Source: an uncultured Gemmatimonadales bacterium | GTDB lineage: Bacteria; Gemmatimonadota; Gemmatimonadetes; Gemmatimonadales; GWC2-71-9 | Assembly: GCA_963779755.1 (NCBI GenBank) | Contig: CAVZZO010000001.1 | Span: 1,248,001-1,312,000, forward strand | Direction of reading: 5' to 3' | Length of the DNA: 64,000 bases | Part shown: positions 1 to 64,000 of the stretch, one piece after another | Position numbering within the stretch: the first letter of the stretch is position 1 | How the letters are laid out: every line of letters begins with the position of its first letter | Notes under the pieces: generated by a model | The model's database searches: none | Told to the model about the DNA's origin: nothing | Seen by the model: the letters and a program-made list of their open reading frames with translations, nothing else | Position numbers and translations under genes: made by a program

Positions 1-394
1 GCTCGTGCGCCAGGACGCCCTCCAGCTCCTCGGGCGGCATGTACTTGAGGATGCCGCTGGTGACGGCCACGACCGCGTGCTCCGGGTTGCGGCCGGTGGC
101 GAAGGCGTTGGGTTGCTCGTGCGGTGCGATGGCCAGCCGCGGCATGGGCAGGCCGGCCTTCTGGCGCAGGCGGTCGACCAGATCATACAGCGCCGGGGCG
201 TCGTCGCGGGTGACCTCCCGGGCCCGGTACATACGCAGCACCATCCGGTCCGAGAAGAAATACATGATGAAATTCATGGCCCCGCCGAGCACCAGGGCCA
301 GGATCATCCCGCTGCTGCCGCCGACGACGCCCCCCACCGCCACGAACAGGGCGATGAGACCGGCCATGAGCAGGAGCGTGCGAATGTTGTACAC
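1..394 (-). CDS. htpX: Zinc metalloprotease HtpX (5' part; runs off window start)
   Basis: Manual minus-strand translation from GTG at 394: MYNIRTLLLMAGLIALF...YFFSDRMVLRMY...PNAFATGRNPEHAVVAVTSGIL...ELEGVLAHE (start of HExxH). Not in the ORF track because it has no stop in the window. Confidence 0.92.
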   Translation of the reverse strand, partial: MYNIRTLLLMAGLIALFVAVGGVVGGSSGMILALVLGGAMNFIMYFFSDRMVLRMYRAREVTRDDAPALYDLVDRLRQKAGLPMPRLAIAPHEQPNAFATGRNPEHAVVAVTSGILKYMPPEELEGVLAHE

Positions 395-511
395 GGGTTG
401 CCTCTGTGAGAATACCGATCGGTGGAAGATAGCGACGGCAGGACGGCAGGACTGGAGCCGCAGGATGGCCGCCCGGATACGCCCGCTGGATGGCCCTGCC
501 GCCCTGTGGTC

Positions 512-1807
512 CTAGAACGGCGGGCCTTCCTGATGGACCGGGTCATCCAGCAGAATGGCCTGGAGTTCTGCTCCCGGAGGGGTTTCGAGCTGGCCCTCCG
601 GAATGATCAGCAGGGCATTGGCGCGGATCATCGAGGTAAGAATGCCGCTGCCCTGAGGCCCGGCCAGCCGCGCCTCCAGGCCTTCATCTCCGGCCTGCAC
701 CACGCCGCGCAGGAAGTGCTGCAGCCGGGGCCTGAGCAGGATCGGTTCCGCCGCCCGCACGGGCACGGCACGGCGGAAGGGCAGCAGGTGCCCACTCATG
801 ACCCGGATGGCCGGACGCACGAACAGCTCGAACGTGACCATGGTGCTCACCGGGTTACCCGGCAGGCCGATCCAGGGCAGCTCGCCCAGCAGGCCGAACC
901 CCACCGGCGCCCCCGGACGCATGCGGAGCCGCCAGAAGCGCAACTCCGAGCCCATGGCCTCGAGGACGCCGCGCAGGTGGTCGTGCTCGCCCACGCTGAT
1001 CCCGGCCGAGGTTACCAGCAGGTCGCAGTCGGTGGCGCGCTCCAGATGGCGGCGCACGCTCTCCGGCGTATCCTGCGCAATGCCCAGATTGACCGGCTCG
1101 CCTCCGGCGCGCCGCACCAGGGCCGTCAGGGTATGGGTGTTGGAGCTGGCGATCTTCCGGCCCGCGAGGATTTCGTCGGCCTGATCCACATCCACGATTT
1201 CATCGCCGCTGCCCAGGATGCCCACGCGGGGGCGGCGGTAGACCAGCGGGTGGCTGACGGCGAGCGATGCCAGCACCCCCAGCTGGGCCGGCCCCAGTTC
1301 GGTCCCGGCGGTCAGTACCGTCTCGCCCTGGCGGATATCTTCGCCCGCCAGGCGGTAGTTGGCGCCGGCGTCGCGATCGCTCCGGATGCGCACTTGCGAG
1401 ACGCCCTGGTCGGTGTCCTCCTGCCGGATGACGCAGTCGGCACCGTCGGGGAGCGGCGCGCCGGTGAAGATCCGGGCGCATTCCCCGGGACCGATCGCGC
1501 TGCCCGGCGCCGCGCCGGCCGCGATGCTGGCCACCACCGGCAGCTGGACCGGGTGCTCCCCGGAGGCTCCCCGGACGTCGTCGGCGCGAACGGCATAGCC
1601 GTCCATGGCCGAATTGGTGTGGGGGGGGATGTCCAACGGGCTGATCAGGTCTTCGGCGAGTACGCCGTCCAGCGCGTCGTCCAGCGGCACCCGCAGCGGC
1701 GGCTGACGGCGAATCTCCTCCAGAATCCGGAGCGCCGCCTCCCGCGCGGACAGCCCGGTTGCGGCCGTCCTGCCGTCCTGCCGTCCTGCCGTCTTGCCGG
1801 GCGTCAT
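512..1807 (-). CDS. moeA: Molybdopterin molybdotransferase MoeA
   Basis: SAMDGYAV, IFTGAPLP, GDE, LPGNPVS and SGIL motifs; start overlaps mobB stop. Confidence 0.95.
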   Translation of the reverse strand: MTPGKTAGRQDGRTAATGLSAREAALRILEEIRRQPPLRVPLDDALDGVLAEDLISPLDIPPHTNSAMDGYAVRADDVRGASGEHPVQLPVVASIAAGAAPGSAIGPGECARIFTGAPLPDGADCVIRQEDTDQGVSQVRIRSDRDAGANYRLAGEDIRQGETVLTAGTELGPAQLGVLASLAVSHPLVYRRPRVGILGSGDEIVDVDQADEILAGRKIASSNTHTLTALVRRAGGEPVNLGIAQDTPESVRRHLERATDCDLLVTSAGISVGEHDHLRGVLEAMGSELRFWRLRMRPGAPVGFGLLGELPWIGLPGNPVSTMVTFELFVRPAIRVMSGHLLPFRRAVPVRAAEPILLRPRLQHFLRGVVQAGDEGLEARLAGPQGSGILTSMIRANALLIIPEGQLETPPGAELQAILLDDPVHQEGPPF

Positions 1808-2331
1808 ATTACCTGCGCGCGATCCCAGGCGATCGAGGCGAGCAGCTGCAGCCAGATGGTGTCGCGGAAGCGAAGCACGTGACAGCGCGCCTCGAAGTCC
1901 TCATCGTCGGTGAGCACGGCCACCCAGTCGTCCGCATTGGGGGCATCTGCCTGGTAGAGGGGCGGGAGGCCCACGGCGGTGCGATAGACCTCGATCTTGG
2001 GCAGGGGTGCCTTCTTGAACCCCTCCACCAGGACGATATCGGCCCCGTCCAGATAGCGGCGCGCCAGCGTCACCGGGTCGGTGGTGTCGGGCGTGCGCTC
2101 GATGACGGCCCGCTGGTCGGGCGCCGCGAGCAGCACCCGCTCGGCTTTGCCCTCGTGGAAGTGCCGGTAGGTGTCGGTGCCGGGCTCGTCCAGGCGCGCC
2201 GGATGGGTGGCGTGCTTGATGGTCATGACCCGGCGGCGGCGACGCACAAACTCGCTGGCCAGGGCCACCACCAGCGTGGTCTTCCCCGAGTTCTTCTGCC
2301 CGATCACCGAGATGATGCGTGTTGCCGCCAC
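1804..2331 (-). CDS. mobB: Molybdopterin-guanine dinucleotide biosynthesis protein B
   Basis: GQKNSGKTT P-loop, IKH, DT.R, LVEGFK. Confidence 0.93.
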   Translation of the reverse strand: MAATRIISVIGQKNSGKTTLVVALASEFVRRRRRVMTIKHATHPARLDEPGTDTYRHFHEGKAERVLLAAPDQRAVIERTPDTTDPVTLARRYLDGADIVLVEGFKKAPLPKIEVYRTAVGLPPLYQADAPNADDWVAVLTDDEDFEARCHVLRFRDTIWLQLLASIAWDRAQVI

Positions 2332-2912
2332 AGCCGCTCCGCCAGCGCGAGATCGTCGGGAGTATTGACGTTGAAGAACAGGAACGCCGGATCGCCATGG
2401 CGGCTGACCCGCTCCAGAGGGAGGATACCGACATCGAGGGCGTCATGGAAGGCGATCGCCCGCCGGTCGCCCCGCGCCAGGGCGGCCTCGATAGCGGGGC
2501 GACAGGCGGGGCCGTACGCGGCGCAGAGGGGCTCCACCCCGCGGCGGCCTTCGCTGGCGGGAAGCAGGGCATCGTGGCCCTCAAGGTCCCGGGCCAGCTC
2601 GGCTATCAGGGAGCCCGGCACGAACGGCATGTCCCACGCGACGCACAGGACCGGCGCCGGCCCCTGGGTCACGGCGGTCAACAGGCCGCCCAGGGCGCCC
2701 GTACCCGGCGCCACGTCCGCCACGATCTCCAGCCCCGTGTTCCACTCGCCGGCGGCCGGATCGTTGGCGACCAGCAGTGGCGGCGCGCCGAGCGCCGTGG
2801 CCACGGCTCGCGCCAGCCGGTCCACGATGCGCTCGCCCCCGACCGTCTCCAGCCCCTTGGGCCGCCGGTCGTAGCGCGTCGCCGCGCCGCCGGCCAGAAT
2901 CACCCCGCGCAT
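2304..2912 (-). CDS. mobA: Molybdenum cofactor guanylyltransferase
   Basis: C-terminal part of ORF 2304..3845: GVILAGG, DMPF, EPLCAAY, FFNVNTPDDL; start reassigned to ATG 2912 (alternative 2921). Confidence 0.9.
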   Translation of the reverse strand: MRGVILAGGAATRYDRRPKGLETVGGERIVDRLARAVATALGAPPLLVANDPAAGEWNTGLEIVADVAPGTGALGGLLTAVTQGPAPVLCVAWDMPFVPGSLIAELARDLEGHDALLPASEGRRGVEPLCAAYGPACRPAIEAALARGDRRAIAFHDALDVGILPLERVSRHGDPAFLFFNVNTPDDLALAERLWRQHASSR

Positions 2913-3019
2913 TCCCCCCATTGCCCGTGTCCCCGTCGCGGAAAAAGGCCCCCTCAGGATAATCCCGAAGGGGCCCGAGCCATACGACGCCCGCGGGCGC
3001 CGGCTGGCGTGTTGCCGAC

Positions 3020-3655
3020 TTAGCGCGGGGGAAGGCTGGTACTGTCGTGCCCCATCTGGCGCGTGCTCGTAGTGTCGCTGCCCGGCAGAGCGGTGGTGTC
3101 CCGCCCCATCACGCCGGTGCTGGTGGTATCGCGGCCGTAGGCGCTGGTATCGTTCCCCATCGGATTGTTCTGCTTCTGCTGCATCGGCATGTTGCCGTCC
3201 ATCGGCCCGAGGGTCCCTTCGGAGAGCTGCCCGCGGACGGCGCCCTGGGGGAACTTCTCGTTGTGGACGTTCACGTAATAGGCGTCCGGGTTCTCCTGGA
3301 TGTCTTCGATCACGTCCTTGGACGCGGTGGCGCAGTCCTGCACCTGGCCGCTCTCGGGCGCCTTGAGCGTCACGACCGGCGGCCCCGACTTGCCCGCATC
3401 GCCCTTGTGGATGTGCGCCGCGGTGGGCGAATCGACGTTGGACACGCGCAGGGTGTAGCAGATCTGTCCCTGGTCGGGCTTGAGGGTGAGGTTGAAGGTG
3501 CCCGTTCCGTCGGTGGACCCCGGGGTGGGCGCCTCGGCGGCCCCGCTGAGACTGGCTGAGAGGCGGTTCTGGTTCATTTCCGGGTTCTGCGCCTGCGCCG
3601 CGACGGTCAGACCTGCAGACAAGGTCGCGGCAAGGAGAGCTGCTGAGAGTCGCAT
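3020..3655 (-). CDS. Exported CHRD-domain protein with repetitive Ser/Thr-rich tail
   Basis: Signal peptide MRLSAALLAA...AQA; AAHIH-G, YYVNVHN..FP.GAVRGQL typical of CHRD. Confidence 0.85.
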   Translation of the reverse strand: MRLSAALLAATLSAGLTVAAQAQNPEMNQNRLSASLSGAAEAPTPGSTDGTGTFNLTLKPDQGQICYTLRVSNVDSPTAAHIHKGDAGKSGPPVVTLKAPESGQVQDCATASKDVIEDIQENPDAYYVNVHNEKFPQGAVRGQLSEGTLGPMDGNMPMQQKQNNPMGNDTSAYGRDTTSTGVMGRDTTALPGSDTTSTRQMGHDSTSLPPR

Positions 3656-3807
3656 GGTTCGTCCCTGGTTGTGGAGTACCGTGGGTGGTGCGGCCGGCCG
3701 GCCAGCACCCCTCGCAGCACGTTGGTGCCGCGCCGGGGAAGGGTACGCCCCCGGCACCTCGCGCACGGTGACAGCCGTCACCGGAAATGTGCGTACTTAG
3801 GGAAAGG

Positions 3808-4596
3808 TCAGTAGCGGCGGCTGCGGCGCCCGGCAAGGACAACATCGAACCCGAAGGTCATGCTGACCAGGTGGTGGAGGCTGCGACTGCTTGGTGGTGC
3901 AAGGCCATCTTTCAGTGTGGCGCCCGTCACGACCCGGAGGCTGGTGAGCTGGTCGCGCACCTCCCAGCGCAGTTGATAGCCGGCGCCAAGGGGCGCGGTG
4001 AAGCCGAAGCCCAGGCCGAGCACCGGAGCCGCCCGGTAGCCCGAAGCGTCCACATAAATGGGCACCGTCACCGATTGGCCGCCGGAGTTGTCGATCCCCG
4101 CCAGCGCCAGCGTGCTGTGCTGGGTGAATGCCAGGGCCAGGTGCGCGCGCAGGTAAGGCTGGATGGCGTGGTGCACCCAGGGCCGATATTCCCCGCCCAC
4201 CCCGAATGCCGCGCCCTGCCCCGAGGACTCCCCCGAAATACTGGTGCAGACCGCCGGTCCCCGGTCATTGCCGGTGGCGTAGGCCAGGTGGCATGCGTCC
4301 GCGGTGCCCAGGCCCATCAGCATCATTTCGCCGGTGAACCCCCAGTGCAGGCCGGGGAACCAGGTGGCGTGCACCACCACACTGAGGCTGGAACGCACCC
4401 GGCGGTTCAGGCGCAGGGTGTCCGTGCCGCTGACGTCCTGGAGCGGTTGCGCGCTCACCGTCCAGAGATCGCTGCCGGTGATGACGCCGGCACCGATCCC
4501 GACGCTCAGCTGTGAGATCGGAGCCTGCTGGGCCCCGGCCCGGGCCGGCAGCAGCACCAGCAGGACGGCGAGAAACCGCGTCACACGCCAGCGCAT
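3808..4596 (-). CDS. Exported hypothetical protein, probable outer-membrane beta-barrel (paralog of 4646..5452)
   Basis: Signal peptide, alternating amphipathic strands, obvious similarity to neighbour. Confidence 0.7.
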   Translation of the reverse strand: MRWRVTRFLAVLLVLLPARAGAQQAPISQLSVGIGAGVITGSDLWTVSAQPLQDVSGTDTLRLNRRVRSSLSVVVHATWFPGLHWGFTGEMMLMGLGTADACHLAYATGNDRGPAVCTSISGESSGQGAAFGVGGEYRPWVHHAIQPYLRAHLALAFTQHSTLALAGIDNSGGQSVTVPIYVDASGYRAAPVLGLGFGFTAPLGAGYQLRWEVRDQLTSLRVVTGATLKDGLAPPSSRSLHHLVSMTFGFDVVLAGRRSRRY

Positions 4597-4645
4597 GAGG
4601 CTCCTTGTCTGAGTGTTCAGCCGTCAGTCCGCAGGTGGCGCTCTC

Positions 4646-5452
4646 CTAGTAGCGATGGCCTCGCTTCCGCTCCAGCACGACGTCGAATCCGAAGGTGACG
4701 GTGATGAGGTTCTTGATGACCATCTTGTGGGGGGGCTCGAGCCCGGGCATGGGGGTGGAGCCGGTCACCTTGTCCACACCGGTGATCTGGTCACGCAGCT
4801 CCCAGCGTAGCTGGTAGCCGGGGCCCACCGCCGCCGTAAAGCCCACACCGAGGCCGAGGACCGGCATGATCTGGCGCCGGGTGGGGTCGGTGAAGATTGG
4901 CACGGTCACGGGGTCGTTGGGATCGGTGTCGTCGATGCCGTCCACCCGAATGGTGCTGTGCTGGGTGATGACGGCGCCCAGATGGGCGCGGGCGTAGGGG
5001 GAGATCACACGATGGCTGGCGACCCGGTAGATCGCGCCGACGCTGAGCGCCACCGCGCTGGCCGCCGAGGTGTTGCCCTGCAGGTTGTTGCAGACGATCT
5101 GCGCCCGGCGGGAGCCCGAGGGCGCCGTATCGGTGCACTGGTCTTCCGTGCCCAGGCCCAGCAGCTGGGCCTCCCCGGTAATTCCCCAGTGATCGCCGGG
5201 GAAATAGGTGCCGTGAAACACCACCGAGAGCGATGAGCGGATGCGGCGGGAAAGACGCAGGTAATCGACCAGCCCGACGGTATCGGCGATCGGCTGGCCG
5301 GAGACGGTCCACAGGTCCGTCCCCGCGGCGATTCCCGCGGCCACTCCGAGGCTGAGGCGGGCCTGGTCGGCCGTTTTCTGCGCGGCCAGGGAGGACGCCG
5401 CTCCGAGTGCCAGCAGGCCCGCCGCCGCGATCCCGTTCAGCAGACTCCGCAT
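4646..5452 (-). CDS. Exported hypothetical protein, probable outer-membrane beta-barrel (paralog of 3808..4596)
   Basis: Signal peptide; shared DLWTVS.QP, RR.RSSLSVV.H.T.FPG.HWG, YQLRWE.RDQ, TFGFDVVL. Confidence 0.7.
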   Translation of the reverse strand: MRSLLNGIAAAGLLALGAASSLAAQKTADQARLSLGVAAGIAAGTDLWTVSGQPIADTVGLVDYLRLSRRIRSSLSVVFHGTYFPGDHWGITGEAQLLGLGTEDQCTDTAPSGSRRAQIVCNNLQGNTSAASAVALSVGAIYRVASHRVISPYARAHLGAVITQHSTIRVDGIDDTDPNDPVTVPIFTDPTRRQIMPVLGLGVGFTAAVGPGYQLRWELRDQITGVDKVTGSTPMPGLEPPHKMVIKNLITVTFGFDVVLERKRGHRY

Positions 5453-5874
5453 CAGCCCCCCAGGAGAGAATGGTGGTCAACCGCGAGACAGCGGTTCATG
5501 ATGACCGGGATGCCCTGCGCTTCCAGGCGCCGGGCACTGGGCTCGCTGACGACGCCCAGCTGCATCCAGACCAGCCCGGGATGGACGGCGAGCATGTGCT
5601 CGACCAGGGCGGGCACGGCCTCCGGCCGCCGGAATACGTTCACAATATCGATTGCCACGCCCGACGCTAGAGCCGAGGGAAGATCGGGATAGACCCGCTC
5701 CCCCAGGATCTGCTCGATTGGTCCGGGCCGCACCGGGATGATGCGGTAACCGGCCCGCTGCAGATAGGCCGCCACCGAGTGGCTGGGACGGGCGGCGCGG
5801 GGGCTCAGGCCCACGACCGCGATCCCCCGGGCCTCGCGGAGCAGGCCCCGCAGCCGGGGATCGTCCGGCCTCAC
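5452..5874 (-). CDS. CoA-binding protein (YccU-like)
   Basis: IAVVGLS...RPS, DIVNVFR, VWMQLG, MNRC. Confidence 0.88.
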   Translation of the reverse strand: MRPDDPRLRGLLREARGIAVVGLSPRAARPSHSVAAYLQRAGYRIIPVRPGPIEQILGERVYPDLPSALASGVAIDIVNVFRRPEAVPALVEHMLAVHPGLVWMQLGVVSEPSARRLEAQGIPVIMNRCLAVDHHSLLGG

Positions 5875-6596
5875 GCGCGTTCCGGCGGGCCGGCGCCATG
5901 CCGCTGCGGGGTGCCGCTCACCGCCCGGCCGATCAGGACCATCCCGCTGCGGCGGGCAATCTCCACCGCCAGCGTCGAAGGCACCGAGGGGGTCGCCAGA
6001 AAGGTGAGCCCGGCCCGGGCACCCTTGTACGCCAGCTCGGCGGAAATCCGCCCCGTCACCAGCAACCCCAGCCCGCCGACCGGCCGCCCGGCGAGTAGCG
6101 CCTGGCCGATGACCTTGTCCACGGCGTTATGCCGCCCGATGTCCTCGGCGTGCCCCACCAGGACCTCGCCGTCGGTGAGTGCCGCCGCGTGGATCCCGCC
6201 GGTGTCGCGGTAACGCTCGCCCCGCTGGAAGAGTGCCTTGAATAACTCCCGGAGCCGCTCCGGCGCCGGCGGCTCGGCCCTCGCGGGCTCTTCCCGGATG
6301 GTGGCCGGGTCCGCCAGATAGGTGGAGACGGCTCCGCACCCTGAAGCCAACACAGGACGGCGCCCTTCGGTCTCCACCAGGCGAACCCGTTCGGCGTCCA
6401 GCGTGGCCCAGAAGCCGAGATCGGTGGCGCAGGGCCGCAGTCGGACATCGCCGATCCGCGCGATATAGCCCTCGCCGTAGAGCCAGCCGATGGCCAGTTC
6501 CTCCAGCAGGTCGGGGGTGCACATCCAGGTGACGGCCGGACGCCCGTTGATCTCGAGCCAGACCGGCGTCTCTTCCACGACCGCCCCGGGCGACAT
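5871..6596 (-). CDS. fdhD: Formate dehydrogenase accessory sulfurtransferase FdhD
   Basis: EE.P, TP..LEELA.G.L..EG, SGCG, TGGIHAAA, EDIGRHNAVDK; start uncertain (6596 or 6647). Confidence 0.88.
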   Translation of the reverse strand: MSPGAVVEETPVWLEINGRPAVTWMCTPDLLEELAIGWLYGEGYIARIGDVRLRPCATDLGFWATLDAERVRLVETEGRRPVLASGCGAVSTYLADPATIREEPARAEPPAPERLRELFKALFQRGERYRDTGGIHAAALTDGEVLVGHAEDIGRHNAVDKVIGQALLAGRPVGGLGLLVTGRISAELAYKGARAGLTFLATPSVPSTLAVEIARRSGMVLIGRAVSGTPQRHGAGPPERA

Positions 6597-6621
6597 GCGC
6601 CCCCGGCGGCGGGTGCCCGCC

Positions 6622-7032
6622 TCAGGCCTCTCGGCGTCGCTCGGCATAGAGAGTCGGATCCTCCGCGACACGCACGCAGTCCAGCCGCACGCCGGAGGGA
6701 AGCTGCGGCGCCAGGCGCTGGTAGAGCTGGTCTGCCAGCGCCTCGCAGGTGGGAAGGGGATGGCCGGCATCGAAGCCGGGGAGGGTATTGAGCCGTTGCC
6801 CGGCCAGCCGGAGGACGACTTCTTCGTGCAACAGCGCATCCAGTGCGGCGAGATCGACCACCATGCCCCCGGCGTCGGGGGTGCCCGAGACCGTTACCGC
6901 ACACTCGTACTGGTGTTCGTGCCACTCGGACACGGCGCCGAATTCACGCCGGTTGGCGGCCTCGTTCCGATCGGGGCGGAACATCCGGTGGGCGGCGGAA
7001 AAGCGGACCACCCGGGTGAGCGAGACCGCCAT
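6622..7032 (-). CDS. 6-pyruvoyl/6-carboxy-tetrahydropterin synthase family protein, divergent active site
   Basis: FSAAHR, HxH (HEH) Zn ligands, GMVVD, LN, PT.E; canonical Cys..HGH absent. Confidence 0.8.
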   Translation of the reverse strand: MAVSLTRVVRFSAAHRMFRPDRNEAANRREFGAVSEWHEHQYECAVTVSGTPDAGGMVVDLAALDALLHEEVVLRLAGQRLNTLPGFDAGHPLPTCEALADQLYQRLAPQLPSGVRLDCVRVAEDPTLYAERRREA

Positions 7033-7036
7033 GACC

Positions 7037-7783
7037 TCAGAAGGAGATGCCCAGCCCCGCCTGCAGCCACAGGCTGCCGTCCCATTTGGACAGCTTGCCG
7101 TTGGTGACGACGGCGTTGGACTGGTCAGGGGTGCCGGGCTGCACGGCAGGCTCCTGCGCATAGCTGCCCGGGTACTTCAATTTCCAGAGGTTGACCTTGC
7201 CGTCCAGGCGCAGGTGCAGGTGGCGGGTGAGGAAGAGCCGCACGCCTGCGCCGGGCGCCACAAAGAGCCGGTTGCCGAATTTGTACCCCGAGGTATCCGA
7301 CGGCGTACTCTGCGAGAGGGCGAAGCCGAAATCGCCGCCGATATAGGGCGCCACACCGTGCCAGGTCTTGGCCCCGGTCAGGTTCAGCTGGAGGCCGCCG
7401 CCGGCGAAGTAGACATACTGGGAGACCGGGCCGGTCACCCGGGTGGCGACGCTGTCGTAGGGATCGATGACCAGCCGCTCCAGCTCTCCGCGGGAGAGCA
7501 CCAGCGCCAGGCCCACCAGGCCGCCCACCCGGATATCATACCGCAGCCCGTAGGTGAGCCCGTGATGGGGGCCGACGCCCAGCGCGCCCCCGTCGCCCCG
7601 GAAGTCGCCCACCAGCGCCGTCCACGTGGCCCCGCGGGGGAGATCCTGGAAGGGCGAATGCCCCGGCGGATGCCCCACCTGCGCGCCGGCCGGCCGGAAC
7701 GGTACCAGGGCCAGCAGCAGGAAGAAAACCGCGATGGTTGACGTGCCGGGATGACGAGTGAACGGCGAAGGGCCGTTTGACAT
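7037..7783 (-). CDS. Exported outer-membrane beta-barrel protein
   Basis: Signal peptide ending AGAQ, amphipathic strands, C-terminal Phe (GLGISF). Confidence 0.7.
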   Translation of the reverse strand: MSNGPSPFTRHPGTSTIAVFFLLLALVPFRPAGAQVGHPPGHSPFQDLPRGATWTALVGDFRGDGGALGVGPHHGLTYGLRYDIRVGGLVGLALVLSRGELERLVIDPYDSVATRVTGPVSQYVYFAGGGLQLNLTGAKTWHGVAPYIGGDFGFALSQSTPSDTSGYKFGNRLFVAPGAGVRLFLTRHLHLRLDGKVNLWKLKYPGSYAQEPAVQPGTPDQSNAVVTNGKLSKWDGSLWLQAGLGISF

Positions 7784-7805
7784 GGTTCGGAGCCGATCCT
7801 ACGTT
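7777..7805 (+). promoter_or_regulatory. Sigma70-type promoter, probably leaderless, for gene at 7812
   Basis: TTGACA (7777-7782), 17 nt spacer, TACGTT (7800-7805), ATG 6 nt downstream. Confidence 0.7.
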
Positions 7806-7811
7806 GCGGTC

Positions 7812-8846
7812 ATGGTGACGTCAGCGCCGCAATCTACCCTGCACCTCCGGCGGCTACCAGCCTTCCTTCCGCTCATCCTGCTGCTCTCCGTGCTGCCGCA
7901 TTCGCTGCGGGCACAGGAACGCGCGCGGCTGAACCGGGACATCCCGTTCCGCAAGGCGCCCGACGAGGTCGTGCTCGGCACCCTGATGAACGGCACCGCG
8001 GTGCGGGTTGCTTCCACCCGGGGCGACTGGGCGCAGGTGCGGCTCGAGGGTGTCATCTGGGCCCGTTCGGTCGGCAATGCGCGGCGTGACGGGTTCGATG
8101 TCGTCGTCAGGGCGGACCGGGAAAACGTGCGCTCCGAGCCGAACGGCCGGATCCTGGCTCGAGTGGTCAAGGGCGCCCTGCTGAAGACGACGGCGTCGGC
8201 CCGGGGAGGATGGGTAGCGGTGCAGCGCGACGTCTGGGTGCCGCGGTCGGCCCTGGGCGGCGGGGCAGCCGCGGCACAGGCCGGCGGCCCCGATGCCACC
8301 GCCTCCGCGCCCCCGGTCTCGTCCGCGCCTGCCGCCGACCAGGTGGTGATGGCCGGGAGGGCCGGCATGTTCCGCGCGCCAGGCGGCGACTCGGCCGGCG
8401 CGCTGGATCAGGGCGTCCGGGCCCGGGTGGTGGCACGGTCCGGGGAATGGACCCGGATTCAGCTCGAGGCCTGGGTGCGCAGCAGCGACGTCCATCCGGC
8501 CGAAGACAGCTCCGCGCTGCACGGCGTCTCCGCGGCCGAGGTGCGGGCGGCGCCCAGCCGCTACGTGGGCCGCACGGTCGACTGGCGGGTACAGTTCCTG
8601 GCCGTGCAGCGCGCCGACGAGCTCCGGCCCGAGATCCCCGCCGGGCAGCCCTACCTGCTCACCCGCGGCCCCCTGCCGGAATCGGGATTCGTGTACATCA
8701 TGATCCCGGAGGACCAGGTCGACCGCTTCCAGCGGCTGCAGCCGCTGCAGGAGCTGAACGTGCGCGGGGTGATCCGCTCCGCGGCCACCCGCTACCTCCC
8801 CAACCCGGTGCTGGAGCTGGTGGCGCTACTGCCGAATGGCGGCTGA
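7812..8846 (+). CDS. Exported protein with repeated SH3b-like domains and a C-terminal domain of unknown function
   Basis: Signal peptide; three segments such as R.AP....LG.L..G..VRV....G.W..V.LEG.VW; start chosen from promoter. Confidence 0.65.
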   Translation: MVTSAPQSTLHLRRLPAFLPLILLLSVLPHSLRAQERARLNRDIPFRKAPDEVVLGTLMNGTAVRVASTRGDWAQVRLEGVIWARSVGNARRDGFDVVVRADRENVRSEPNGRILARVVKGALLKTTASARGGWVAVQRDVWVPRSALGGGAAAAQAGGPDATASAPPVSSAPAADQVVMAGRAGMFRAPGGDSAGALDQGVRARVVARSGEWTRIQLEAWVRSSDVHPAEDSSALHGVSAAEVRAAPSRYVGRTVDWRVQFLAVQRADELRPEIPAGQPYLLTRGPLPESGFVYIMIPEDQVDRFQRLQPLQELNVRGVIRSAATRYLPNPVLELVALLPNGG

Positions 8847-8918
8847 TGAGGCCGCCGGGTGGCGCCATGCCTCAACTGGCGCCAGATTCTCGGGGACCAT
8901 TCCGGCCGGCGGGATCCG

Positions 8919-9305
8919 ATGAACGACCTCCTGAAACAGCGCATTCTCCGCAAACTCGAAGCTCTGGGCGACGAGCGCGGTTACCAGATCCTGGACTATC
9001 TCGAATTCCTGGAGAGCAAGTACGCCGAGCGCTCCAGCCCGAGCAATATCTTCGCCCGTCTCACCGAAACGGTCGAAGACACCATGCGCGCCGGGAAGCT
9101 GCCCCTCCAGGCTATCAGCGGCACAATGACCATCATGGATTCGGCGGGAAAGCTCATGAAAGGGCTTACCGCCGCGGGCCGGGCGGTGGTGGAGGAGGCG
9201 GTGAAGGCGGCGGAGGGCGAGCGGCCGGGGCAGACGCTTGCGCCCCGGCCCCAGCCCCCCGGAGGCCCCTCCCCCCGGCCCGGCGCCACGGGAGACAAGG
9301 TCTAG
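8919..9305 (+). CDS. Small helical hypothetical protein (DUF2281-like N-terminus)
   Basis: MNDLLKQRILRKLEAL...ILDYLEFLESKY; coding-like codon usage. Confidence 0.65.
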   Translation: MNDLLKQRILRKLEALGDERGYQILDYLEFLESKYAERSSPSNIFARLTETVEDTMRAGKLPLQAISGTMTIMDSAGKLMKGLTAAGRAVVEEAVKAAEGERPGQTLAPRPQPPGGPSPRPGATGDKV

Positions 9306-9360
9306 CGGGGCCACCACTTGTCCCTTGTCCCGGGTGCCTGGTCCCTTTAGAGTTGTCTGA

Positions 9361-10914
<1,554 letters not shown>

Positions 10915-11020
10915 TCCCCGTTTCCGGTTGCCGGCCTCCGGGTGCCGTGCCGGGGGCCGGTACTCCGCGGGCCGGAGCGCCGCGGCCGGAGACTGACGAC
11001 CTCTTCTTCCGGAGACTCAC

Positions 11021-12607
11021 GTGTCCGAGAATCGCGAACGTTGGGGGTCCCGCGTCGGGTTGATTCTGGCCATGGCCGGCAACGCCGTCGGCCTGGGCAA
11101 CTTCCTGCGCTTTCCCCGCCAGGCGGTGGAGAACGGCGGCGGGACTTTCATGATCCCCTATTTCATTGCCTTCCTGCTGCTGGGCATCCCGCTCATGTGG
11201 GTGGAATGGGGCCTGGGGCGGCACGGGGGGCAGCACGGCGAGGGGAGCACGCCGGGGATGTTCGAGGCCCTGTGGAAGAACCCGGTGGCCAAGTATCTCG
11301 GCGTGCTGGGCATCTTCATGCCGCTGGTGGTGCTCATCTATTACTGCTACATCGAATCGTGGACGCTGGCCTGGACGTTTTTCTCGCTGAACGGTGCCAC
11401 CCGGGGGCTGGACGAGGCCGGCATGCGGACCTTCCTCTCCTCCTACCAGAACCTGGGCAACGGCACGGTCCACGGGTTCTGGGTGCCCTTCGTGTTCTTC
11501 GCCATCACCATCGTGGTGAACTTCGCCGTGGTGATCAAGGGCCTCTCGGGCGGCATCGAAAAGCTGGCCAAGATCGGCATGCCGATCCTCTTCGTGTTCG
11601 CCGCGCTGCTGGTGGTGCGGGTGCTGACGCTGGATCCGCACCCCGTCACCACCATCGTGAACGGCGTGGCGGTCACGAAGAACTTCTCGCCCTGGGACGG
11701 GCTCAACTTCATGTACACCCCGGACTGGTCCAAGCTGAACCAGCCCAAGGTCTGGCTGGCCGCCGCGGGGCAGATCTTTTTCACGCTGTCGGTGGGCATG
11801 GGGACGCTGCAGGCCTACGCTTCCTACCTGCGCAAGGATGATGACATCGCTCTCTCGGGGCTCGCCACCTGCGCCACCAACGAGACGGCCGAAGTCGTGC
11901 TGGGCGGCTCCCTGGCCATTCCGGCCGTGGTCACCTTCTTCGGCGTGACCGGCGCGATCGCGATTTCCAGGGCCGGCGGGTACGATCTTGGCTTTGTCGC
12001 CATGCCGCTGGTGTTCAACCAACTGCCGGGCGGCCAGCTGGTGCAGACGCTGGCGGGCGTGATGTGGTTCGGCCTGCTCTTCTTTGCCGGGATCACGTCG
12101 TCGGTGGCCATGGCCACGCCAACTCTTTCCTTCATGCAGGAACACTTCGGCTGGACCCGCCGGAAATCGGGGCTGGTGATCGGCGGGATCGTGGTGCTGC
12201 TGGGCCTCTGCCATATCATCTGGTACACCGGCGGCTTCCTCGATGAGTGGGATTACTGGGCCGGCACCTTCGGGCTGGTCATCCTCGCCCTGGTCGAGAC
12301 CATCATCTTCGTCTGGGTGTTCGGGCCGTCCAACGCCTGGCGGGAGCTGCACCAAGGCGCGTCCATGCGCATCCCCGGCATCTTCAAGTTCATCATGACC
12401 TGGGTGACGCCGGTCTTCCTCCTGGTCATGATGATCTGGTGGACGGTGCAGGATGCCATCCCCGTCCTGCTCATGGCGGGCAAGCCGGCGGCCGAGATGC
12501 CGGTCCGCTGGGCCTCGCGGGGCGTCATGCTCGGGATCATGCTGGTGCAACTCTGGCTCATTCGCGCGGCCTGGCAACGGCGCCGCGCGGCGGGAGGTGC
12601 TTCATGA
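11021..12607 (+). CDS. Sodium-dependent transporter, NSS/SNF (LeuT-like) family
   Basis: RE.WGSR.GLILAMAGNAVGLGNFLRFP, QIFFTLS, FFAGITSS. Confidence 0.95.
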   Translation: MSENRERWGSRVGLILAMAGNAVGLGNFLRFPRQAVENGGGTFMIPYFIAFLLLGIPLMWVEWGLGRHGGQHGEGSTPGMFEALWKNPVAKYLGVLGIFMPLVVLIYYCYIESWTLAWTFFSLNGATRGLDEAGMRTFLSSYQNLGNGTVHGFWVPFVFFAITIVVNFAVVIKGLSGGIEKLAKIGMPILFVFAALLVVRVLTLDPHPVTTIVNGVAVTKNFSPWDGLNFMYTPDWSKLNQPKVWLAAAGQIFFTLSVGMGTLQAYASYLRKDDDIALSGLATCATNETAEVVLGGSLAIPAVVTFFGVTGAIAISRAGGYDLGFVAMPLVFNQLPGGQLVQTLAGVMWFGLLFFAGITSSVAMATPTLSFMQEHFGWTRRKSGLVIGGIVVLLGLCHIIWYTGGFLDEWDYWAGTFGLVILALVETIIFVWVFGPSNAWRELHQGASMRIPGIFKFIMTWVTPVFLLVMMIWWTVQDAIPVLLMAGKPAAEMPVRWASRGVMLGIMLVQLWLIRAAWQRRRAAGGAS

Positions 12608-12738
12608 ATACCGGCGCGCTGATCTTCATGCTGGTGACCTGGACGGTCGTGCTCAGCCTGCTGGGCTGGTCGTTCTACCGTCTGATGAAAACCGATCCCA
12701 GCAAGGAAGCGGCACCGCCGCCGGGCACGAGTCTCTGA
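12604..12738 (+). CDS. 44-aa single-TM protein, probable MetS-like small subunit of the NSS transporter
   Basis: ATGA overlap with transporter stop, GGAGG RBS, MNTGALIFMLVTWTVVLSLLGWSFYRLMK. Confidence 0.7.
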   Translation: MNTGALIFMLVTWTVVLSLLGWSFYRLMKTDPSKEAAPPPGTSL

Positions 12739-12747
12739 GTTCCGCCG

Positions 12748-12835
12748 GACCTCGACTCTCTCGACCCTCTCGACTCCCCCGACCTCTTCAGACCGGTCGA
12801 GAGAGGTCGAGGGGGTCGGGATGGTCGAGGTCGAG
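12748..12835. repeat. Inverted tandem 9-mer element (CTCGACYCT)n...(GGTCGAGRG)n
   Basis: About 4 left units and 4-5 complementary right units. Confidence 0.85.
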
Positions 12836-12861
12836 CCTGACCCACTCCACGAGGGGACCCC

Positions 12862-14361
12862 ATGCACCTGTTCCGGCGCAAGAGCATCAGCGGCCTGCAG
12901 GCGGAGGCGGCGAGCACCAGCGAGCTGAAACGGGCGCTCAACGCCTTGAATCTCACCACCCTGGGCATCGGGGCAATTATCGGCGCCGGCATCTTCGTGC
13001 TGACGGGCCAGGCGGCGGCGCAGTACGCCGGGCCCGCGATCGTCTTCTCGTTCATCCTGGCCGGTCTGGCCTGCACCTTCGCGGGCCTCTGCTACGCCGA
13101 GTTCGCCGCCATGATTCCCATCGCGGGCTCGGCCTACACCTACGGCTACGCGACCCTGGGTGAGCTCATCGCCTGGATCATCGGCTGGGATCTCATTCTG
13201 GAGTACCTGTTCGCCGCTTCTACGGTGGCGGTGGGCTGGTCCGGCTACGTGGTGTCCCTGCTCAACGACATGGGCATCCACATTCCGCCGGCCTTCACCA
13301 GCGCCCCCTTCGTGCACCACGCCCCGGCCGATGCCGGGCTCAATGTCTGGCGCCTCTTCACCGAGGGGTGGACCCGGACTGGGGCCGTGGTCAATCTCCC
13401 AGCCATGGTGATCGTCGTGCTGGTGACGATCCTGCTGGTGGTCGGCATTCGCGAGTCGGCCAACCTCAACAACATCATCGTGTTCGTAAAGCTGGCGGTG
13501 ATCCTGGCATTCATCGCCGCCGGCGTTACCTACATCAATCACGCCAACTGGACCCCGTTCGTGCCGCCGGAGCAGAGCCCCGGCCATTTCGGCTGGAGCG
13601 GCATCGTCCGCGGGGCGGGGGTGATCTTCTTCGCCTACATCGGGTTCGACGCTGTCAGTACGGCGGCGCAGGAGACGCGAAACCCCCAACGCGACATGCC
13701 GATCGGCATCCTCGCGTCGCTCGCGATCTGCACCGTGCTCTACATCGCGGTATCGCTGGTCCTCACCGGCATCGTGCACTACACCAAACTCAACGTTCCC
13801 GATCCGATTGCGGTCGGCATCAACGCGCTGGGGCCCAGCCTCGCCTGGTTGCGGCCCATCGTGAAGATCGGCGCCATCGCCGGCCTCTCCTCGGTGATCC
13901 TGGTGATGCTGCTGGGGCAGCCGCGCATCTTCTACACCATGGCCAAGGACGGCCTGCTGCCGCCCGTCTTCAGCCGGGTCCACCCGCGGTTCAAGACTCC
14001 CTGGGTCGCCAGCGTGCTGACCGGCCTCTTCGCCATGGCCTTCGGTGGCCTGCTGCCGATCGGTCTCCTGGGCGAGCTGGTGTCGATCGGGACCCTGCTG
14101 GCCTTCCTGATCGTCTGCGCCGGCGTCCTGGTGCTGCGTTACACCGATCCCGGCCGCGAACGGCCCTTCCGGACCCCGCTGGTGCCCCTGGTTCCCGTCC
14201 TCGGCATCCTGGCCTGCGGGTATCTGATGTTCGGCCTGCCGGTGGATACCTGGGCGCGGCTCGTGGTCTGGATGGTCATCGGCCTGGCGATCTACGCATT
14301 CTACGGATACCGGCATTCCCGGCTGGCGCGCCAGCGGTCCGGAGACGAATCTCCCGCCTGA
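12862..14361 (+). CDS. Amino acid permease (APC, cationic amino acid transporter-like)
   Basis: GAIIGAGIF, CYAEFA, GSAY.Y, FFAYIGFD, QPRIF..MA.DGLLP. Confidence 0.95.
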   Translation: MHLFRRKSISGLQAEAASTSELKRALNALNLTTLGIGAIIGAGIFVLTGQAAAQYAGPAIVFSFILAGLACTFAGLCYAEFAAMIPIAGSAYTYGYATLGELIAWIIGWDLILEYLFAASTVAVGWSGYVVSLLNDMGIHIPPAFTSAPFVHHAPADAGLNVWRLFTEGWTRTGAVVNLPAMVIVVLVTILLVVGIRESANLNNIIVFVKLAVILAFIAAGVTYINHANWTPFVPPEQSPGHFGWSGIVRGAGVIFFAYIGFDAVSTAAQETRNPQRDMPIGILASLAICTVLYIAVSLVLTGIVHYTKLNVPDPIAVGINALGPSLAWLRPIVKIGAIAGLSSVILVMLLGQPRIFYTMAKDGLLPPVFSRVHPRFKTPWVASVLTGLFAMAFGGLLPIGLLGELVSIGTLLAFLIVCAGVLVLRYTDPGRERPFRTPLVPLVPVLGILACGYLMFGLPVDTWARLVVWMVIGLAIYAFYGYRHSRLARQRSGDESPA

Positions 14362-14399
14362 CAGTTGGGCCCGCCCGCGGGCCGGTGTAATTTGCGGCC

Positions 14400-15446
14400 A
14401 TGAGCACGACGTTGTCTCCCGAAAAGGCCGCCGCCGGACGGCGGTTCGCGGCGGCGCTGCACCCCGGCATGCGGGTGTGCCTCACCACCCACGTGAATCC
14501 CGATGGCGACGGCCTCGGCAGCGAGGCCGGGCTGGCTCACCTGCTCCAGAATCACGGGCTCGCCGTCTCGATTACCAACCCCACCCCGACCCCGCCCCGG
14601 TTCCGGTTTCTGTTCAGCGACCTGCCCGGCGTGGACCGGACCGATCGCGCCGTCAAGGAAATCCGCCAGGCCGACCTGATCATCGTCCTGGACATCGGCG
14701 AGCTGGGCCGGCTGGGCAGTCTGGGGGCGGCGGTGCGCGAGCGCGGCGTCCCGGTGGGTTGCATCGACCACCACGTGAGCCGGGGAGAGTTGCCCGACGG
14801 CCCCCGCTATGTGGATACCGCCGCGTCGGCCACCGGCGAGCTGGTCTACGAATTCGCCCTGGCCAACGGCTGGCATCTGGACCAGCCCATCGCCCGGGCA
14901 CTGTACGTCGCCATTCTCACCGATACCGGCGGCTTCCGCTTCAGCAATACCTACCCCCATACCCTGCGGACCGCGGCCGCGCTGCTGGAAAACGGCCTCG
15001 ATCCGGAAGCGATCTACCTGGACGTCTACGCCAACGCCCCCGAGGGGCGAGCCCGGCTGCTGGCGGAATCGCTGCAGACCCTGGTGGTCGAGCCGGACCA
15101 CGGGATTGCCTGGGTCACCGTGCCGCCCGGCGCGCTGGAGCGGCATTCGGTTACTGCCGACGACCTGGACGGGGTCATCGAATACGCCCGCTCCATCGCC
15201 GGCGTCCGCATGGCGCTGCTGTTCCGCGAGCTGGCCAACGGCCGGACCAAGATTTCGCTCCGTTCCGTCGGGGATGTCGATGTGGCCGCGTTCGCGCAGC
15301 CCTTCGGGGGCGGCGGCCACCGCAAGGCCGCGGGCATCTCGGTGGACGGATCGCTGGCCGAAGCGCAGCTCCGCGTGCTGGCCGCCGCGCGGGCATATCT
15401 GGCCAACGGGGCGGGGCGGAAGCCCGAGGAAAGAGAAAAGGACTGA
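14400..15446 (+). CDS. nrnA: DHH-family phosphoesterase (bifunctional oligoribonuclease/PAP phosphatase NrnA)
   Basis: H.NPDGD..GS, IDHH, DTG.F, SLRS, GGGGH..AAG. Confidence 0.9.
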   Translation: MSTTLSPEKAAAGRRFAAALHPGMRVCLTTHVNPDGDGLGSEAGLAHLLQNHGLAVSITNPTPTPPRFRFLFSDLPGVDRTDRAVKEIRQADLIIVLDIGELGRLGSLGAAVRERGVPVGCIDHHVSRGELPDGPRYVDTAASATGELVYEFALANGWHLDQPIARALYVAILTDTGGFRFSNTYPHTLRTAAALLENGLDPEAIYLDVYANAPEGRARLLAESLQTLVVEPDHGIAWVTVPPGALERHSVTADDLDGVIEYARSIAGVRMALLFRELANGRTKISLRSVGDVDVAAFAQPFGGGGHRKAAGISVDGSLAEAQLRVLAAARAYLANGAGRKPEEREKD

Positions 15447-15466
15447 GGACTGAGGACTGAGGACTC
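15439..15466. repeat. Tandem heptamer (AGGACTG)x3 plus AGGACTC
   Basis: Read directly; nrnA stop TGA lies within the array. Confidence 0.85.
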
Positions 15467-15599
15467 AGCGAGCCCGAAGCCGGTGCCTCCCGCAGCGCGC
15501 GCCGGTGCCATCGGAAAATGAACGGAGCTTTCTCCGGGACCGCACTCCAGCGCGCGGAGGGAGGTTCGACGAGGGCGAGCGATAAAAGGACTGAACCGA

Positions 15600-16703
15600 A
15601 TGACCGACACACTGCAATCCCGTATCGCCGCCGCGCTCATGCGGGTCACCCATCCGGGCCTGGAGAACGACCTCCTCTCCGCCGGCATGGTACGGGACCT
15701 CGAGGCGAGGAACGACGGCCGGGTGACCTTCACCTTTCTGCTGGGCAAGGACGATCCGGCCGTGCTGGTCCGGAAGGCCCGGCTGGCCGTCCGGGAGGTC
15801 GATGGCGTCACCGAGGTCAAGATCAACGTGAAAGACCCGGCCGCCGGCACCGCCCGGCCGGCGCCGGGCCAGACCCAGGGCGCCGCGGGCATGGTGCCCC
15901 CGCCGCCGACCCCGCAGGATTTTCCCAACCTGGGCCGGATCATCGCCGTCTCTTCCGGCAAGGGCGGGGTGGGGAAGTCCACCGTGGCCGCCAACCTGGC
16001 GGTGGCGCTGGCCCAGGCCGGGCAGCGCGTGGGCCTCATGGATGCCGACATCTACGGGCCCAATATTCCCCGCATGTTCGGCGTGTTCGAGAAGCCTCCG
16101 GTGATGGGAGGCAAGATCCAGCCGCTCTCCGCCTGGGGCGTCAAGCTGATGTCGCTGGGCTTTCTGATCGACCGCGACGCGCCCGCCATCTGGCGCGGCC
16201 CTATCATCATGAAGATCGTCCACCAGTTCCTGCGGGACGTCGAGTGGGGCGAGCTGGACTGGTTCCTGGTCGACCTGCCGCCGGGGACCGGCGACGCTCA
16301 GCTTTCGCTGGTGCAGGCCTGCAAGGTGGCCGGCGCGATCATCGTAACCACGCCGCAGGAGGTCGCCGTGGGCGACGCGCTGCGCGGGGCGCGCATGTTC
16401 GAGAAGGTAAACGTCCCCGTGCTGGGGGTGGTGGAGAACATGAGCGGGTTCATCTGCCCGCACTGCGGCGAACGGCACGAGCTCTTCGGCACCGGCGGCG
16501 GCCAGCGGCTGGCCGACGAAGTAAACGTCCCCCTGCTGGGGCGGATTCCCCTGCAGGCCGGCGTCGCGGACGAGGCCGACGTGGGCAAGCCTGTCCTGGT
16601 GGCTCAGCCCGACAGCCCGGCGGCAGGCGCGCTGCGTGAGCTGGCCGAAACGCTGCGGCGCAGCGCCGGACGGAAGGTGTCGCTGCCGATCGTGACCGGC
16701 TGA
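15600..16703 (+). CDS. mrp: Mrp/NBP35 Fe-S cluster carrier ATPase
   Basis: SGKGGVGKST, DADIYGP, WRGP, DLPPGTGD, ENMS.F.CPHC. Confidence 0.95.
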   Translation: MTDTLQSRIAAALMRVTHPGLENDLLSAGMVRDLEARNDGRVTFTFLLGKDDPAVLVRKARLAVREVDGVTEVKINVKDPAAGTARPAPGQTQGAAGMVPPPPTPQDFPNLGRIIAVSSGKGGVGKSTVAANLAVALAQAGQRVGLMDADIYGPNIPRMFGVFEKPPVMGGKIQPLSAWGVKLMSLGFLIDRDAPAIWRGPIIMKIVHQFLRDVEWGELDWFLVDLPPGTGDAQLSLVQACKVAGAIIVTTPQEVAVGDALRGARMFEKVNVPVLGVVENMSGFICPHCGERHELFGTGGGQRLADEVNVPLLGRIPLQAGVADEADVGKPVLVAQPDSPAAGALRELAETLRRSAGRKVSLPIVTG

Positions 16704-16728
16704 AGTCCGCACGTCGAAGGTCCCGGCA

Positions 16729-16798
16729 CCTCGACCCTCTCGACTGTTTCGACCCCCTCGACCTCACTGAATGGTCGAGAAGGTCGAGGAGGTCGAGG
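16729..16798. repeat. Inverted tandem 9-mer element (CTCGAC family)
   Basis: cctcgaccctctcgactgtttcgaccccctcgacc...ggtcgagaaggtcgaggaggtcgagg. Confidence 0.85.
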
Positions 16799-16826
16799 CA
16801 GGCACCCATCTTATCGACCGGATCCC

Positions 16827-17822
16827 ATGCCACGTACTGAGTTCATCAGCACCGGCTTTCACGTCCCCGAGCGGGTCGTGACCAACGAGCAGCTGACACA
16901 GTGGTGGGATACCTCGGACCAGTGGATCCGGGAGCGCAGCGGTATCGAGGAGCGCCACTGGGCCGCGGCCGGCGAGGCGGGCTCCGACCTGGCGCTGGTG
17001 GCGGCGCGGAAGGCCCTGGATGCCGCCGGCCTCGCCCCCTCCGACCTCGACTGCATCGTCTACGCCACGCTCAGCCCGGATTACTTCTTTCCCGGCGGCG
17101 GCGTCTTCCTGCAGCGCAAGCTGGGCATTCCGGGCGTGCCCGCCCTGGATATCCGCAACCAGTGCACCGGCTTTCTCTACGGCCTCTCGGTGGCCGACGC
17201 CTGGATCCGCTCGGGCCAGTACCGCCGGATTCTGCTGGTCGGCGCCGAGGTACACTCCACCGGACTCGATTTCGGGCCCGCGGGGCGCGATATCGGCGTG
17301 CTCTTCGGCGACGGGGCCGGAGCGGTGATTCTGGGGCCCACGGACGACGCTGCCCGCGGAGTACTCTCCACGCATCTGTACGCGGACGGGCGCTTTGCCG
17401 AGCAGCTCTGGTGCGAGACCGGCGCCAGCGCCAACAACCCGCGGATCAGCCATGACGATCTCGACGCCGGCAAACAGTATCCCCACATGCAGGGGCGGGA
17501 AGTCTTCAAGCACGCCACCACCCGGATGCCGGAAAGCGTGCGGGAAGCGCTCGGGGCCAACGGCCTCGAGGTGAAAGACGTGAATCTGCTCATCGCCCAC
17601 CAGGCCAACCTGCGGATCAACGAGATGGTCCAGCGCCACCTCGGCCTGCGCGACGACCAGGTGTACAACAATATCCAGCGATTCGGGAACACCACCGCCG
17701 CCACCATTCCCATCGCCGTCGACGAATGCGTGCAGGGCGGCCGGCTGCAGCGCGGCGACGTGCTGGTCCTCACCGGCTTCGGCAGCGGCTTCACCTGGGG
17801 GAGCGCGGTTATCCGCTGGTGA
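16827..17822 (+). CDS. fabH: 3-oxoacyl-ACP synthase III
   Basis: QCTGF catalytic Cys, FGDGAGA, HQAN, GNT, GFGSGFTWG. Confidence 0.93.
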   Translation: MPRTEFISTGFHVPERVVTNEQLTQWWDTSDQWIRERSGIEERHWAAAGEAGSDLALVAARKALDAAGLAPSDLDCIVYATLSPDYFFPGGGVFLQRKLGIPGVPALDIRNQCTGFLYGLSVADAWIRSGQYRRILLVGAEVHSTGLDFGPAGRDIGVLFGDGAGAVILGPTDDAARGVLSTHLYADGRFAEQLWCETGASANNPRISHDDLDAGKQYPHMQGREVFKHATTRMPESVREALGANGLEVKDVNLLIAHQANLRINEMVQRHLGLRDDQVYNNIQRFGNTTAATIPIAVDECVQGGRLQRGDVLVLTGFGSGFTWGSAVIRW

Positions 17823-17832
17823 GCGGCCCAGG

Positions 17833-19218
17833 TTGAGCCATCCCGGACTGCAGTCGGAGGCGGTCGATGCCGGCCCGCTCGCCGCGCTCGAGGGCGGGCC
17901 CGCGGGCTCCCTCCTTGCCGGACCCCTGCGCCCCGCCCTGATCCGCCTCGCCCTGCCGGCGGTGGGGACCACGCTGCTCCAGATCCTCTTCAATGTGGTG
18001 GACACGTTCTGGGTCGGCCGCACCCTGGGTGCCGCCGCCCTGGCCGGGGTCTCCACCGCCAGCTATGCCCTCTGGCTCACCGTGTCGCTGGGGGAGCTGG
18101 TCAGCGCCGGGCTGACCGCGTCCGCCTCCCGCCGACACGGCGAACGCAATCCCCGTGCGGCCGCGCGAGCCGCCGGTACCGCGCTGTGGCTGGCCGCGCT
18201 GCTGGGCGCCCTGGTGGCGCTGGCCGGTCTCTCCGGCTCGGCGGCGCTCTTCCGCGCCATGGGCACGTCGGCCGACGTGGCGCGGCTGGGCCGGTCGTTT
18301 CTGGATGTACAGCTGGCCGGAGCGGCGCTCATCTACGGCTATTTCGTGGTGGACGCCTCCTTCCGGGCGGCCGGCGATACCCGGACCCCGTTTCTGCTGC
18401 TGGCCGCCAGCGTGGCGCTCAACCTGGTACTCGATCCGATGATGATCCTGGGCTGGGGGCCGTTCCCCGCCCTGGGCGTTCACGGGGCGGCGCTGGCCAC
18501 TATCCTCACCCGCGGCGGCGCCCTGGTGGCGGGCCTCTGGCTGCTCCGCCGCCGGGGCGGCCTGCGCATCGCCTTCGAGCCGGGTACCGCCCGCAGCATG
18601 CTGCGCATCGGACTTCCCACCATGCTGGCCGGCGTGCTCTTCAGCGTGATCTACATGGTACTGGTCCGGGTGCTGCGGCCCTTCGGTACGCCGGCCCTGG
18701 CCGCCCTGGGCATCGGGCACAAGGTCGAGGGAGTGAGCTATATGGCGCTGGTGGGGATCGGGCTCGCCGCCGAGACGGTGGTGGGGCAGAACCTCGGTGC
18801 CGGGCAACCGGAACGGGCGCGCGCCGGCGGCTGGATCGCGACCGGACTGGGCGCCCTGGTGGGCCTGGCGGTGACGATCCCCTTCGTGCTGGCGCCCGGC
18901 CTCCTGGCCCGGATTTTCACGCATGACACGGCCGTGGTTCAGGCCGCGGCGGGTTACATCCGCGCGGTGGGCACCGTGCAGATCGTCATGGCCTTCGAGG
19001 TCGTGCTGGAGGCCGCCATGAGCGGGGCCGGGTACACGTTCTACCCCATGATCTGGATCGTCACCCTGAGCGGCCTGCGGATCCCGGCCGCGATATGGGC
19101 CGCGCCGCGCTACGGCCTCCGCGGGGTCTGGTGGGTGCTGGCGATTACCATGCTCCTGCGCGGGATCGCGCTGACGGTGCTGTGGGCCCGGGGGCGCTGG
19201 TCGAGAGCCCGAGCCTGA
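17833..19218 (+). CDS. MATE family efflux transporter
   Basis: LALP, D...VG, GDTRTP, LN..LD, GAALAT, GQNLGAG. Confidence 0.93.
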   Translation: MSHPGLQSEAVDAGPLAALEGGPAGSLLAGPLRPALIRLALPAVGTTLLQILFNVVDTFWVGRTLGAAALAGVSTASYALWLTVSLGELVSAGLTASASRRHGERNPRAAARAAGTALWLAALLGALVALAGLSGSAALFRAMGTSADVARLGRSFLDVQLAGAALIYGYFVVDASFRAAGDTRTPFLLLAASVALNLVLDPMMILGWGPFPALGVHGAALATILTRGGALVAGLWLLRRRGGLRIAFEPGTARSMLRIGLPTMLAGVLFSVIYMVLVRVLRPFGTPALAALGIGHKVEGVSYMALVGIGLAAETVVGQNLGAGQPERARAGGWIATGLGALVGLAVTIPFVLAPGLLARIFTHDTAVVQAAAGYIRAVGTVQIVMAFEVVLEAAMSGAGYTFYPMIWIVTLSGLRIPAAIWAAPRYGLRGVWWVLAITMLLRGIALTVLWARGRWSRARA

Positions 19219-19230
19219 GGACCTGAGTCC

Positions 19231-19296
19231 TCTCTCGACCACCTTGACCCCCTCGACCTCCTTGACCGCCAGTGGCAGGTCGAGAGGGTCGAGGGG
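19231..19296. repeat. Inverted tandem 9-mer element (CTCGAC family)
   Basis: ctcgaccaccttgaccccctcgacctccttgacc...ggtcgagagggtcgagg. Confidence 0.8.
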
Positions 19297-19319
19297 CACC
19301 CTGCGCTATCTTTGGCTCC

Positions 19320-20078
19320 ATGCGCATCATCACCTTTCTCTCCGACTTCGGCCTGGCCGACAGCTACGTGGGCGAGGTCAAGGGCGTGCTGGCCAGCCTG
19401 GCGCCGGGCGCCATGCTGGTGGATATCGCGCACCAGATCCCTCCCGGTGACATCCGCGCTGCGTCGCACATTCTGAGCCGGGTCTGGCATCGCTATCCGG
19501 CGGGCACGGTGCACCTGGTGGTGGTCGATCCGGGCGTGGGCACGACCCGTCCCGCGCTGGCCTGCGGCCACGGCGGATCGTGGTTCGTGGCGCCGGACAA
19601 TGGCGTGCTCACCCCGGTGCTGGAGGCGGGAGCGACGGAGGTCGTTGCCATCCCGGTCTCCGATGGGGCGGCTCCGACGTTTCACGGCCGCGATGTCTTT
19701 GCCCCCGCCGCGGCGCGGCTCGCGGCCGGCGATCCGCTCAGCGCGCTGGGTGCGCCCCTGCCGGAGGCGCCCCGGCGACTGGCGGCCCCGGCGCCGCGCT
19801 ACGAAGGGAAGACCGTGGTGGGCGAGATCGTCTATCAGGACCGGTTCGGCAATCTGGTGACCAATCTTACGCCGGAGCACGTGCCGTCCTACGCGGTGCT
19901 GGAGATCGAAGATACGACCGTCGGCCCCCTGCGGCGCACCTTCAGCGAGGTGTCCGCCGGCGAGCTCCTGGCGTACCTGGGCTCTGGTGGGACGGTCGAG
20001 GTTGCCGTGCGCGACGGCTCGGCGGCGAGGCGGCTGGGGATCGGGGTGGGGGGGAGGATCAGGGCGCGGTTGGGATAG
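19320..20078 (+). CDS. SAM hydroxide adenosyltransferase (DUF62, fluorinase/chlorinase superfamily)
   Basis: IITFLSDFG..D.YVG..KG, VVDPGVG, PDNG, TFHGRDVF, D.FGN. Confidence 0.92.
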   Translation: MRIITFLSDFGLADSYVGEVKGVLASLAPGAMLVDIAHQIPPGDIRAASHILSRVWHRYPAGTVHLVVVDPGVGTTRPALACGHGGSWFVAPDNGVLTPVLEAGATEVVAIPVSDGAAPTFHGRDVFAPAAARLAAGDPLSALGAPLPEAPRRLAAPAPRYEGKTVVGEIVYQDRFGNLVTNLTPEHVPSYAVLEIEDTTVGPLRRTFSEVSAGELLAYLGSGGTVEVAVRDGSAARRLGIGVGGRIRARLG

Positions 20079-20163
20079 GAGGTACCCGGCTGACGGGTGA
20101 CATGCGCGGCCGGGTGGCGCGAAGCAGCAGGTCGGATCGCGGGAGCCGGGTCTCCGGCCCGGC

Positions 20164-21120
20164 TCAGTGCCGGTTGCGCGGCAGGTAGTCGCCGCTTTTG
20201 AGGTCTCGGGCCCAGGCCTCGAAACCCGGGGCGATGTCCTCCAGGGATGGAAGCAGCGACGCGGTGTTCCACCCGGCCGCCTTCTCCCACACGAGGCGGT
20301 TCTTCAGCATCCGCAGGAAGTCGAGCCCATGCTCCTCGTAGACCGCGGCGGCTCTGAGGTTGAGCAGGTTTTGATACCAGCCGTACGTCCGGGCGATCTC
20401 ATCCGGGGGCAGGTCGTTCATAAACCCCCAGTCCAGCGACAGCACGGAGGGCGTGAAGCTCTCGATGACCCCCACCCACGTCGCCTTCGCCGCCTCGGCC
20501 CACTCGCCGTCGGAAACATGGAGGTAAGCATAGGCGAAGTAATTGGCGAGGAGCTCGTCGAACCAGGAAACCGGGAGATCATTGCGATCATCGGCAGGCC
20601 GGAAGTATGCCTTGGCGGCGAGGTGGCCATACTCATGCAACAGGATGAAATCCGCCCGGCGTCGATCTTCCAGCTCACTCGGGCCCTGAACCAGGAACCC
20701 CTCTTTGAGCGATGATGGCATGAAGATCAGCCGCTCAGGAATGGAGGCCCACGGGATGGCGTAGGGAATGCCGGGATGTTCGGAGAACCAGTGCTCCGGC
20801 CCGAGGGCGGCTATCCGGACGTCGAAGGCGATTCCGAGTTCTCGCTCGAAGAAGGCGGCCGCCGCTTCGCAGAGACTGGCGAGTTGTCCCGCTCTTTCCC
20901 GGTCAGCCGAAGCGAAGTACACAGTGACGCGCCCGACCTTCATTGTGTCAAGGCCGAGCGCCTCGACCCTGGCGAGCGGCGAGGGGTCCTGACCCTGTGC
21001 CGGGGCGGCAGATAGTGTGCCGGCCAGCAGGAGGCCACCTGCCATCATGCGGACGAGGGCTGCACCCGTGCGGCGCGGCGCGTTAGGGAAATGATGGTCA
21101 GACGTGGCACGTCTCCTCAT
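20164..21120 (-). CDS. Exported putative zincin (HExxH...E) metallopeptidase
   Basis: LLHEYGH followed by WFDELLANY; N-terminal signal ending AQG; start uncertain. Confidence 0.6.
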   Translation of the reverse strand: MRRRATSDHHFPNAPRRTGAALVRMMAGGLLLAGTLSAAPAQGQDPSPLARVEALGLDTMKVGRVTVYFASADRERAGQLASLCEAAAAFFERELGIAFDVRIAALGPEHWFSEHPGIPYAIPWASIPERLIFMPSSLKEGFLVQGPSELEDRRRADFILLHEYGHLAAKAYFRPADDRNDLPVSWFDELLANYFAYAYLHVSDGEWAEAAKATWVGVIESFTPSVLSLDWGFMNDLPPDEIARTYGWYQNLLNLRAAAVYEEHGLDFLRMLKNRLVWEKAAGWNTASLLPSLEDIAPGFEAWARDLKSGDYLPRNRH

Positions 21121-21145
21121 GATCGTCCCCCCTGTTTCCGGCGGT

Positions 21146-22597
21146 TCAATAGGCACTCTCCCGTGCCGTCGCCTTCCTGGCCGTCGCCACGAGTTTGTCG
21201 AGCGCCGCGCGATCGAACAGCCTTCCAGCGAGAACGACGGCGGCGATGCGCATGGTGTTCCGGATGTCCTCGAGGGGGTTGGCGTCGAGCAGCACCAGGT
21301 CCGCCAGCTTGCCCGGCGCGACCGTGCCAAGGGAATCCGTTGCCTCCAGGAAACGCGCCGGGTTGAGCGTGGCCGTTCGCAGCGCCTCCAGAGGGGTGAG
21401 CCCCGCGCCGACAAGCAGTTCGAGCTCCTTGTGGAGGCTGTACCCGGGAACGACGAGGGAATTACCGAGATCAGTGCCGGCGAGCAGCGGAACGCCCGCG
21501 CGGTGGAGGGCGCTCACCATCGCGGTGTCGGCGGTCAGGATCGCCTTGTCCGTCTCCCGTGGCCCCTCCGGAGATGCATGGGCCTCGTCGGACCATCGCC
21601 GCAACTGATCCGGTGGTACGGCGGCGCGCACCGCGGAGTCGTTGAGCAGGGAGTCCGGATACACGGCCGCCCAGGGGATCGCCAGATCCGGCATGACCCA
21701 GGTGCCGTTTCGAAGCAGTGCCCGGATGGCGGGCGCGCACTGCCCGGGATTCCACGTGCGCGCGAGCGCTGCCTGGATGCCCACGTATTCCTGGTAGCTC
21801 GATGGCGGGTTCGTGGCCATCCTGGATCGAATGGAATCGCCGACGGATGAGCAGTCGAGGAAGAATGTGTCCGGATGCTCGATGCTGCGTTGGCCGGCGT
21901 CGGCCGCTTCGGCGACCCGAACGGACGTCGGCACGTGACCGACGAACGGAATCCCGCGCTGCTTCGCCTGGTCGGCGATGGCGAAGTATACATCCCGCGG
22001 CAGCCGATCGTACACCTTGATGAAATCGGCGCCACCCGCAGCCAGCGAGTCCACCGCGGCACGCGCGGCCGCCGGCGTGCCCAGGGCCACAGACCCCCGA
22101 TGGACCGGCACCGGTCCGTCGACGACGGGGCCGTTGGCGATAAAGCGCGGACCGGGCAGGCTTCCGTTCGCGACTCGGCGTTTGATCGCCTGCGTGAGCT
22201 CGAGCGCGGTATCGACGCTGGTGTGCATGTTGCGGACACCGGTGATCCCGAGTGCGATGAAGAGCGGGAAGTGCCATGCGACGTTCGCCGCCGAGTGCAC
22301 GTGCATGTCCCACAGGCCGGGGATTAGGTACCTGCGCGTCCCGTCGACCACCTGGGCGCAGCGGCCCGGGTCCACATCGGCGGACGGAGCGACCCGGGTG
22401 ATGCGGTCTCCACGGATGACCACCGACCGGTCGCGCGTCAGCGCGCCCGTCCTCGTATCCAGGACCGTAACCTGCGTGATGCAGAGCGGCTCCCCGGCAA
22501 GTCCGGGGCTGTCCTTCCGTAGAAAGGCCTGGTCCTGCGCCACCGCCGCCGCCGCCCACAGGCTCACGATGATCGCCGCGAAGATGACTGATCGCAT
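21146..22597 (-). CDS. Exported amidohydrolase-family protein
   Basis: Signal peptide, PGLWDMHVH, DFIKVY, GH, EH, AGTD, GKLADLVLL. Confidence 0.9.
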   Translation of the reverse strand: MRSVIFAAIIVSLWAAAAVAQDQAFLRKDSPGLAGEPLCITQVTVLDTRTGALTRDRSVVIRGDRITRVAPSADVDPGRCAQVVDGTRRYLIPGLWDMHVHSAANVAWHFPLFIALGITGVRNMHTSVDTALELTQAIKRRVANGSLPGPRFIANGPVVDGPVPVHRGSVALGTPAAARAAVDSLAAGGADFIKVYDRLPRDVYFAIADQAKQRGIPFVGHVPTSVRVAEAADAGQRSIEHPDTFFLDCSSVGDSIRSRMATNPPSSYQEYVGIQAALARTWNPGQCAPAIRALLRNGTWVMPDLAIPWAAVYPDSLLNDSAVRAAVPPDQLRRWSDEAHASPEGPRETDKAILTADTAMVSALHRAGVPLLAGTDLGNSLVVPGYSLHKELELLVGAGLTPLEALRTATLNPARFLEATDSLGTVAPGKLADLVLLDANPLEDIRNTMRIAAVVLAGRLFDRAALDKLVATARKATARESAY

Positions 22598-22753
22598 AGC
22601 CTGTCGCTCCTACCACCGGCCGCGGGCAAAATCGGCCATGCCGACGATGGAGATTCACGTGCACCCGTCCCCGCGTCTGTCCGCACCGGAGAGTCGGGCC
22701 TATAATAGGACAACGGCCTCAACGGCCGGTCATCGTCTCCTCAAAGGCTCGCC

Positions 22754-25228
22754 ATGCCACGACTTGCTGCCCTCGGAGGCCTGGCACTGCTCGACGGCCA
22801 GGGCCTGCTCGTCGGGTCGGCCGGGCGGGGCCGGAACCTGGCCCTGCTCGCGATCCTGTCTCGCTCCGGAGAGGCGGGGCTCGGACGCGAGAAGATCGCC
22901 GCTCTCCTCTGGCCCGAGCGCGACGAGGAGCACGCCCGCCACTCCCTGGACCAGGCCGTCTACAGCCTCCGCCGGGCCTTCGGCGCGGATGTCGTCGTGA
23001 CGCGAGCCGGCTCGCTGACACTGAATCCGGCCGTCGTCACCAGCGACGTCGCAGCGTTCGAGCGGGCCCTGGAGGTGGGGGAGGAGGAACGGGCCGTCGA
23101 GCTGTACGCCGGTCCCTTTCTCGACGGCTTCCACCTGGACGCCTCGCCCGAGTTCGAGCAGTGGGTCGACCTCGAGCGCGCGCGCCTCCAGCGGGCGTAC
23201 CTGAGCGCGCTGGAGCGGCTCGCGAAGGCGGCCGAGGACCGGGATGCGCGCGCCGACGCAATTCGATACTCGCGGAGCCTCGCCGATGCGGAGCCGCTGA
23301 GCGCGCGGCTGACGCTCCGTCTCATGCGTGCACTGGAAGGCGCGGGAGATCGGACGGGGGCCCTGGAGGTGGCGATGGCGCATCGGGCGCGCGTGCGAGA
23401 GGAGCTCGACGCCCCACCCGAGCCTGCCGTGGCAGCGTACGAGAAGGAGCTCCGCCGCGAGCCCGAGTCCCGCCCGTCCGCGGCAACCGGAGCGAGCGCG
23501 ACCTCCGGGCAACCCCCGGGACCCGGCGGAGGGGCTGCGGCTCCGCAGGCCGCCAGGAAAGGCCGCCGCTGGCGAGTCGCTCTTGGACTCGGCCTCGGCA
23601 CGGCCACGCTGCTCGTAGCGGGAGCGCTCCTCTCTCCCCAGGGCGGGCGGGGCCCGCCCGGCGCGCTCCCGCGGGTGGCGGTCCTTCCCTTCGAGAACGA
23701 GACGGGCGACCCGGCCTTCCGGGCCCTCGGTCGGATGGCCGCCGACTGGATCACCGAGGGACTGGTGCGGACCGACCTGGTGCAGGTGGTCGAACCGGCG
23801 AGGGCAGGGGAGGCGGAAAGCGTCGTGGCCGGCCGCATCTACCGGACGGCCGACAGCATCTGGCTCCGGGCGCGCGTCACACGCCCCCGGAACGGCCTGG
23901 TGCTGAGCGTGCTGGATCCGGTCGGGACCCGCTCCACGCGGCCGGCCCTGGCCCTCGAGCCGCTGCGAGACGGGATCCTCGGGGTGCTGGGGACACTCTA
24001 CGACCAGCGAATCTCCGGCTGGGCCGGAGCGGACGCACACCCACCCTCATACGCCGCGTATCGGGAGTTCGCCGAGGGGATCGAGCGGGTTTCGCTTCCT
24101 CGGGACCTCCCGGGCGCTGCCGAACACTTCCGGCGCGCATCCGACCTGGATCCCGAGTACCTGCTTCCGCGCCTGTGGCTCACCTGGACGCGCATCATGG
24201 CCGGCGACTTCGAACGGGCCGACTCCCTGGCGGAAGCCCTGCGGAGCGCGCGCCCCCGAATGTCCCGCCTGGAGAACGCCTGGCACAACCGTATCGTTGC
24301 CCTGCTGGCGGGAGACAACGAGGGCTCCTTCCGGGCCGCCCTCCGGATGGTGGAAGCCGCTCCGGGTTCGGGCTGGGCCATCGCGCTTGCCAACGCGGCC
24401 CTCGACACGAATCGCCCCTCCGTCGCGATCTCCGCGCTGCTCGCCGCCGCACCTGAGGGGCTGGGGCTCGAGAGCGCGTACGGGCAGTTCCTGCTCGCCG
24501 CCGCCTACCATCTGGTGGGCAACTACGACCGGGAGCTGGAGGTCACCGAGGAGACCGTGCGGGCCCACGGGCTGGGATGGGGATTCGTCGGCCCCGGGAT
24601 CCCAGGCCTCGCCGCCCTCGGGAGAATCGACGAGCTGCAGCGCCGTCTCGAGGAGCTGCAGGACGCCCCCTCGTTGGAGGGGGGGCGTCCCGCCGGGCCG
24701 ACTGCCCTGCTCACGGCAGTGACGGAGCTCCGGACGCACGGCTTCACACGTCAGGCGGAAGCGCTCTTCCGCAGGTGGTCGGGCGAGGACGGCGGGCGGG
24801 ACCGGATCGGAGCATGGACGGATTCCGCCGCCCTGCCGATCCGGATCGACCTCCTGTACGAGGCGGGTCGGTGGGACGCCGCGGCGGGCCTGCTTTCCGA
24901 ATTACCGAGGCGGGGCGATCACGACCTCTTCCCCGAAGGGATGCGCGGCCTGCTCGCGGCCCGGGTAGGGGATACGGCCACGGCACGGCGGATTGACCGC
25001 GAGCTGGCCCGGCTCGATCGGGAGTCCTACCGCTTCGGCGAGCCCACGTTCTGGCGCGCTCGCCTCGCCGCCGTGCTCGGGAGGCGTGCCGAGGCGGTCT
25101 CTCTGCTTCGTCAGGCCTTTGGCGAAGGCCAGGGAGCGCCGGCCTGGTACCGGGTCCACGCCGGCCGGGACTTCGACGTGCTGAAGGACCGCGAGGACTT
25201 CCGGCAGCTCATCCGGCCGCGGCCCTGA
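22754..25228 (+). CDS. Membrane-anchored BTAD/SARP-type regulator with TolB-N-like and TPR-like C-terminal region
   Basis: wHTH (R...ALLWP), D...FE, LY.GPFL.G, FEQW...ER (BTAD); TM helix; VAVLPFEN; helical repeats. TATAAT at 22701-22706 upstream. Confidence 0.85.
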   Translation: MPRLAALGGLALLDGQGLLVGSAGRGRNLALLAILSRSGEAGLGREKIAALLWPERDEEHARHSLDQAVYSLRRAFGADVVVTRAGSLTLNPAVVTSDVAAFERALEVGEEERAVELYAGPFLDGFHLDASPEFEQWVDLERARLQRAYLSALERLAKAAEDRDARADAIRYSRSLADAEPLSARLTLRLMRALEGAGDRTGALEVAMAHRARVREELDAPPEPAVAAYEKELRREPESRPSAATGASATSGQPPGPGGGAAAPQAARKGRRWRVALGLGLGTATLLVAGALLSPQGGRGPPGALPRVAVLPFENETGDPAFRALGRMAADWITEGLVRTDLVQVVEPARAGEAESVVAGRIYRTADSIWLRARVTRPRNGLVLSVLDPVGTRSTRPALALEPLRDGILGVLGTLYDQRISGWAGADAHPPSYAAYREFAEGIERVSLPRDLPGAAEHFRRASDLDPEYLLPRLWLTWTRIMAGDFERADSLAEALRSARPRMSRLENAWHNRIVALLAGDNEGSFRAALRMVEAAPGSGWAIALANAALDTNRPSVAISALLAAAPEGLGLESAYGQFLLAAAYHLVGNYDRELEVTEETVRAHGLGWGFVGPGIPGLAALGRIDELQRRLEELQDAPSLEGGRPAGPTALLTAVTELRTHGFTRQAEALFRRWSGEDGGRDRIGAWTDSAALPIRIDLLYEAGRWDAAAGLLSELPRRGDHDLFPEGMRGLLAARVGDTATARRIDRELARLDRESYRFGEPTFWRARLAAVLGRRAEAVSLLRQAFGEGQGAPAWYRVHAGRDFDVLKDREDFRQLIRPRP

Positions 25229-25270
25229 TGCCGACCGCCGCGTCTCGAGGAGCTTGACAGGTTTGCCGAG

Positions 25271-25343
25271 CCTCGACCCTCTCGACTCTCTCGACCCCCT
25301 CAGGCAGGTACGACAGGGTCGAGGGGCTCGTGAGGTTCGAGGG
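25271..25343. repeat. Inverted tandem 9-mer element (CTCGAC family) between convergent genes
   Basis: cctcgaccctctcgactctctcgacc...gggtcgagggg...ttcgaggg. Confidence 0.8.
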
Positions 25344-25360
25344 CTTCAGCAACTCATCCC

Positions 25361-26182
25361 CTAGTCCGGCCCCTCCCCGCCCACCAGATCCTCCACCGTC
25401 CCGCGCCGGTAGCCCGACGGAATCGCGAACTTGCTGTCCGGCACGGCTCGAGGCTCCCAGCTCAGCACCTCCTCTACCACGTAGTCTCCCGCCGGCCTGC
25501 CGCCCGCCAGTTCCAGGGTCTGGATCATGACGGGGAAGCCTCGCTCCGTAAGGCCGGCCATCACGGCATCGGCCGGCTGGTCGCCGTCGGTGGTCGGCGC
25601 GCGAGTGGCCCGCGCCAGGTCCGCGAAGAACCGTTGGAGGTTGGCGGGCCGCGATGAGAGCCACGCCACCGTGATGCCGTCTTCATCGCGCGTCTCCCAG
25701 CCGGTCGTCTGGAATCCGTTGATGGTCCGGGTCTGACCGTTCTCCCTCAGGCTGGCGTCGGCGCTGTCGGCGGCGGCATTGGCGTCGGCGTAGAACGCGT
25801 CGGCGCTATCGCCCGACCACTCCACGTACACTCGTTCCGCCGGCTGGACCGCGAGATAGCTCCGGCGGCCCAGGTCCATGACGGTGTATCCCTCGCCGGG
25901 ATCCCCGGGGTCGAGCCGGATATGCTGGCCCTTGATCGTGAAGGTCTGGAGCTCTACCTCGGCCAGGGAATCGCCCTCGGGCGTCTGCATTGCCAGCAGG
26001 CGGGCGGGCGGCAGGGCCAGAAGCTGGTCGGGGGAGAGTTGCGCCAGCTCCGGAGTCATGGTCGGATCCACGGTGATGATCCGCATCCGCAACACGCCCT
26101 CGGCCTGCTGGCCCATGAGCGTGGAGGAGCCCGCAACTGCAAGAATCAGCAGGGGAAGGACGGCTCGGCTGTAGGTACGCAT
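25361..26182 (-). CDS. Exported protein, DUF4412-like
   Basis: Signal peptide; G.T.TING, W, GFP, VPDS.F.IP.GY C-terminus. Confidence 0.65.
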   Translation of the reverse strand: MRTYSRAVLPLLILAVAGSSTLMGQQAEGVLRMRIITVDPTMTPELAQLSPDQLLALPPARLLAMQTPEGDSLAEVELQTFTIKGQHIRLDPGDPGEGYTVMDLGRRSYLAVQPAERVYVEWSGDSADAFYADANAAADSADASLRENGQTRTINGFQTTGWETRDEDGITVAWLSSRPANLQRFFADLARATRAPTTDGDQPADAVMAGLTERGFPVMIQTLELAGGRPAGDYVVEEVLSWEPRAVPDSKFAIPSGYRRGTVEDLVGGEGPD

Positions 26183-26247
26183 GGATGCGGCAGATCGCCG
26201 CGGGGTGGAGACCAGGGAAATCTAGCGTGCTGCTGACCGGTTGCTAA

Positions 26248-26395
26248 GGAGGTGGCGGCGGCATTGCCCTTGAACCTTGGCGTCCGGGCAGCCGACCGCA
26301 GCAGCCTGCCGGTTTCGCCCCTCCCGACTCTGGTGGGAAGATCCCCATACCGCGGGGGTAGGAACGCCGCTTGCGACTGCGAGGAGGCTACTTCT
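26248..26395 (+). ncRNA. Candidate structured RNA, possibly 6S RNA
   Basis: Intergenic; hand-folded end-to-end stem (GGAGGUGGC/GCUACUUCU), CCCUUGAACC motif, apical stem and 3' side hairpin. Confidence 0.4.
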
Positions 26396-26422
26396 GCGGC
26401 TCCGCAGATGACGGAATGACTG

Positions 26423-26962
26423 TCATTCTGTGCGCCTCCGTGTATCCACCGCAATCCAGTTCTCGATCCAGGTGTGACCGCCGTCGGAGGAATAGGATTG
26501 TGCGAAGTGTGCCGAGCTCGCGGTGACCTGAGAGATCACAAATCGGACCAGCACGAAACGGCCGTCCACGGTGTCTTGTCCGTAGAACACGCCGCGGCCG
26601 TGCTCGAAACCGCCGTAAACGGGCGATGTCAGCACACCGTCGCGCATGTTCGCGAAGTTGAGGCTCCATTGGTGCGATTGTGGGTTGTACAGCCTGAGCG
26701 ACACGCCTTGGATCCGGCGCTCGCCGCTGGCGACGTCGAGATCGACCAGATTGGCGCGCCCATCCGCGAAGGCGCGCACGGTCGACGTGCCGCGAAACTC
26801 CGTCCACGCAGCATCCTCCGATAGGGGCGCGCGCACGCGGACCTGGGTTTCCCAAGTGCCGATCTCCCAGTCGAAGGCGCGCGCGCCATCGGCCTGCTGC
26901 GCCGCGGCCGAACTGGCGCAAGCGGCCACGAGCAGGACAAGCGGAGAGAACATTCTCAGCAT
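26423..26962 (-). CDS. Exported hypothetical protein (DUF1579-like)
   Basis: FDW.IGTW, G.S.R.Y.P....W, S.DGG.TW..NW. Confidence 0.7.
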   Translation of the reverse strand: MLRMFSPLVLLVAACASSAAAQQADGARAFDWEIGTWETQVRVRAPLSEDAAWTEFRGTSTVRAFADGRANLVDLDVASGERRIQGVSLRLYNPQSHQWSLNFANMRDGVLTSPVYGGFEHGRGVFYGQDTVDGRFVLVRFVISQVTASSAHFAQSYSSDGGHTWIENWIAVDTRRRTE

Positions 26963-27108
26963 GACGTCATCGTTTGGTCAAATTGTCGGGATCATCGATT
27001 GCCACGACTTCGAAACCGATGCTGCTCAGGCCTTCTTCTCGGATCCGCGCCCCGACTCGGGTGGGCCGGGTCGGCATCCAGGGCTTGCATCTTGGACGTC
27101 GAACTCGC

Positions 27109-27963
27109 CTAGCGCCCCCACATCACCTGGATGTCGCCCACTGCGCTGGTTACGGTGATGTCAAGGTGGTGCGGATGGGCGGCATAGCCCTCGGAGAGAT
27201 AGCGGTCGCCCTGTTTCATGAACCCGCCGGGGTTGAAGCTGGCGAGGAACCGGTCGAGATGGATCGCCACGCCCATGTCCCGGGGCAGCCGCAGGTGCAG
27301 TCCTCCCAGCGCCAGCTTGATGGAGACCTGCACATCCTCTTTCCAGGCGCCGGTCAGATCGAGCCTGACCTCTCCCATCCCCCCCTGGAAGGTGATCTGC
27401 CGGCACCGGCTGTTGCCCAGAGTCGCGGTGGTGAACTCGGCGGCGCCGGCATTGAGGTTGAGAGCCTCGCAGACGGCGGGGTTGGGCCGGGAGAAGCGCA
27501 GCCGCGTCTTGCTCGCAGCGGTGCCGATGGTGGCCTGCCGTAGGCGCAGCCCGCCCAGGTCCAGATCGGCCTCGGCGGCGCCGAGGCTGGCGTCGAGCTC
27601 GAGGGGCACCTGGGGCGAGAGCGCCAGCTCGGCGTGCTGCTGCAGCTGTCTCCGGCTGCTGACCCGGATGCCGCCCCCGCCGGCGCTCTCCAGGCCGAGC
27701 ACTGCCTGGCCGGTGGCCGGGTCATAGCTGGTGAGCGGCTCGAAGCGCTCGGCATCGTAGGTGAGTCGCAGGTCGTACAGCATATCCGAGCGGCTGGCCG
27801 AGACCGACAGGCTCCCCGCCGCAAACTCGATCCGCGCGCGAAGGACGGATTCTCCGTGGTACTGCCGGGCCGCCGTAGCGGTGCGCATCTGCTGGGCACG
27901 CGCCGGGGCTGGTGCCAGGCTTGCGATTGCCGCAACGAGCAACAGACCGCGACACGGAGACAC
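27109..27963 (-). CDS. Exported beta-repeat envelope protein (LiaF/DUF2154-like)
   Basis: Signal peptide; repeated LDL..L, G.G...L units; start uncertain (GTG 27963 versus TTG 28017). Confidence 0.65.
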   Translation of the reverse strand: MSPCRGLLLVAAIASLAPAPARAQQMRTATAARQYHGESVLRARIEFAAGSLSVSASRSDMLYDLRLTYDAERFEPLTSYDPATGQAVLGLESAGGGGIRVSSRRQLQQHAELALSPQVPLELDASLGAAEADLDLGGLRLRQATIGTAASKTRLRFSRPNPAVCEALNLNAGAAEFTTATLGNSRCRQITFQGGMGEVRLDLTGAWKEDVQVSIKLALGGLHLRLPRDMGVAIHLDRFLASFNPGGFMKQGDRYLSEGYAAHPHHLDITVTSAVGDIQVMWGR

Positions 27964-28094
27964 GGAGGCACGGAATAGTGCGGGGCAGGTTCGATAGCTG
28001 CTGGTCCGGTATTTCAAATCATTTCCCTGGTGGTTCTTTCCGTGTGGCTTCCTGTAACCGCTCCGTGTCTCCGTGTCTCCGTGTCGCAGTTAGC

Positions 28095-29669
28095 TCAGAG
28101 CGGAGGTGGGGTTCGGTGGGAGCCCGGGCGCCGGGCGGCGGGCACGCCGAACTGGGGCGTGGCCCACAGATATTCGTCGGTCAGCGCCTCGGCCGGGATG
28201 AGCCGGCCGGCGAAGGACTCGCGCGCGCCGGCGCGGGAGAGCAGCGTCGCGCCGAAGCCGGCCGTCCCCACCACCCAGGTGGCCAGAAAGGCGGACCCCT
28301 TGATCACCGCCCCGGCCACCGGCACCCAGCCGAAGAGGACCCAGGCGGCCCAGAGCACCAGCAGGCCGGCCAGGCCGGTAGCGACGTACCGATAGCTGTT
28401 CGCGGTCGTGATGGCGGCGCCCTGCGCCAGGCGCCGGCGGGTGTAGTTCTCGCCCATGGCGTGGGCCACCGCCAGAAACCCGCCCAGCACGCCGAGGATG
28501 ACCAGCAGGACGTAGACGATCACGGCAAAGGGCAGCAGCAGGACCCCGACCACGCTCAGAATGAGGCCGACCACCAGCATGCCGAAGGTGGGAAGCACCA
28601 GCATCTGGGCGACCAGGCCGGCCAGGAAGGCCCGCCCGAAGGAATGGCTCACGGTATCCGCAACGACTTCGAGATTGGAACGGGCGAAGAGCACCACGCC
28701 GAAGCCGATGACCAGCAGGGTCAGGAATACCCCCAGGAGGCCGGCCCCGTTGCGCAGGATGGCCAGTGGAGCGGAGGGGGCCTGCTCGGCTGCGGGCCGG
28801 GCCGGGGCCGGCTCCGCGCGCGACAGCGTGCGGATCTCTCCCCGTATCTGGCCGCCGGCATTGCGTACGCCGCCGTCGATGGCGAGCGCATCGCCGTCCA
28901 GTACCGCGCCGGTATGAATGATTACATCGCCGTCTACGGTGGCCAGATTGCCGCGCAGCGTGCCGTAGAGATCGGCATTGCCGTGCAGGACCAGGACATT
29001 GCCGGTGAGGGTCTCGTCCGACCCGATGATGTAATCGCCGAAGCGGGCCTGCCCGTTGGGCACCGTCACCCGCAGCCGGTCGGCGGGAACGGCGGCGGCT
29101 TCGCGCAGCTTCGGTTCCAGGCGGGTGGGATTGCTCAGATCGTCCAGGGCGATCGTCAGCCCGCCCTCGGCGGCCGGGGGAACGGGGCGGGCCTGCTGCT
29201 GCGGCGCTCCGGCCGTGAGCCGGGCGAAGCGGGAGCGGATCTTCCGCGCGGCCGGCGCTTCTTCATCGCTCAGGTCGGCCGGTTCCCAGTGCTGCGCGAT
29301 GCTGACGACATCGGGAGTGGCGCGGTGGCCGGCCTCGCGCACCAGCGCCGCCCAGGACGACTCCAGCTCGCCGCCCCGCGCATAATGGCCCACCAGTTCC
29401 TGGTCGATCAGGACATCGCCGTTCGCCAGCGCGATGGCCAGCTCGTGGTCATCTTCCAGGGTGAATCGGAGCGCGGCGGCGGCGGGGGCCAGCGCCACGG
29501 TATGCCCCTGGACATCCAGGGGATCCGGCTGGCCCAGCAGGTGCCGGAGGAACTCGAACGGGATGTGGAGACGGTCGCGGACCGGGCGGTGGCGGTTATC
29601 GGCCCGGAGGGCGCTCGCCGCGCCCGCCACCAGCAGCAGGGCGAGGAAAACCGGTCTAGACGCTCGCAT
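28095..29669 (-). CDS. Membrane protein with bactofilin-like (polymer-forming) beta-helix and C-terminal TM bundle
   Basis: GNVLVLHGNADLYGTLRGNLATVDGDV...GDALAIDG repeats; several TM helices. Confidence 0.75.
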   Translation of the reverse strand: MRASRPVFLALLLVAGAASALRADNRHRPVRDRLHIPFEFLRHLLGQPDPLDVQGHTVALAPAAAALRFTLEDDHELAIALANGDVLIDQELVGHYARGGELESSWAALVREAGHRATPDVVSIAQHWEPADLSDEEAPAARKIRSRFARLTAGAPQQQARPVPPAAEGGLTIALDDLSNPTRLEPKLREAAAVPADRLRVTVPNGQARFGDYIIGSDETLTGNVLVLHGNADLYGTLRGNLATVDGDVIIHTGAVLDGDALAIDGGVRNAGGQIRGEIRTLSRAEPAPARPAAEQAPSAPLAILRNGAGLLGVFLTLLVIGFGVVLFARSNLEVVADTVSHSFGRAFLAGLVAQMLVLPTFGMLVVGLILSVVGVLLLPFAVIVYVLLVILGVLGGFLAVAHAMGENYTRRRLAQGAAITTANSYRYVATGLAGLLVLWAAWVLFGWVPVAGAVIKGSAFLATWVVGTAGFGATLLSRAGARESFAGRLIPAEALTDEYLWATPQFGVPAARRPGSHRTPPPL

Positions 29670-30261
29670 GAGCCACCCGCGCGTTGGGAAGAGTCAGGAG
29701 GCGGCGCAGCGCGAGCACGCCCGTCAGGTAGGCCAGCGAGAGCGATCCCGAGGCCGCCGCCAGCCGGGCGGGCGAGCCGAGGAACGATCGGACGCTGTCA
29801 TACCAGGGTTGCTCGATCACGTTGGAGGCCGCGGTCCGGACCCCGACCCAGAGCCACTCGCCCGCCTGGGAGCCGAGCCATTGGCCCAGCGTGGCCAGGG
29901 TCTCCTGGTGGCCCAGCGTCCAGGCGACGCTGGCCCCCATGGACCCCAGCACGGCGGCGGCCAGACCGGCCGCGACGGCGAGTGACCTGCGGGAGGCGAA
30001 GATCTTCCGGCGAGTGGGCTGGAACGATGGAACCGCGGCGGGCATACCGGCCGGCACCCTGGCCATGACGCGATCGGCGAACCCCGGCCCGGGCGTGAAC
30101 AGGGGCAGCGCGGCCAGCCGGGCCGCCAGCCGCTGTTCCGCCAGGGCGAACTGGTGGCACGGCTCGCAGACGTCGAGATGACGAAGCTTGACCTGGTCCA
30201 GCCGCCCTTCCAGCAGGGCGTCCAGGTCGTCTGAGGTGAGGTGCATCATACCCGGTTCCAT
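29656..30261 (-). CDS. Zinc-finger (ZAS) anti-sigma factor, membrane-bound
   Basis: HLDVCEPC = HxxxCxxC; TM helices; directly downstream of ECF sigma. Confidence 0.85.
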   Translation of the reverse strand: MEPGMMHLTSDDLDALLEGRLDQVKLRHLDVCEPCHQFALAEQRLAARLAALPLFTPGPGFADRVMARVPAGMPAAVPSFQPTRRKIFASRRSLAVAAGLAAAVLGSMGASVAWTLGHQETLATLGQWLGSQAGEWLWVGVRTAASNVIEQPWYDSVRSFLGSPARLAAASGSLSLAYLTGVLALRRLLTLPNARVAHASV

Positions 30262-30273
30262 AGCCTGTGGTCT

Positions 30274-30302
30274 CCTACGAACGGTTCAGGATACAGGTTT
30301 CA
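30274..30302 (-). promoter_or_regulatory. SigW-like ECF promoter TGAAAC-N17-CGTAGG upstream of anti-sigma
   Basis: TGAAAC (30302-30297) includes the sigma stop codon; CGTA at 30279-30276. Confidence 0.65.
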
Positions 30303-30905
30303 TTCGCGCAGGTCCGACAGCAAGTCGCGTAACTCATTGCGTGCCCGGTGGATGTAGGTCTTCACCGTGCCCAGCGGCAGCTCCAGGATCTGGGCGATTT
30401 CTTCATAGGGCCGCCCCTCGACATGCCGCAGGAGAATGCAGGCACGGTATTCGGGCCGGAGCTGCGCGATGGCCTGCTCGATGGCCGTGCCGATTTCCCG
30501 CGCTTCCATCTCCTCCAGCGGCGTCTCGCCGCGGTCGCTCAGTTGCAGGGAGGTCGCCTCGACCGCGTCCGGCGTCGCGGCATGGGGCGAGCCCTCCAGC
30601 GAGAGCGTATTCAGCTCCCGACGCCGCAGATGATCGATGGCCGCGTTGTTGGCGATCTTGAAAATCCAGGAGGAAAACTTGAACTCCGGCCGGTAGGACT
30701 CGATGGCGTTCAGCGCCTTGATGAAGGTCTCCTGCGCCAGGTCCTCGGCCAGTTCCCGGTCCCGCACCATGCGATAGATGAGACTGAACACCGGGCGCTC
30801 GTACCGGCGGATGAGTTCCCGGTACGCTGCCTCGCGGCCCTGCCGCGCCAGGACGACGATCTCCTGGTCGGTCGCCCCCGCGAGATCCGCCCGGGCGTCA
30901 GCCAC
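30300..30905 (-). CDS. ECF RNA polymerase sigma factor (SigW/RpoE-like)
   Basis: AEDLAQETFIKA, FSSWIFKIA.N..ID.LR, YEEIA..L.LPLGTVKT.IHRAR. Confidence 0.95.
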   Translation of the reverse strand: MADARADLAGATDQEIVVLARQGREAAYRELIRRYERPVFSLIYRMVRDRELAEDLAQETFIKALNAIESYRPEFKFSSWIFKIANNAAIDHLRRRELNTLSLEGSPHAATPDAVEATSLQLSDRGETPLEEMEAREIGTAIEQAIAQLRPEYRACILLRHVEGRPYEEIAQILELPLGTVKTYIHRARNELRDLLSDLRE

Positions 30906-30958
30906 GGCGCCGGCTCACGCTTGCGAAGCCGGTTCCGGCCCGGCTACATTCGCGCTCG

Positions 30959-31708
30959 ATGTCGGCCTCGGAAAACAGGTTCGCTCTCGCCGGCGGCGCG
31001 GAAAAGCGGCGGTACGTGCGGGGCATGTTCACCGCCATTGCCCCCCGTTACGATCTCCTCAACCATGTGCTCAGCCTCAACGTGGACCGCCGCTGGCGGC
31101 GCCAGGCGGTGGGGCTTCTGGAATGGGAGCGCGCGCCCCGCGGGGTGTATCTGGACCTCTGTGCCGGAACCCTCGACCTCGCCGCCACCCTGGCCGGCCG
31201 GCCCGGGTTTGCCGGACGGGTGGTCGGGGTGGATTTCGTGCTGCCCATGCTCGAACTCGGCCGCGGGAAATCGAGCCGGGTGGAGCCCCTGAACGGCGAT
31301 GCGCTCGAGCTGCCCTTTGCGGATGCCTCCTTCGACGGCGCCACCGTCGGATTCGGCGTGCGGAACCTGGCGGACCTCGATGCGGGGTTGCGCGAGGCGG
31401 CGCGCGTGCTGCGCCCGGGCGCCCGGCTGGTGATCCTGGAGTTCACCACGCCCCGCTTCTGGCCGCTCAAGGCCATGTACCTCTTCTATTTTCGTCGGAT
31501 CCTGCCGTGGATCGGCCGGCTCGTGTCGAAACATACGACCGCCTATACCTACCTGCCAGAGTCGGTATTGTCCTTTCCCGGCCCTGACGAACTGGCGGTG
31601 AAGATGAACACCGCGGGCTTCGAAGGGGTGCAGTATAGATTGCTGTTCGGCGGGATCTGTGCGCTGCATGCCGGGACCAGGAACCAGGGACCAGGCACCC
31701 AGGGATAA
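30959..31708 (+). CDS. menG: Demethylmenaquinone methyltransferase MenG/UbiE
   Basis: MF..IA.RYD.LN, LDLCAGT.D, GFGVRN, RVLRPG, AY.YLPES. Confidence 0.93.
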   Translation: MSASENRFALAGGAEKRRYVRGMFTAIAPRYDLLNHVLSLNVDRRWRRQAVGLLEWERAPRGVYLDLCAGTLDLAATLAGRPGFAGRVVGVDFVLPMLELGRGKSSRVEPLNGDALELPFADASFDGATVGFGVRNLADLDAGLREAARVLRPGARLVILEFTTPRFWPLKAMYLFYFRRILPWIGRLVSKHTTAYTYLPESVLSFPGPDELAVKMNTAGFEGVQYRLLFGGICALHAGTRNQGPGTQG

Positions 31709-31775
31709 GGCCCATCCGAACTTCCTGAGTTCTGGTTCCTGTCCCTGGTCCCTGATCCCCGATTCCTGATCCCTT
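31672..31775. repeat. Inverted degenerate heptamer arrays (GGGACCA/GGAACCA)...(TGGTCCC/TGATCCC)
   Basis: Left arm encodes the menG C-terminus GTRNQGPGTQG. Confidence 0.75.
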
Positions 31776-31795
31776 CAATCCTTCATTCCTTGCTC

Positions 31796-33283
31796 ATGGC
31801 CCTCGACTCAACCCGCGAGTTCCTCGACGCCATTGACGGGATCGGAGAGCTGGTCCGCATCTCCTTCCCCGTGCGCACCCGGCTCGAGATCGCCGAGATT
31901 GCCGACCGCTGCATGAAGAGCCCGGGCGGGGGGCCGGCCCTGCTGTTCGAGCAGGTGATCCAGGACGACGGCCGGCGCAGCGCCATGCCCGTCGCGATCA
32001 ACCTCTTCGGTTCCATGCGCCGCATGGAGCTGGCCCTGGGCGTGACTGCGCTGGACCATATCGGCGAGCGCATCGAGGCCATGCTGGACCTCAAGGTGCC
32101 GCAGGGCCTCCTGGGCAAACTGTCCATGCTGCCGCGGCTGGCGGAGATGGCCAAATTCCCGCCCCGTACCCGGAGCCGTGGGGCGGCACAGGAGGTTCTG
32201 CGGGATGCGGACGTGGATCTGTCCCGCATTCCCGCGCTCACCACCTGGCCCCAGGATGGCGGCCCCTATCTGACGCTGCCCATGGTCATCACCACCGATC
32301 CGGGAACAGGCTCCCGCAACGTGGGGATGTACCGGGTGCAGGTGCTGGGGAAGGACACGCTGGCCATGCACTGGCAGCGGCACAAGGTGGGCGCCGCCCA
32401 CTGGCGCGCCATGGCCGCACGGGGCGAGAAGATGCCGGTCGTGATCGCGCTGGGGGGCGATCCCGCCTGCGTCTATTCGGCCAGCGCGCCGCTTCCGCCC
32501 GGCATCGACGAGTTCCTCTTCGCCGGGTTTCTCCGCCGGAGCCCGGTGGAGCTCACCCGCGCGCTGACCTGTGAGCTGGAGTATCCCGCCGGGAGCGATA
32601 TCGTGCTGGAGGGTTATATCGATCCGGCCGAGGACCTGGTGCTGGAAGGCCCGTTCGGCGACCACACGGGGTTCTACTCGCTGGCGGACTACTATCCGAA
32701 GGTGCATGTCACCGCGATGAGTCTCCGGAAGGACCCGGTCTATATCGCGACGCTGGTGGGCCGTCCTCCCATGGAGGACTATTACCTGGGCCATGCCACC
32801 GAGCGGATCTTTCTCCCGCTGCTCAGGCTCACCCTGCCCGAGATCGTGGATTACCACATGCCGGCCGCCGGCATCTTCCACAACCTGGTCTTCGTCGCCA
32901 TCGACAAGCAGTACCCCGGGCAGGCCTGGAAGGTGATGAATGCCCTCTGGGGGCAGGGGCTCATGTCGCTGGCCAAGGTGCTGGTCGTCGTGGACCGCGA
33001 GGTCAACGTCCGCGACCCCGACGAGGCCTGGTGGGTGGCGCTCAACAATATCGATCCCGAGCGCGACGTCCGCTTCACCATGGGGCCCATGGACGTGCTG
33101 GATCATGCCAGCCGGGCGTTCACCTACGGCAGCAAGATGGGGATCGACGCCACCCGCAAGTGGCCCGAAGAGGGCTTCACCCGGGAGTGGCCCGAGCGAA
33201 TCGAGATGGACGGCGAAACGAAGGCCCGGGTGGATGCGATGTGGGAGAAGCTGGGCATACGGCTGCCAGACGGTGAGCGGTAA
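31796..33283 (+). CDS. ubiD: UbiD-family decarboxylase (menaquinone biosynthesis, MqnL-like)
   Basis: PALLFE, NLFGS, NVGMYR, EGPFGDHTGFY, LDH, KMGIDAT. Confidence 0.93.
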   Translation: MALDSTREFLDAIDGIGELVRISFPVRTRLEIAEIADRCMKSPGGGPALLFEQVIQDDGRRSAMPVAINLFGSMRRMELALGVTALDHIGERIEAMLDLKVPQGLLGKLSMLPRLAEMAKFPPRTRSRGAAQEVLRDADVDLSRIPALTTWPQDGGPYLTLPMVITTDPGTGSRNVGMYRVQVLGKDTLAMHWQRHKVGAAHWRAMAARGEKMPVVIALGGDPACVYSASAPLPPGIDEFLFAGFLRRSPVELTRALTCELEYPAGSDIVLEGYIDPAEDLVLEGPFGDHTGFYSLADYYPKVHVTAMSLRKDPVYIATLVGRPPMEDYYLGHATERIFLPLLRLTLPEIVDYHMPAAGIFHNLVFVAIDKQYPGQAWKVMNALWGQGLMSLAKVLVVVDREVNVRDPDEAWWVALNNIDPERDVRFTMGPMDVLDHASRAFTYGSKMGIDATRKWPEEGFTREWPERIEMDGETKARVDAMWEKLGIRLPDGER

Positions 33284-33286
33284 GCG

Positions 33287-34255
33287 GTGAGCGGCCAGCG
33301 GGATCTCGGGCCCGGCTCCGGCGCTCCCGGTGAGCGGCCGCTCCCCGCTCCCCGCTCCCCACTCCCCCGCGAGGGCCAGACCTTCGGCGGCGCGTCGCTG
33401 CTGGTGCGCTACGCCAATTTCGTCAAGCTGCCGCACACCCTCTTCGCGCTGCCCTTCGCCCTGCTCGGGTTGCTGGCCGCGAGCCGCCGGGCGCCGGTCA
33501 CCTGGCGGGACATTGCCCTGGTGGTGGTGGCGTTCTCGGCGGCCCGGTGGGTCGCCATGGGCTTCAACCGCATCGCCGATCTGGAATACGACCGCAGGAA
33601 TCCCCGGACCCGGGCCCGGGAGCTCCCCCGCGGCGCGCTCACTCTGGGGCAGGCCTGGGGATCGGTCCTCGTGGCCGCGGCCCTCTTCGTGGCTGCGGCC
33701 GGCCTGCTCAATCCCCTCTGTCTCCGGTTGAGCCCGCTGGCGCTGGCCTGGATCACCTCCTACAGCTTTGCCAAGCGCTTCACCTGGTGGCCCCACCTCT
33801 GGCTGGGCCTGAGCCTGGCGATCGCCCCGGTGGGCGGCTATCTCGCCGTTACCGGCCGCTGGAGCACGCCCTGGTGGCTGCTGGCAGCGATCACCGTTGC
33901 GGTGGCGGCGTGGGTGGCCGGCTTCGACATCTTCTACGCCCTGCCGGACCACGAGTTCGACCGTGACGCGCAGCTGCGCAGCGCGGTGGTGCGCCTGGGC
34001 GAAGGGGGCAGTATTCTGCTGGCCAAGCTGCTGCACGCGATTACCATCCCCATGCTGGTGCTGTTCGGCTGGGGCGCCGGGTTCGGCGCCTGGTATTACC
34101 TCGGGGTGGCGCTGGCCGCCGGGATCCTGGTCTGGGAGCACCGCCTGGTGCGCCCCGGTGACCTGTCCCGGCTGGATGCGGCTTTCTTTACCATGAACGG
34201 GGTCATGTCGGTGACGGTGTTTGTGTTCGCGCTGATCGACCGGATGGCGCGATGA
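33287..34255 (+). CDS. ubiA: UbiA-family polyprenyltransferase (MqnP-like)
   Basis: HTLFALPFA, AMGFNR..D...D..NPRT..R, YS..KR, GFDIFYA..D. Confidence 0.92.
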   Translation: MSGQRDLGPGSGAPGERPLPAPRSPLPREGQTFGGASLLVRYANFVKLPHTLFALPFALLGLLAASRRAPVTWRDIALVVVAFSAARWVAMGFNRIADLEYDRRNPRTRARELPRGALTLGQAWGSVLVAAALFVAAAGLLNPLCLRLSPLALAWITSYSFAKRFTWWPHLWLGLSLAIAPVGGYLAVTGRWSTPWWLLAAITVAVAAWVAGFDIFYALPDHEFDRDAQLRSAVVRLGEGGSILLAKLLHAITIPMLVLFGWGAGFGAWYYLGVALAAGILVWEHRLVRPGDLSRLDAAFFTMNGVMSVTVFVFALIDRMAR

Positions 34256-34257
34256 AC

Positions 34258-34300
34258 AAGGGGACCAGGGACCGGGAATCGGGAACCAGGACCCCCAGCC
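34258..34300. repeat. Degenerate heptamer array (GGGACCA/GGGAATC)
   Basis: agggaccagggaccgggaatcgggaaccagg immediately after ubiA stop. Confidence 0.7.
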
Positions 34301-34400
34301 CCCGCCCCGGTTCCTCCCCCAGGGTCAAACCGCGGCCGGTGGCCCCGCCGGCGCCCCCGAAGCACCCGGTGAAGACGCCCACGCCCAACCGGAGAGGTCA

Positions 34401-34985
34401 ATGAGCGATCTGCCCCTGGTGCTGGCCGTGACCGGCGCGTCCGGCGCGCCCTACGCCGTGCGACTGCTGGAGGTGCTGGCCGGGAAGCGCGTTCCCGTGT
34501 GGCTGCTGGTGTCGAGCCATGGATGGCGCCTGCTGGCGGAGGAATGCGACATCAGGGATGACGCCGCCCTGCGGCAGGCCACCGGCGGCGACTGGTCGTC
34601 CATCACGCTCTTCCCCGACAACGACCGCGGCGCACTCCCCGCTTCCGGTTCCCGGCGCACCCGCGGAATGGTGATCTGCCCCTGCTCCATGGGCACCGTG
34701 TCCGCCGTGGCGCACGGCAGCAGCCGCTCCCTGGTGGAGCGCGCCGCCGACGTGACGCTGAAAGAGGGCCGCAAGCTCATCCTGGTACCGCGGGAAACCC
34801 CGCTCTCACTGGTGCATCTGCGGAACCTGACGGCCGCCGCCGAAGCCGGTGCCACCATCATCCCGGCCGCACCCGGCTTTTATCACCGGCCGCAGGCGAT
34901 CGCGGATCTGGTGGATTTCATCGTCCAGCGGATCCTGGACCACGCAGGTATCGAGGCCCAGATGAGCAAACGCTGGGAGGGATAG
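34401..34985 (+). CDS. ubiX: Flavin prenyltransferase UbiX
   Basis: TGASGA.Y, ASGS, PCSM.T, RAADV.LKE.R.L.LVPRETP, PGFY. Confidence 0.95.
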   Translation: MSDLPLVLAVTGASGAPYAVRLLEVLAGKRVPVWLLVSSHGWRLLAEECDIRDDAALRQATGGDWSSITLFPDNDRGALPASGSRRTRGMVICPCSMGTVSAVAHGSSRSLVERAADVTLKEGRKLILVPRETPLSLVHLRNLTAAAEAGATIIPAAPGFYHRPQAIADLVDFIVQRILDHAGIEAQMSKRWEG

Positions 34986-35029
34986 ACGCCCTCTTTTCTC
35001 TTTCCTCTTTTCCCTTTTCTCTCGTTTTC

Positions 35030-35509
35030 GTGCGCCTCGGCATCCTCTCCGATACCCACGGGCTGCTCCGGCCCCAGATCTTCGACGTCTTCAGCGAAGT
35101 GGACCGGATTCTCCACGCGGGGGACGTAGGCCCGCCCGAGCTACTGGAAGAACTGGCGGCCATCGCGCCGGTCACCGCGGTCTGGGGGAACACCGATGGG
35201 TGGGCCATCCGGGAGCGGGTGCCGGAAGTCGTGGCGCAGCGGATCGAAGGCCTGGATTTCGTGCTGGTGCACGGCCACCAGCTCGGCGCTCCCACTCCGG
35301 AGGCGCTGCACCGGCAGTACCCCGGAGCGGAGGTCATCGTCTACGGCCATACCCACCGGCCCCTGCTCACCACGGTAGACGTGGTCGTGACGGTGATGAA
35401 TCCCGGCGGCGCCGGCCACCGGCGCTTCAACCTGCCGGCCAGCGTGGGGATCATGGAACTGGAGGCGGGGCTCCCGCCCCGGGCGAGACTGGTGCCGCTG
35501 GAGGGGTGA
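35030..35509 (+). CDS. YfcE-type metallophosphoesterase
   Basis: SDTHG, HAGD, GNTD, HGH, GHTH, NPG. Confidence 0.9.
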   Translation: MRLGILSDTHGLLRPQIFDVFSEVDRILHAGDVGPPELLEELAAIAPVTAVWGNTDGWAIRERVPEVVAQRIEGLDFVLVHGHQLGAPTPEALHRQYPGAEVIVYGHTHRPLLTTVDVVVTVMNPGGAGHRRFNLPASVGIMELEAGLPPRARLVPLEG

Positions 35510-35539
35510 GAAGCGAGAACCGCCTTCCCGCCTTCCCGC

Positions 35540-37900
35540 CTACAGCCTGAAGAGATAACTCAGTTTGGCAAAGAAACTGTCGTCGGTCCGGTCGAGCCGC
35601 CGGAAGGCAAACGCGTCCTGATCGGTGAGATCGCTGCCGTATCCGGCAAAGAAGACGGTGCCGGGCACCGGCTGGTAGCTCAGCAGCAGATCGAAGTGCA
35701 GCAGGTTGCTGGCGCTGGCCGTCGAGCGAGCCAGGCCGCCGGGGCCGGCAATGAGAATGGGCGCGTTGGTGCGGGAATCGTCCCGTAGCGAGTCGGTCTG
35801 CTGCTGGACGTACTGCCCCACCAGGCGGACGAAGAGCGGCCGGCTCAGCTGGTACTCGAGCCTGGTGCGCAGGACCCGCCCCACGCTGACCAGGCTGCCG
35901 TCGGTGGGCCGGTTCACCTGCTGCCAGTTATAGCTGACGTCGGTCCGGAGCCGCCCGGTCGGGCGGTAGGAGAGGCTCAGGTTCAGGAGCTTGAGATCTC
36001 CCGACGCCCATTCGCTGAAGTTTTCGTCGTGCCCCTGCAGAAAGAACCCGTTCGCGCTGAAGTGCTTCCATTGCGGGGTGCCCACCTGCACGAGGTACTC
36101 CCCGTTGTGGATGGTGGGCTGCCCGGTGAAGGGGATGGTGTCGAGCCCGCCCCCCGCCGCCGGCACCTCCAGGCGGTAGCGGGAATACAGTGCGGAGTCG
36201 TAACCGAACGACTCGATGAAATAGCCCGCTCCCACATTCCAGCCGCCGCGCAGAGCCGCGTTCGCGTTCAGGTGCAGTTTCTGGTCCTGGATGTTGCGCC
36301 CGTGGATGAAGTGCTGGTATTGCCAGATGCCGTCCAGCACCACGTCGCCCGTGAACCGCTCCAGGAAGGCGCCGGGCCCGCCATAGACAGTGTAACTCGG
36401 ATCGACGTACGAGTGGACGATACCGGACCGGCCGATGAACCCGCTGGAGGTCTGGAAATCGTCGGAGATGCCGGCGAACAGGCTCCGCAGGCCCCAGGCC
36501 CGGCCGCGAATCAGGAACTGGCCCAGCCAGAGCGGCGCGGTGGTAGTGCGGCCGGCCGCGCGGGTATGGCTGCCGGCCACCTGGAAGTTGAGACTGTAGA
36601 TCCGGCCGAACACCAGGCGGCCGTCGACGTCGGCGACCCGGTTGAAGTCGTTACCGTCGATCCGGTCGGTGTAGGCCACGCCGATTCTCGAGGTGGCGCC
36701 CACGCTCCGTTGCAGCCGCAGGATGTTGAAGACCGGATGGTCCTTTCCCGTGGCCGAGGCGAACCGCTCATCCACGGCGGACAGCAGCCCGATATCCGCC
36801 CCGCCCAGGGAGCCGGTGAGCTTCACCGCCGCCACCGGTTGCACGATGCGCCGGGTGTAGATCAGGTTCTGCGGGACCTGGAACAGCTCGCTCGCTTCCA
36901 GGAAAAAGGGCCGCTTCTCGGCAAAGAAGAGCGCCTGGCGCGGGTCGAACGCGAGCTGCCCGGCATCCGACTCCACCTGCGAGAAATCCGGCTTGACCGA
37001 GCCGTTCAGCGTCAGGCTGTTGGTGACTCCCCAGCGGACGTTCCCGCCCCACTGCGGCATCCCGCCGGCATAGTCATACCCGGCCGCCCCGGGCATCCCG
37101 CTCACCTTGGTGGTGACCTCGGGGTTGAGGTCCATGACCAGGCCCCGATGCAGCCCGGTCAGCCCCAGCAGGGTGCCGGACTGCCCCAGGAACGTGGCGT
37201 CGGCGCGCTGGGCCGGGAACCAGGAGTCCTCGAACCCCGAGTGCTTCACCTCCCGCACCACATTCAGGCTCCAGTCCTGCGTGCGGTCTTCCTGATACCG
37301 GAAGCTCTTGAAGGGAATGCGGATCTCGACCTGGTAGCCCCAGGGCGTGACCTCGCCCTTGGAGCTGTAGACGAAATCCGGGTTCAGATCGGCCTGCTCG
37401 CGCCCCACCACCGCGCCCCCGATGAAGCCGCTGGCGGTCACGTTGGTGCCCTCGACCAGGGTGCCGTCTCCCTGGACGCCCAGCGGATTGACCGCAAACA
37501 GGAGCGCCTGCTTGCCGTCGTGCAGCGGGCCCAGGAGAATCTGAATGTTATCGTCGCTGAAGATCTGGTCGCGGTTTGCCAGCGTCGCCGTGGGCCGGCC
37601 ATGCAGTTCCCAGGCGCGAATCCCGAAGTAGATGGCGGTGGGAGAATACCACACCAGCACCTGAGTGGAATCGGCCGCGGGGATGCCGTCGTTCGGTGCG
37701 TACTGCGAGAATCCCGTCAGCACCGCCGCCCGGGCCCAGGCGTCCTCGGTGAGCCGGCCATCGACGGTCACGTCGGCTTCCACCCGCGGCAGCCGCACGT
37801 CCAGCTGGTGCGCCCGGCCGGAATAGACCGACGGCGGCGCGCCGCCGGTTACCGGTGATGTGGCGACAGTCTGAAACAGCGCCAACCAGGCCAGCAGCAT
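35540..37900 (-). CDS. Exported CBM9-like / DUF5916 outer-membrane protein
   Basis: VDG.L.E..W, F.VNP.GVQ.D, E.RIPF, PDFSQVE.D, EKRPFF.E, C-terminal KLSYLFRL. Confidence 0.85.
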   Translation of the reverse strand: MLLAWLALFQTVATSPVTGGAPPSVYSGRAHQLDVRLPRVEADVTVDGRLTEDAWARAAVLTGFSQYAPNDGIPAADSTQVLVWYSPTAIYFGIRAWELHGRPTATLANRDQIFSDDNIQILLGPLHDGKQALLFAVNPLGVQGDGTLVEGTNVTASGFIGGAVVGREQADLNPDFVYSSKGEVTPWGYQVEIRIPFKSFRYQEDRTQDWSLNVVREVKHSGFEDSWFPAQRADATFLGQSGTLLGLTGLHRGLVMDLNPEVTTKVSGMPGAAGYDYAGGMPQWGGNVRWGVTNSLTLNGSVKPDFSQVESDAGQLAFDPRQALFFAEKRPFFLEASELFQVPQNLIYTRRIVQPVAAVKLTGSLGGADIGLLSAVDERFASATGKDHPVFNILRLQRSVGATSRIGVAYTDRIDGNDFNRVADVDGRLVFGRIYSLNFQVAGSHTRAAGRTTTAPLWLGQFLIRGRAWGLRSLFAGISDDFQTSSGFIGRSGIVHSYVDPSYTVYGGPGAFLERFTGDVVLDGIWQYQHFIHGRNIQDQKLHLNANAALRGGWNVGAGYFIESFGYDSALYSRYRLEVPAAGGGLDTIPFTGQPTIHNGEYLVQVGTPQWKHFSANGFFLQGHDENFSEWASGDLKLLNLSLSYRPTGRLRTDVSYNWQQVNRPTDGSLVSVGRVLRTRLEYQLSRPLFVRLVGQYVQQQTDSLRDDSRTNAPILIAGPGGLARSTASASNLLHFDLLLSYQPVPGTVFFAGYGSDLTDQDAFAFRRLDRTDDSFFAKLSYLFRL

Positions 37901-37980
37901 GGCGTGAGCGTCTCCGAGAGGGGTGATGCAGCGAGGAACATCGGCACCGGTCCGGTGGGCGCGCCGACGGATCTCCGGCT

Positions 37981-38009
37981 CCTACGCAATCAATGGCATG
38001 CGGGATTCA
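37981..38009 (-). promoter_or_regulatory. SigW-like ECF promoter TGAATC-N17-CGTAGG upstream of DUF5916 gene
   Basis: Read on minus strand: TGAATC 38009-38004, CGTA 37986-37983. Confidence 0.55.
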
Positions 38010-38040
38010 GGCCACGCCTCACGTCTTACCTCCTCACTTC

Positions 38041-39138
38041 TCACGTCCACTCCTCCAGCGCCACCGTCCTCCGGTTGGCTCCCGGGTGCTGCCGGAACCA
38101 GGACATCACCAGCAGGATCTCATCCAGCTTCTCGGAGCAGAGCGAGTGTACCTCCGGCGGCGGCTCGGAACGCTCGTCGGCCACTACGGCGCGGAAGGCC
38201 TCGCGTTCGATCGGCGTGGTGGGATAGGGATAGGTGGCGCGAACCAGCCCCCGGCGGATGACATAGGCCCGGTCGTCGCCGAACTCGCCCGGATCGCGAT
38301 AGACGAAGCTCAGCAGGTCCAGCGCAGTCCGGGTCCGGGTGAGGGCCGCCAGCAGCCACTCCAGCGCCTCGAACTTTTCCCGCCAGAGGGCTGCGCGCTC
38401 GAAATCGTGGCCGCCGGCGTGCACCTGCATCTGGTCGACGATCCGGCCGACCGGCTCGATGGTGCGCCCCTCGAAGAAGGCCTGGGCGGTGCGGAACCGG
38501 GCCAGATAGTCCTGCTCCGTCACCAGGCCGGCGCAGGGCCCGGTGCAGGTGCCGAAGTCGTAGCGCAGGCACCCGGCGCGGCGTGGCGGCGCGAAGAGAT
38601 CCATCTGGCCGGCAAAGACGATCGGCATGTCGGCCGCGCAGTCCCGCAGGCCCAGCAGATCGTTCAGCACCCGCACGCCCCGGCCCACGCGTTCCCGTGA
38701 CGTGAAGGGTCCGAAACACTGCAGGTCCTGCGTGCCCCGGCCGGCGCCAAGGGCCAGCCGGGGCGCGGCCCCGCCCTGCATGCGGACGAAGGTCAGGCGC
38801 CGGTGACGGTTGAGGCTGCGGTTGAAGCTGGGGCGGTAGCGATGGATCGCCCGCATTTCACCCAGGTAGGCGGCGAATTCGCTGGGGACGTAGGTCCAGG
38901 CGATGTCGGCGGACGCCTGGAGGATGCGTGCCGCCTTGTCCTCGGGGTAGCGCGCCCGGAAATAGCTCAGCAGGCGATTGCGCAGGCGCCGGGCCTTGCC
39001 CACATAGATGACCCGGCCGGCTGCGTCGGTCATCCGGTAGACCGCCGGCCGGTTCTCGGCCAGCTTGCTCACCCGGTGCCGGAGCGCCGGCAGGTCGGCG
39101 GCGGGAAGCGGAAGGGCGATGGCCGCGCGACGGCTCAT
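38041..39138 (-). CDS. UvrC N-terminal-like (Cho-like) GIY-YIG nuclease
   Basis: PAVY...IYVGKA..LR.RL.SYF, Cys cluster, UVR coil FERAA..R; ATGA overlap with mutM. Confidence 0.85.
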   Translation of the reverse strand: MSRRAAIALPLPAADLPALRHRVSKLAENRPAVYRMTDAAGRVIYVGKARRLRNRLLSYFRARYPEDKAARILQASADIAWTYVPSEFAAYLGEMRAIHRYRPSFNRSLNRHRRLTFVRMQGGAAPRLALGAGRGTQDLQCFGPFTSRERVGRGVRVLNDLLGLRDCAADMPIVFAGQMDLFAPPRRAGCLRYDFGTCTGPCAGLVTEQDYLARFRTAQAFFEGRTIEPVGRIVDQMQVHAGGHDFERAALWREKFEALEWLLAALTRTRTALDLLSFVYRDPGEFGDDRAYVIRRGLVRATYPYPTTPIEREAFRAVVADERSEPPPEVHSLCSEKLDEILLVMSWFRQHPGANRRTVALEEWT

Positions 39139-39959
39139 GACTGACAACGGTAACAGAAAACCGTGCTGCGGGCATCAATGTCGTGGGTCGAGACCAGCCT
39201 GGTTCCGCAAACCCGGCAGGGCTCTCCCTCGCGACCGTACACGAAGAGCTGGAGCTGGAAGTTGCCGGGCTGGCCGGTGCCGGTGCGATAATCGCGGAAG
39301 GTGGTGCCTTCCGCGTCGATGGCCGCCCGCAGAATCCGCCGGGTATGCCGGTAGAGCCGCCGGTATTGGTCGCCGGTGACCTGATTCGCCGGCCGGGAGG
39401 GGTCGATACCCGCGGCGAAGAGCGCCTCGTTGGCGTAGATGTTTCCCACCCCCACCAGGTGCTTCTGGTCCATCAGCACCTTCTTGATGGCCGCGCGGCT
39501 CGCCGAGAGGGTCCGGCGGAATGCCGCGGCGCTGAAGCCGGAGTCCAGCGGCTCGGGGCCCAGCCGCGCGGTATAGGCCTCCCAGCCGGCCTGATCCAGC
39601 AGCAGGATGGTGCCGAGCCGGCGGATGTCGCGAAACACCAGCACGCGGCCGTCGTCCATGGCGGCCTGGAGTACGGCGTAGCGCCGGGCCTCGGGCTTCA
39701 GGGGCCCGGAAAGCACCAGCAGATTACCGGTCATGCCCGGCTGGAGAATGAGAAATCGCTCGCCCAGATCGAACACCGCGTGCTTGGCCCGGCGGAAGAG
39801 GCCGCGAACCACCGCTCCGCGCAGCCGGGTCGCCAGCCGGCGGCGCGTGATTCCCCGCAGCACGTCTTCATGCGTGAGTCGCACCTGCTCGAATCTCCGC
39901 CCCACGACCAGCGGGCGGAGATCGCGTACCATGGTCTCGACTTCGGGAAGCTCAGGCAC
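39135..39959 (-). CDS. mutM: Formamidopyrimidine-DNA glycosylase
   Basis: PELPEVE N-terminus (GTG 39959), RRAK, GMTG, GVGNIYA.E, C..C...C..CQ zinc finger. Confidence 0.97.
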   Translation of the reverse strand: MPELPEVETMVRDLRPLVVGRRFEQVRLTHEDVLRGITRRRLATRLRGAVVRGLFRRAKHAVFDLGERFLILQPGMTGNLLVLSGPLKPEARRYAVLQAAMDDGRVLVFRDIRRLGTILLLDQAGWEAYTARLGPEPLDSGFSAAAFRRTLSASRAAIKKVLMDQKHLVGVGNIYANEALFAAGIDPSRPANQVTGDQYRRLYRHTRRILRAAIDAEGTTFRDYRTGTGQPGNFQLQLFVYGREGEPCRVCGTRLVSTHDIDARSTVFCYRCQS

Positions 39960-40114
39960 ACCGGAAGAGTAATAAGGACTGAGGTCCTTTCGGCTCCCGC
40001 GCGCGGCGCTCGGTCCAGGGTGCCGGCTCCGGCAGCACCGATACCACCCTGCCGCCCCCCCCATTCGGTGGTGCCTGCGCCGGCCCCGGCCTTCGCCCCG
40101 GCGGTAGCTTCCCG

Positions 40115-40173
40115 CTCAGTCCTCAGTCCTCAGTCCTCAGTCCTCAGTCCTCAGTCCTCAGTCCTCAGTCCTC
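40115..40173. repeat. Perfect tandem heptamer (CTCAGTC)x8
   Basis: Counted 40115-40170 plus a partial unit; abuts cupredoxin stop. Confidence 0.95.
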
Positions 40174-40581
40174 CTACGGTGTCACCGTAATCGTTCCCAC
40201 CATACCGGGGTGGATGGTGCAGTGATAGGTATAGGTCCCTGCGGCGGTGAACTTGAAGGTAAAGCGCCCCTGCGGAGGCAGGACACCGGAGTCGAAGAGG
40301 CCGTTGTCCTCGTGCAGATGATGGGTAACGCCGCTGACACCGCCGTAGGCGCCGGAGCTGAAGTCGCCGTTGTACCAGGTCACGCTGCCATCGGACAGCT
40401 TCACCTGGAAGTTGGCGGGGGAGAACGCGGTGGTGGTGAGCGTGGACGCGCCATTCACGACGGTGACGTCCGGAGTGGGGCCGGGATCGGTCGAGCTCTT
40501 GCACTGGGTGAGGAGGAGGCCGGCAATCGGGAGGAACAGCGCCGGCTTGAAGATGCGAAACAACTTGTACGAGATGTGCAT
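40174..40581 (-). CDS. Cupredoxin/plastocyanin-like lipoprotein
   Basis: Lipobox-like LLTQC; VTW.N, upstream His, YHCTIHPGM type-1 copper loop. Confidence 0.85.
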   Translation of the reverse strand: MHISYKLFRIFKPALFLPIAGLLLTQCKSSTDPGPTPDVTVVNGASTLTTTAFSPANFQVKLSDGSVTWYNGDFSSGAYGGVSGVTHHLHEDNGLFDSGVLPPQGRFTFKFTAAGTYTYHCTIHPGMVGTITVTP

Positions 40582-40652
40582 GGAGACATCCGGTTGATGG
40601 TCTCCAATCTGCACACGGCGGGATTCACGCGACAGCGTAAAAGTACGGAACC

Positions 40653-41933
40653 TCAGCCCTTGCTCGTCACCCGCTCTGCCTCCCGCCATCCGATATCCCG
40701 GCGGAAGATCCTGCCGTCATAACTGATTGCCTCAGCGCCGGCGCGGCTCTGCTGCTGGGCCTCGGAGAAGGTGGACCCGACGCCGGTAACGGCCAGCACC
40801 CGGCCCCCGGCCACCCGCAGGACGCCGGCGTCGTCTCTCGCGGTGCCGGCGTGGAACACCAGGAGCGCGGGCGGAAGGCCGTCGGGGATGGTGATGGCCG
40901 CGCCCTTCTCGGGCTTTTCCGGGTAGCCGCGGGCGGCGAGTACGGTGGTAACCGCGGCGCCCGGGTTGGTGGCGAGCGGAGCCGGCGCCCGTCCATGGGC
41001 AATGGCGATCATGGCCGACAGGAGCCCGCCGCGCACCAGCGGCAGCACTGCCTGCGCCTCGGGGTCGCCCAGGCGGCAGTTGAACTCGACCACCCGCAGG
41101 GCATCCCGCGAGCCGATCATGAGGCCGGCGTAGAGCACGCCCGCGAAGGGGCAGCCGTCGTGGGCCATCTGCACCAGGGTGGGCTGGATGATCTCGCGGC
41201 CCGCCCGCTCCAGCAATCCGGGGGTAGCGATCGACACCGGGCTGTACGCGCCCATCCCTCCGGTATTGGGTCCGCAGTCTCCTTCGCCGATGCGCTTGTG
41301 ATCCTGCGCCGCGGGGAGCAGCACGTAGTCCTGGCCGTCGGTGAGGGCGAAGACCGACAGCTCTTCGCCTTCCATGAACTCCTCCACCACGATCTCCTGG
41401 CCGGCATCGCCCATGGCGCCGCCCAGCATGGCCTCGGCCGCCTGCGCCGCCTCGGCGCGCGAGGCGCAGACCAGCGCGCCCTTGCCCGCGGCCAGCCCCG
41501 AGGCCTTCACTACCAGCGGCTCGGGATGCCGGTCGATCCACGCCCGGGCTTCTTCCAGCCGGCGGAAGCTCCGGCTGCCGGCTGTCGGGACGCCGGCGCG
41601 CTGCATGACTTCCTTGGCGAACGACTTGGAGGCTTCGATGCGGGCGGCCGCCGCGCTGGGCCCGAAGACCGGCCGGCCTTCGGACTGCAGGCGGTCCGCC
41701 AGCCCCAGTGCCAGGGGAACCTCGGGGCCGACGACCGTGAGATCGATGTCGTACTCCGCGACGGCGGCGACCAGGCGGGCGATGTCGTGGGCGGGAACAG
41801 GAAGATTGGTGGCGAGGAGGGCGGTGCCGGGGTTACCGGGAGCGCAGAAGAGTTGGGCCGAGGGGTCGTCGCGACGGAGGGCCCAGAGCAGCGCATGCTC
41901 CCGGCCCCCTCCCCCGATTACCAGGATCTTCAC
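40653..41933 (-). CDS. purD: Phosphoribosylamine--glycine ligase
   Basis: GGGGREHAL, GPE.PL, GLAAGKG, QDHKR, NTGGMGAY, EFN.R.GDPE. Confidence 0.98.
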   Translation of the reverse strand: MKILVIGGGGREHALLWALRRDDPSAQLFCAPGNPGTALLATNLPVPAHDIARLVAAVAEYDIDLTVVGPEVPLALGLADRLQSEGRPVFGPSAAAARIEASKSFAKEVMQRAGVPTAGSRSFRRLEEARAWIDRHPEPLVVKASGLAAGKGALVCASRAEAAQAAEAMLGGAMGDAGQEIVVEEFMEGEELSVFALTDGQDYVLLPAAQDHKRIGEGDCGPNTGGMGAYSPVSIATPGLLERAGREIIQPTLVQMAHDGCPFAGVLYAGLMIGSRDALRVVEFNCRLGDPEAQAVLPLVRGGLLSAMIAIAHGRAPAPLATNPGAAVTTVLAARGYPEKPEKGAAITIPDGLPPALLVFHAGTARDDAGVLRVAGGRVLAVTGVGSTFSEAQQQSRAGAEAISYDGRIFRRDIGWREAERVTSKG

Positions 41934-42946
41934 TTCTTCTGCGCGTTGCGGAAGGCCTCTCCCACCTTCTCCGCGGCCCGTTTGGCGGCGTCCACCACCT
42001 GGCCGGCGGCCTGGCGCGCCTCGCGGGCATAGTAGCCGCCCGCTTCTTTCATGTGGTCGCTGATCGGCCGCTCGGCCGTACCCGGTCCCCGGCGGGGATA
42101 CTCACCCCGGAGGATGCGGTCGTAATCGCCGGCCGCCAGCCACTGCTGCAGCTCCGCCGCCCGAACGGTGTTCATCGGATGCGTCAGCCCCAGGGTGTTG
42201 ATCACCTTATACACCAGCGCCAGGCCGTCACTGGCCTCGTTGTATTCGTGCGCCTGGCGCATGAAGGCTTCCACGTTCATGTGGTCGTTGAAGCCGATCT
42301 CCCGGCCGCCGCCGGCCATGGTCATGAGCAGCTTCTGCGCCGCGACAACGTCCTGGCTGCCCAGCAGGCCGGCCCGGTCGGCCGATAGCTCCGATTTCCG
42401 GGACCATTCCAGGAAGGCCAGCTTGAGCGGCAGCAGCGCCAGTCCGGCCAGCATGGGCAGCGCGGCGACACTCACCACCGCCAGGATAGCGGCGATGGTG
42501 CGGTAGAAGGCATGGCCGCTGATCACGTGCCCCATCTCGTGGGCCAGGAGCACGCGCAGCTCGTCTTCGTGCAGCATCTCCAGCGCCGCCGAATGCAGTA
42601 CGATGAACGGATCGTCCATGCCGTAGGCACCGGCATTGAAGACCGGCGTCTGGGAGATGTAGAGCTCCGGCACCCTGGGCCAGTCGAACGTGGTACAGAC
42701 TTCCACGTGCAGCATCCAGACCTTGGGAAACTGCTCCGGCCCCACCCGGACCGCGTTCCCCTGAAACAGAAGCCGGATGCCCTGCTCGCCGCCCAACAGG
42801 GCCACAATCTTCCGGATGACGTCCTCAAAGCCGGGAAGACTCCGCAGGCTCTGCAGGGCTGCCCGGTCGGCCGGATGCTCCCAGCTGACCGGGGCAATGT
42901 CTGGAAAGGTGCGTCGCGGCCGGGCCGCGGGCGTGGTGGTTGTCAT
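41930..42946 (-). CDS. M48-family zinc metallopeptidase
   Basis: WEHPADR, NA, AHEMGH, ELSADRAG, THP. Confidence 0.9.
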   Translation of the reverse strand: MTTTTPAARPRRTFPDIAPVSWEHPADRAALQSLRSLPGFEDVIRKIVALLGGEQGIRLLFQGNAVRVGPEQFPKVWMLHVEVCTTFDWPRVPELYISQTPVFNAGAYGMDDPFIVLHSAALEMLHEDELRVLLAHEMGHVISGHAFYRTIAAILAVVSVAALPMLAGLALLPLKLAFLEWSRKSELSADRAGLLGSQDVVAAQKLLMTMAGGGREIGFNDHMNVEAFMRQAHEYNEASDGLALVYKVINTLGLTHPMNTVRAAELQQWLAAGDYDRILRGEYPRRGPGTAERPISDHMKEAGGYYAREARQAAGQVVDAAKRAAEKVGEAFRNAQKK

Positions 42947-42974
42947 GGCGACTGCTCTGGTTGAGGTGCGCAGC

Positions 42975-43002
42975 CCTACGTTGGGCTCCCGCACTAGTTT
43001 CA
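42975..43002 (-). promoter_or_regulatory. SigW-like ECF promoter TGAAAC-N16-CGTAGG upstream of M48 peptidase
   Basis: TGAAAC 43002-42997, CGTA 42980-42977. Confidence 0.65.
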
Positions 43003-43012
43003 GCCTGTAACG

Positions 43013-43069
43013 GGTGAGGCGTAAGGCGTAAGGGGTGCTGCGGTTACGTCTTACGTCTCACGTCTTACG
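43013..43069. repeat. Inverted heptamer arrays (GCGTAAG)n...(CTTACGT)n
   Basis: gtgaggcgtaaggcgtaagg...ttacgtcttacgtctcacgtcttacg; last unit contains the upstream gene's stop. Confidence 0.75.
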
Positions 43070-44231
43070 CTTTCATTGCCTGCTCCAGATCCTCCTTCAG
43101 GTCTTCCAGGTCCTCGATGCCGCAGCTCAGCCGGATGAGGCTGTCGGTGAGGCCCATTTTCTGGCGCAGCGCCAGCGGGACCGAAGCGTGGGTCATCGAC
43201 GCCGGGTGGCCAATCAGGCTTTCGACGCCTCCCAGCGATTCGGCCAGGCTGAAGATGCGGGTGCGCTCCGCCATGCGGCGCGCCCGGGCCGGGTCGCCCA
43301 GCTCGATCGAGATCATGCCGCCGAATCCGCTCATCTGGCGGCAGGCCAGTTCATGCTGCGGGTGTGAGGGCAGGCCGGGGTAGTACACCTTCTGCACCGC
43401 GGGATGCCGGGAGAGCCACTGGGCCAGCGCCCGGCCGGTCCTGTCGTGCTGCCGCATGCGGATCGCCAGGGTCTTGGTGCCGCGCAGGGCCAGGAAGCAG
43501 TCCATGGGGCCGGGCACCGCTCCGGCGGCGTTCTGGATGAAGCCCAGCCGCTCGGCCAGGTCGTCCCGCCGGGTTATGACCAGGCCGCCGACCATGTCGC
43601 TGTGGCCGTTCAGGTACTTGGTGGTTGAGTGGACGACCAGGTCGGCGCCCAGTTCGAGCGGGCGCTGGAACACCGGTGTGGCGAACGTATTGTCCACCGC
43701 CAGGAGCAGTCCGCGGGCCTGCGTGAGATCGGCTACCGCCGCGAGATCCGTGAGGATCATCATCGGGTTGGTGGGCGTTTCGCAAAAGACCAGGCGGGTG
43801 GCCGGGGTGAGCGCCTGCTCCACCTGGCCGATCTCGCTCATGTCCACGAAGCTGAACTTCAGTCCCAGCCGGGTATAGATCTGCTGCATCAGGCGATGGG
43901 TGCCGCCGTAGACGTTCTCGCCGCAGATCACATGGTCGCCTGCCTGGAGCAGCTTGAGCACCGCGTCTATGGCGCCGAGCCCGGAGCTGTAGGCAAATCC
44001 GTGCAGCCCCCCCTCCAGTACCGCGACATTCCGCTCCAGGGCCTCGCGGGTGGGGTTGCGAGTCCGGGCGTACTCGTAGCCCCGGTTACGGCCGATGCCT
44101 TCCTGCACGTAGGTGGAGGTCTGATAGATCGGGGTCATGACGGCCCCGGCCAGCGGATCCGGCTGCTGGCCGGCATGAACCGCTCGGGTGCTGAAGCCGG
44201 TGCCCTGCTCGTCCGACAGAATCCTGGTCAT
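43065..44231 (-). CDS. Cystathionine gamma-synthase/lyase (Cys/Met PLP enzyme)
   Basis: PIYQTST, Y.R..NPT, ETPTNP, DNTF, HSTTKYLNGHSD, ESLGGVES. Confidence 0.95.
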   Translation of the reverse strand: MTRILSDEQGTGFSTRAVHAGQQPDPLAGAVMTPIYQTSTYVQEGIGRNRGYEYARTRNPTREALERNVAVLEGGLHGFAYSSGLGAIDAVLKLLQAGDHVICGENVYGGTHRLMQQIYTRLGLKFSFVDMSEIGQVEQALTPATRLVFCETPTNPMMILTDLAAVADLTQARGLLLAVDNTFATPVFQRPLELGADLVVHSTTKYLNGHSDMVGGLVITRRDDLAERLGFIQNAAGAVPGPMDCFLALRGTKTLAIRMRQHDRTGRALAQWLSRHPAVQKVYYPGLPSHPQHELACRQMSGFGGMISIELGDPARARRMAERTRIFSLAESLGGVESLIGHPASMTHASVPLALRQKMGLTDSLIRLSCGIEDLEDLKEDLEQAMKA

Positions 44232-44399
44232 GTAACCCGTGGCTGGAGGTGAAGATCCGGCGGTGAGGAAGGTTAGGCCCGGTGCAGACGGGCGGCAAGC
44301 TGCCGGGGAGGAGTCTCCTGGGCCCGGCGGCCCGTGACGAGGCGCCGGGCCTGCGGGACTCTCATTGAAGAAGCGCCCCATCCTGAGTAGGTTCGCCCT

Positions 44400-45461
44400 G
44401 TGACTGCATCTCCCTTACAACTCGAGTCCTCCGTCGCCACCGCACGCTGCCTGGTGGTGGACGATGACGAAAAAGTCCGCCGGGCGCTGGTCCGGGTGAT
44501 CGAAGGCCAGGGCCTGCAGTGTCTGGAGGCGTCCTCGGGCAGCGAGGCCCTGGCGGTCCTGGAGCGGGCCGGCGCCGTGCCCCTGGTGGTCAGCGATATC
44601 CACATGCCCGGGATGGACGGGATCACCCTGCTGCGCGAGCTCCGGCAGCGCTACCCGGATACCGCCGTCATGATGCTGACGGCGGTTTCCGACGTGCAGA
44701 CAGCGGTGACCTGCCTGCAACTCGGCGCCATGGATTACATCGGCAAGCCGGTCATCATCGACGAGGTCCGGGCGCGCGTGTCGCAGGTGCTGGAGAAGCG
44801 CGATCTTATCCTGCAGAACCGCTTCTACCAGAAGCACCTGGAGGAGCGGGTGCGACAGCAGGCGCGCCGTATCAAGGAGGTGTTCCTCGAAGGGGTGCAG
44901 GCGCTGGTGCAGGCCCTGGAGGCGAAGGACCCCTACACCCGGGGCCATTCCCGGCGGGTGAGCCAGTACGCGGTCAGGACGGCGGTGCAGCTGGGCCTCA
45001 CCGGCGACCTGCTGGAGGACATCCGGATCGGCGGCGATCTGCACGACATCGGCAAGATCGACACCCCCGAGAGCATTCTGAACAAGCCGGGACCGCTGAC
45101 CGATGTGGAATACGAGCGGGTTACCCGGCACACGGTGCTGGGCGAGCGTATCCTGTCGTCCTTTCTGCGGGAATCCCCGGTGGTGCTGCGCATCACCCGG
45201 TCCCACCACGAGCGCCTCGACGGGCGCGGCTTCCCCGACCGCCTGAAGGGCACCGCTATCCCCTTCGAAGCCCGGCTGGTGTCGGTGGTCGACGCCTTCG
45301 ACGCCATGACGACCAACCGCGCCTACCGCGAAGCGTACACTCCCGCCGACGCCTGCAAGGAGCTGCAGGTCTGCGCCGGCACCCACTTTGATCCCGACGT
45401 GGTTGAGGCCTTCCTGAAGGCGTTCGGCACCAACCTCGACGCCCTGCCCATCTCAGTGTAG
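44400..45461 (+). CDS. Response regulator with HD-GYP cyclic-dinucleotide phosphodiesterase domain
   Basis: REC (VDDD, SDI.MP, K P); T.GHS.RV, LHDIGK, HHER.DG.GFP, D.FDAMT..R. Confidence 0.93.
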   Translation: MTASPLQLESSVATARCLVVDDDEKVRRALVRVIEGQGLQCLEASSGSEALAVLERAGAVPLVVSDIHMPGMDGITLLRELRQRYPDTAVMMLTAVSDVQTAVTCLQLGAMDYIGKPVIIDEVRARVSQVLEKRDLILQNRFYQKHLEERVRQQARRIKEVFLEGVQALVQALEAKDPYTRGHSRRVSQYAVRTAVQLGLTGDLLEDIRIGGDLHDIGKIDTPESILNKPGPLTDVEYERVTRHTVLGERILSSFLRESPVVLRITRSHHERLDGRGFPDRLKGTAIPFEARLVSVVDAFDAMTTNRAYREAYTPADACKELQVCAGTHFDPDVVEAFLKAFGTNLDALPISV

Positions 45462-45479
45462 AGCGCTATCTTTGCGCGC

Positions 45480-46850
45480 ATGTCCGACACCTTGATGATC
45501 AGTGTCTCGGGGATGCGCGGGATCGTCGGCACCGATCTCACCCCCGAGCTCGTGACACGGCATGCCGCCGCGCTCGCCGCCTGGGCAGCCGCCAACAGCG
45601 CGCCCCGGGTGGTCCTCGGCCGGGATGCCCGTACCAGCGGGCCCATGTTCGCTCACGCCGCCGCCGCGGGCATCATGTCGGTCGGGGCGGAGGTGATCGA
45701 CGTGGGGCTGGTGCCCACCCCCACGGTGCAGCTTGCCGTCGAGCACCATCACGCCGGCGCGGGACTCATTCTCACCGCCAGCCACAATCCCATCGAGTGG
45801 AACGCCCTCAAGTTCGTGGGGCCCGACGGCATCTTCCTCGATGCCGATGCCGGGGCCGCCGTGCGGTCCCTGGCCGAACGGGGACCGGAGCGGGCCGGCT
45901 GGGAACGGATTGGCGCCTGGCGCAATGATCCTGATGCCGTCACGCGGCACCTCGAGGGGATCTTCGCGCTCGATGTGATCGACATCGCATCCATCCGGCG
46001 CCGCCGGTTCAAAGTTGCCTTGGATTGTGTTCGGGGCGCCGGCGGCAGCATCATGCCCGCCCTGCTGGAGCGGCTCGGGTGCGAGGTGGCCGGCATCAAT
46101 ATGGAAACGGACGGCCGCTTTCCCCGCCCCCCTGAGCCTGTGCCGGCCAATCTGGGCGAGTTATCGCGGCTGGTCCGCGACCATGGCGCCGACGTCGGGC
46201 TGGCCGTGGATCCCGATGTCGACCGCCTCGCCCTGGTGGACGAACAGGGAGAACCGATTGGGGAGGACTACACCCTGGCCTTCGCCGTGCAATCGGTGCT
46301 GGGTGGTGGTGCGGGGGACGGCTCACCGGTCGTGGTGGCCAACCTTTCGACCAGCCTGGTGGTGGAGGATGCCGCTCGTGCCGCGGGCGCCCGCCTGGTG
46401 CGCGCGCCGGTGGGCGAGGCCAATGTGGCTCGCACGATTCTTCGCGAGGGCGCGGCCATCGGCGGGGAGGGGAACGGGGGCGTCATGTACCCGGCCCTGC
46501 ATGTGGGGCGGGACGCTCCACTGGGCGTGGCGCTAATCTTGCAGTTATTTGCGCGCGTCGGCCAGCCGCTTTCCGCGTTGGTGGCCGCATCGCCCCGCTA
46601 CACGATCGTCAAGGGTAAAGGCCAGAGGGGCAAAGACTTGGCCCCGGTGTACCAGGCGCTGCGCGCTCGCTTTCCCGACGCGGCGGCCGATGACCGCGAT
46701 GGCCTGCGACTGGCCTGGCCGGACCGCTGGGTACACCTGCGGCCCTCCGGTACGGAGCCCATCGTGCGGTTCATCGCGGAGGCTCCCACCCGGGCCGATG
46801 CCGAGGCGCTGGTGGCGCTCTGCCAGGAACTGACGACGGCTCAAGGCTGA
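45480..46850 (+). CDS. glmM: Phosphoglucosamine mutase / phosphohexomutase
   Basis: TASHNP, DPDVDR, GGEGNGG, RPSGTEP; adjacent to glmS. Confidence 0.88.
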   Translation: MSDTLMISVSGMRGIVGTDLTPELVTRHAAALAAWAAANSAPRVVLGRDARTSGPMFAHAAAAGIMSVGAEVIDVGLVPTPTVQLAVEHHHAGAGLILTASHNPIEWNALKFVGPDGIFLDADAGAAVRSLAERGPERAGWERIGAWRNDPDAVTRHLEGIFALDVIDIASIRRRRFKVALDCVRGAGGSIMPALLERLGCEVAGINMETDGRFPRPPEPVPANLGELSRLVRDHGADVGLAVDPDVDRLALVDEQGEPIGEDYTLAFAVQSVLGGGAGDGSPVVVANLSTSLVVEDAARAAGARLVRAPVGEANVARTILREGAAIGGEGNGGVMYPALHVGRDAPLGVALILQLFARVGQPLSALVAASPRYTIVKGKGQRGKDLAPVYQALRARFPDAAADDRDGLRLAWPDRWVHLRPSGTEPIVRFIAEAPTRADAEALVALCQELTTAQG

Positions 46851-46871
46851 AAAGGCTGAAGAGGACAGATC

Positions 46872-48701
46872 ATGTGCGGAATTGTCGGCTATATAGGGCC
46901 CCGGAATGCGGCGGAGTTGCTGCTCGACGGCCTGCGGCGGCTGGAATATCGCGGCTATGACTCCGCCGGCCTGGCCGTGGTGAACGGCAAGGGGCTCGAT
47001 CTCACCAAGACCGCCGGCAAGCTCACCGTGCTGGAAGAACAGCTGGGCAACCGCATCCCTCAGGGCACGGTGGGCATCGGGCACACGCGCTGGGCCACCC
47101 ACGGCGCTCCCACGTCCATCAACGCCCATCCGCACACCGATCAGAGCGGCCATATCGCCCTGATCCACAACGGGATCATCGAGAACTCCCGGACCATCCG
47201 GCAGGCGCTGGAGAAGCGGGGTCATACCTTCACGTCCGAGACCGACACCGAGGTGCTGACGCACCTGATCGGCGAGCTGTACGAGGACAGCCTGGAAGAG
47301 GCCGTGGCCGCCGCGCTGCGCGACGTGGACGGCGCCTACGGCATTGCCGTGATCAGCAGCCGCGAGCCCGACACCCTGGTAGCCGCGCGCAACGGCTCTC
47401 CCCTGCTCCTCGGCGTGGGCGAGCACGAATGGTTCGTGGCCTCCGATGCCTCCGCCCTGCTGGCGCACACCCGCTCAGTGGTCTATCTCGACGACGGCGA
47501 GATGGTCGTGATCAACCGCAACAGCGGCTATCATGTCCGCGACCTGGCCGCCACGCGTATCGAAAAGCCCATCAACCGGATCGACTGGGATCTCGCCACC
47601 ATCGAGCGCGGCGGCTACCCCCACTTCATGCTGAAGGAGATCTGCGAGCAGGCGGAGAGTGTGGAAAACACCCTGCGCGGCCACCTGCTGGAGGAAGAAG
47701 GCACCGCCCGGGTTCACGGCCTCAACCTGAACGACGAGGCTATCGCGAAGATCCAGCGGATCGTCATTACCGCCTGCGGCACCTCCTGGCACTCCGGGCT
47801 GATCGGCGAGTACCTGCTGGAGGAAATGGCCCGCATCCCGGTGGAGGTGGAATACGCCTCCGAGTTCCGCTACCGCAATCCGGTGGTGGACGACCGCACC
47901 CTGGTGATCGCCATCTCGCAGTCGGGCGAAACCGCCGACACCCTGGCCGCCATCCGCGAGGCCAAGTCGCGGGGGGCCCGGACCGTCGGCGTGGTGAACG
48001 TGGTGGGCAGCACCATCGCGCGCGAGGTGGACGGCGGCATCTACCTGCACGCGGGGCCGGAGATCGGCGTGGCCAGTACCAAGGCGTTCACCAGCCAGGT
48101 GGCCGCGCTCACGCTCATCGCCCTGCGCTTCGCCCGGCTGCGCGACATGAGCATTCTGCAGGGGCGGGAGTTCATCCAGGAGCTGAAGCGCCTGCCCGAT
48201 CTGATCCGGGAAATCCTCGAGCGGTCCGGCGAGGTGGAAGCCCTGGCGGCGCGTTACTGGCAAGCCACCAACGCCCTCTACCTCGGACGGGGAGTAAACT
48301 TCCCCACCGCGCTGGAAGGGGCGCTCAAGCTCAAGGAGATCTCCTACATCCACGCCGAGGGTTATCCCGCGGCGGAAATGAAACACGGGCCCATCGCCCT
48401 GATCGACGAAAACATGCCGGTGGTGTTCATCGCCCCGCGCGACGCCGTGCACAGCAAGATCGTCAGCAACGTGGAAGAGGTCAAAGCCCGCGGCGGCCAG
48501 GTCATCGCCCTGGTCAACAGCGGCGACACCGAAATGACCCGCCTCGCCGACGCGACCTTTACCATCCCGGAAACCCACGACCTGCTGACCCCCATCCTCA
48601 CCAGCATCCCGCTGCAGCTCTTCGCCTATTACGTCGCGGTGCGCCGGGGCTGCAACGTGGACCAGCCGCGGAATCTGGCCAAATCGGTGACGGTGGAATA
48701 A
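46872..48701 (+). CDS. glmS: Glutamine--fructose-6-phosphate transaminase
   Basis: MCGIVG, RGYDSAG, HTRWATHG, SQSGETADT, PRNLAKSVTVE. Confidence 0.99.
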   Translation: MCGIVGYIGPRNAAELLLDGLRRLEYRGYDSAGLAVVNGKGLDLTKTAGKLTVLEEQLGNRIPQGTVGIGHTRWATHGAPTSINAHPHTDQSGHIALIHNGIIENSRTIRQALEKRGHTFTSETDTEVLTHLIGELYEDSLEEAVAAALRDVDGAYGIAVISSREPDTLVAARNGSPLLLGVGEHEWFVASDASALLAHTRSVVYLDDGEMVVINRNSGYHVRDLAATRIEKPINRIDWDLATIERGGYPHFMLKEICEQAESVENTLRGHLLEEEGTARVHGLNLNDEAIAKIQRIVITACGTSWHSGLIGEYLLEEMARIPVEVEYASEFRYRNPVVDDRTLVIAISQSGETADTLAAIREAKSRGARTVGVVNVVGSTIAREVDGGIYLHAGPEIGVASTKAFTSQVAALTLIALRFARLRDMSILQGREFIQELKRLPDLIREILERSGEVEALAARYWQATNALYLGRGVNFPTALEGALKLKEISYIHAEGYPAAEMKHGPIALIDENMPVVFIAPRDAVHSKIVSNVEEVKARGGQVIALVNSGDTEMTRLADATFTIPETHDLLTPILTSIPLQLFAYYVAVRRGCNVDQPRNLAKSVTVE

Positions 48702-48792
48702 GGGATCAGGGACCAGGAATCGGGAATCAGGGCCCTTCCTCCCCGCCGGGATGGGAGGGCCTCTTGTTCCTGGCCCCCGGTTCCTGATCCCC
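48701..48792. repeat. Inverted heptamer arms (GGGATCA/GGGAATC...TTCCTGATCCC) around a GC hairpin; likely terminator region of glmS
   Basis: agggatcagggaccaggaatcgggaatc...gttcctggcccccggttcctgatcccc. Confidence 0.7.
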
Positions 48793-48949
48793 CGTGCCTT
48801 CAGGGCCCCTCGCTGATCCTCCTGAACTCATACACCAGCGGATCCACGAAATCCGGCCCCACGCTGAACCGCAGGCTGGTGGCGTCCGGGGCTTGCCGGG
48901 ACGGCGGGCCGGCCCTTCATTCCTCCATTCCCGATTCCCGATTCCTCTC

Positions 48950-49393
48950 ATGCGAGTCGTACTTCAGCGCGTCTCCCGTGCCAGCGTCGCGATCGACGGC
49001 CGGGTCCGGGGCCGCATCGGCCGCGGGTTCTGTCTCCTGGTCGGCTTCCGCACCGGCGATACGGCAGCTCTGGCCGACTGGATGGCGGAAAAGATCGCCG
49101 GCCTCCGGCTCTTTGCCGATGCCGGCGGAAAGATGAACCTCGGGCTGGCCGACGTGGACGGCGCGGTCCTGGTGGTCTCCCAGTTCACCCTGTACGGTGA
49201 CACCGCCCGCGGCCGGCGCCCCTCCTTTGTGGAGGCCGCCCGCCCGGAGACGGCGATTCCCCTCTACCGGCATTTCATCGCCGCGCTGAGGGAGCGCGGC
49301 TGCGCCGTCGAGACTGGCGAATTCGGCGCCATGATGGAGGTTGATCTGGTGAACGATGGCCCGGTAACGCTCATTCTCGAGCGCGAGACATGA
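48950..49393 (+). CDS. dtd: D-aminoacyl-tRNA deacylase
   Basis: MRVVLQRV, VSQFTL, GRRPSF, FGA.M.V.L.NDGPVT. Confidence 0.97.
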   Translation: MRVVLQRVSRASVAIDGRVRGRIGRGFCLLVGFRTGDTAALADWMAEKIAGLRLFADAGGKMNLGLADVDGAVLVVSQFTLYGDTARGRRPSFVEAARPETAIPLYRHFIAALRERGCAVETGEFGAMMEVDLVNDGPVTLILERET

Positions 49394-49965
49394 TTCCCCA
49401 TCTCACCCTGGCCTCCGGTTCTCCGCGGCGCCGCCAGCTGCTGGAGATGCTGGGGTTCTCGCTGGACGTACGCCCCTCGCACATTCCAGAGGAGTACCGC
49501 CCCGGCGAGCTGCCCAGCGAGTATGTCATCCGGCTGGCGGAGGCCAAGGCCGCCGCGGTGGTCGGCATCCTGGTGCTCGGCGCCGATACCACCGTGGTGC
49601 TGGGAGAGGAGGTGCTGGAGAAGCCGGCCGACGAAGCACACGCGCTGGAGATCCTGCGCAAGCTGCAGGGCCGCACCCACGAAGTGCACACAGCGGTGGC
49701 CCTCAAGGCCGACGGGGCCATCCGCAGCGCCGTGGACGTGACCCGCGTCAGCGTCCGTGCGGTGCGCGACCCGGTGCTCCGGGCCTATATCGCCACCGGG
49801 GAGCCGATGGATAAGGCCGGCGCCTACGGTATCCAGGGCTACGGCGCGGCCCTGATCGAGCGAATCGAGGGGGACTTCTTCGGCGTGATGGGCCTGCCGC
49901 TCCGGCTGGTGCTCGACCTGCTGGCCGAGGCGGGGCATCCGTATGAGTTCAACCTCACCCCCTGA
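49390..49965 (+). CDS. maf: Maf nucleoside triphosphate pyrophosphatase
   Basis: LASGSPRR, ADT.V, KP, DKAGAYGIQG, V.GLP. Confidence 0.95.
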   Translation: MIPHLTLASGSPRRRQLLEMLGFSLDVRPSHIPEEYRPGELPSEYVIRLAEAKAAAVVGILVLGADTTVVLGEEVLEKPADEAHALEILRKLQGRTHEVHTAVALKADGAIRSAVDVTRVSVRAVRDPVLRAYIATGEPMDKAGAYGIQGYGAALIERIEGDFFGVMGLPLRLVLDLLAEAGHPYEFNLTP

Positions 49966-50005
49966 CCCCCTCTCCACCTGGTGGAGAGGGGAATCGGGGG
50001 TGAGG
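49953..50005. terminator. GC-rich palindrome between convergent maf and adenylate cyclase (BoxC/REP-like)
   Basis: CCTCACCCCC..CCCCTCTCCAC-ctg-GTGGAGAGGGG..GGGGGTGAGG. Confidence 0.7.
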
Positions 50006-50006
50006 C

Positions 50007-51638
50007 TCAGTACTCGACCTCGTACACCGCTACCGGCTCCTTGCGGTTCTTGACCCGCATGGGGTCCAGCTGGCGCACGGGGGGCTTCTCCCGCAGCTGC
50101 TCGTAGAACGGCTGGCTGATGAGAATCTGGCCTTTGCTCGCCCGGGAGCAGAGACGGGAGGCCACGTTCACCGAGTCGCCGATCACGGTGTACTCCAGGC
50201 GCCGGTGGCTCCCGATGTTCCCCGCGAACGCCTCGCCGTAGTTGATCCCGATCCCGACGCCGATTTCCGGCTGGTCCGCCGCCAGCCAGCTGTCGTTCAG
50301 CTCGCGCAGCGCCCGCTGCATGGCGATGGCGGCCCGCATGGCGCGATCCGGGTCGTCGTCGTGGGCGATGGGCGCTCCCCAGAGCGCCATGATGGCGTCG
50401 CCGATGAACTTGTCGAGCGTGCCGCTGTGCTCGAAGATGATATCCACCATCTCCGAGAAGTATTCCGTCAACACCCGCGCGATCCCATCCGGGGTCATCC
50501 CCTCCGCCAGGGTGGTGAAGCCCCGGATATCGCTGAAGAGAATGGTGAGCGGCCGCTTCTCGCCCCCCAGTTTGACCGCCGCCTGCTGCTGCGCGATTTC
50601 CGCCGCCACGTTGGGCGCGAAGTAGCGCTCGAAGTTGGAGCGCACCATGGCCTCGCGCTGCACCTGTTCGGCGTACTGGCTGTTGCGGATGCTGATGGCC
50701 GCCAGGCCGCCGAAGGCAATCAGGAACTGCAGGTCCTCGGGGCTGAAGCTGTCGATGGCGGTGAGGCTGTCCACGTAGAGAATGCCCAGGACCCGGTCGC
50801 CCGAGGCCATGAGCGGGGTGCACATGGCGCTGCGCACTGCCTGGAGCACGATCGACTGCCCCTTGAAGCGGGTGTCCTCCACCGCGTTTTCCGAGATCAG
50901 CCCCACCCGCTCGTCCACCACCTTCTGGGCGATGGAACGGGGAACGTGCTGAAAGGTGGAGTCGCCCAGCCGGCTGCGGGAGAGCTTGGGAAAGAGGCTG
51001 CCCGAGGCCTCGTCCCGCAGCAGAATGCTGACCCGGTCCACGTTCATGACCTCGAAGGTCATGTTGACCACCCGCTGCAGCACCTTGTCCAGATCGAACT
51101 CGCCGGAGAGTGCCTGCGAGATATCCAGCAGCAGCGAGAGCTTCTTGGCCTGCCGCTCCTGCTCGTTGGTGCTGGCCACCCGCAACTGGCCCTGGGCGGA
51201 GGGGGCCCCGTCGAGATTGGTCAGGCTGGCCGCCAGATTGGACTGGCGGCTGCCGCTCACCGAGATCTGGCGCACGATGGTGGCGCCCGGCGCCTGAGCC
51301 GGCACCGCGGCCGGCGTGCCCTGCCCCTGGGGCTCTGATCCCCGCAGCTGGAATACCACCTTGCCGAAGGTGACCTGGTCGCCCGGCTGGAGGGTTCCTT
51401 CGGAGACGCGGACGCCGTTGATGAACGTGCCGTTGGAGCTCTGGAGGTCGCGTACTTCCACGCCGTCGGCGCTGGCCCGCAGCTCGGCGTGGCGCCGGCT
51501 GATGGTGGGGTCAATGACGGCGAAATCGCTGGTGACGGCGCGGCCCAGAACCACCGTCCGATCGGGCGGCAAATCGAAGTTCTGGTGGCCCGCGAACGAG
51601 ACCAGGCGCAGGGAGGTCATAGCCGGACGGGCTGTCAT
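50007..51638 (-). CDS. FHA-GAF class III adenylate cyclase
   Basis: FHA (GR, SRRHA, SSNGT), GAF, FSDIRGFT, DKFIGDA, TVIGDSVN.ASR; start 51638 or 51620. Confidence 0.93.
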   Translation of the reverse strand: MTARPAMTSLRLVSFAGHQNFDLPPDRTVVLGRAVTSDFAVIDPTISRRHAELRASADGVEVRDLQSSNGTFINGVRVSEGTLQPGDQVTFGKVVFQLRGSEPQGQGTPAAVPAQAPGATIVRQISVSGSRQSNLAASLTNLDGAPSAQGQLRVASTNEQERQAKKLSLLLDISQALSGEFDLDKVLQRVVNMTFEVMNVDRVSILLRDEASGSLFPKLSRSRLGDSTFQHVPRSIAQKVVDERVGLISENAVEDTRFKGQSIVLQAVRSAMCTPLMASGDRVLGILYVDSLTAIDSFSPEDLQFLIAFGGLAAISIRNSQYAEQVQREAMVRSNFERYFAPNVAAEIAQQQAAVKLGGEKRPLTILFSDIRGFTTLAEGMTPDGIARVLTEYFSEMVDIIFEHSGTLDKFIGDAIMALWGAPIAHDDDPDRAMRAAIAMQRALRELNDSWLAADQPEIGVGIGINYGEAFAGNIGSHRRLEYTVIGDSVNVASRLCSRASKGQILISQPFYEQLREKPPVRQLDPMRVKNRKEPVAVYEVEY

Positions 51639-51697
51639 AGCGGAGGTGAGAATATACCGGCGGGCCGCGCCGGACGCTAACCCCGCCAGACGGCGGC

Positions 51698-52306
51698 TCA
51701 GCGCGGCGCCGCCACCACGTAAGCTCCCGGCGCGGGGATCCGCGCCGCCAGGTTGTCGGTGGCCGGCCGATCACTCGCCAGGAGCGTGTAGCGCCCGTCC
51801 GGGCCCTGCTCTGTCACCGCGAGGGCGCGTTCGTAGCTGAAGTCGCTGTCGTAACGCAGCCGGGCCGCTGCCGGCGCGGAGAAGTGCACCGGATACTTGA
51901 ACGTCAGGATGGCCTGGCGCTGCCAGGGTACCGAAGAACTGATGTGCACCCCGTAGATTCCCGGCAGGGGTTCGATCGTGATCCGGGCGGAATCGGCGCC
52001 CGGTGCCCAGAGGCTGTCCGGCAGCCGCAGGGTGGCGAACACGGTGTTATCGGGGGCCCCATGGCGCAATACGATGGTACGAGACCGGCCGGTCGCGATG
52101 GTCACCGCCGTATCGGCCGGCGCAGCGCCCCATTCCTCCAGCACCAGCAGCTGGTTGCGGGGCAGCTGGGTGCCGGGTTGCGGCGCGGGCGCCGAGGCCC
52201 GGCTGGCGGCCGAACCGCCGCCGCAGGCGGCCAGCAGCCCGCAGAGCGCCAGACCGAATGGACGGCGCCGCGGCCGGGGGACTATACTCCTCGTTTGCTC
52301 ATGCAT
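51698..52306 (-). CDS. Hypothetical lipoprotein
   Basis: Lipobox LAAC; C-terminal part of ORF 51698..52984; start uncertain. Confidence 0.6.
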   Translation of the reverse strand: MHEQTRSIVPRPRRRPFGLALCGLLAACGGGSAASRASAPAPQPGTQLPRNQLLVLEEWGAAPADTAVTIATGRSRTIVLRHGAPDNTVFATLRLPDSLWAPGADSARITIEPLPGIYGVHISSSVPWQRQAILTFKYPVHFSAPAAARLRYDSDFSYERALAVTEQGPDGRYTLLASDRPATDNLAARIPAPGAYVVAAPR

Positions 52307-54382
52307 TCGGGATTGCTCGCCCGGGCGCTCCGCCCGCACCGCCGGTTCATCGCCGCGCTCCTCGCCGGATTCCTGCTGTTGCCGGCCGGCCGCGTGGCCG
52401 CCCAGCAGTGGAACAGCCCTGCAGTGGACGTCCTGGTCCGGCGGGCCATTGCCAGGCGGCAGGAGAGGCTGGCCGATTCCTCGCTCACCAGCTACCAGGC
52501 CCTGGCCCATGGTTTCGTCTTCTTCCTGGCCCAGGTGGGGGAAGGGTTGACCCAGCCTCCCCGGCTGGTCAAGGCCGACGAGCTCGACGTTCAAGTGTAT
52601 TGGCGCGCCCCGGGGCGCAGCAAGCAGGTGATCCTTGGCTGGCGCGACGGCTCCTGGCTGCCCACCGATATCGACTACCACCGCGATCACCTGGGCATCG
52701 TCACCAATAATTTCGGCAACACCATCCGGATGGGGGAAGGCGATGAAGTCCGCGACGCCATCCACCCGCTGAGCCCCGCCGGGCCCGATCACTACGACTA
52801 TGCCCTGGGCGATTCCACCCGGATTCAGACCGGCGACCGCACCGTCACGGTGGTCGCCGTCCAGGTCCGGCCACGCTCCTTCCGGCAGGCCCTCGTCGTC
52901 GGCACCATGTACCTCGACGTGGGGACGGCCGAGCTGGTGCGATTCCGCTTCAGCTTCACGCCCGCGTCGTACCTCGATTCGCAACTCGAGGATATCAGTA
53001 TCGTGCTGGAGAACTCACTGTGGGAGGACCGCTACTGGCTGCCCTACCGGCAGGAGGTCGAGATCCGGCGGCGCAGCAGCTGGATGGACTTTCCGGCCCG
53101 CGGCATCATCCGCGGGCGCTGGGAGATCCGGCACTACCGGTTCAATGTGTCCCTGCCGCCCGCGCTGTTTGCCGGACCGGCCATCGGGGGCCTGCGCGCG
53201 CCGGCGCCCAACGATACCCTCTGGCACGAGCCGCTGGCCCGGGCGGTGGCCGGCGTGGCCGCGCCGGTCAATCAGCAGGACATGCAGAGCCTGCGGCTCG
53301 AGGTGGAAAAACTGGCCGGGGCGCATGCCCTCTCCGGCCTGCGCCGCACCCGGCTCGCGGCCCACTCGCTGAGCGATCTGGTGCATGTCAACCGGGTGCA
53401 AGGGCTCACGCTCGGCTTCGGCGGGTTCGCCGGCCTGGAGCGCCGGCGCCTGCGCATCCGTCCCTTTGCCTCGTACGGCATCAGCGATCACCGGCTGCTG
53501 GGCAGCCTGGCACTGGAGGCCGACCTGGGCGGAACCTCAATCGCTCTCGAAGGGGCGCGGCGTATCCGGGACTTCAGCGCCTGGCCCGTGATTGCTCCGG
53601 CGCTGAATTCCTTCTCAGCCCAGGAGTTCGGCCGCGACTACGGCGACTACGTCTTCCTGGAGAGCGCCTCGCTCGCCCTGCACCATCGGCTCACCGGACG
53701 CACCGCCCTCACGGCCACCGCCTTTACCGAACGCTCCAACTCGGTGGCGGTGGCCGCCACGCCGGCCACCGGCCGGTATCGTCCCAATTCCGCCTTGGGG
53801 GCGGGAACGTATTCCGGCGGGCGGCTGCGCCTGGAGCGGTCCAGCGGGGGCATCGCGGTCACCAGCGACCTGCAGGGCGCGCTCGCGGTCGAGGCGGCGG
53901 ACGGCCCCACCGGCTACCTGCGCGCGGCGGGAGAGCTTCGCTGGATCGCTCCGGTGCCTGGAGGACAGCTCCTGGTCCAGGGGCGGGCTGGCTGGGGCAG
54001 CGCGGGGCTGCCCGCCTACCGCAGCTTTGTGCTGGGAGGCCGCTCCACCCTCCCCGGCGAGCCCTACCGGGCCTGGGGCGGCCGCAGCATGCTCTGGGGG
54101 CACGTGGAATGGCAGCTGCAGGCGCCGTTCCCCGCCATTCCGCTGGGCTCCTTCGCCTCCACCGGCACCACCATTACCGTGGCCCCGTTTATCGCCGCGG
54201 GCTGGACCGATCGCGGCATCCCCGGCACCCCGTGGCCCGCCTCCCCGGGCGTGCGCCCCGTGGGCGGCGTGGCGCTGGAGTGGTTCATGCGGCTCCTGCG
54301 GGTCGAGGCGGGTGTCGGCCTGCTGGACGGGCGTGTGGGCGTGAGCGCCGGTATTCAGCGCGACTGGTGGGACATTCTCTAG
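52301..54382 (+). CDS. Large exported outer-membrane protein (N-terminal domain plus beta-barrel)
   Basis: Signal peptide ending AAQ; NRV.G...G and amphipathic strands in C-terminal half; start uncertain. Confidence 0.7.
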   Translation: MHSGLLARALRPHRRFIAALLAGFLLLPAGRVAAQQWNSPAVDVLVRRAIARRQERLADSSLTSYQALAHGFVFFLAQVGEGLTQPPRLVKADELDVQVYWRAPGRSKQVILGWRDGSWLPTDIDYHRDHLGIVTNNFGNTIRMGEGDEVRDAIHPLSPAGPDHYDYALGDSTRIQTGDRTVTVVAVQVRPRSFRQALVVGTMYLDVGTAELVRFRFSFTPASYLDSQLEDISIVLENSLWEDRYWLPYRQEVEIRRRSSWMDFPARGIIRGRWEIRHYRFNVSLPPALFAGPAIGGLRAPAPNDTLWHEPLARAVAGVAAPVNQQDMQSLRLEVEKLAGAHALSGLRRTRLAAHSLSDLVHVNRVQGLTLGFGGFAGLERRRLRIRPFASYGISDHRLLGSLALEADLGGTSIALEGARRIRDFSAWPVIAPALNSFSAQEFGRDYGDYVFLESASLALHHRLTGRTALTATAFTERSNSVAVAATPATGRYRPNSALGAGTYSGGRLRLERSSGGIAVTSDLQGALAVEAADGPTGYLRAAGELRWIAPVPGGQLLVQGRAGWGSAGLPAYRSFVLGGRSTLPGEPYRAWGGRSMLWGHVEWQLQAPFPAIPLGSFASTGTTITVAPFIAAGWTDRGIPGTPWPASPGVRPVGGVALEWFMRLLRVEAGVGLLDGRVGVSAGIQRDWWDIL

Positions 54383-54461
54383 GGGCGTGCAAGCCCTAGC
54401 AGCGGCCCGCGGATGGTGTAAGTTCCAGTAGCTGTTCCCCTGTATCGATCATCGGCGATTC

Positions 54462-56669
54462 ATGCAATTCTCGGACGAATGGCTGGTTCCTGCCCTGGAG
54501 CCCCTGCTGGCCGCTGAGGTACTCGGCGGGCTTCGGGAGGAGCCGGGGGATGCCGTCTCCCTGTGGGAAACGGTGCTGCAGCGCCGGCTGCTCAGCAATG
54601 AGCAGGTGCTCGACGCGGCCGCCGCCCGTTTTCGCCTGCCCGTGGCCGATGTGGCCAGGCTCGACCCGACGGTGCGCGAGGCGGTGCCCGAGGCCCTGGC
54701 CCGGCGCTTCGGCGTACTGCCTGTCCGGCTGGGTAACGGCTGGGTCGAGGTGGCGACGTCCAATCCGTTCGATATCGATGCGGAGAAATACCTCGGGTTC
54801 GCCACCGGACGGGAGGTCCGGCTGTCGCTGGCGTCCCCGGGCCGGATCCGGGAGAAGCTGGACGAGCTGTACAAGTCGGACGATGTGGTCAACAGGCTGC
54901 TGATGGGCATGGGCGACGCTGAAGTGATGCAGCTGGAGGATGAGCCGCCCGAAGAGCTGGCTGCGTCGGAGAGTGAGGCGCTCCAGCGTCCCATCGTCCG
55001 GCTGGTGGATCTCCTCCTGTCCGACGGCATTCAGAGCCGGGCCAGCGACATTCACGTCGAGCCCATCGAGGGCGGCGTCGTGGTGCGCTACCGCATCGAC
55101 GGCGTGTTGCGGCAGGTGATGAAAATTCCCCGCTCCGCCGGGCTGCCGCTTATCTCCCGCATCAAGATCATGTCGGGGCTGGACATCGCCGACCGGCTGC
55201 GGCCGCAGGACGGCCGCGCGCGGGTGGCGGTCAACGGCGCCCCGGTGGACCTGCGCGTCTCCACCCTTCCGGCCACCATGGGCGAGAAGGTCGTCATCCG
55301 GATTCTCAACCAGGCCGCCACGGTGCTGTCGCTGGAGGCGCTGGGCCTGTACCAGGACGAGCGCAAGAGCATCGAGGCGCTGCTGGAGAATCGGGAGGGC
55401 ATCCTCCTGGTGACCGGCCCCACCGGATCGGGCAAGACCACCACCCTCTATTCCGCGCTCCGCCTGGTGCAGGGCGAGGGCGTCAATATCGTGACGGTCG
55501 AGGATCCGGTCGAATACCGCCTGGGGCAGAACGTGGTGCAGGTCCAGGTAAACGAAAAGGCCGGCCTCACCTTTGCCGCCGCGTTGCGGAGTATCCTCCG
55601 CCAGGATCCCGATGTCGTCCTGGTGGGCGAGATCCGCGACCAGGAAACCGCGCGGATCGCCGTGCAGGCCTCTCTCACCGGCCACCTGGTGCTCTCGACC
55701 CTGCATACCAACGATGCTCCCAATGCGGTTACCCGCCTGGTCGATATGGGACTCGAGGCCTACAAGCTGGCCTCGGCCCTGCGGGGGGTGCTGGCCCAGC
55801 GCCTCATGCGCCGCCTCTGTCCCACCTGCAAGGAGCTCGACGGCACCGAACTGCCCGAGCGGCTGCGCCAGCTGATTCCGGAGGGCAGCACCGTCTACCG
55901 GGCGGTCGGCTGTCCCGACTGCGCCATGACCGGCTATCGGGGCCGGTTCAGCATCGTCGAGATCCTGGTGATGAATCAGGAGTTGGAGCAGCTGATCGGC
56001 GGCGGGGCGACCGCCGACCGGATCGCCGCGGCCGCCCGCCGGCACGGCATGGGATCGCTCTGGCAGAGCGGATTGCGCCACGTGATCGCCGGCGAGACCT
56101 CGGTGGACGAGCTGCTCCGCGTTACCTCCGCGCCCGCCGCCGACGCCGGCTCGGGCGTGATCGCCTCCCCGCCGTCCAGTGCCCCGGGCACGTCGGCCGC
56201 TCCGGCGGCCCCTTCGGATCCGCTGGCGGGCGCCGAGGTCTCGGCCGCCTTCGAGCTGCTGGAGGAAGGGCCGCCGGCGGGAACGGAGCGCCCCAGCCGC
56301 TGTGTGCTGCTGGTGGACGACGAAGACCAGCTCCGGCGGGTCATGCGCGACCTGCTCGAGCGGGAGGGGTTCACCGTGGCGGAGGCGCGGGACGGCGCCG
56401 AGGCGCTGGACGAGGTGGACCGCCATGCGCCCGATATCATCGTGCTGGATCTCAACCTGCCGGGCCTCGACGGGTACAACGTGCTCTCCAAACTGCGCGC
56501 CCGTCCCCAGACGGAGAACATCCCCGTGGTGGTGCTCACGGCCAAGAGCGACGAGGACAACGAGGTGCGGGTCTTCGAACTGGGGGCCGACGACTTCCTC
56601 GCCAAGCCCTTCCGCGCCCGCGCCCTTTCCGCCCGGCTGGAAGCGGTCCTGAGCCGGCGCCGCGCCTGA
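54462..56669 (+). CDS. GspE/PilB-family secretion ATPase with C-terminal receiver domain
   Basis: ASDIH.EP, PQDGR, GPTGSGKTT, EDPVE, LRQDPD..LVGEIRD, STLHTND, CxxC..CxxC; REC VDDE/LD/T/KP. Confidence 0.93.
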   Translation: MQFSDEWLVPALEPLLAAEVLGGLREEPGDAVSLWETVLQRRLLSNEQVLDAAAARFRLPVADVARLDPTVREAVPEALARRFGVLPVRLGNGWVEVATSNPFDIDAEKYLGFATGREVRLSLASPGRIREKLDELYKSDDVVNRLLMGMGDAEVMQLEDEPPEELAASESEALQRPIVRLVDLLLSDGIQSRASDIHVEPIEGGVVVRYRIDGVLRQVMKIPRSAGLPLISRIKIMSGLDIADRLRPQDGRARVAVNGAPVDLRVSTLPATMGEKVVIRILNQAATVLSLEALGLYQDERKSIEALLENREGILLVTGPTGSGKTTTLYSALRLVQGEGVNIVTVEDPVEYRLGQNVVQVQVNEKAGLTFAAALRSILRQDPDVVLVGEIRDQETARIAVQASLTGHLVLSTLHTNDAPNAVTRLVDMGLEAYKLASALRGVLAQRLMRRLCPTCKELDGTELPERLRQLIPEGSTVYRAVGCPDCAMTGYRGRFSIVEILVMNQELEQLIGGGATADRIAAAARRHGMGSLWQSGLRHVIAGETSVDELLRVTSAPAADAGSGVIASPPSSAPGTSAAPAAPSDPLAGAEVSAAFELLEEGPPAGTERPSRCVLLVDDEDQLRRVMRDLLEREGFTVAEARDGAEALDEVDRHAPDIIVLDLNLPGLDGYNVLSKLRARPQTENIPVVVLTAKSDEDNEVRVFELGADDFLAKPFRARALSARLEAVLSRRRA

Positions 56670-56679
56670 ACCGTCCGTC

Positions 56680-57147
56680 ATGACCAACGTCCGGGTTTCC
56701 ATTGTGGATGTCTATGCCGTCCGGCGCGATCCGGGCGGCCTGCTCGTGCTCCTGCTGCGCCGGGGCAAGGCGGGACGCTGCCCCGGCTCCTGGGAGGCGG
56801 TGCACGGCCGGATCGAGCCGGGGGAGACCCCGGCGGAGGCGGGCCTGCGCGAGCTGCGGGAAGAGACCGGGCTGGCACCCGCCAGGTTCTACAACCTGAG
56901 CCGGGTGGAGAGCTTCTATCTGCACCGCAGCGATGAAGTTGCGCTGATCCCGGTATTCGTGGCCATGATTGCGGGTGAGGGAAGGACGGTGCTGAGCGAG
57001 GAGCACGATTACGCCGAGTGGGTGCCCATCGCCGAAGCCGCCCAGCGGTTCGACTGGCCTCGGGAGCGGCGCGCGATGGCCGATATCGAAGTGCTGCTTC
57101 CCAACGGAATGGCGGGGCCGCTGGAAGACGTGTTGCGCGTATGCTGA
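56680..57147 (+). CDS. NUDIX hydrolase (NudB-like)
   Basis: GRIEPGETPAEAGLRELREETG Nudix box, LS.EH. Confidence 0.9.
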   Translation: MTNVRVSIVDVYAVRRDPGGLLVLLLRRGKAGRCPGSWEAVHGRIEPGETPAEAGLRELREETGLAPARFYNLSRVESFYLHRSDEVALIPVFVAMIAGEGRTVLSEEHDYAEWVPIAEAAQRFDWPRERRAMADIEVLLPNGMAGPLEDVLRVC

Positions 57148-58586
57148 TCCCGCGGCTGGGCGCGGCGGCCGGGCTGGGTGCGCTGTTCCTGCTGGGGCCG
57201 GCCCGGCCGACGCAGCCGCCCTGTCTCCGGCCGGTTCGCGCGGGCTATCAGGTGCAGGGAGACGTGCGCATCTGCCCCGGCCGCTACCGCATTCCCGACG
57301 CCGAAGAGCAGGGCGTCCTCGTCATCAGCGGCTCGCTCACCCGCCTCGACCTCACCGGGGTGACACTGGAGAGCGGCGATACCGTCGCGAGCGCCTACCG
57401 GGGCATCGGAGTGCTGAGCCGCGGTGTGGAGCGGATCGAGATCCGCGGCGGTACCATCCGCGGATATCGTTACGGGGTCCGGGTCGAAGGGGGCCGCGGC
57501 CATCGCATCAGCGGCATGGACCTGTCCGGCTCCCGCAGGCAGGAGCTCCGCTCCACGCCCACGGCCTTCAGCGAGGCCGACTGGCTCGACATCTTCGATC
57601 CCGACACGTTCGAAACCTACGGGGCCGGGCTGTACCTCAAATGGACCGACGGGGCCAGCGTCACCGGCGTGACCGCGCGCCGGGGCCAGAACGGGATCGC
57701 CCTGTTCGGCGCCCGCGGCAGCTATCTCTCCGGCAATGATGTCTCCGAGAATACCGGCTGGGGGCTGAGCCTCTGGCAGTCGTCACGCAACACCATCGTG
57801 AACAACCAGGCCAGCCACAACGTGCGTTGCGAGTCGCCCGCCTACAGCCGGGGCTGCGACTCGGCCGCCCTGCTGCTGCGGGAGCACAGCGACTCCAATC
57901 TCATCACCGACAATGACCTTACCTGGTCGGGTGACGGCTTCTTCCTGAGTGGCGAGCGGGGCCGGGTGCAGCCCTCGGTAGCCAACCTGGTCTTTCGCAA
58001 CGACGGCTCCCACGCCTACCACAATGCGTTCGAGTCCACCTTCAGCGCCTGGAACCGGTTCCTGGACAACCGGGCCGACAGCTCGGCCTACGGCTTCTGG
58101 CTGGGCTATTCCACGGCCAACCTGGTGCGCGGCAACACCATCGTGGGGCCGCGCGAGACGGGCATCGCCATCGAACATGGGCGGGACAATGAGCTGGCGG
58201 GCAATACCATCATGGGCGGCCGGCAGGGCATCCATCTTTTTGCTCCCGGCGCAGATACCCTGGAGCCCAGCCGCGATTACCGGCTGGACGACAACGTGGT
58301 GGTAGATGCGGAGCAGGGCATCGTGCTGGAGCGCACCAGCGCGCTGCGGCTACGGGGCAACCTGCTGGACCGCAACGGTGTGGGGCTGGTGGCCGATTCG
58401 GCGGCCGGCGGTGCGCTGGTGGTGGGGAATGTCTTCGCTCGGCCGGGCCGCGATTATATCCAGGCCCCCGAGCTCGATGCCGGCAACAATTACTGGGACG
58501 CGGCCTCACCCGAGGCCACCCGGTCCTGGCTGGAAGGGAAGATCGCCATTACCCCCTGGAAGCCCGCCAGCGCCGCGGGATATTGA
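57141..58586 (+). CDS. Exported right-handed parallel beta-helix (NosD/pectin-lyase-like) protein
   Basis: Signal peptide; repeated N.I..N, GI.L units; GNNYW. Confidence 0.8.
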   Translation: MLIPRLGAAAGLGALFLLGPARPTQPPCLRPVRAGYQVQGDVRICPGRYRIPDAEEQGVLVISGSLTRLDLTGVTLESGDTVASAYRGIGVLSRGVERIEIRGGTIRGYRYGVRVEGGRGHRISGMDLSGSRRQELRSTPTAFSEADWLDIFDPDTFETYGAGLYLKWTDGASVTGVTARRGQNGIALFGARGSYLSGNDVSENTGWGLSLWQSSRNTIVNNQASHNVRCESPAYSRGCDSAALLLREHSDSNLITDNDLTWSGDGFFLSGERGRVQPSVANLVFRNDGSHAYHNAFESTFSAWNRFLDNRADSSAYGFWLGYSTANLVRGNTIVGPRETGIAIEHGRDNELAGNTIMGGRQGIHLFAPGADTLEPSRDYRLDDNVVVDAEQGIVLERTSALRLRGNLLDRNGVGLVADSAAGGALVVGNVFARPGRDYIQAPELDAGNNYWDAASPEATRSWLEGKIAITPWKPASAAGY

Positions 58587-58587
58587 T

Positions 58588-58704
58588 CGGGGGACAAGGG
58601 GTAAGGGACCGGGGACAGGAGTCCCCTATCCCTTGTCCCCTATCCCCTGTCCCCCGTCCCTTATCCCCTTATCCCTTATCCCCTGTCCCCTGTCCCCTGT
58701 CCCG
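58588..58704. repeat. Inverted degenerate heptamer arrays (GGGGACA)n...(RTCCCCT)n between convergent genes
   Basis: About 4 left and 11-12 right units; supplies the kinase C-terminus and stop. Confidence 0.9.
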
Positions 58705-60598
58705 CTCCGTGAAGCGGCAGGGTCGCGAGGAAGGACGCTCCGCCCTCGACCGCCGGCTCGTAGCTCAGCCGCCCGCCGTGTGACTGGACGATCCCGTAGC
58801 TGATCGAGAGTCCCAGGCCGGTGCCGCTGCCCGGCTCCTTGGTGGTAAAGAACGGCGTGAAGATCTGCGGCAGCAGGTTGGACGGAATGCCGGGGCCGTT
58901 GTCGCTGACGCAGAATTCGGCCTGATCCGGTTCGCGGCGGCGTGAGACCACGGTGATGCGGCGCGGATGGTGCTCGGCCTGGTCGGATACCGCCTGCAGC
59001 GCATTGGTGAGCAGGTTGAGGAGCACCTGCTGCAGCTCGTAGCGGTCGCCCCGCACGACGATCGGTCCGGGAGCCAGCGTCAGGGTCAGCGTAATCTCCC
59101 GCTGCCGCACCTCGTACTCGATGAGCCGCGCCGTCTGGACGATGAGGTCGTTCAGGTCCACCGGCTCCATGGCGTGGCCGCCCTTGCGCGCGAACGCCAG
59201 CAGGTCCCGCACGATACGCCCGGCCCGCTCCGCCTGCTGGTGGATCACCTGCAGGTGCTCCCGCGGCACGGCCCCCGCTCCCTGTTCCAGCAGAAACTCC
59301 GCCAGGCCGGCGATCGAGGTGAGGGGGTTGTTGAGCTCGTGCGCGACGCCGGACACCAGCTGCCCCACCGCCGCCAGTTTCTCGCTCTGGATCAGCTGCG
59401 TCTCCAGCGTACGCTGTTCGGTCACGTCTTCCACCAGCAGCACCACCGGACGCCGGGGCCCGCTCTCCTGCGGGAAGGGTTCGGCGGTGAGGCGGAGCAC
59501 CCGGCCCGGGGATTCCAGCCGGGTCAGGACCGGCCCGGGGTGCTCCCCCCGGCGCGCCGCGGCGATGACCGAGCGGGCGGCCTCGCTCCGGCCGGCGGCG
59601 GTCTCCAGCAGCAGGCGTCCGACCAGGGCCGGCCTGGGGATCTCGAGCAGGCGGCCCAGGGCCTGATTGGCCCGGCTGATCCGTCCGTCCGGCCCTACCA
59701 CCGCGATTCCCTCCGCCAGGGCCTCGAACGTGGTCTCCCATTCCTCCTTGCTCCGCCGGATCAGGTCAAAAAACCGGCTGTTGGCGAGCACTACCGCGGC
59801 ATGGGCCGCGACCGTGGCGAGCAGCTGGAGATTGCCGGGTGACGGTGCGTGGCCGCCGGCCACCACCAGCGCGCCCAGGGTAATGCCGTGCGCCCGCAGG
59901 GGAACCGCGGCGGCAAAGGGAACGGAGAGGCCGTCGAGCCGGGGAGCGCTCTGTCCCTGGCCCTCCACTGCCCAGGTCTCGCCGCAGAGCGCGCGCTGCA
60001 ACAGCGCCGTGGCGTCGTCGGACACCGGCTGGCCCGCCAGGGGGCTCAGCACCCCTTCGGCGGCCGCCACGCGGGCGGGCATGCCGCTCTCGGCGCTCAG
60101 CACCACGGCGGCGCCCTCCACCTGCAGGAAACGGCGGGTGTAGCGGACCACCTGATCGACGATGTGATCGGGCTGCAACGCGCCGGAGAGCACCAGGCTC
60201 AGCTCCTCCAGCGTCGCAAGCTCGTCGCTGCGGCGCTCGAGGGCGCGCCCCAGTTCGTCCGCCACCCGGCGCGACGCCGCGAGGTCCTCCCGCAGGGCGA
60301 CACCCTCCCGCGCGATCGCGGCCAGCAGCGCCAGCGAGGCGGCGGCCGCCAGGAGGGCGACCGGTCCGCGGCCGAACCAGGCGAGAACCGCCACGGCAGG
60401 TGCGGCGGAGGCGAGTATCCAGGGGGCCAGCCGGGGCCGGAAGTCGTACAGCAGGAGAGCCAGGAGCCCATAGGCCGTCAGGCTCCAGGCAGCGACGGGG
60501 GGTAACCCGCCCAGGGCGGCCGCCAGCACGCCGGCCACGGCGCAGACAGCGGGGGGCAGCGCGCACAGCAGCGTGCGCCACCGGGTGCGTTCGCTCAG
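58676..60598 (-). CDS. Membrane sensor histidine kinase (TM-GAF-PAS-HisKA-HATPase, NtrB-like)
   Basis: [35 protein letters not shown]; start GTG 60538 or CTG 60598. Confidence 0.92.
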
Positions 60599-61440
60599 CT
60601 GTGGTCGTCCTCCCGCTTGGCGACGCGTTCGGTGGAGTAGGCCGAGGGGGGCGCATTGGGCTTGACCCGCACCGACTTGGCGGGAATGCCCACGTTCACG
60701 TGGAAGGGGCGGACGTCCTTGGTGGCGACCGCCCCGGCGCCGACCATGGCGTCGTGCCGCACCCGCACGCCGGCCAGGACGGTGGCGTGGTAGGTAATCC
60801 GCACGTCATCCTCCAGCAGGGTCCGTGCATTGGTAACGTCCTGCTGGTCCACGATGCTGTGGGTATGGCTGTAGATGTTGGCGTAGTCGGCGATGCTCAC
60901 CCGGTTGCCCAGGGTGATGCCCCCCCGGTCGTCCAGCAGGACGTGGCGGTGTATCACCACGTCGTCCCCCACCTCCAGGTTGTAGCCGAAGGAGACTTCC
61001 ACGAACTGGAAGCATTTGAAGTTGCGGCCGCAGCGGGCAAAGATGAACGGCGCCAGCATCCGGCGGAAGCGGACGCCCAGGTGCACGTTCTGGCCGCCCG
61101 CGGGCGAGCGATCGAAGCTGTACCAGAGCCACAGAAGCGGCTTGACTCTGGCGAACCGCGCGGCGTCGACGTCCGCGTAGTACTCCGGCTCCAGCGTGAT
61201 GTTCCGCGGGTCGAGCGTAAGCAGGCTGGCGCGGCTGCCGGGGGGAAGGTCCGGATCGGCCAGCAGCGCATCGTAGCCCCGCTGGCCGGGGTAATACAGC
61301 TCGAAGAGCACATCCCGCGCGACCCGGGACCAGTCGGCGCCCCGGGCGCCCAGCCGCTCCCGGATTCCGCCGAGCCACTGATCATAGAACTTTTCCGACG
61401 ACTCCGACGGCGAGATCTGCCGCAGGGGCAGGATGGCCAT
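60595..61440 (-). CDS. Hexapeptide-repeat acyltransferase
   Basis: Left-handed beta-helix hexapeptides, [10 protein letters not shown]....V.VG.PA. Confidence 0.88.
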
Positions 61441-61465
61441 GCTGCCTCCAGGCTGCGAAGAAGGG

Positions 61466-62122
61466 CTAGCGCCCGCTGTCGCTGTCCGCGCGGGTCCGGG
61501 CGGAATCGCGCCGGGCCCGGCCCATGACCCGGGCGCGCTCCTGCTGCAGCCGGTTCAGGTGGTCATCCCAGCTGTCGGAACCCTGCGCGCCATAGGTGAC
61601 CCCGAACGATTCAAAGACCGGGATCCGTTCTTCGTAGATGTAGATCGCGCTGGCGCGACCCCGCACCTCGAGCTGTTGGGCGCTGAAGTTACCCGAATAG
61701 GGAATGACGCCCACCGGCCGCAGCAGCTGGTTGTGGACGTTGAGGTAGAGGTTGCTCGGATCGTACTGCACGTGCGGCTTGCGGCCGAAGAACGACACCA
61801 GCATGAGCCCGGGATCGCTCACGCCATTCCGGCTGTCCACCGAGTCGATCTGGTCCTGGCGGCTCTGCACCACCTGATGCAGCGACTGGTAGGCATCGGG
61901 GGCGAGCAGCCGGATGACCCGCTCGTCCAGGGGCAAAGCCCGGATCTCCAGATCGTTCATGACGATGCTGAGGGCGATCTGGTCCTGGTTCAGGGTGCCA
62001 TAGCCGACCGGCGGGAGATCGGCGGCCGTTTCGGCGGCGCCGGCGTCTCCCTGCTGCGCGCGAGCGGCGGGGGCGCAGGCGCCGAGCAGGGCCAGGGCCG
62101 CCAGGGCAATCCGGGATCTCAT
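61466..62122 (-). CDS. Hypothetical exported protein/lipoprotein
   Basis: Signal with LGAC lipobox; RBS GGAG; coding-like codon usage. Confidence 0.7.
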
Positions 62123-62152
62123 AGGTCTCCTCGTGCTGACGGTCGGCCGGCC

Positions 62153-62749
62153 TCAGTGCGGCACGGCTGCCAGGATGCTGGCGCCCAGATCGGCGATGCC
62201 GAGTCCCGTGGTGCTGCTGGTGAGCTGGACCTGATCGCTCCCCAGTCCCAGGGACGAACGGATCGCGCTCTCCCGCGCCCGGCGGGCGCCGAACGCCAGT
62301 TTATCCGCCTTGGTCAGCGCCGCCAGCACCGGCACCTCGCGTCCGCTCAGCGCCTCCAGGTATGTCAGATCGTCGTCGGAAGGGTCCCGGCGGATGTCCA
62401 GCAGCCAGACCACGCCGGCCAGCCGTTGCCGCTTCTGAATATACCTGTGGAGGAGATTCTGCAGCGCCGCCCGGGTGGATTTGTCTGCCTTGGCATAGCC
62501 GTAGCCGGGGAGATCTACCAGGTAGAACCCGGGCAGCCGGAAGACGTTCAGCGCGCGGGTCTTGCCGGGGGTGCCGCTGACCCGCGCCAGGCCCCGGCGG
62601 CCGGTGAGGGCGTTGAGCAGGCTCGATTTGCCGACGTTGGAGCGTCCCAGGAAGGCGATCTCGGGCAGCGGTGGCGCCAGCGCGTGGGCCGGGTCGGGGA
62701 AGCTGCCGATAAACTCGATCGGCAGTTTTTCGAGGGGAGAGGTCGTCAA
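62153..62749 (-). CDS. engB: GTP-binding protein EngB/YihA/YsxC
   Basis: [26 protein letters not shown]. Confidence 0.96.
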
Positions 62750-62831
62750 GGAACCGGAGGACCGGGGACTGAGAGGACTGAGAAGGCGGTCCCATCCCTG
62801 ATTGACAGGACCGCCTCCACTATTAGCATCG

Positions 62832-62880
62832 CTTGCCGCCTTGCCGCCTTGCCGCCTTGCCGCCTTGCCGCCTTGCCGCC

Positions 62881-62882
<2 letters not shown>
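62832..62882. repeat. Perfect tandem octamer (CTTGCCGC)x6
   Basis: Counted directly; overlaps the clpX stop. Confidence 0.95.

Positions 62883-64000
<1,118 letters not shown>

Follow-up and report, generated by a model that had tools for sequence, protein, structure and literature searches.

A SigW-like sigma factor of Gemmatimonadota and its predicted envelope-stress regulon, with a putative promoter at the sigma stop codon and a candidate small RNA

The closest described counterpart of the system presented here is the SigW/RsiW pair of Bacillus subtilis (group ECF245), in which SigW reads TGAAAC/CGTA promoters, is autoregulated from a site upstream of its own gene, and controls a regulon that includes pspA, ABC transporters, proteases and non-coding RNAs, according to the accounts in PMC6713349, PMC5758882, PMC3498285 and PMC7826278. 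As characterized there, the ECF245 anti-sigma factor carries a zinc site, a single transmembrane helix and a fused bactofilin domain, and the group belongs to the Bacillales, in a DisA/YbbR context. A second group, ECF247 of the Chloroflexi, has a two-helix anti-sigma factor at position +1 and a bactofilin at +2, and its survey description gives no conserved promoter motif (PMC7826278). Sigma-dependent promoters that serve the anti-sigma gene alone are reported for SigH/RshA of C. glutamicum and for rseA P3 of E. coli, with transcription starting inside the sigma gene, 62–66 and 228 nt ahead of where the anti-sigma gene begins; the C. glutamicum sigma gene is itself transcribed from housekeeping promoters (PMC3489674, PMC8595263). 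ECF25s4 is listed as a Gemmatimonadetes subgroup, the ECF25 motif GGAAC/GTC being given for other subgroups. Small RNAs can also form part of such regulons, the sigma-E-dependent MicA and RybB being examples. FoxI and FoxJ of Fusobacterium are likewise sigma-E-dependent by the account in PMC11005410. Our literature search found no description of an envelope-stress regulon for Gemmatimonadota, and the main text of PMC11109978 contains no Gemmatimonad term.

The window, i.e., the whole 64-kb stretch of DNA that was analysed, encodes an ECF sigma factor of 201 aa (Table 1), a short protein with regions 2 and 4 alone, as in group 4, which is matched by PF04542, PF08281 and TIGR02937 (120.8 bits vs a cut-off of 42.9). 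Its best NCBIfam match is SigW, at 151 bits and below the cut-off of 209, with a second SigW equivalog at 136 bits (cut-off 243); the best PDB match is SigW as well (5wuq), and five of the six SigW −35 contacts are kept (T168, K170, T171, H174 and R175), R172 being changed to Y. Orthologues with 66–83% identity are present in 58 of 60 relatives. The locus shares with SigW/RsiW, as described, the TGAAAC/CGTA sequence of its predicted promoters, these contacts, an adjoining putative zinc-binding membrane anti-sigma factor, and a predicted regulon with pspA, an ABC transporter, a protease and an RNA. It differs in that the sigma scores under the SigW cut-offs and comes from a different phylum, that the site is at the sigma stop codon whereas that of SigW is upstream of its gene, that any bactofilin-like part is in a separate gene, that outer-membrane channels are among the targets, and that an extra conserved G stands two bases after CGTA. 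With respect to ECF245 as surveyed, the differences are an anti-sigma factor of two predicted helices and 201 aa, a menG-ubiD-ubiA-ubiX neighbourhood, and relatives in Gemmatimonadota.

Table 1. Coordinates and main attributes of the features discussed; positions refer to the window, except for the RNA.
Feature	Position	Strand	Attributes
ECF sigma factor, SigW-like (sigma2 + sigma4)	30300..30905	-	Pfam r2/r4_2
Putative zinc-binding anti-sigma	29656..30261	-	HxxxCxxC; two predicted TM helices (hydropathy peaks), residues about 94 and 167
Membrane protein, second gene of anti-sigma unit	28095..29669	-	four C-terminal hydrophobic stretches
LiaF-like C-terminal domain protein, third gene of anti-sigma unit	27109..28017	-	PF09922 29.7 bits, cut-off 29
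DUF5916 protein	35540..37900	-	PF19313
M48 (HtpX-like) metalloprotease	41930..42946	-	PF01435; HtpX models below cut-off
purD	40653..41933	-	GARS domains; start overlaps M48 stop by 4 nt
Site 1	30274..30302	-	TGAAAC-N17-CGTA 30302-30276, GG to 30274; predicted anti-sigma unit promoter
Site 2	37981..38009	-	TGAATC-N17-CGTA 38009-37983, GG to 37981; DUF5916 82 nt downstream
Site 3	42975..43002	-	TGAAAC-N16-CGTA 43002-42977, GG to 42975; M48 ATG (42946) 30 nt downstream
Candidate RNA, ~100 nt	C1 about 328742-328840	+	full-consensus site upstream, no conserved ORF

The anti-sigma protein matches its NCBIfam model below cut-off; the zinc motif is found in 38 of 58 orthologues, and zf-HC2 scores above cut-off in two of the six orthologues tested and not in the window protein itself. 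For the product of the second gene of the unit a Pfam search returned no match, and its Atlas neighbours carry DUF8173 in 15–26% and Bactofilin in 12–14% of members, which makes a bactofilin/DUF8173-like nature, and with it the "bactofilin-like" label of the initial annotation, only a lead. The LiaF-like protein named there as well has a match to PF09922. The arrangement recalls ECF247 in having a two-helix anti-sigma factor at +1, as judged by hydropathy; at +2, where ECF247 has a bactofilin, stands the gene just described. It differs in phylum and in possessing a predicted promoter motif, the likeness being drawn from the survey description.

Three copies of a bipartite motif had been proposed for the window, and a search with TGAAWC-N15-18-CGTA returned exactly these three, on the minus strand and correctly oriented, vs 0.07 expected; none of 100 shuffles reached three. 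Genome-wide, the raw counts of TGAAWC-N16/17-CGTA are 9 and 8, just about twice background, as 20 other spacers give 4.5 on average. The enrichment is one of position: with a matrix built solely from 29 relatives, 14 of 23 matches at spacers of 16/17 are in promoter position, compared with 18 of 148 at 16 other spacers. Site 2 is the weakest of the three (matrix score 16.4), and Site 3 is flanked by a metB-like gene and the M48 gene. Their description as intergenic has to be corrected for Site 1, the TGA of which (30302–30300) is the stop codon of the sigma gene. A scan for sigma-70 promoters and terminators over 25000–44500 of the window stayed at chance level.

Conservation in orthologous regions, on which the proposal also depended, was found for all three sites. 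An equivalent of Site 1 lies downstream of the sigma gene in 29/29 relatives (the closest loci fetched), at offset 0 in 23 of them, and among the loci of the phylum it follows the sigma gene in 74 of 80 (offset 0 in 51), vs 2 for a wrong-spacer control; the anti-sigma unit stays in the predicted regulon, as had been suggested. Because 23 of these 74 sites are displaced from the sigma stop codon, it is the motif and not the stop codon that is conserved. One might nevertheless read Site 1 as nothing more than a TGA stop with a Shine-Dalgarno sequence behind it, and Sites 2 and 3 as chance occurrences, since TGA is the stop in 74/80 loci, CGTA is followed by GGAG at many anti-sigma starts (at the anti-sigma site GGAG doubles as a Shine-Dalgarno-like sequence), and the raw counts are so modest. 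This has next to no probability left: in 29/29 relatives neither AAC and CGTA nor the spacing between them varies, and the displaced sites, together with those of M48, TolC and PspA orthologues, which have the motif without a stop or Shine-Dalgarno sequence, effectively refute it.

Over the orthologous sites the consensus is YGAAAC-N16/17-CGTA-n-G, consistent with the SigW-type promoter predicted earlier. The fixed extended −10 CGTAGG of the initial annotation was rejected, as the first base after CGTA is G in just 36 of 65 orthologous sites and the second in 55; in this genome the CGTAGG form occurs five times, three of them inside the window. Within 400 nt of the sigma gene no cognate site was found upstream, only the one downstream, and an upstream site precedes the sigma gene in 15 of 76 phylum loci. 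Since the −35 element usually reuses the sigma TGA, the promoter would drive the anti-sigma gene and not the sigma gene. With the usual start-site offset, the anti-sigma transcript would be almost leaderless, because the ATG follows CGTA by 11–13 nt in 26 of 58 loci. In serving the anti-sigma gene alone it would resemble SigH/RshA and rseA P3, as reported, and it differs from them in this short distance and in the use of the stop codon as −35.

The motif also tracks the sigma clade. Summed over 61 genomes there are 286 matches vs 29 reversed-pattern controls, and among metagenome ECFs the downstream site accompanies 14 of 17 with at least 42% identity and 1 of 60 below. One 45%-identical orthologue from another class has the site at its stop, a second one has a CGTT variant, and five more distant ECFs have none. 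Five sigma-less genomes, four of them chosen for low counts and all five together representing no more than two independent losses, show no enrichment (25 matches vs 28 controls); in one of them, G059, where the sigma is absent from an intact menG locus, no site precedes M48, two TolC genes or pspA. Two motif-like matches in the G059 region were dismissed, being within a gene and on the opposite strand, and G001 was dropped as a sigma-less control, its contig end falling inside the sigma start. G213 has the sigma, yet gives 3 matches vs 4 controls. What the sequences show directly is that the sites exist, are conserved and occur together with this clade; these observations point to the sigma of the window as the most likely reader, as originally proposed. 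It has to be noted that the genome encodes about 20 other ECFs, one of which (C1:2361920) likewise matches 5/6 SigW contact residues, that by the account of PMC5758882 the recognition of CGTA/CGTC promoters can overlap, and that a second motif, TGCAAC-N17-CGTCTA, precedes two genes here. A genuine ECF promoter read mainly by another sigma, or shared by several in the manner of SigM/W/X of B. subtilis, is still improbable, given that among 21 sigma genes scanned a full site lies within 400 nt of this one alone, and that among the ECFs the site keeps to this clade and disappears along with the sigma.

Beyond the anti-sigma unit, both remaining window targets were retained: the site lies upstream of DUF5916, an outer-membrane protein by the label of the initial annotation, in 11 of its 15 closest homologues, mostly as CGAAAC, and of M48 in 20/29 relatives under the strict pattern and 26/29 allowing one mismatch. 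The gene purD is a possible read-through member, from its overlap with M48 and from the order metB-M48-purD-mutM, which is kept in G057, G037 and the sigma-less G059. The best-conserved targets are located outside the window. Over 119 strict sites in 18 genomes, TolC recurs in 14 genomes, the anti-sigma in 13, M48 in 10, a 72-aa membrane protein in 7 and PspA-operon leaders in 6; the PspA operon scores at least 15 in 14/19 sigma-bearing genomes vs 1/19 for each of two wrong spacers. Among the targets in this genome, PBP and TetR reappear in none of the 18 and PAS-Fis in one. The conserved regulon would exceed the window, taking in a TolC/HlyD/ABC exporter, the PspA operon and the 72-aa protein; an envelope-type regulon with the anti-sigma unit, M48 and DUF5916, as first predicted, is supported.

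A further predicted target is the candidate RNA, located between convergent hydrolase and ferredoxin genes. It shows compensatory pairs and a CU-rich linker similar to the anti-SD tail of 16S; an ECF-type promoter precedes 28 of the top 30 homologues, 17 of 29 have no ORF of at least 10 codons, and none is shared. Since 21 of the 28 promoters end in CGTC and not CGTA, their reader in relatives may be a different ECF; most are hybrids of TGCAAC-N17-CGTCTA and YGAAAC/CGTA. A mere terminator would suit the convergent genes, the pyrimidine tail, the simple GC hairpin that relatives without the RNA have at that spot, and the selection of homologues with a model that includes the stem. This is rather unlikely, considering the conserved loop (CGCGGCC...AGTAC-like), the linker in 29/29 main copies, the promoters, a separate terminator-like hairpin adjoining the RNA in this genome, G-U pairs that favour the strand of the promoter, and second copies, six in all, at another locus, every one of them preceded by a different ECF-type motif. 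Alternatively, the RNA could be transcribed and act by means of repeated GCAGU(A/U)C words that bind and titrate a protein, instead of pairing with mRNA leaders. The word occurs in the loop in 22/29 and also in the linker in 8/29 (relaxed pattern), several second copies, read by eye, have it 2–4 times without the linker, and a search for Hfq found none; with the linker present in every one of the 29 main copies scored and no candidate protein identified, we regard titration as doubtful. For leader pairing, a duplex scan of 3548 called starts did no better than 12 shuffles, the best, 10th and 50th energies (−38.6/−35.5/−32.3) being inside their range. Rfam searches of 9 and of 8 loci gave no gathering-score match to the RNA (four tRNAs at L191 alone); with E allowed to rise to 10, the only matches were weak and attributable to chance. 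The short loop pattern was uninformative as a search key, with no enrichment over control. As a short RNA behind an envelope-stress ECF promoter the candidate would resemble the sigma-E-dependent RNAs as described, and it differs from them in the Rfam and Hfq results.

In the model we propose, which we consider very probable as a whole, a SigW-like sigma reads the motif and governs an envelope-stress regulon with anti-sigma-only feedback and an RNA arm. Expression of the sigma would rely on a different type of promoter, and the two-helix, putatively zinc-binding anti-sigma factor would restrain the sigma until membrane damage sets it free, presumably by proteolysis in analogy with RsiW; free sigma would then transcribe the TolC-HlyD-ABC exporter, the PspA operon, M48, small membrane proteins and DUF5916. 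From the site on its stop codon the anti-sigma unit alone would be transcribed, giving negative feedback without the usual positive loop, while the linker of the RNA might base-pair with ribosome-binding sites. This sigma likely recognizes YGAAAC-N16/17-CGTA-n-G as its promoter, and the regulon is likely conserved over much of the phylum. The balance tips slightly toward the fuller reading of a phylum-wide SigW-like system with its key promoter in the sigma stop codon, where surveys confined to DNA upstream of ECF genes would not see it, and with an undescribed, apparently Hfq-independent small RNA that one family has acquired as a non-coding arm. That reading also covers duplication of the RNA in some genomes under a second ECF, and action through either the anti-Shine-Dalgarno linker or the repeated words.

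As a prediction from sequence, the SigW-type regulon is well supported, its wiring modestly new and the small RNA an interesting candidate; the circuit logic has precedents, so the surprise is moderate. For an abundant soil phylum it provides an envelope-stress regulon specific enough to be tested, tying a number of membrane proteins that lack annotation to PspA, TolC and M48. Surveys of ECF promoters that are limited to upstream DNA may, on this evidence, miss sites at sigma/anti-sigma junctions, and the RNA, if expressed, would represent a new small RNA family in a lineage without detectable Hfq.

The sigma factor, an ECF protein of 201 residues, has its best family and structure matches in Bacillus subtilis SigW, with scores below the SigW cut-offs; its relatives are Gemmatimonadota, and an orthologue is present in 58 of 60 related genomes. 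Of the six residues with which SigW touches the -35 element (PMC6713349, in the portion available), T168, K170, T171, H174 and R175 are retained and R172 is replaced by Y; among 20 aligned ECFs one other, a paralogue with S for T171, also keeps five of the six. The putative anti-sigma encoded directly downstream combines an HxxxCxxC motif with two predicted helices, the motif being present in 38 of the 58 orthologues scored (73 loci were given, 58 yielded an ORF) and missing from 20, some through frameshifts or mis-called starts. Some Longimicrobiales-type orthologues carry two zinc fingers. Only 53 bp separate the sigma gene from the divergent menG/ubiE-ubiD-ubiA-ubiX unit, and a TTGCGA-N17-CTACAT-like element in this spacer points toward menG and, by eye, recurs in relatives.

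The three motif copies reported by the initial annotation were confirmed, TGAAWC-N15-18-CGTA giving three matches in the window against 0.07 expected, and the first of them begins at the stop codon of the sigma gene. In the 4.23-Mb source genome the raw motif stands at about twice background (9 with N16 and 8 with N17, against a mean of 4.5 for 20 other spacers). With 3548 genes called by a simple hexamer model and a matrix made from sites of 29 relatives only, 14 of 23 N16/17 matches scoring at least 15 are found no more than 200 nt ahead of a gene on their own strand; for 16 other spacers the figure is 18 of 148. All eight matches scoring at least 20 are intergenic. The enrichment is positional.

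The conservation in orthologous regions that had been proposed as a check was borne out among the 29 best relatives, chosen separately per gene: the site downstream of the sigma is found in all 29 (on the TGA stop in 23), and that upstream of M48 in 20 strictly and in 26 at one mismatch, one of these probably spurious. The DUF5916 site is kept in three strictly and in 11 at one mismatch, all within the 15 closest relatives, and in none of the 14 weaker matches, whose genes may be paralogues. Over 65 orthologous sites the consensus is YGAAAC-N16/17-CGTA-n-G, with G as first base after CGTA in 36 and as second in 55, so that the suggested extended -10, CGTAGG, survives as one variant and not as a fixed form.

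Across the phylum, 74 of 80 loci have the downstream site, which coincides with the stop codon in 51 and is displaced from it in 23. An upstream site occurs at 15 of 76 loci, often in Longimicrobiales-type genomes; wrong-spacer controls gave 2 and 1, respectively. In two orthologues of 45% identity, both from other classes, the stop codon also carries the site, in one case as a low-scoring CGTT form, and five more distant ECFs have none. Among 80 metagenome ECF loci it lies downstream in 14 of the 17 that reach 42% identity and in 1 of the 60 that fall below. By this distribution the site goes with this sigma clade, and it would mostly drive the anti-sigma unit only. Anti-sigma-only promoters have precedents, as far as the available text of the sources goes, in Corynebacterium glutamicum, where sigH has housekeeping promoters and rshA alone is driven by SigH (PMC3489674), and in Escherichia coli rseA P3 (PMC8595263). 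In 26 of 58 loci the anti-sigma start codon follows CGTA at a distance of 11-13 nt, in the source genome at 14 nt. Should transcription begin 6-8 nt past CGTA, the ECF-driven message would be nearly leaderless, and the GGAG would serve the sigma/anti-sigma message.

Features discussed (C1 and C3, contigs of the source genome G000; L-numbers, individual loci fetched; other positions refer to the window)
Feature	Location	Strand	Remark
Sigma gene	30300-30905	-
First anti-sigma unit gene	29656-30261
Site 1	30302-30274		before anti-sigma
Site 2	38009-37981		before DUF5916
Site 3	43002-42975		before M48
Sigma-menG spacer	30906-30958
Sigma paralogue	C1:2361920
Anti-sigma orthologues without zinc motif	L373, L376, L379, L381, L384, L391-L394, L397, L399
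Phosphoglucosamine mutase-like and GlmS-like genes	45480-48701	+	15 kb from the sigma; labels by eye
TolC-HlyD-ABC exporter	C3:558758		strong site upstream
Seven small ORFs, CesT-like and PspA genes	C3:726583		strong site upstream
Small ORFs before pspA	C3:723061-726488; L093	-	seven in tandem, 81-117 aa, CesT-like gene between
Bifunctional PBP (transglycosylase-transpeptidase)	C3:1402283; L096		strong site upstream
PBP gene region	C3:1397962-1402251	-	two WYL/WCX (PafBC-like) genes after PBP gene
PAS-Fis protein	C1:60986		strong site upstream
TetR and S41 peptidase	C1:1430976		strong site upstream
72-aa membrane protein	C3:923465		strong site upstream
TGCAAC-N17-CGTCTA	C1:586771	-	promoter position
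TGCAAC-N17-CGTCTA	C3:1669301	+	promoter position
Block missing from G059	L242 (G059:C30)		from Mrp-like gene (~15600-16700) to menG, sigma unit included
Strict sites in G035	L123, L127, L134, L137, L140		before short regulator genes
RNA promoter site	C1:328708-328734
Candidate RNA	C1 ~328742-328840	+
RNA with promoter	C1:328708-328840; L092:209-345	+	thioesterase/alpha-beta hydrolase gene on one side, convergent ferredoxin on the other
Second RNA copies	L435-L438, L440, L442		behind YGCAAC-type element; several repeat GCAGT(A/T)C
Other ECF gene	C1:993425		YGCAAC-type element upstream

Beyond the window, 61 genomes taken together hold 286 matches to the strict pattern, and 29 to its reversed control. 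All 119 strict sites in 18 of these were read for their targets, which, by number of genomes, are TolC (14), anti-sigma (13), M48 (10), the 72-aa protein (7), PspA-operon leaders (6), DUF5916 (1) and PAS-Fis (1), with none upstream of PBP or the TetR orthologue in the 18 genomes. In 19 further genomes that carry the sigma, the matrix places a site within 4.3 kb upstream of pspA in 14, and each wrong spacer does so in one. Of the small ORFs before pspA several are alike; each has a hydrophobic stretch, and none matches a Pfam family. The second ECF-type motif, TGCAAC-N17-CGTCTA, precedes two genes for likely exported proteins, and the five regulator genes in genome G035 are presumably PadR-like.

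Natural losses were also considered. Genome G059 (98% complete) lacks the sigma within a missing block, its menG locus being intact, and has no site upstream of M48, two TolC genes or pspA. Five more genomes were chosen because they contain few motifs; the sigma is absent from four of them, three in the genus of G059 and the fourth being G199; the five sigma-less genomes including G059 together give 25 matches against 28 controls. Counting against the link, G213 has the sigma, yet only 3 matches against 4 controls. In 15 genomes of other classes the motif is not enriched (61 matches and 65 controls in sum), although a 47% orthologue is present in two of five tested. The sigma is predicted, with high confidence, to govern a SigW-type regulon; the envelope regulon initially proposed was largely right, but its targets extend beyond the window and its consensus had to be corrected.

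The second-best site in the genome has no ORF downstream and precedes a candidate small RNA, its -35 in the source genome also using the TGA stop of the upstream gene. At eight of 30 ferredoxin loci this promoter recurs, and the stretch behind it opens with a 5' hairpin that varies, runs through a CU-rich linker into a long 3' hairpin whose loop is conserved, and ends in a pyrimidine tail (z of -1.3 to -4.8). With a cut-off of E ≤0.01, a covariance model of the eight cores, leaving out the promoter, detects the RNA in 47 of 140 family genomes (the last ~10 weak); across the three families of the order it occurs in 20/56, 0/57 and 0/27 genomes, the search finding none in 84 genomes of two sister families. 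YG(A/C)AAC-N16/17-CGT(A/C) lies shortly upstream in 28 of the top 30 loci and at one mismatch in the remaining two; as a caveat, 21 of the 28 end in CGTC, and that of the source genome is CGTA-C-G, the full consensus. At 23 loci outside training both sides changed in 10 of 13 pairs, equalled by 0 of 500 shuffles, the loci having been selected with a stem-containing model and kin not being independent. Six second copies elsewhere are preceded, by eye, by YGCAAC-N16-GCAT(C/T)(C/T), found also upstream of another ECF gene. The loci share no conserved ORF, no Rfam family matched, a search found no Hfq, and mRNA target prediction did no better than shuffles. Comparison with known sRNAs drew on the accessible parts of PMC11005410 and PMC5758882. 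An mRNA-pairing sRNA is favoured, at roughly even chances; that the RNA acts as a protein decoy appears unlikely, that it is a plain terminator equally so, and some other nature is likewise less favoured.

Among known systems, the predicted regulon works like that of SigW, whose targets, in the available portion of PMC3498285, likewise include pspA, proteases, ABC transporters and non-coding RNAs. The sigma is not a member of ECF245, from which it departs in taxon, in the build of its anti-sigma, in context and in autoregulation (PMC7826278, supplement part 25, as available). Phosphoglucosamine mutase/GlmS-like families also flank SigW in ECF245, a likeness that is probably coincidence. ECF247, compared by its description, resembles the sigma's unit in having a two-helix anti-sigma next to the sigma and, as far as that description is available, has no conserved promoter. 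No account of this sigma, regulon or RNA in Gemmatimonadota was found in the non-subscription literature covered. The system is of a known kind, with two additions: a predicted wiring, conserved, that gives feedback only, and a candidate sRNA not listed before.
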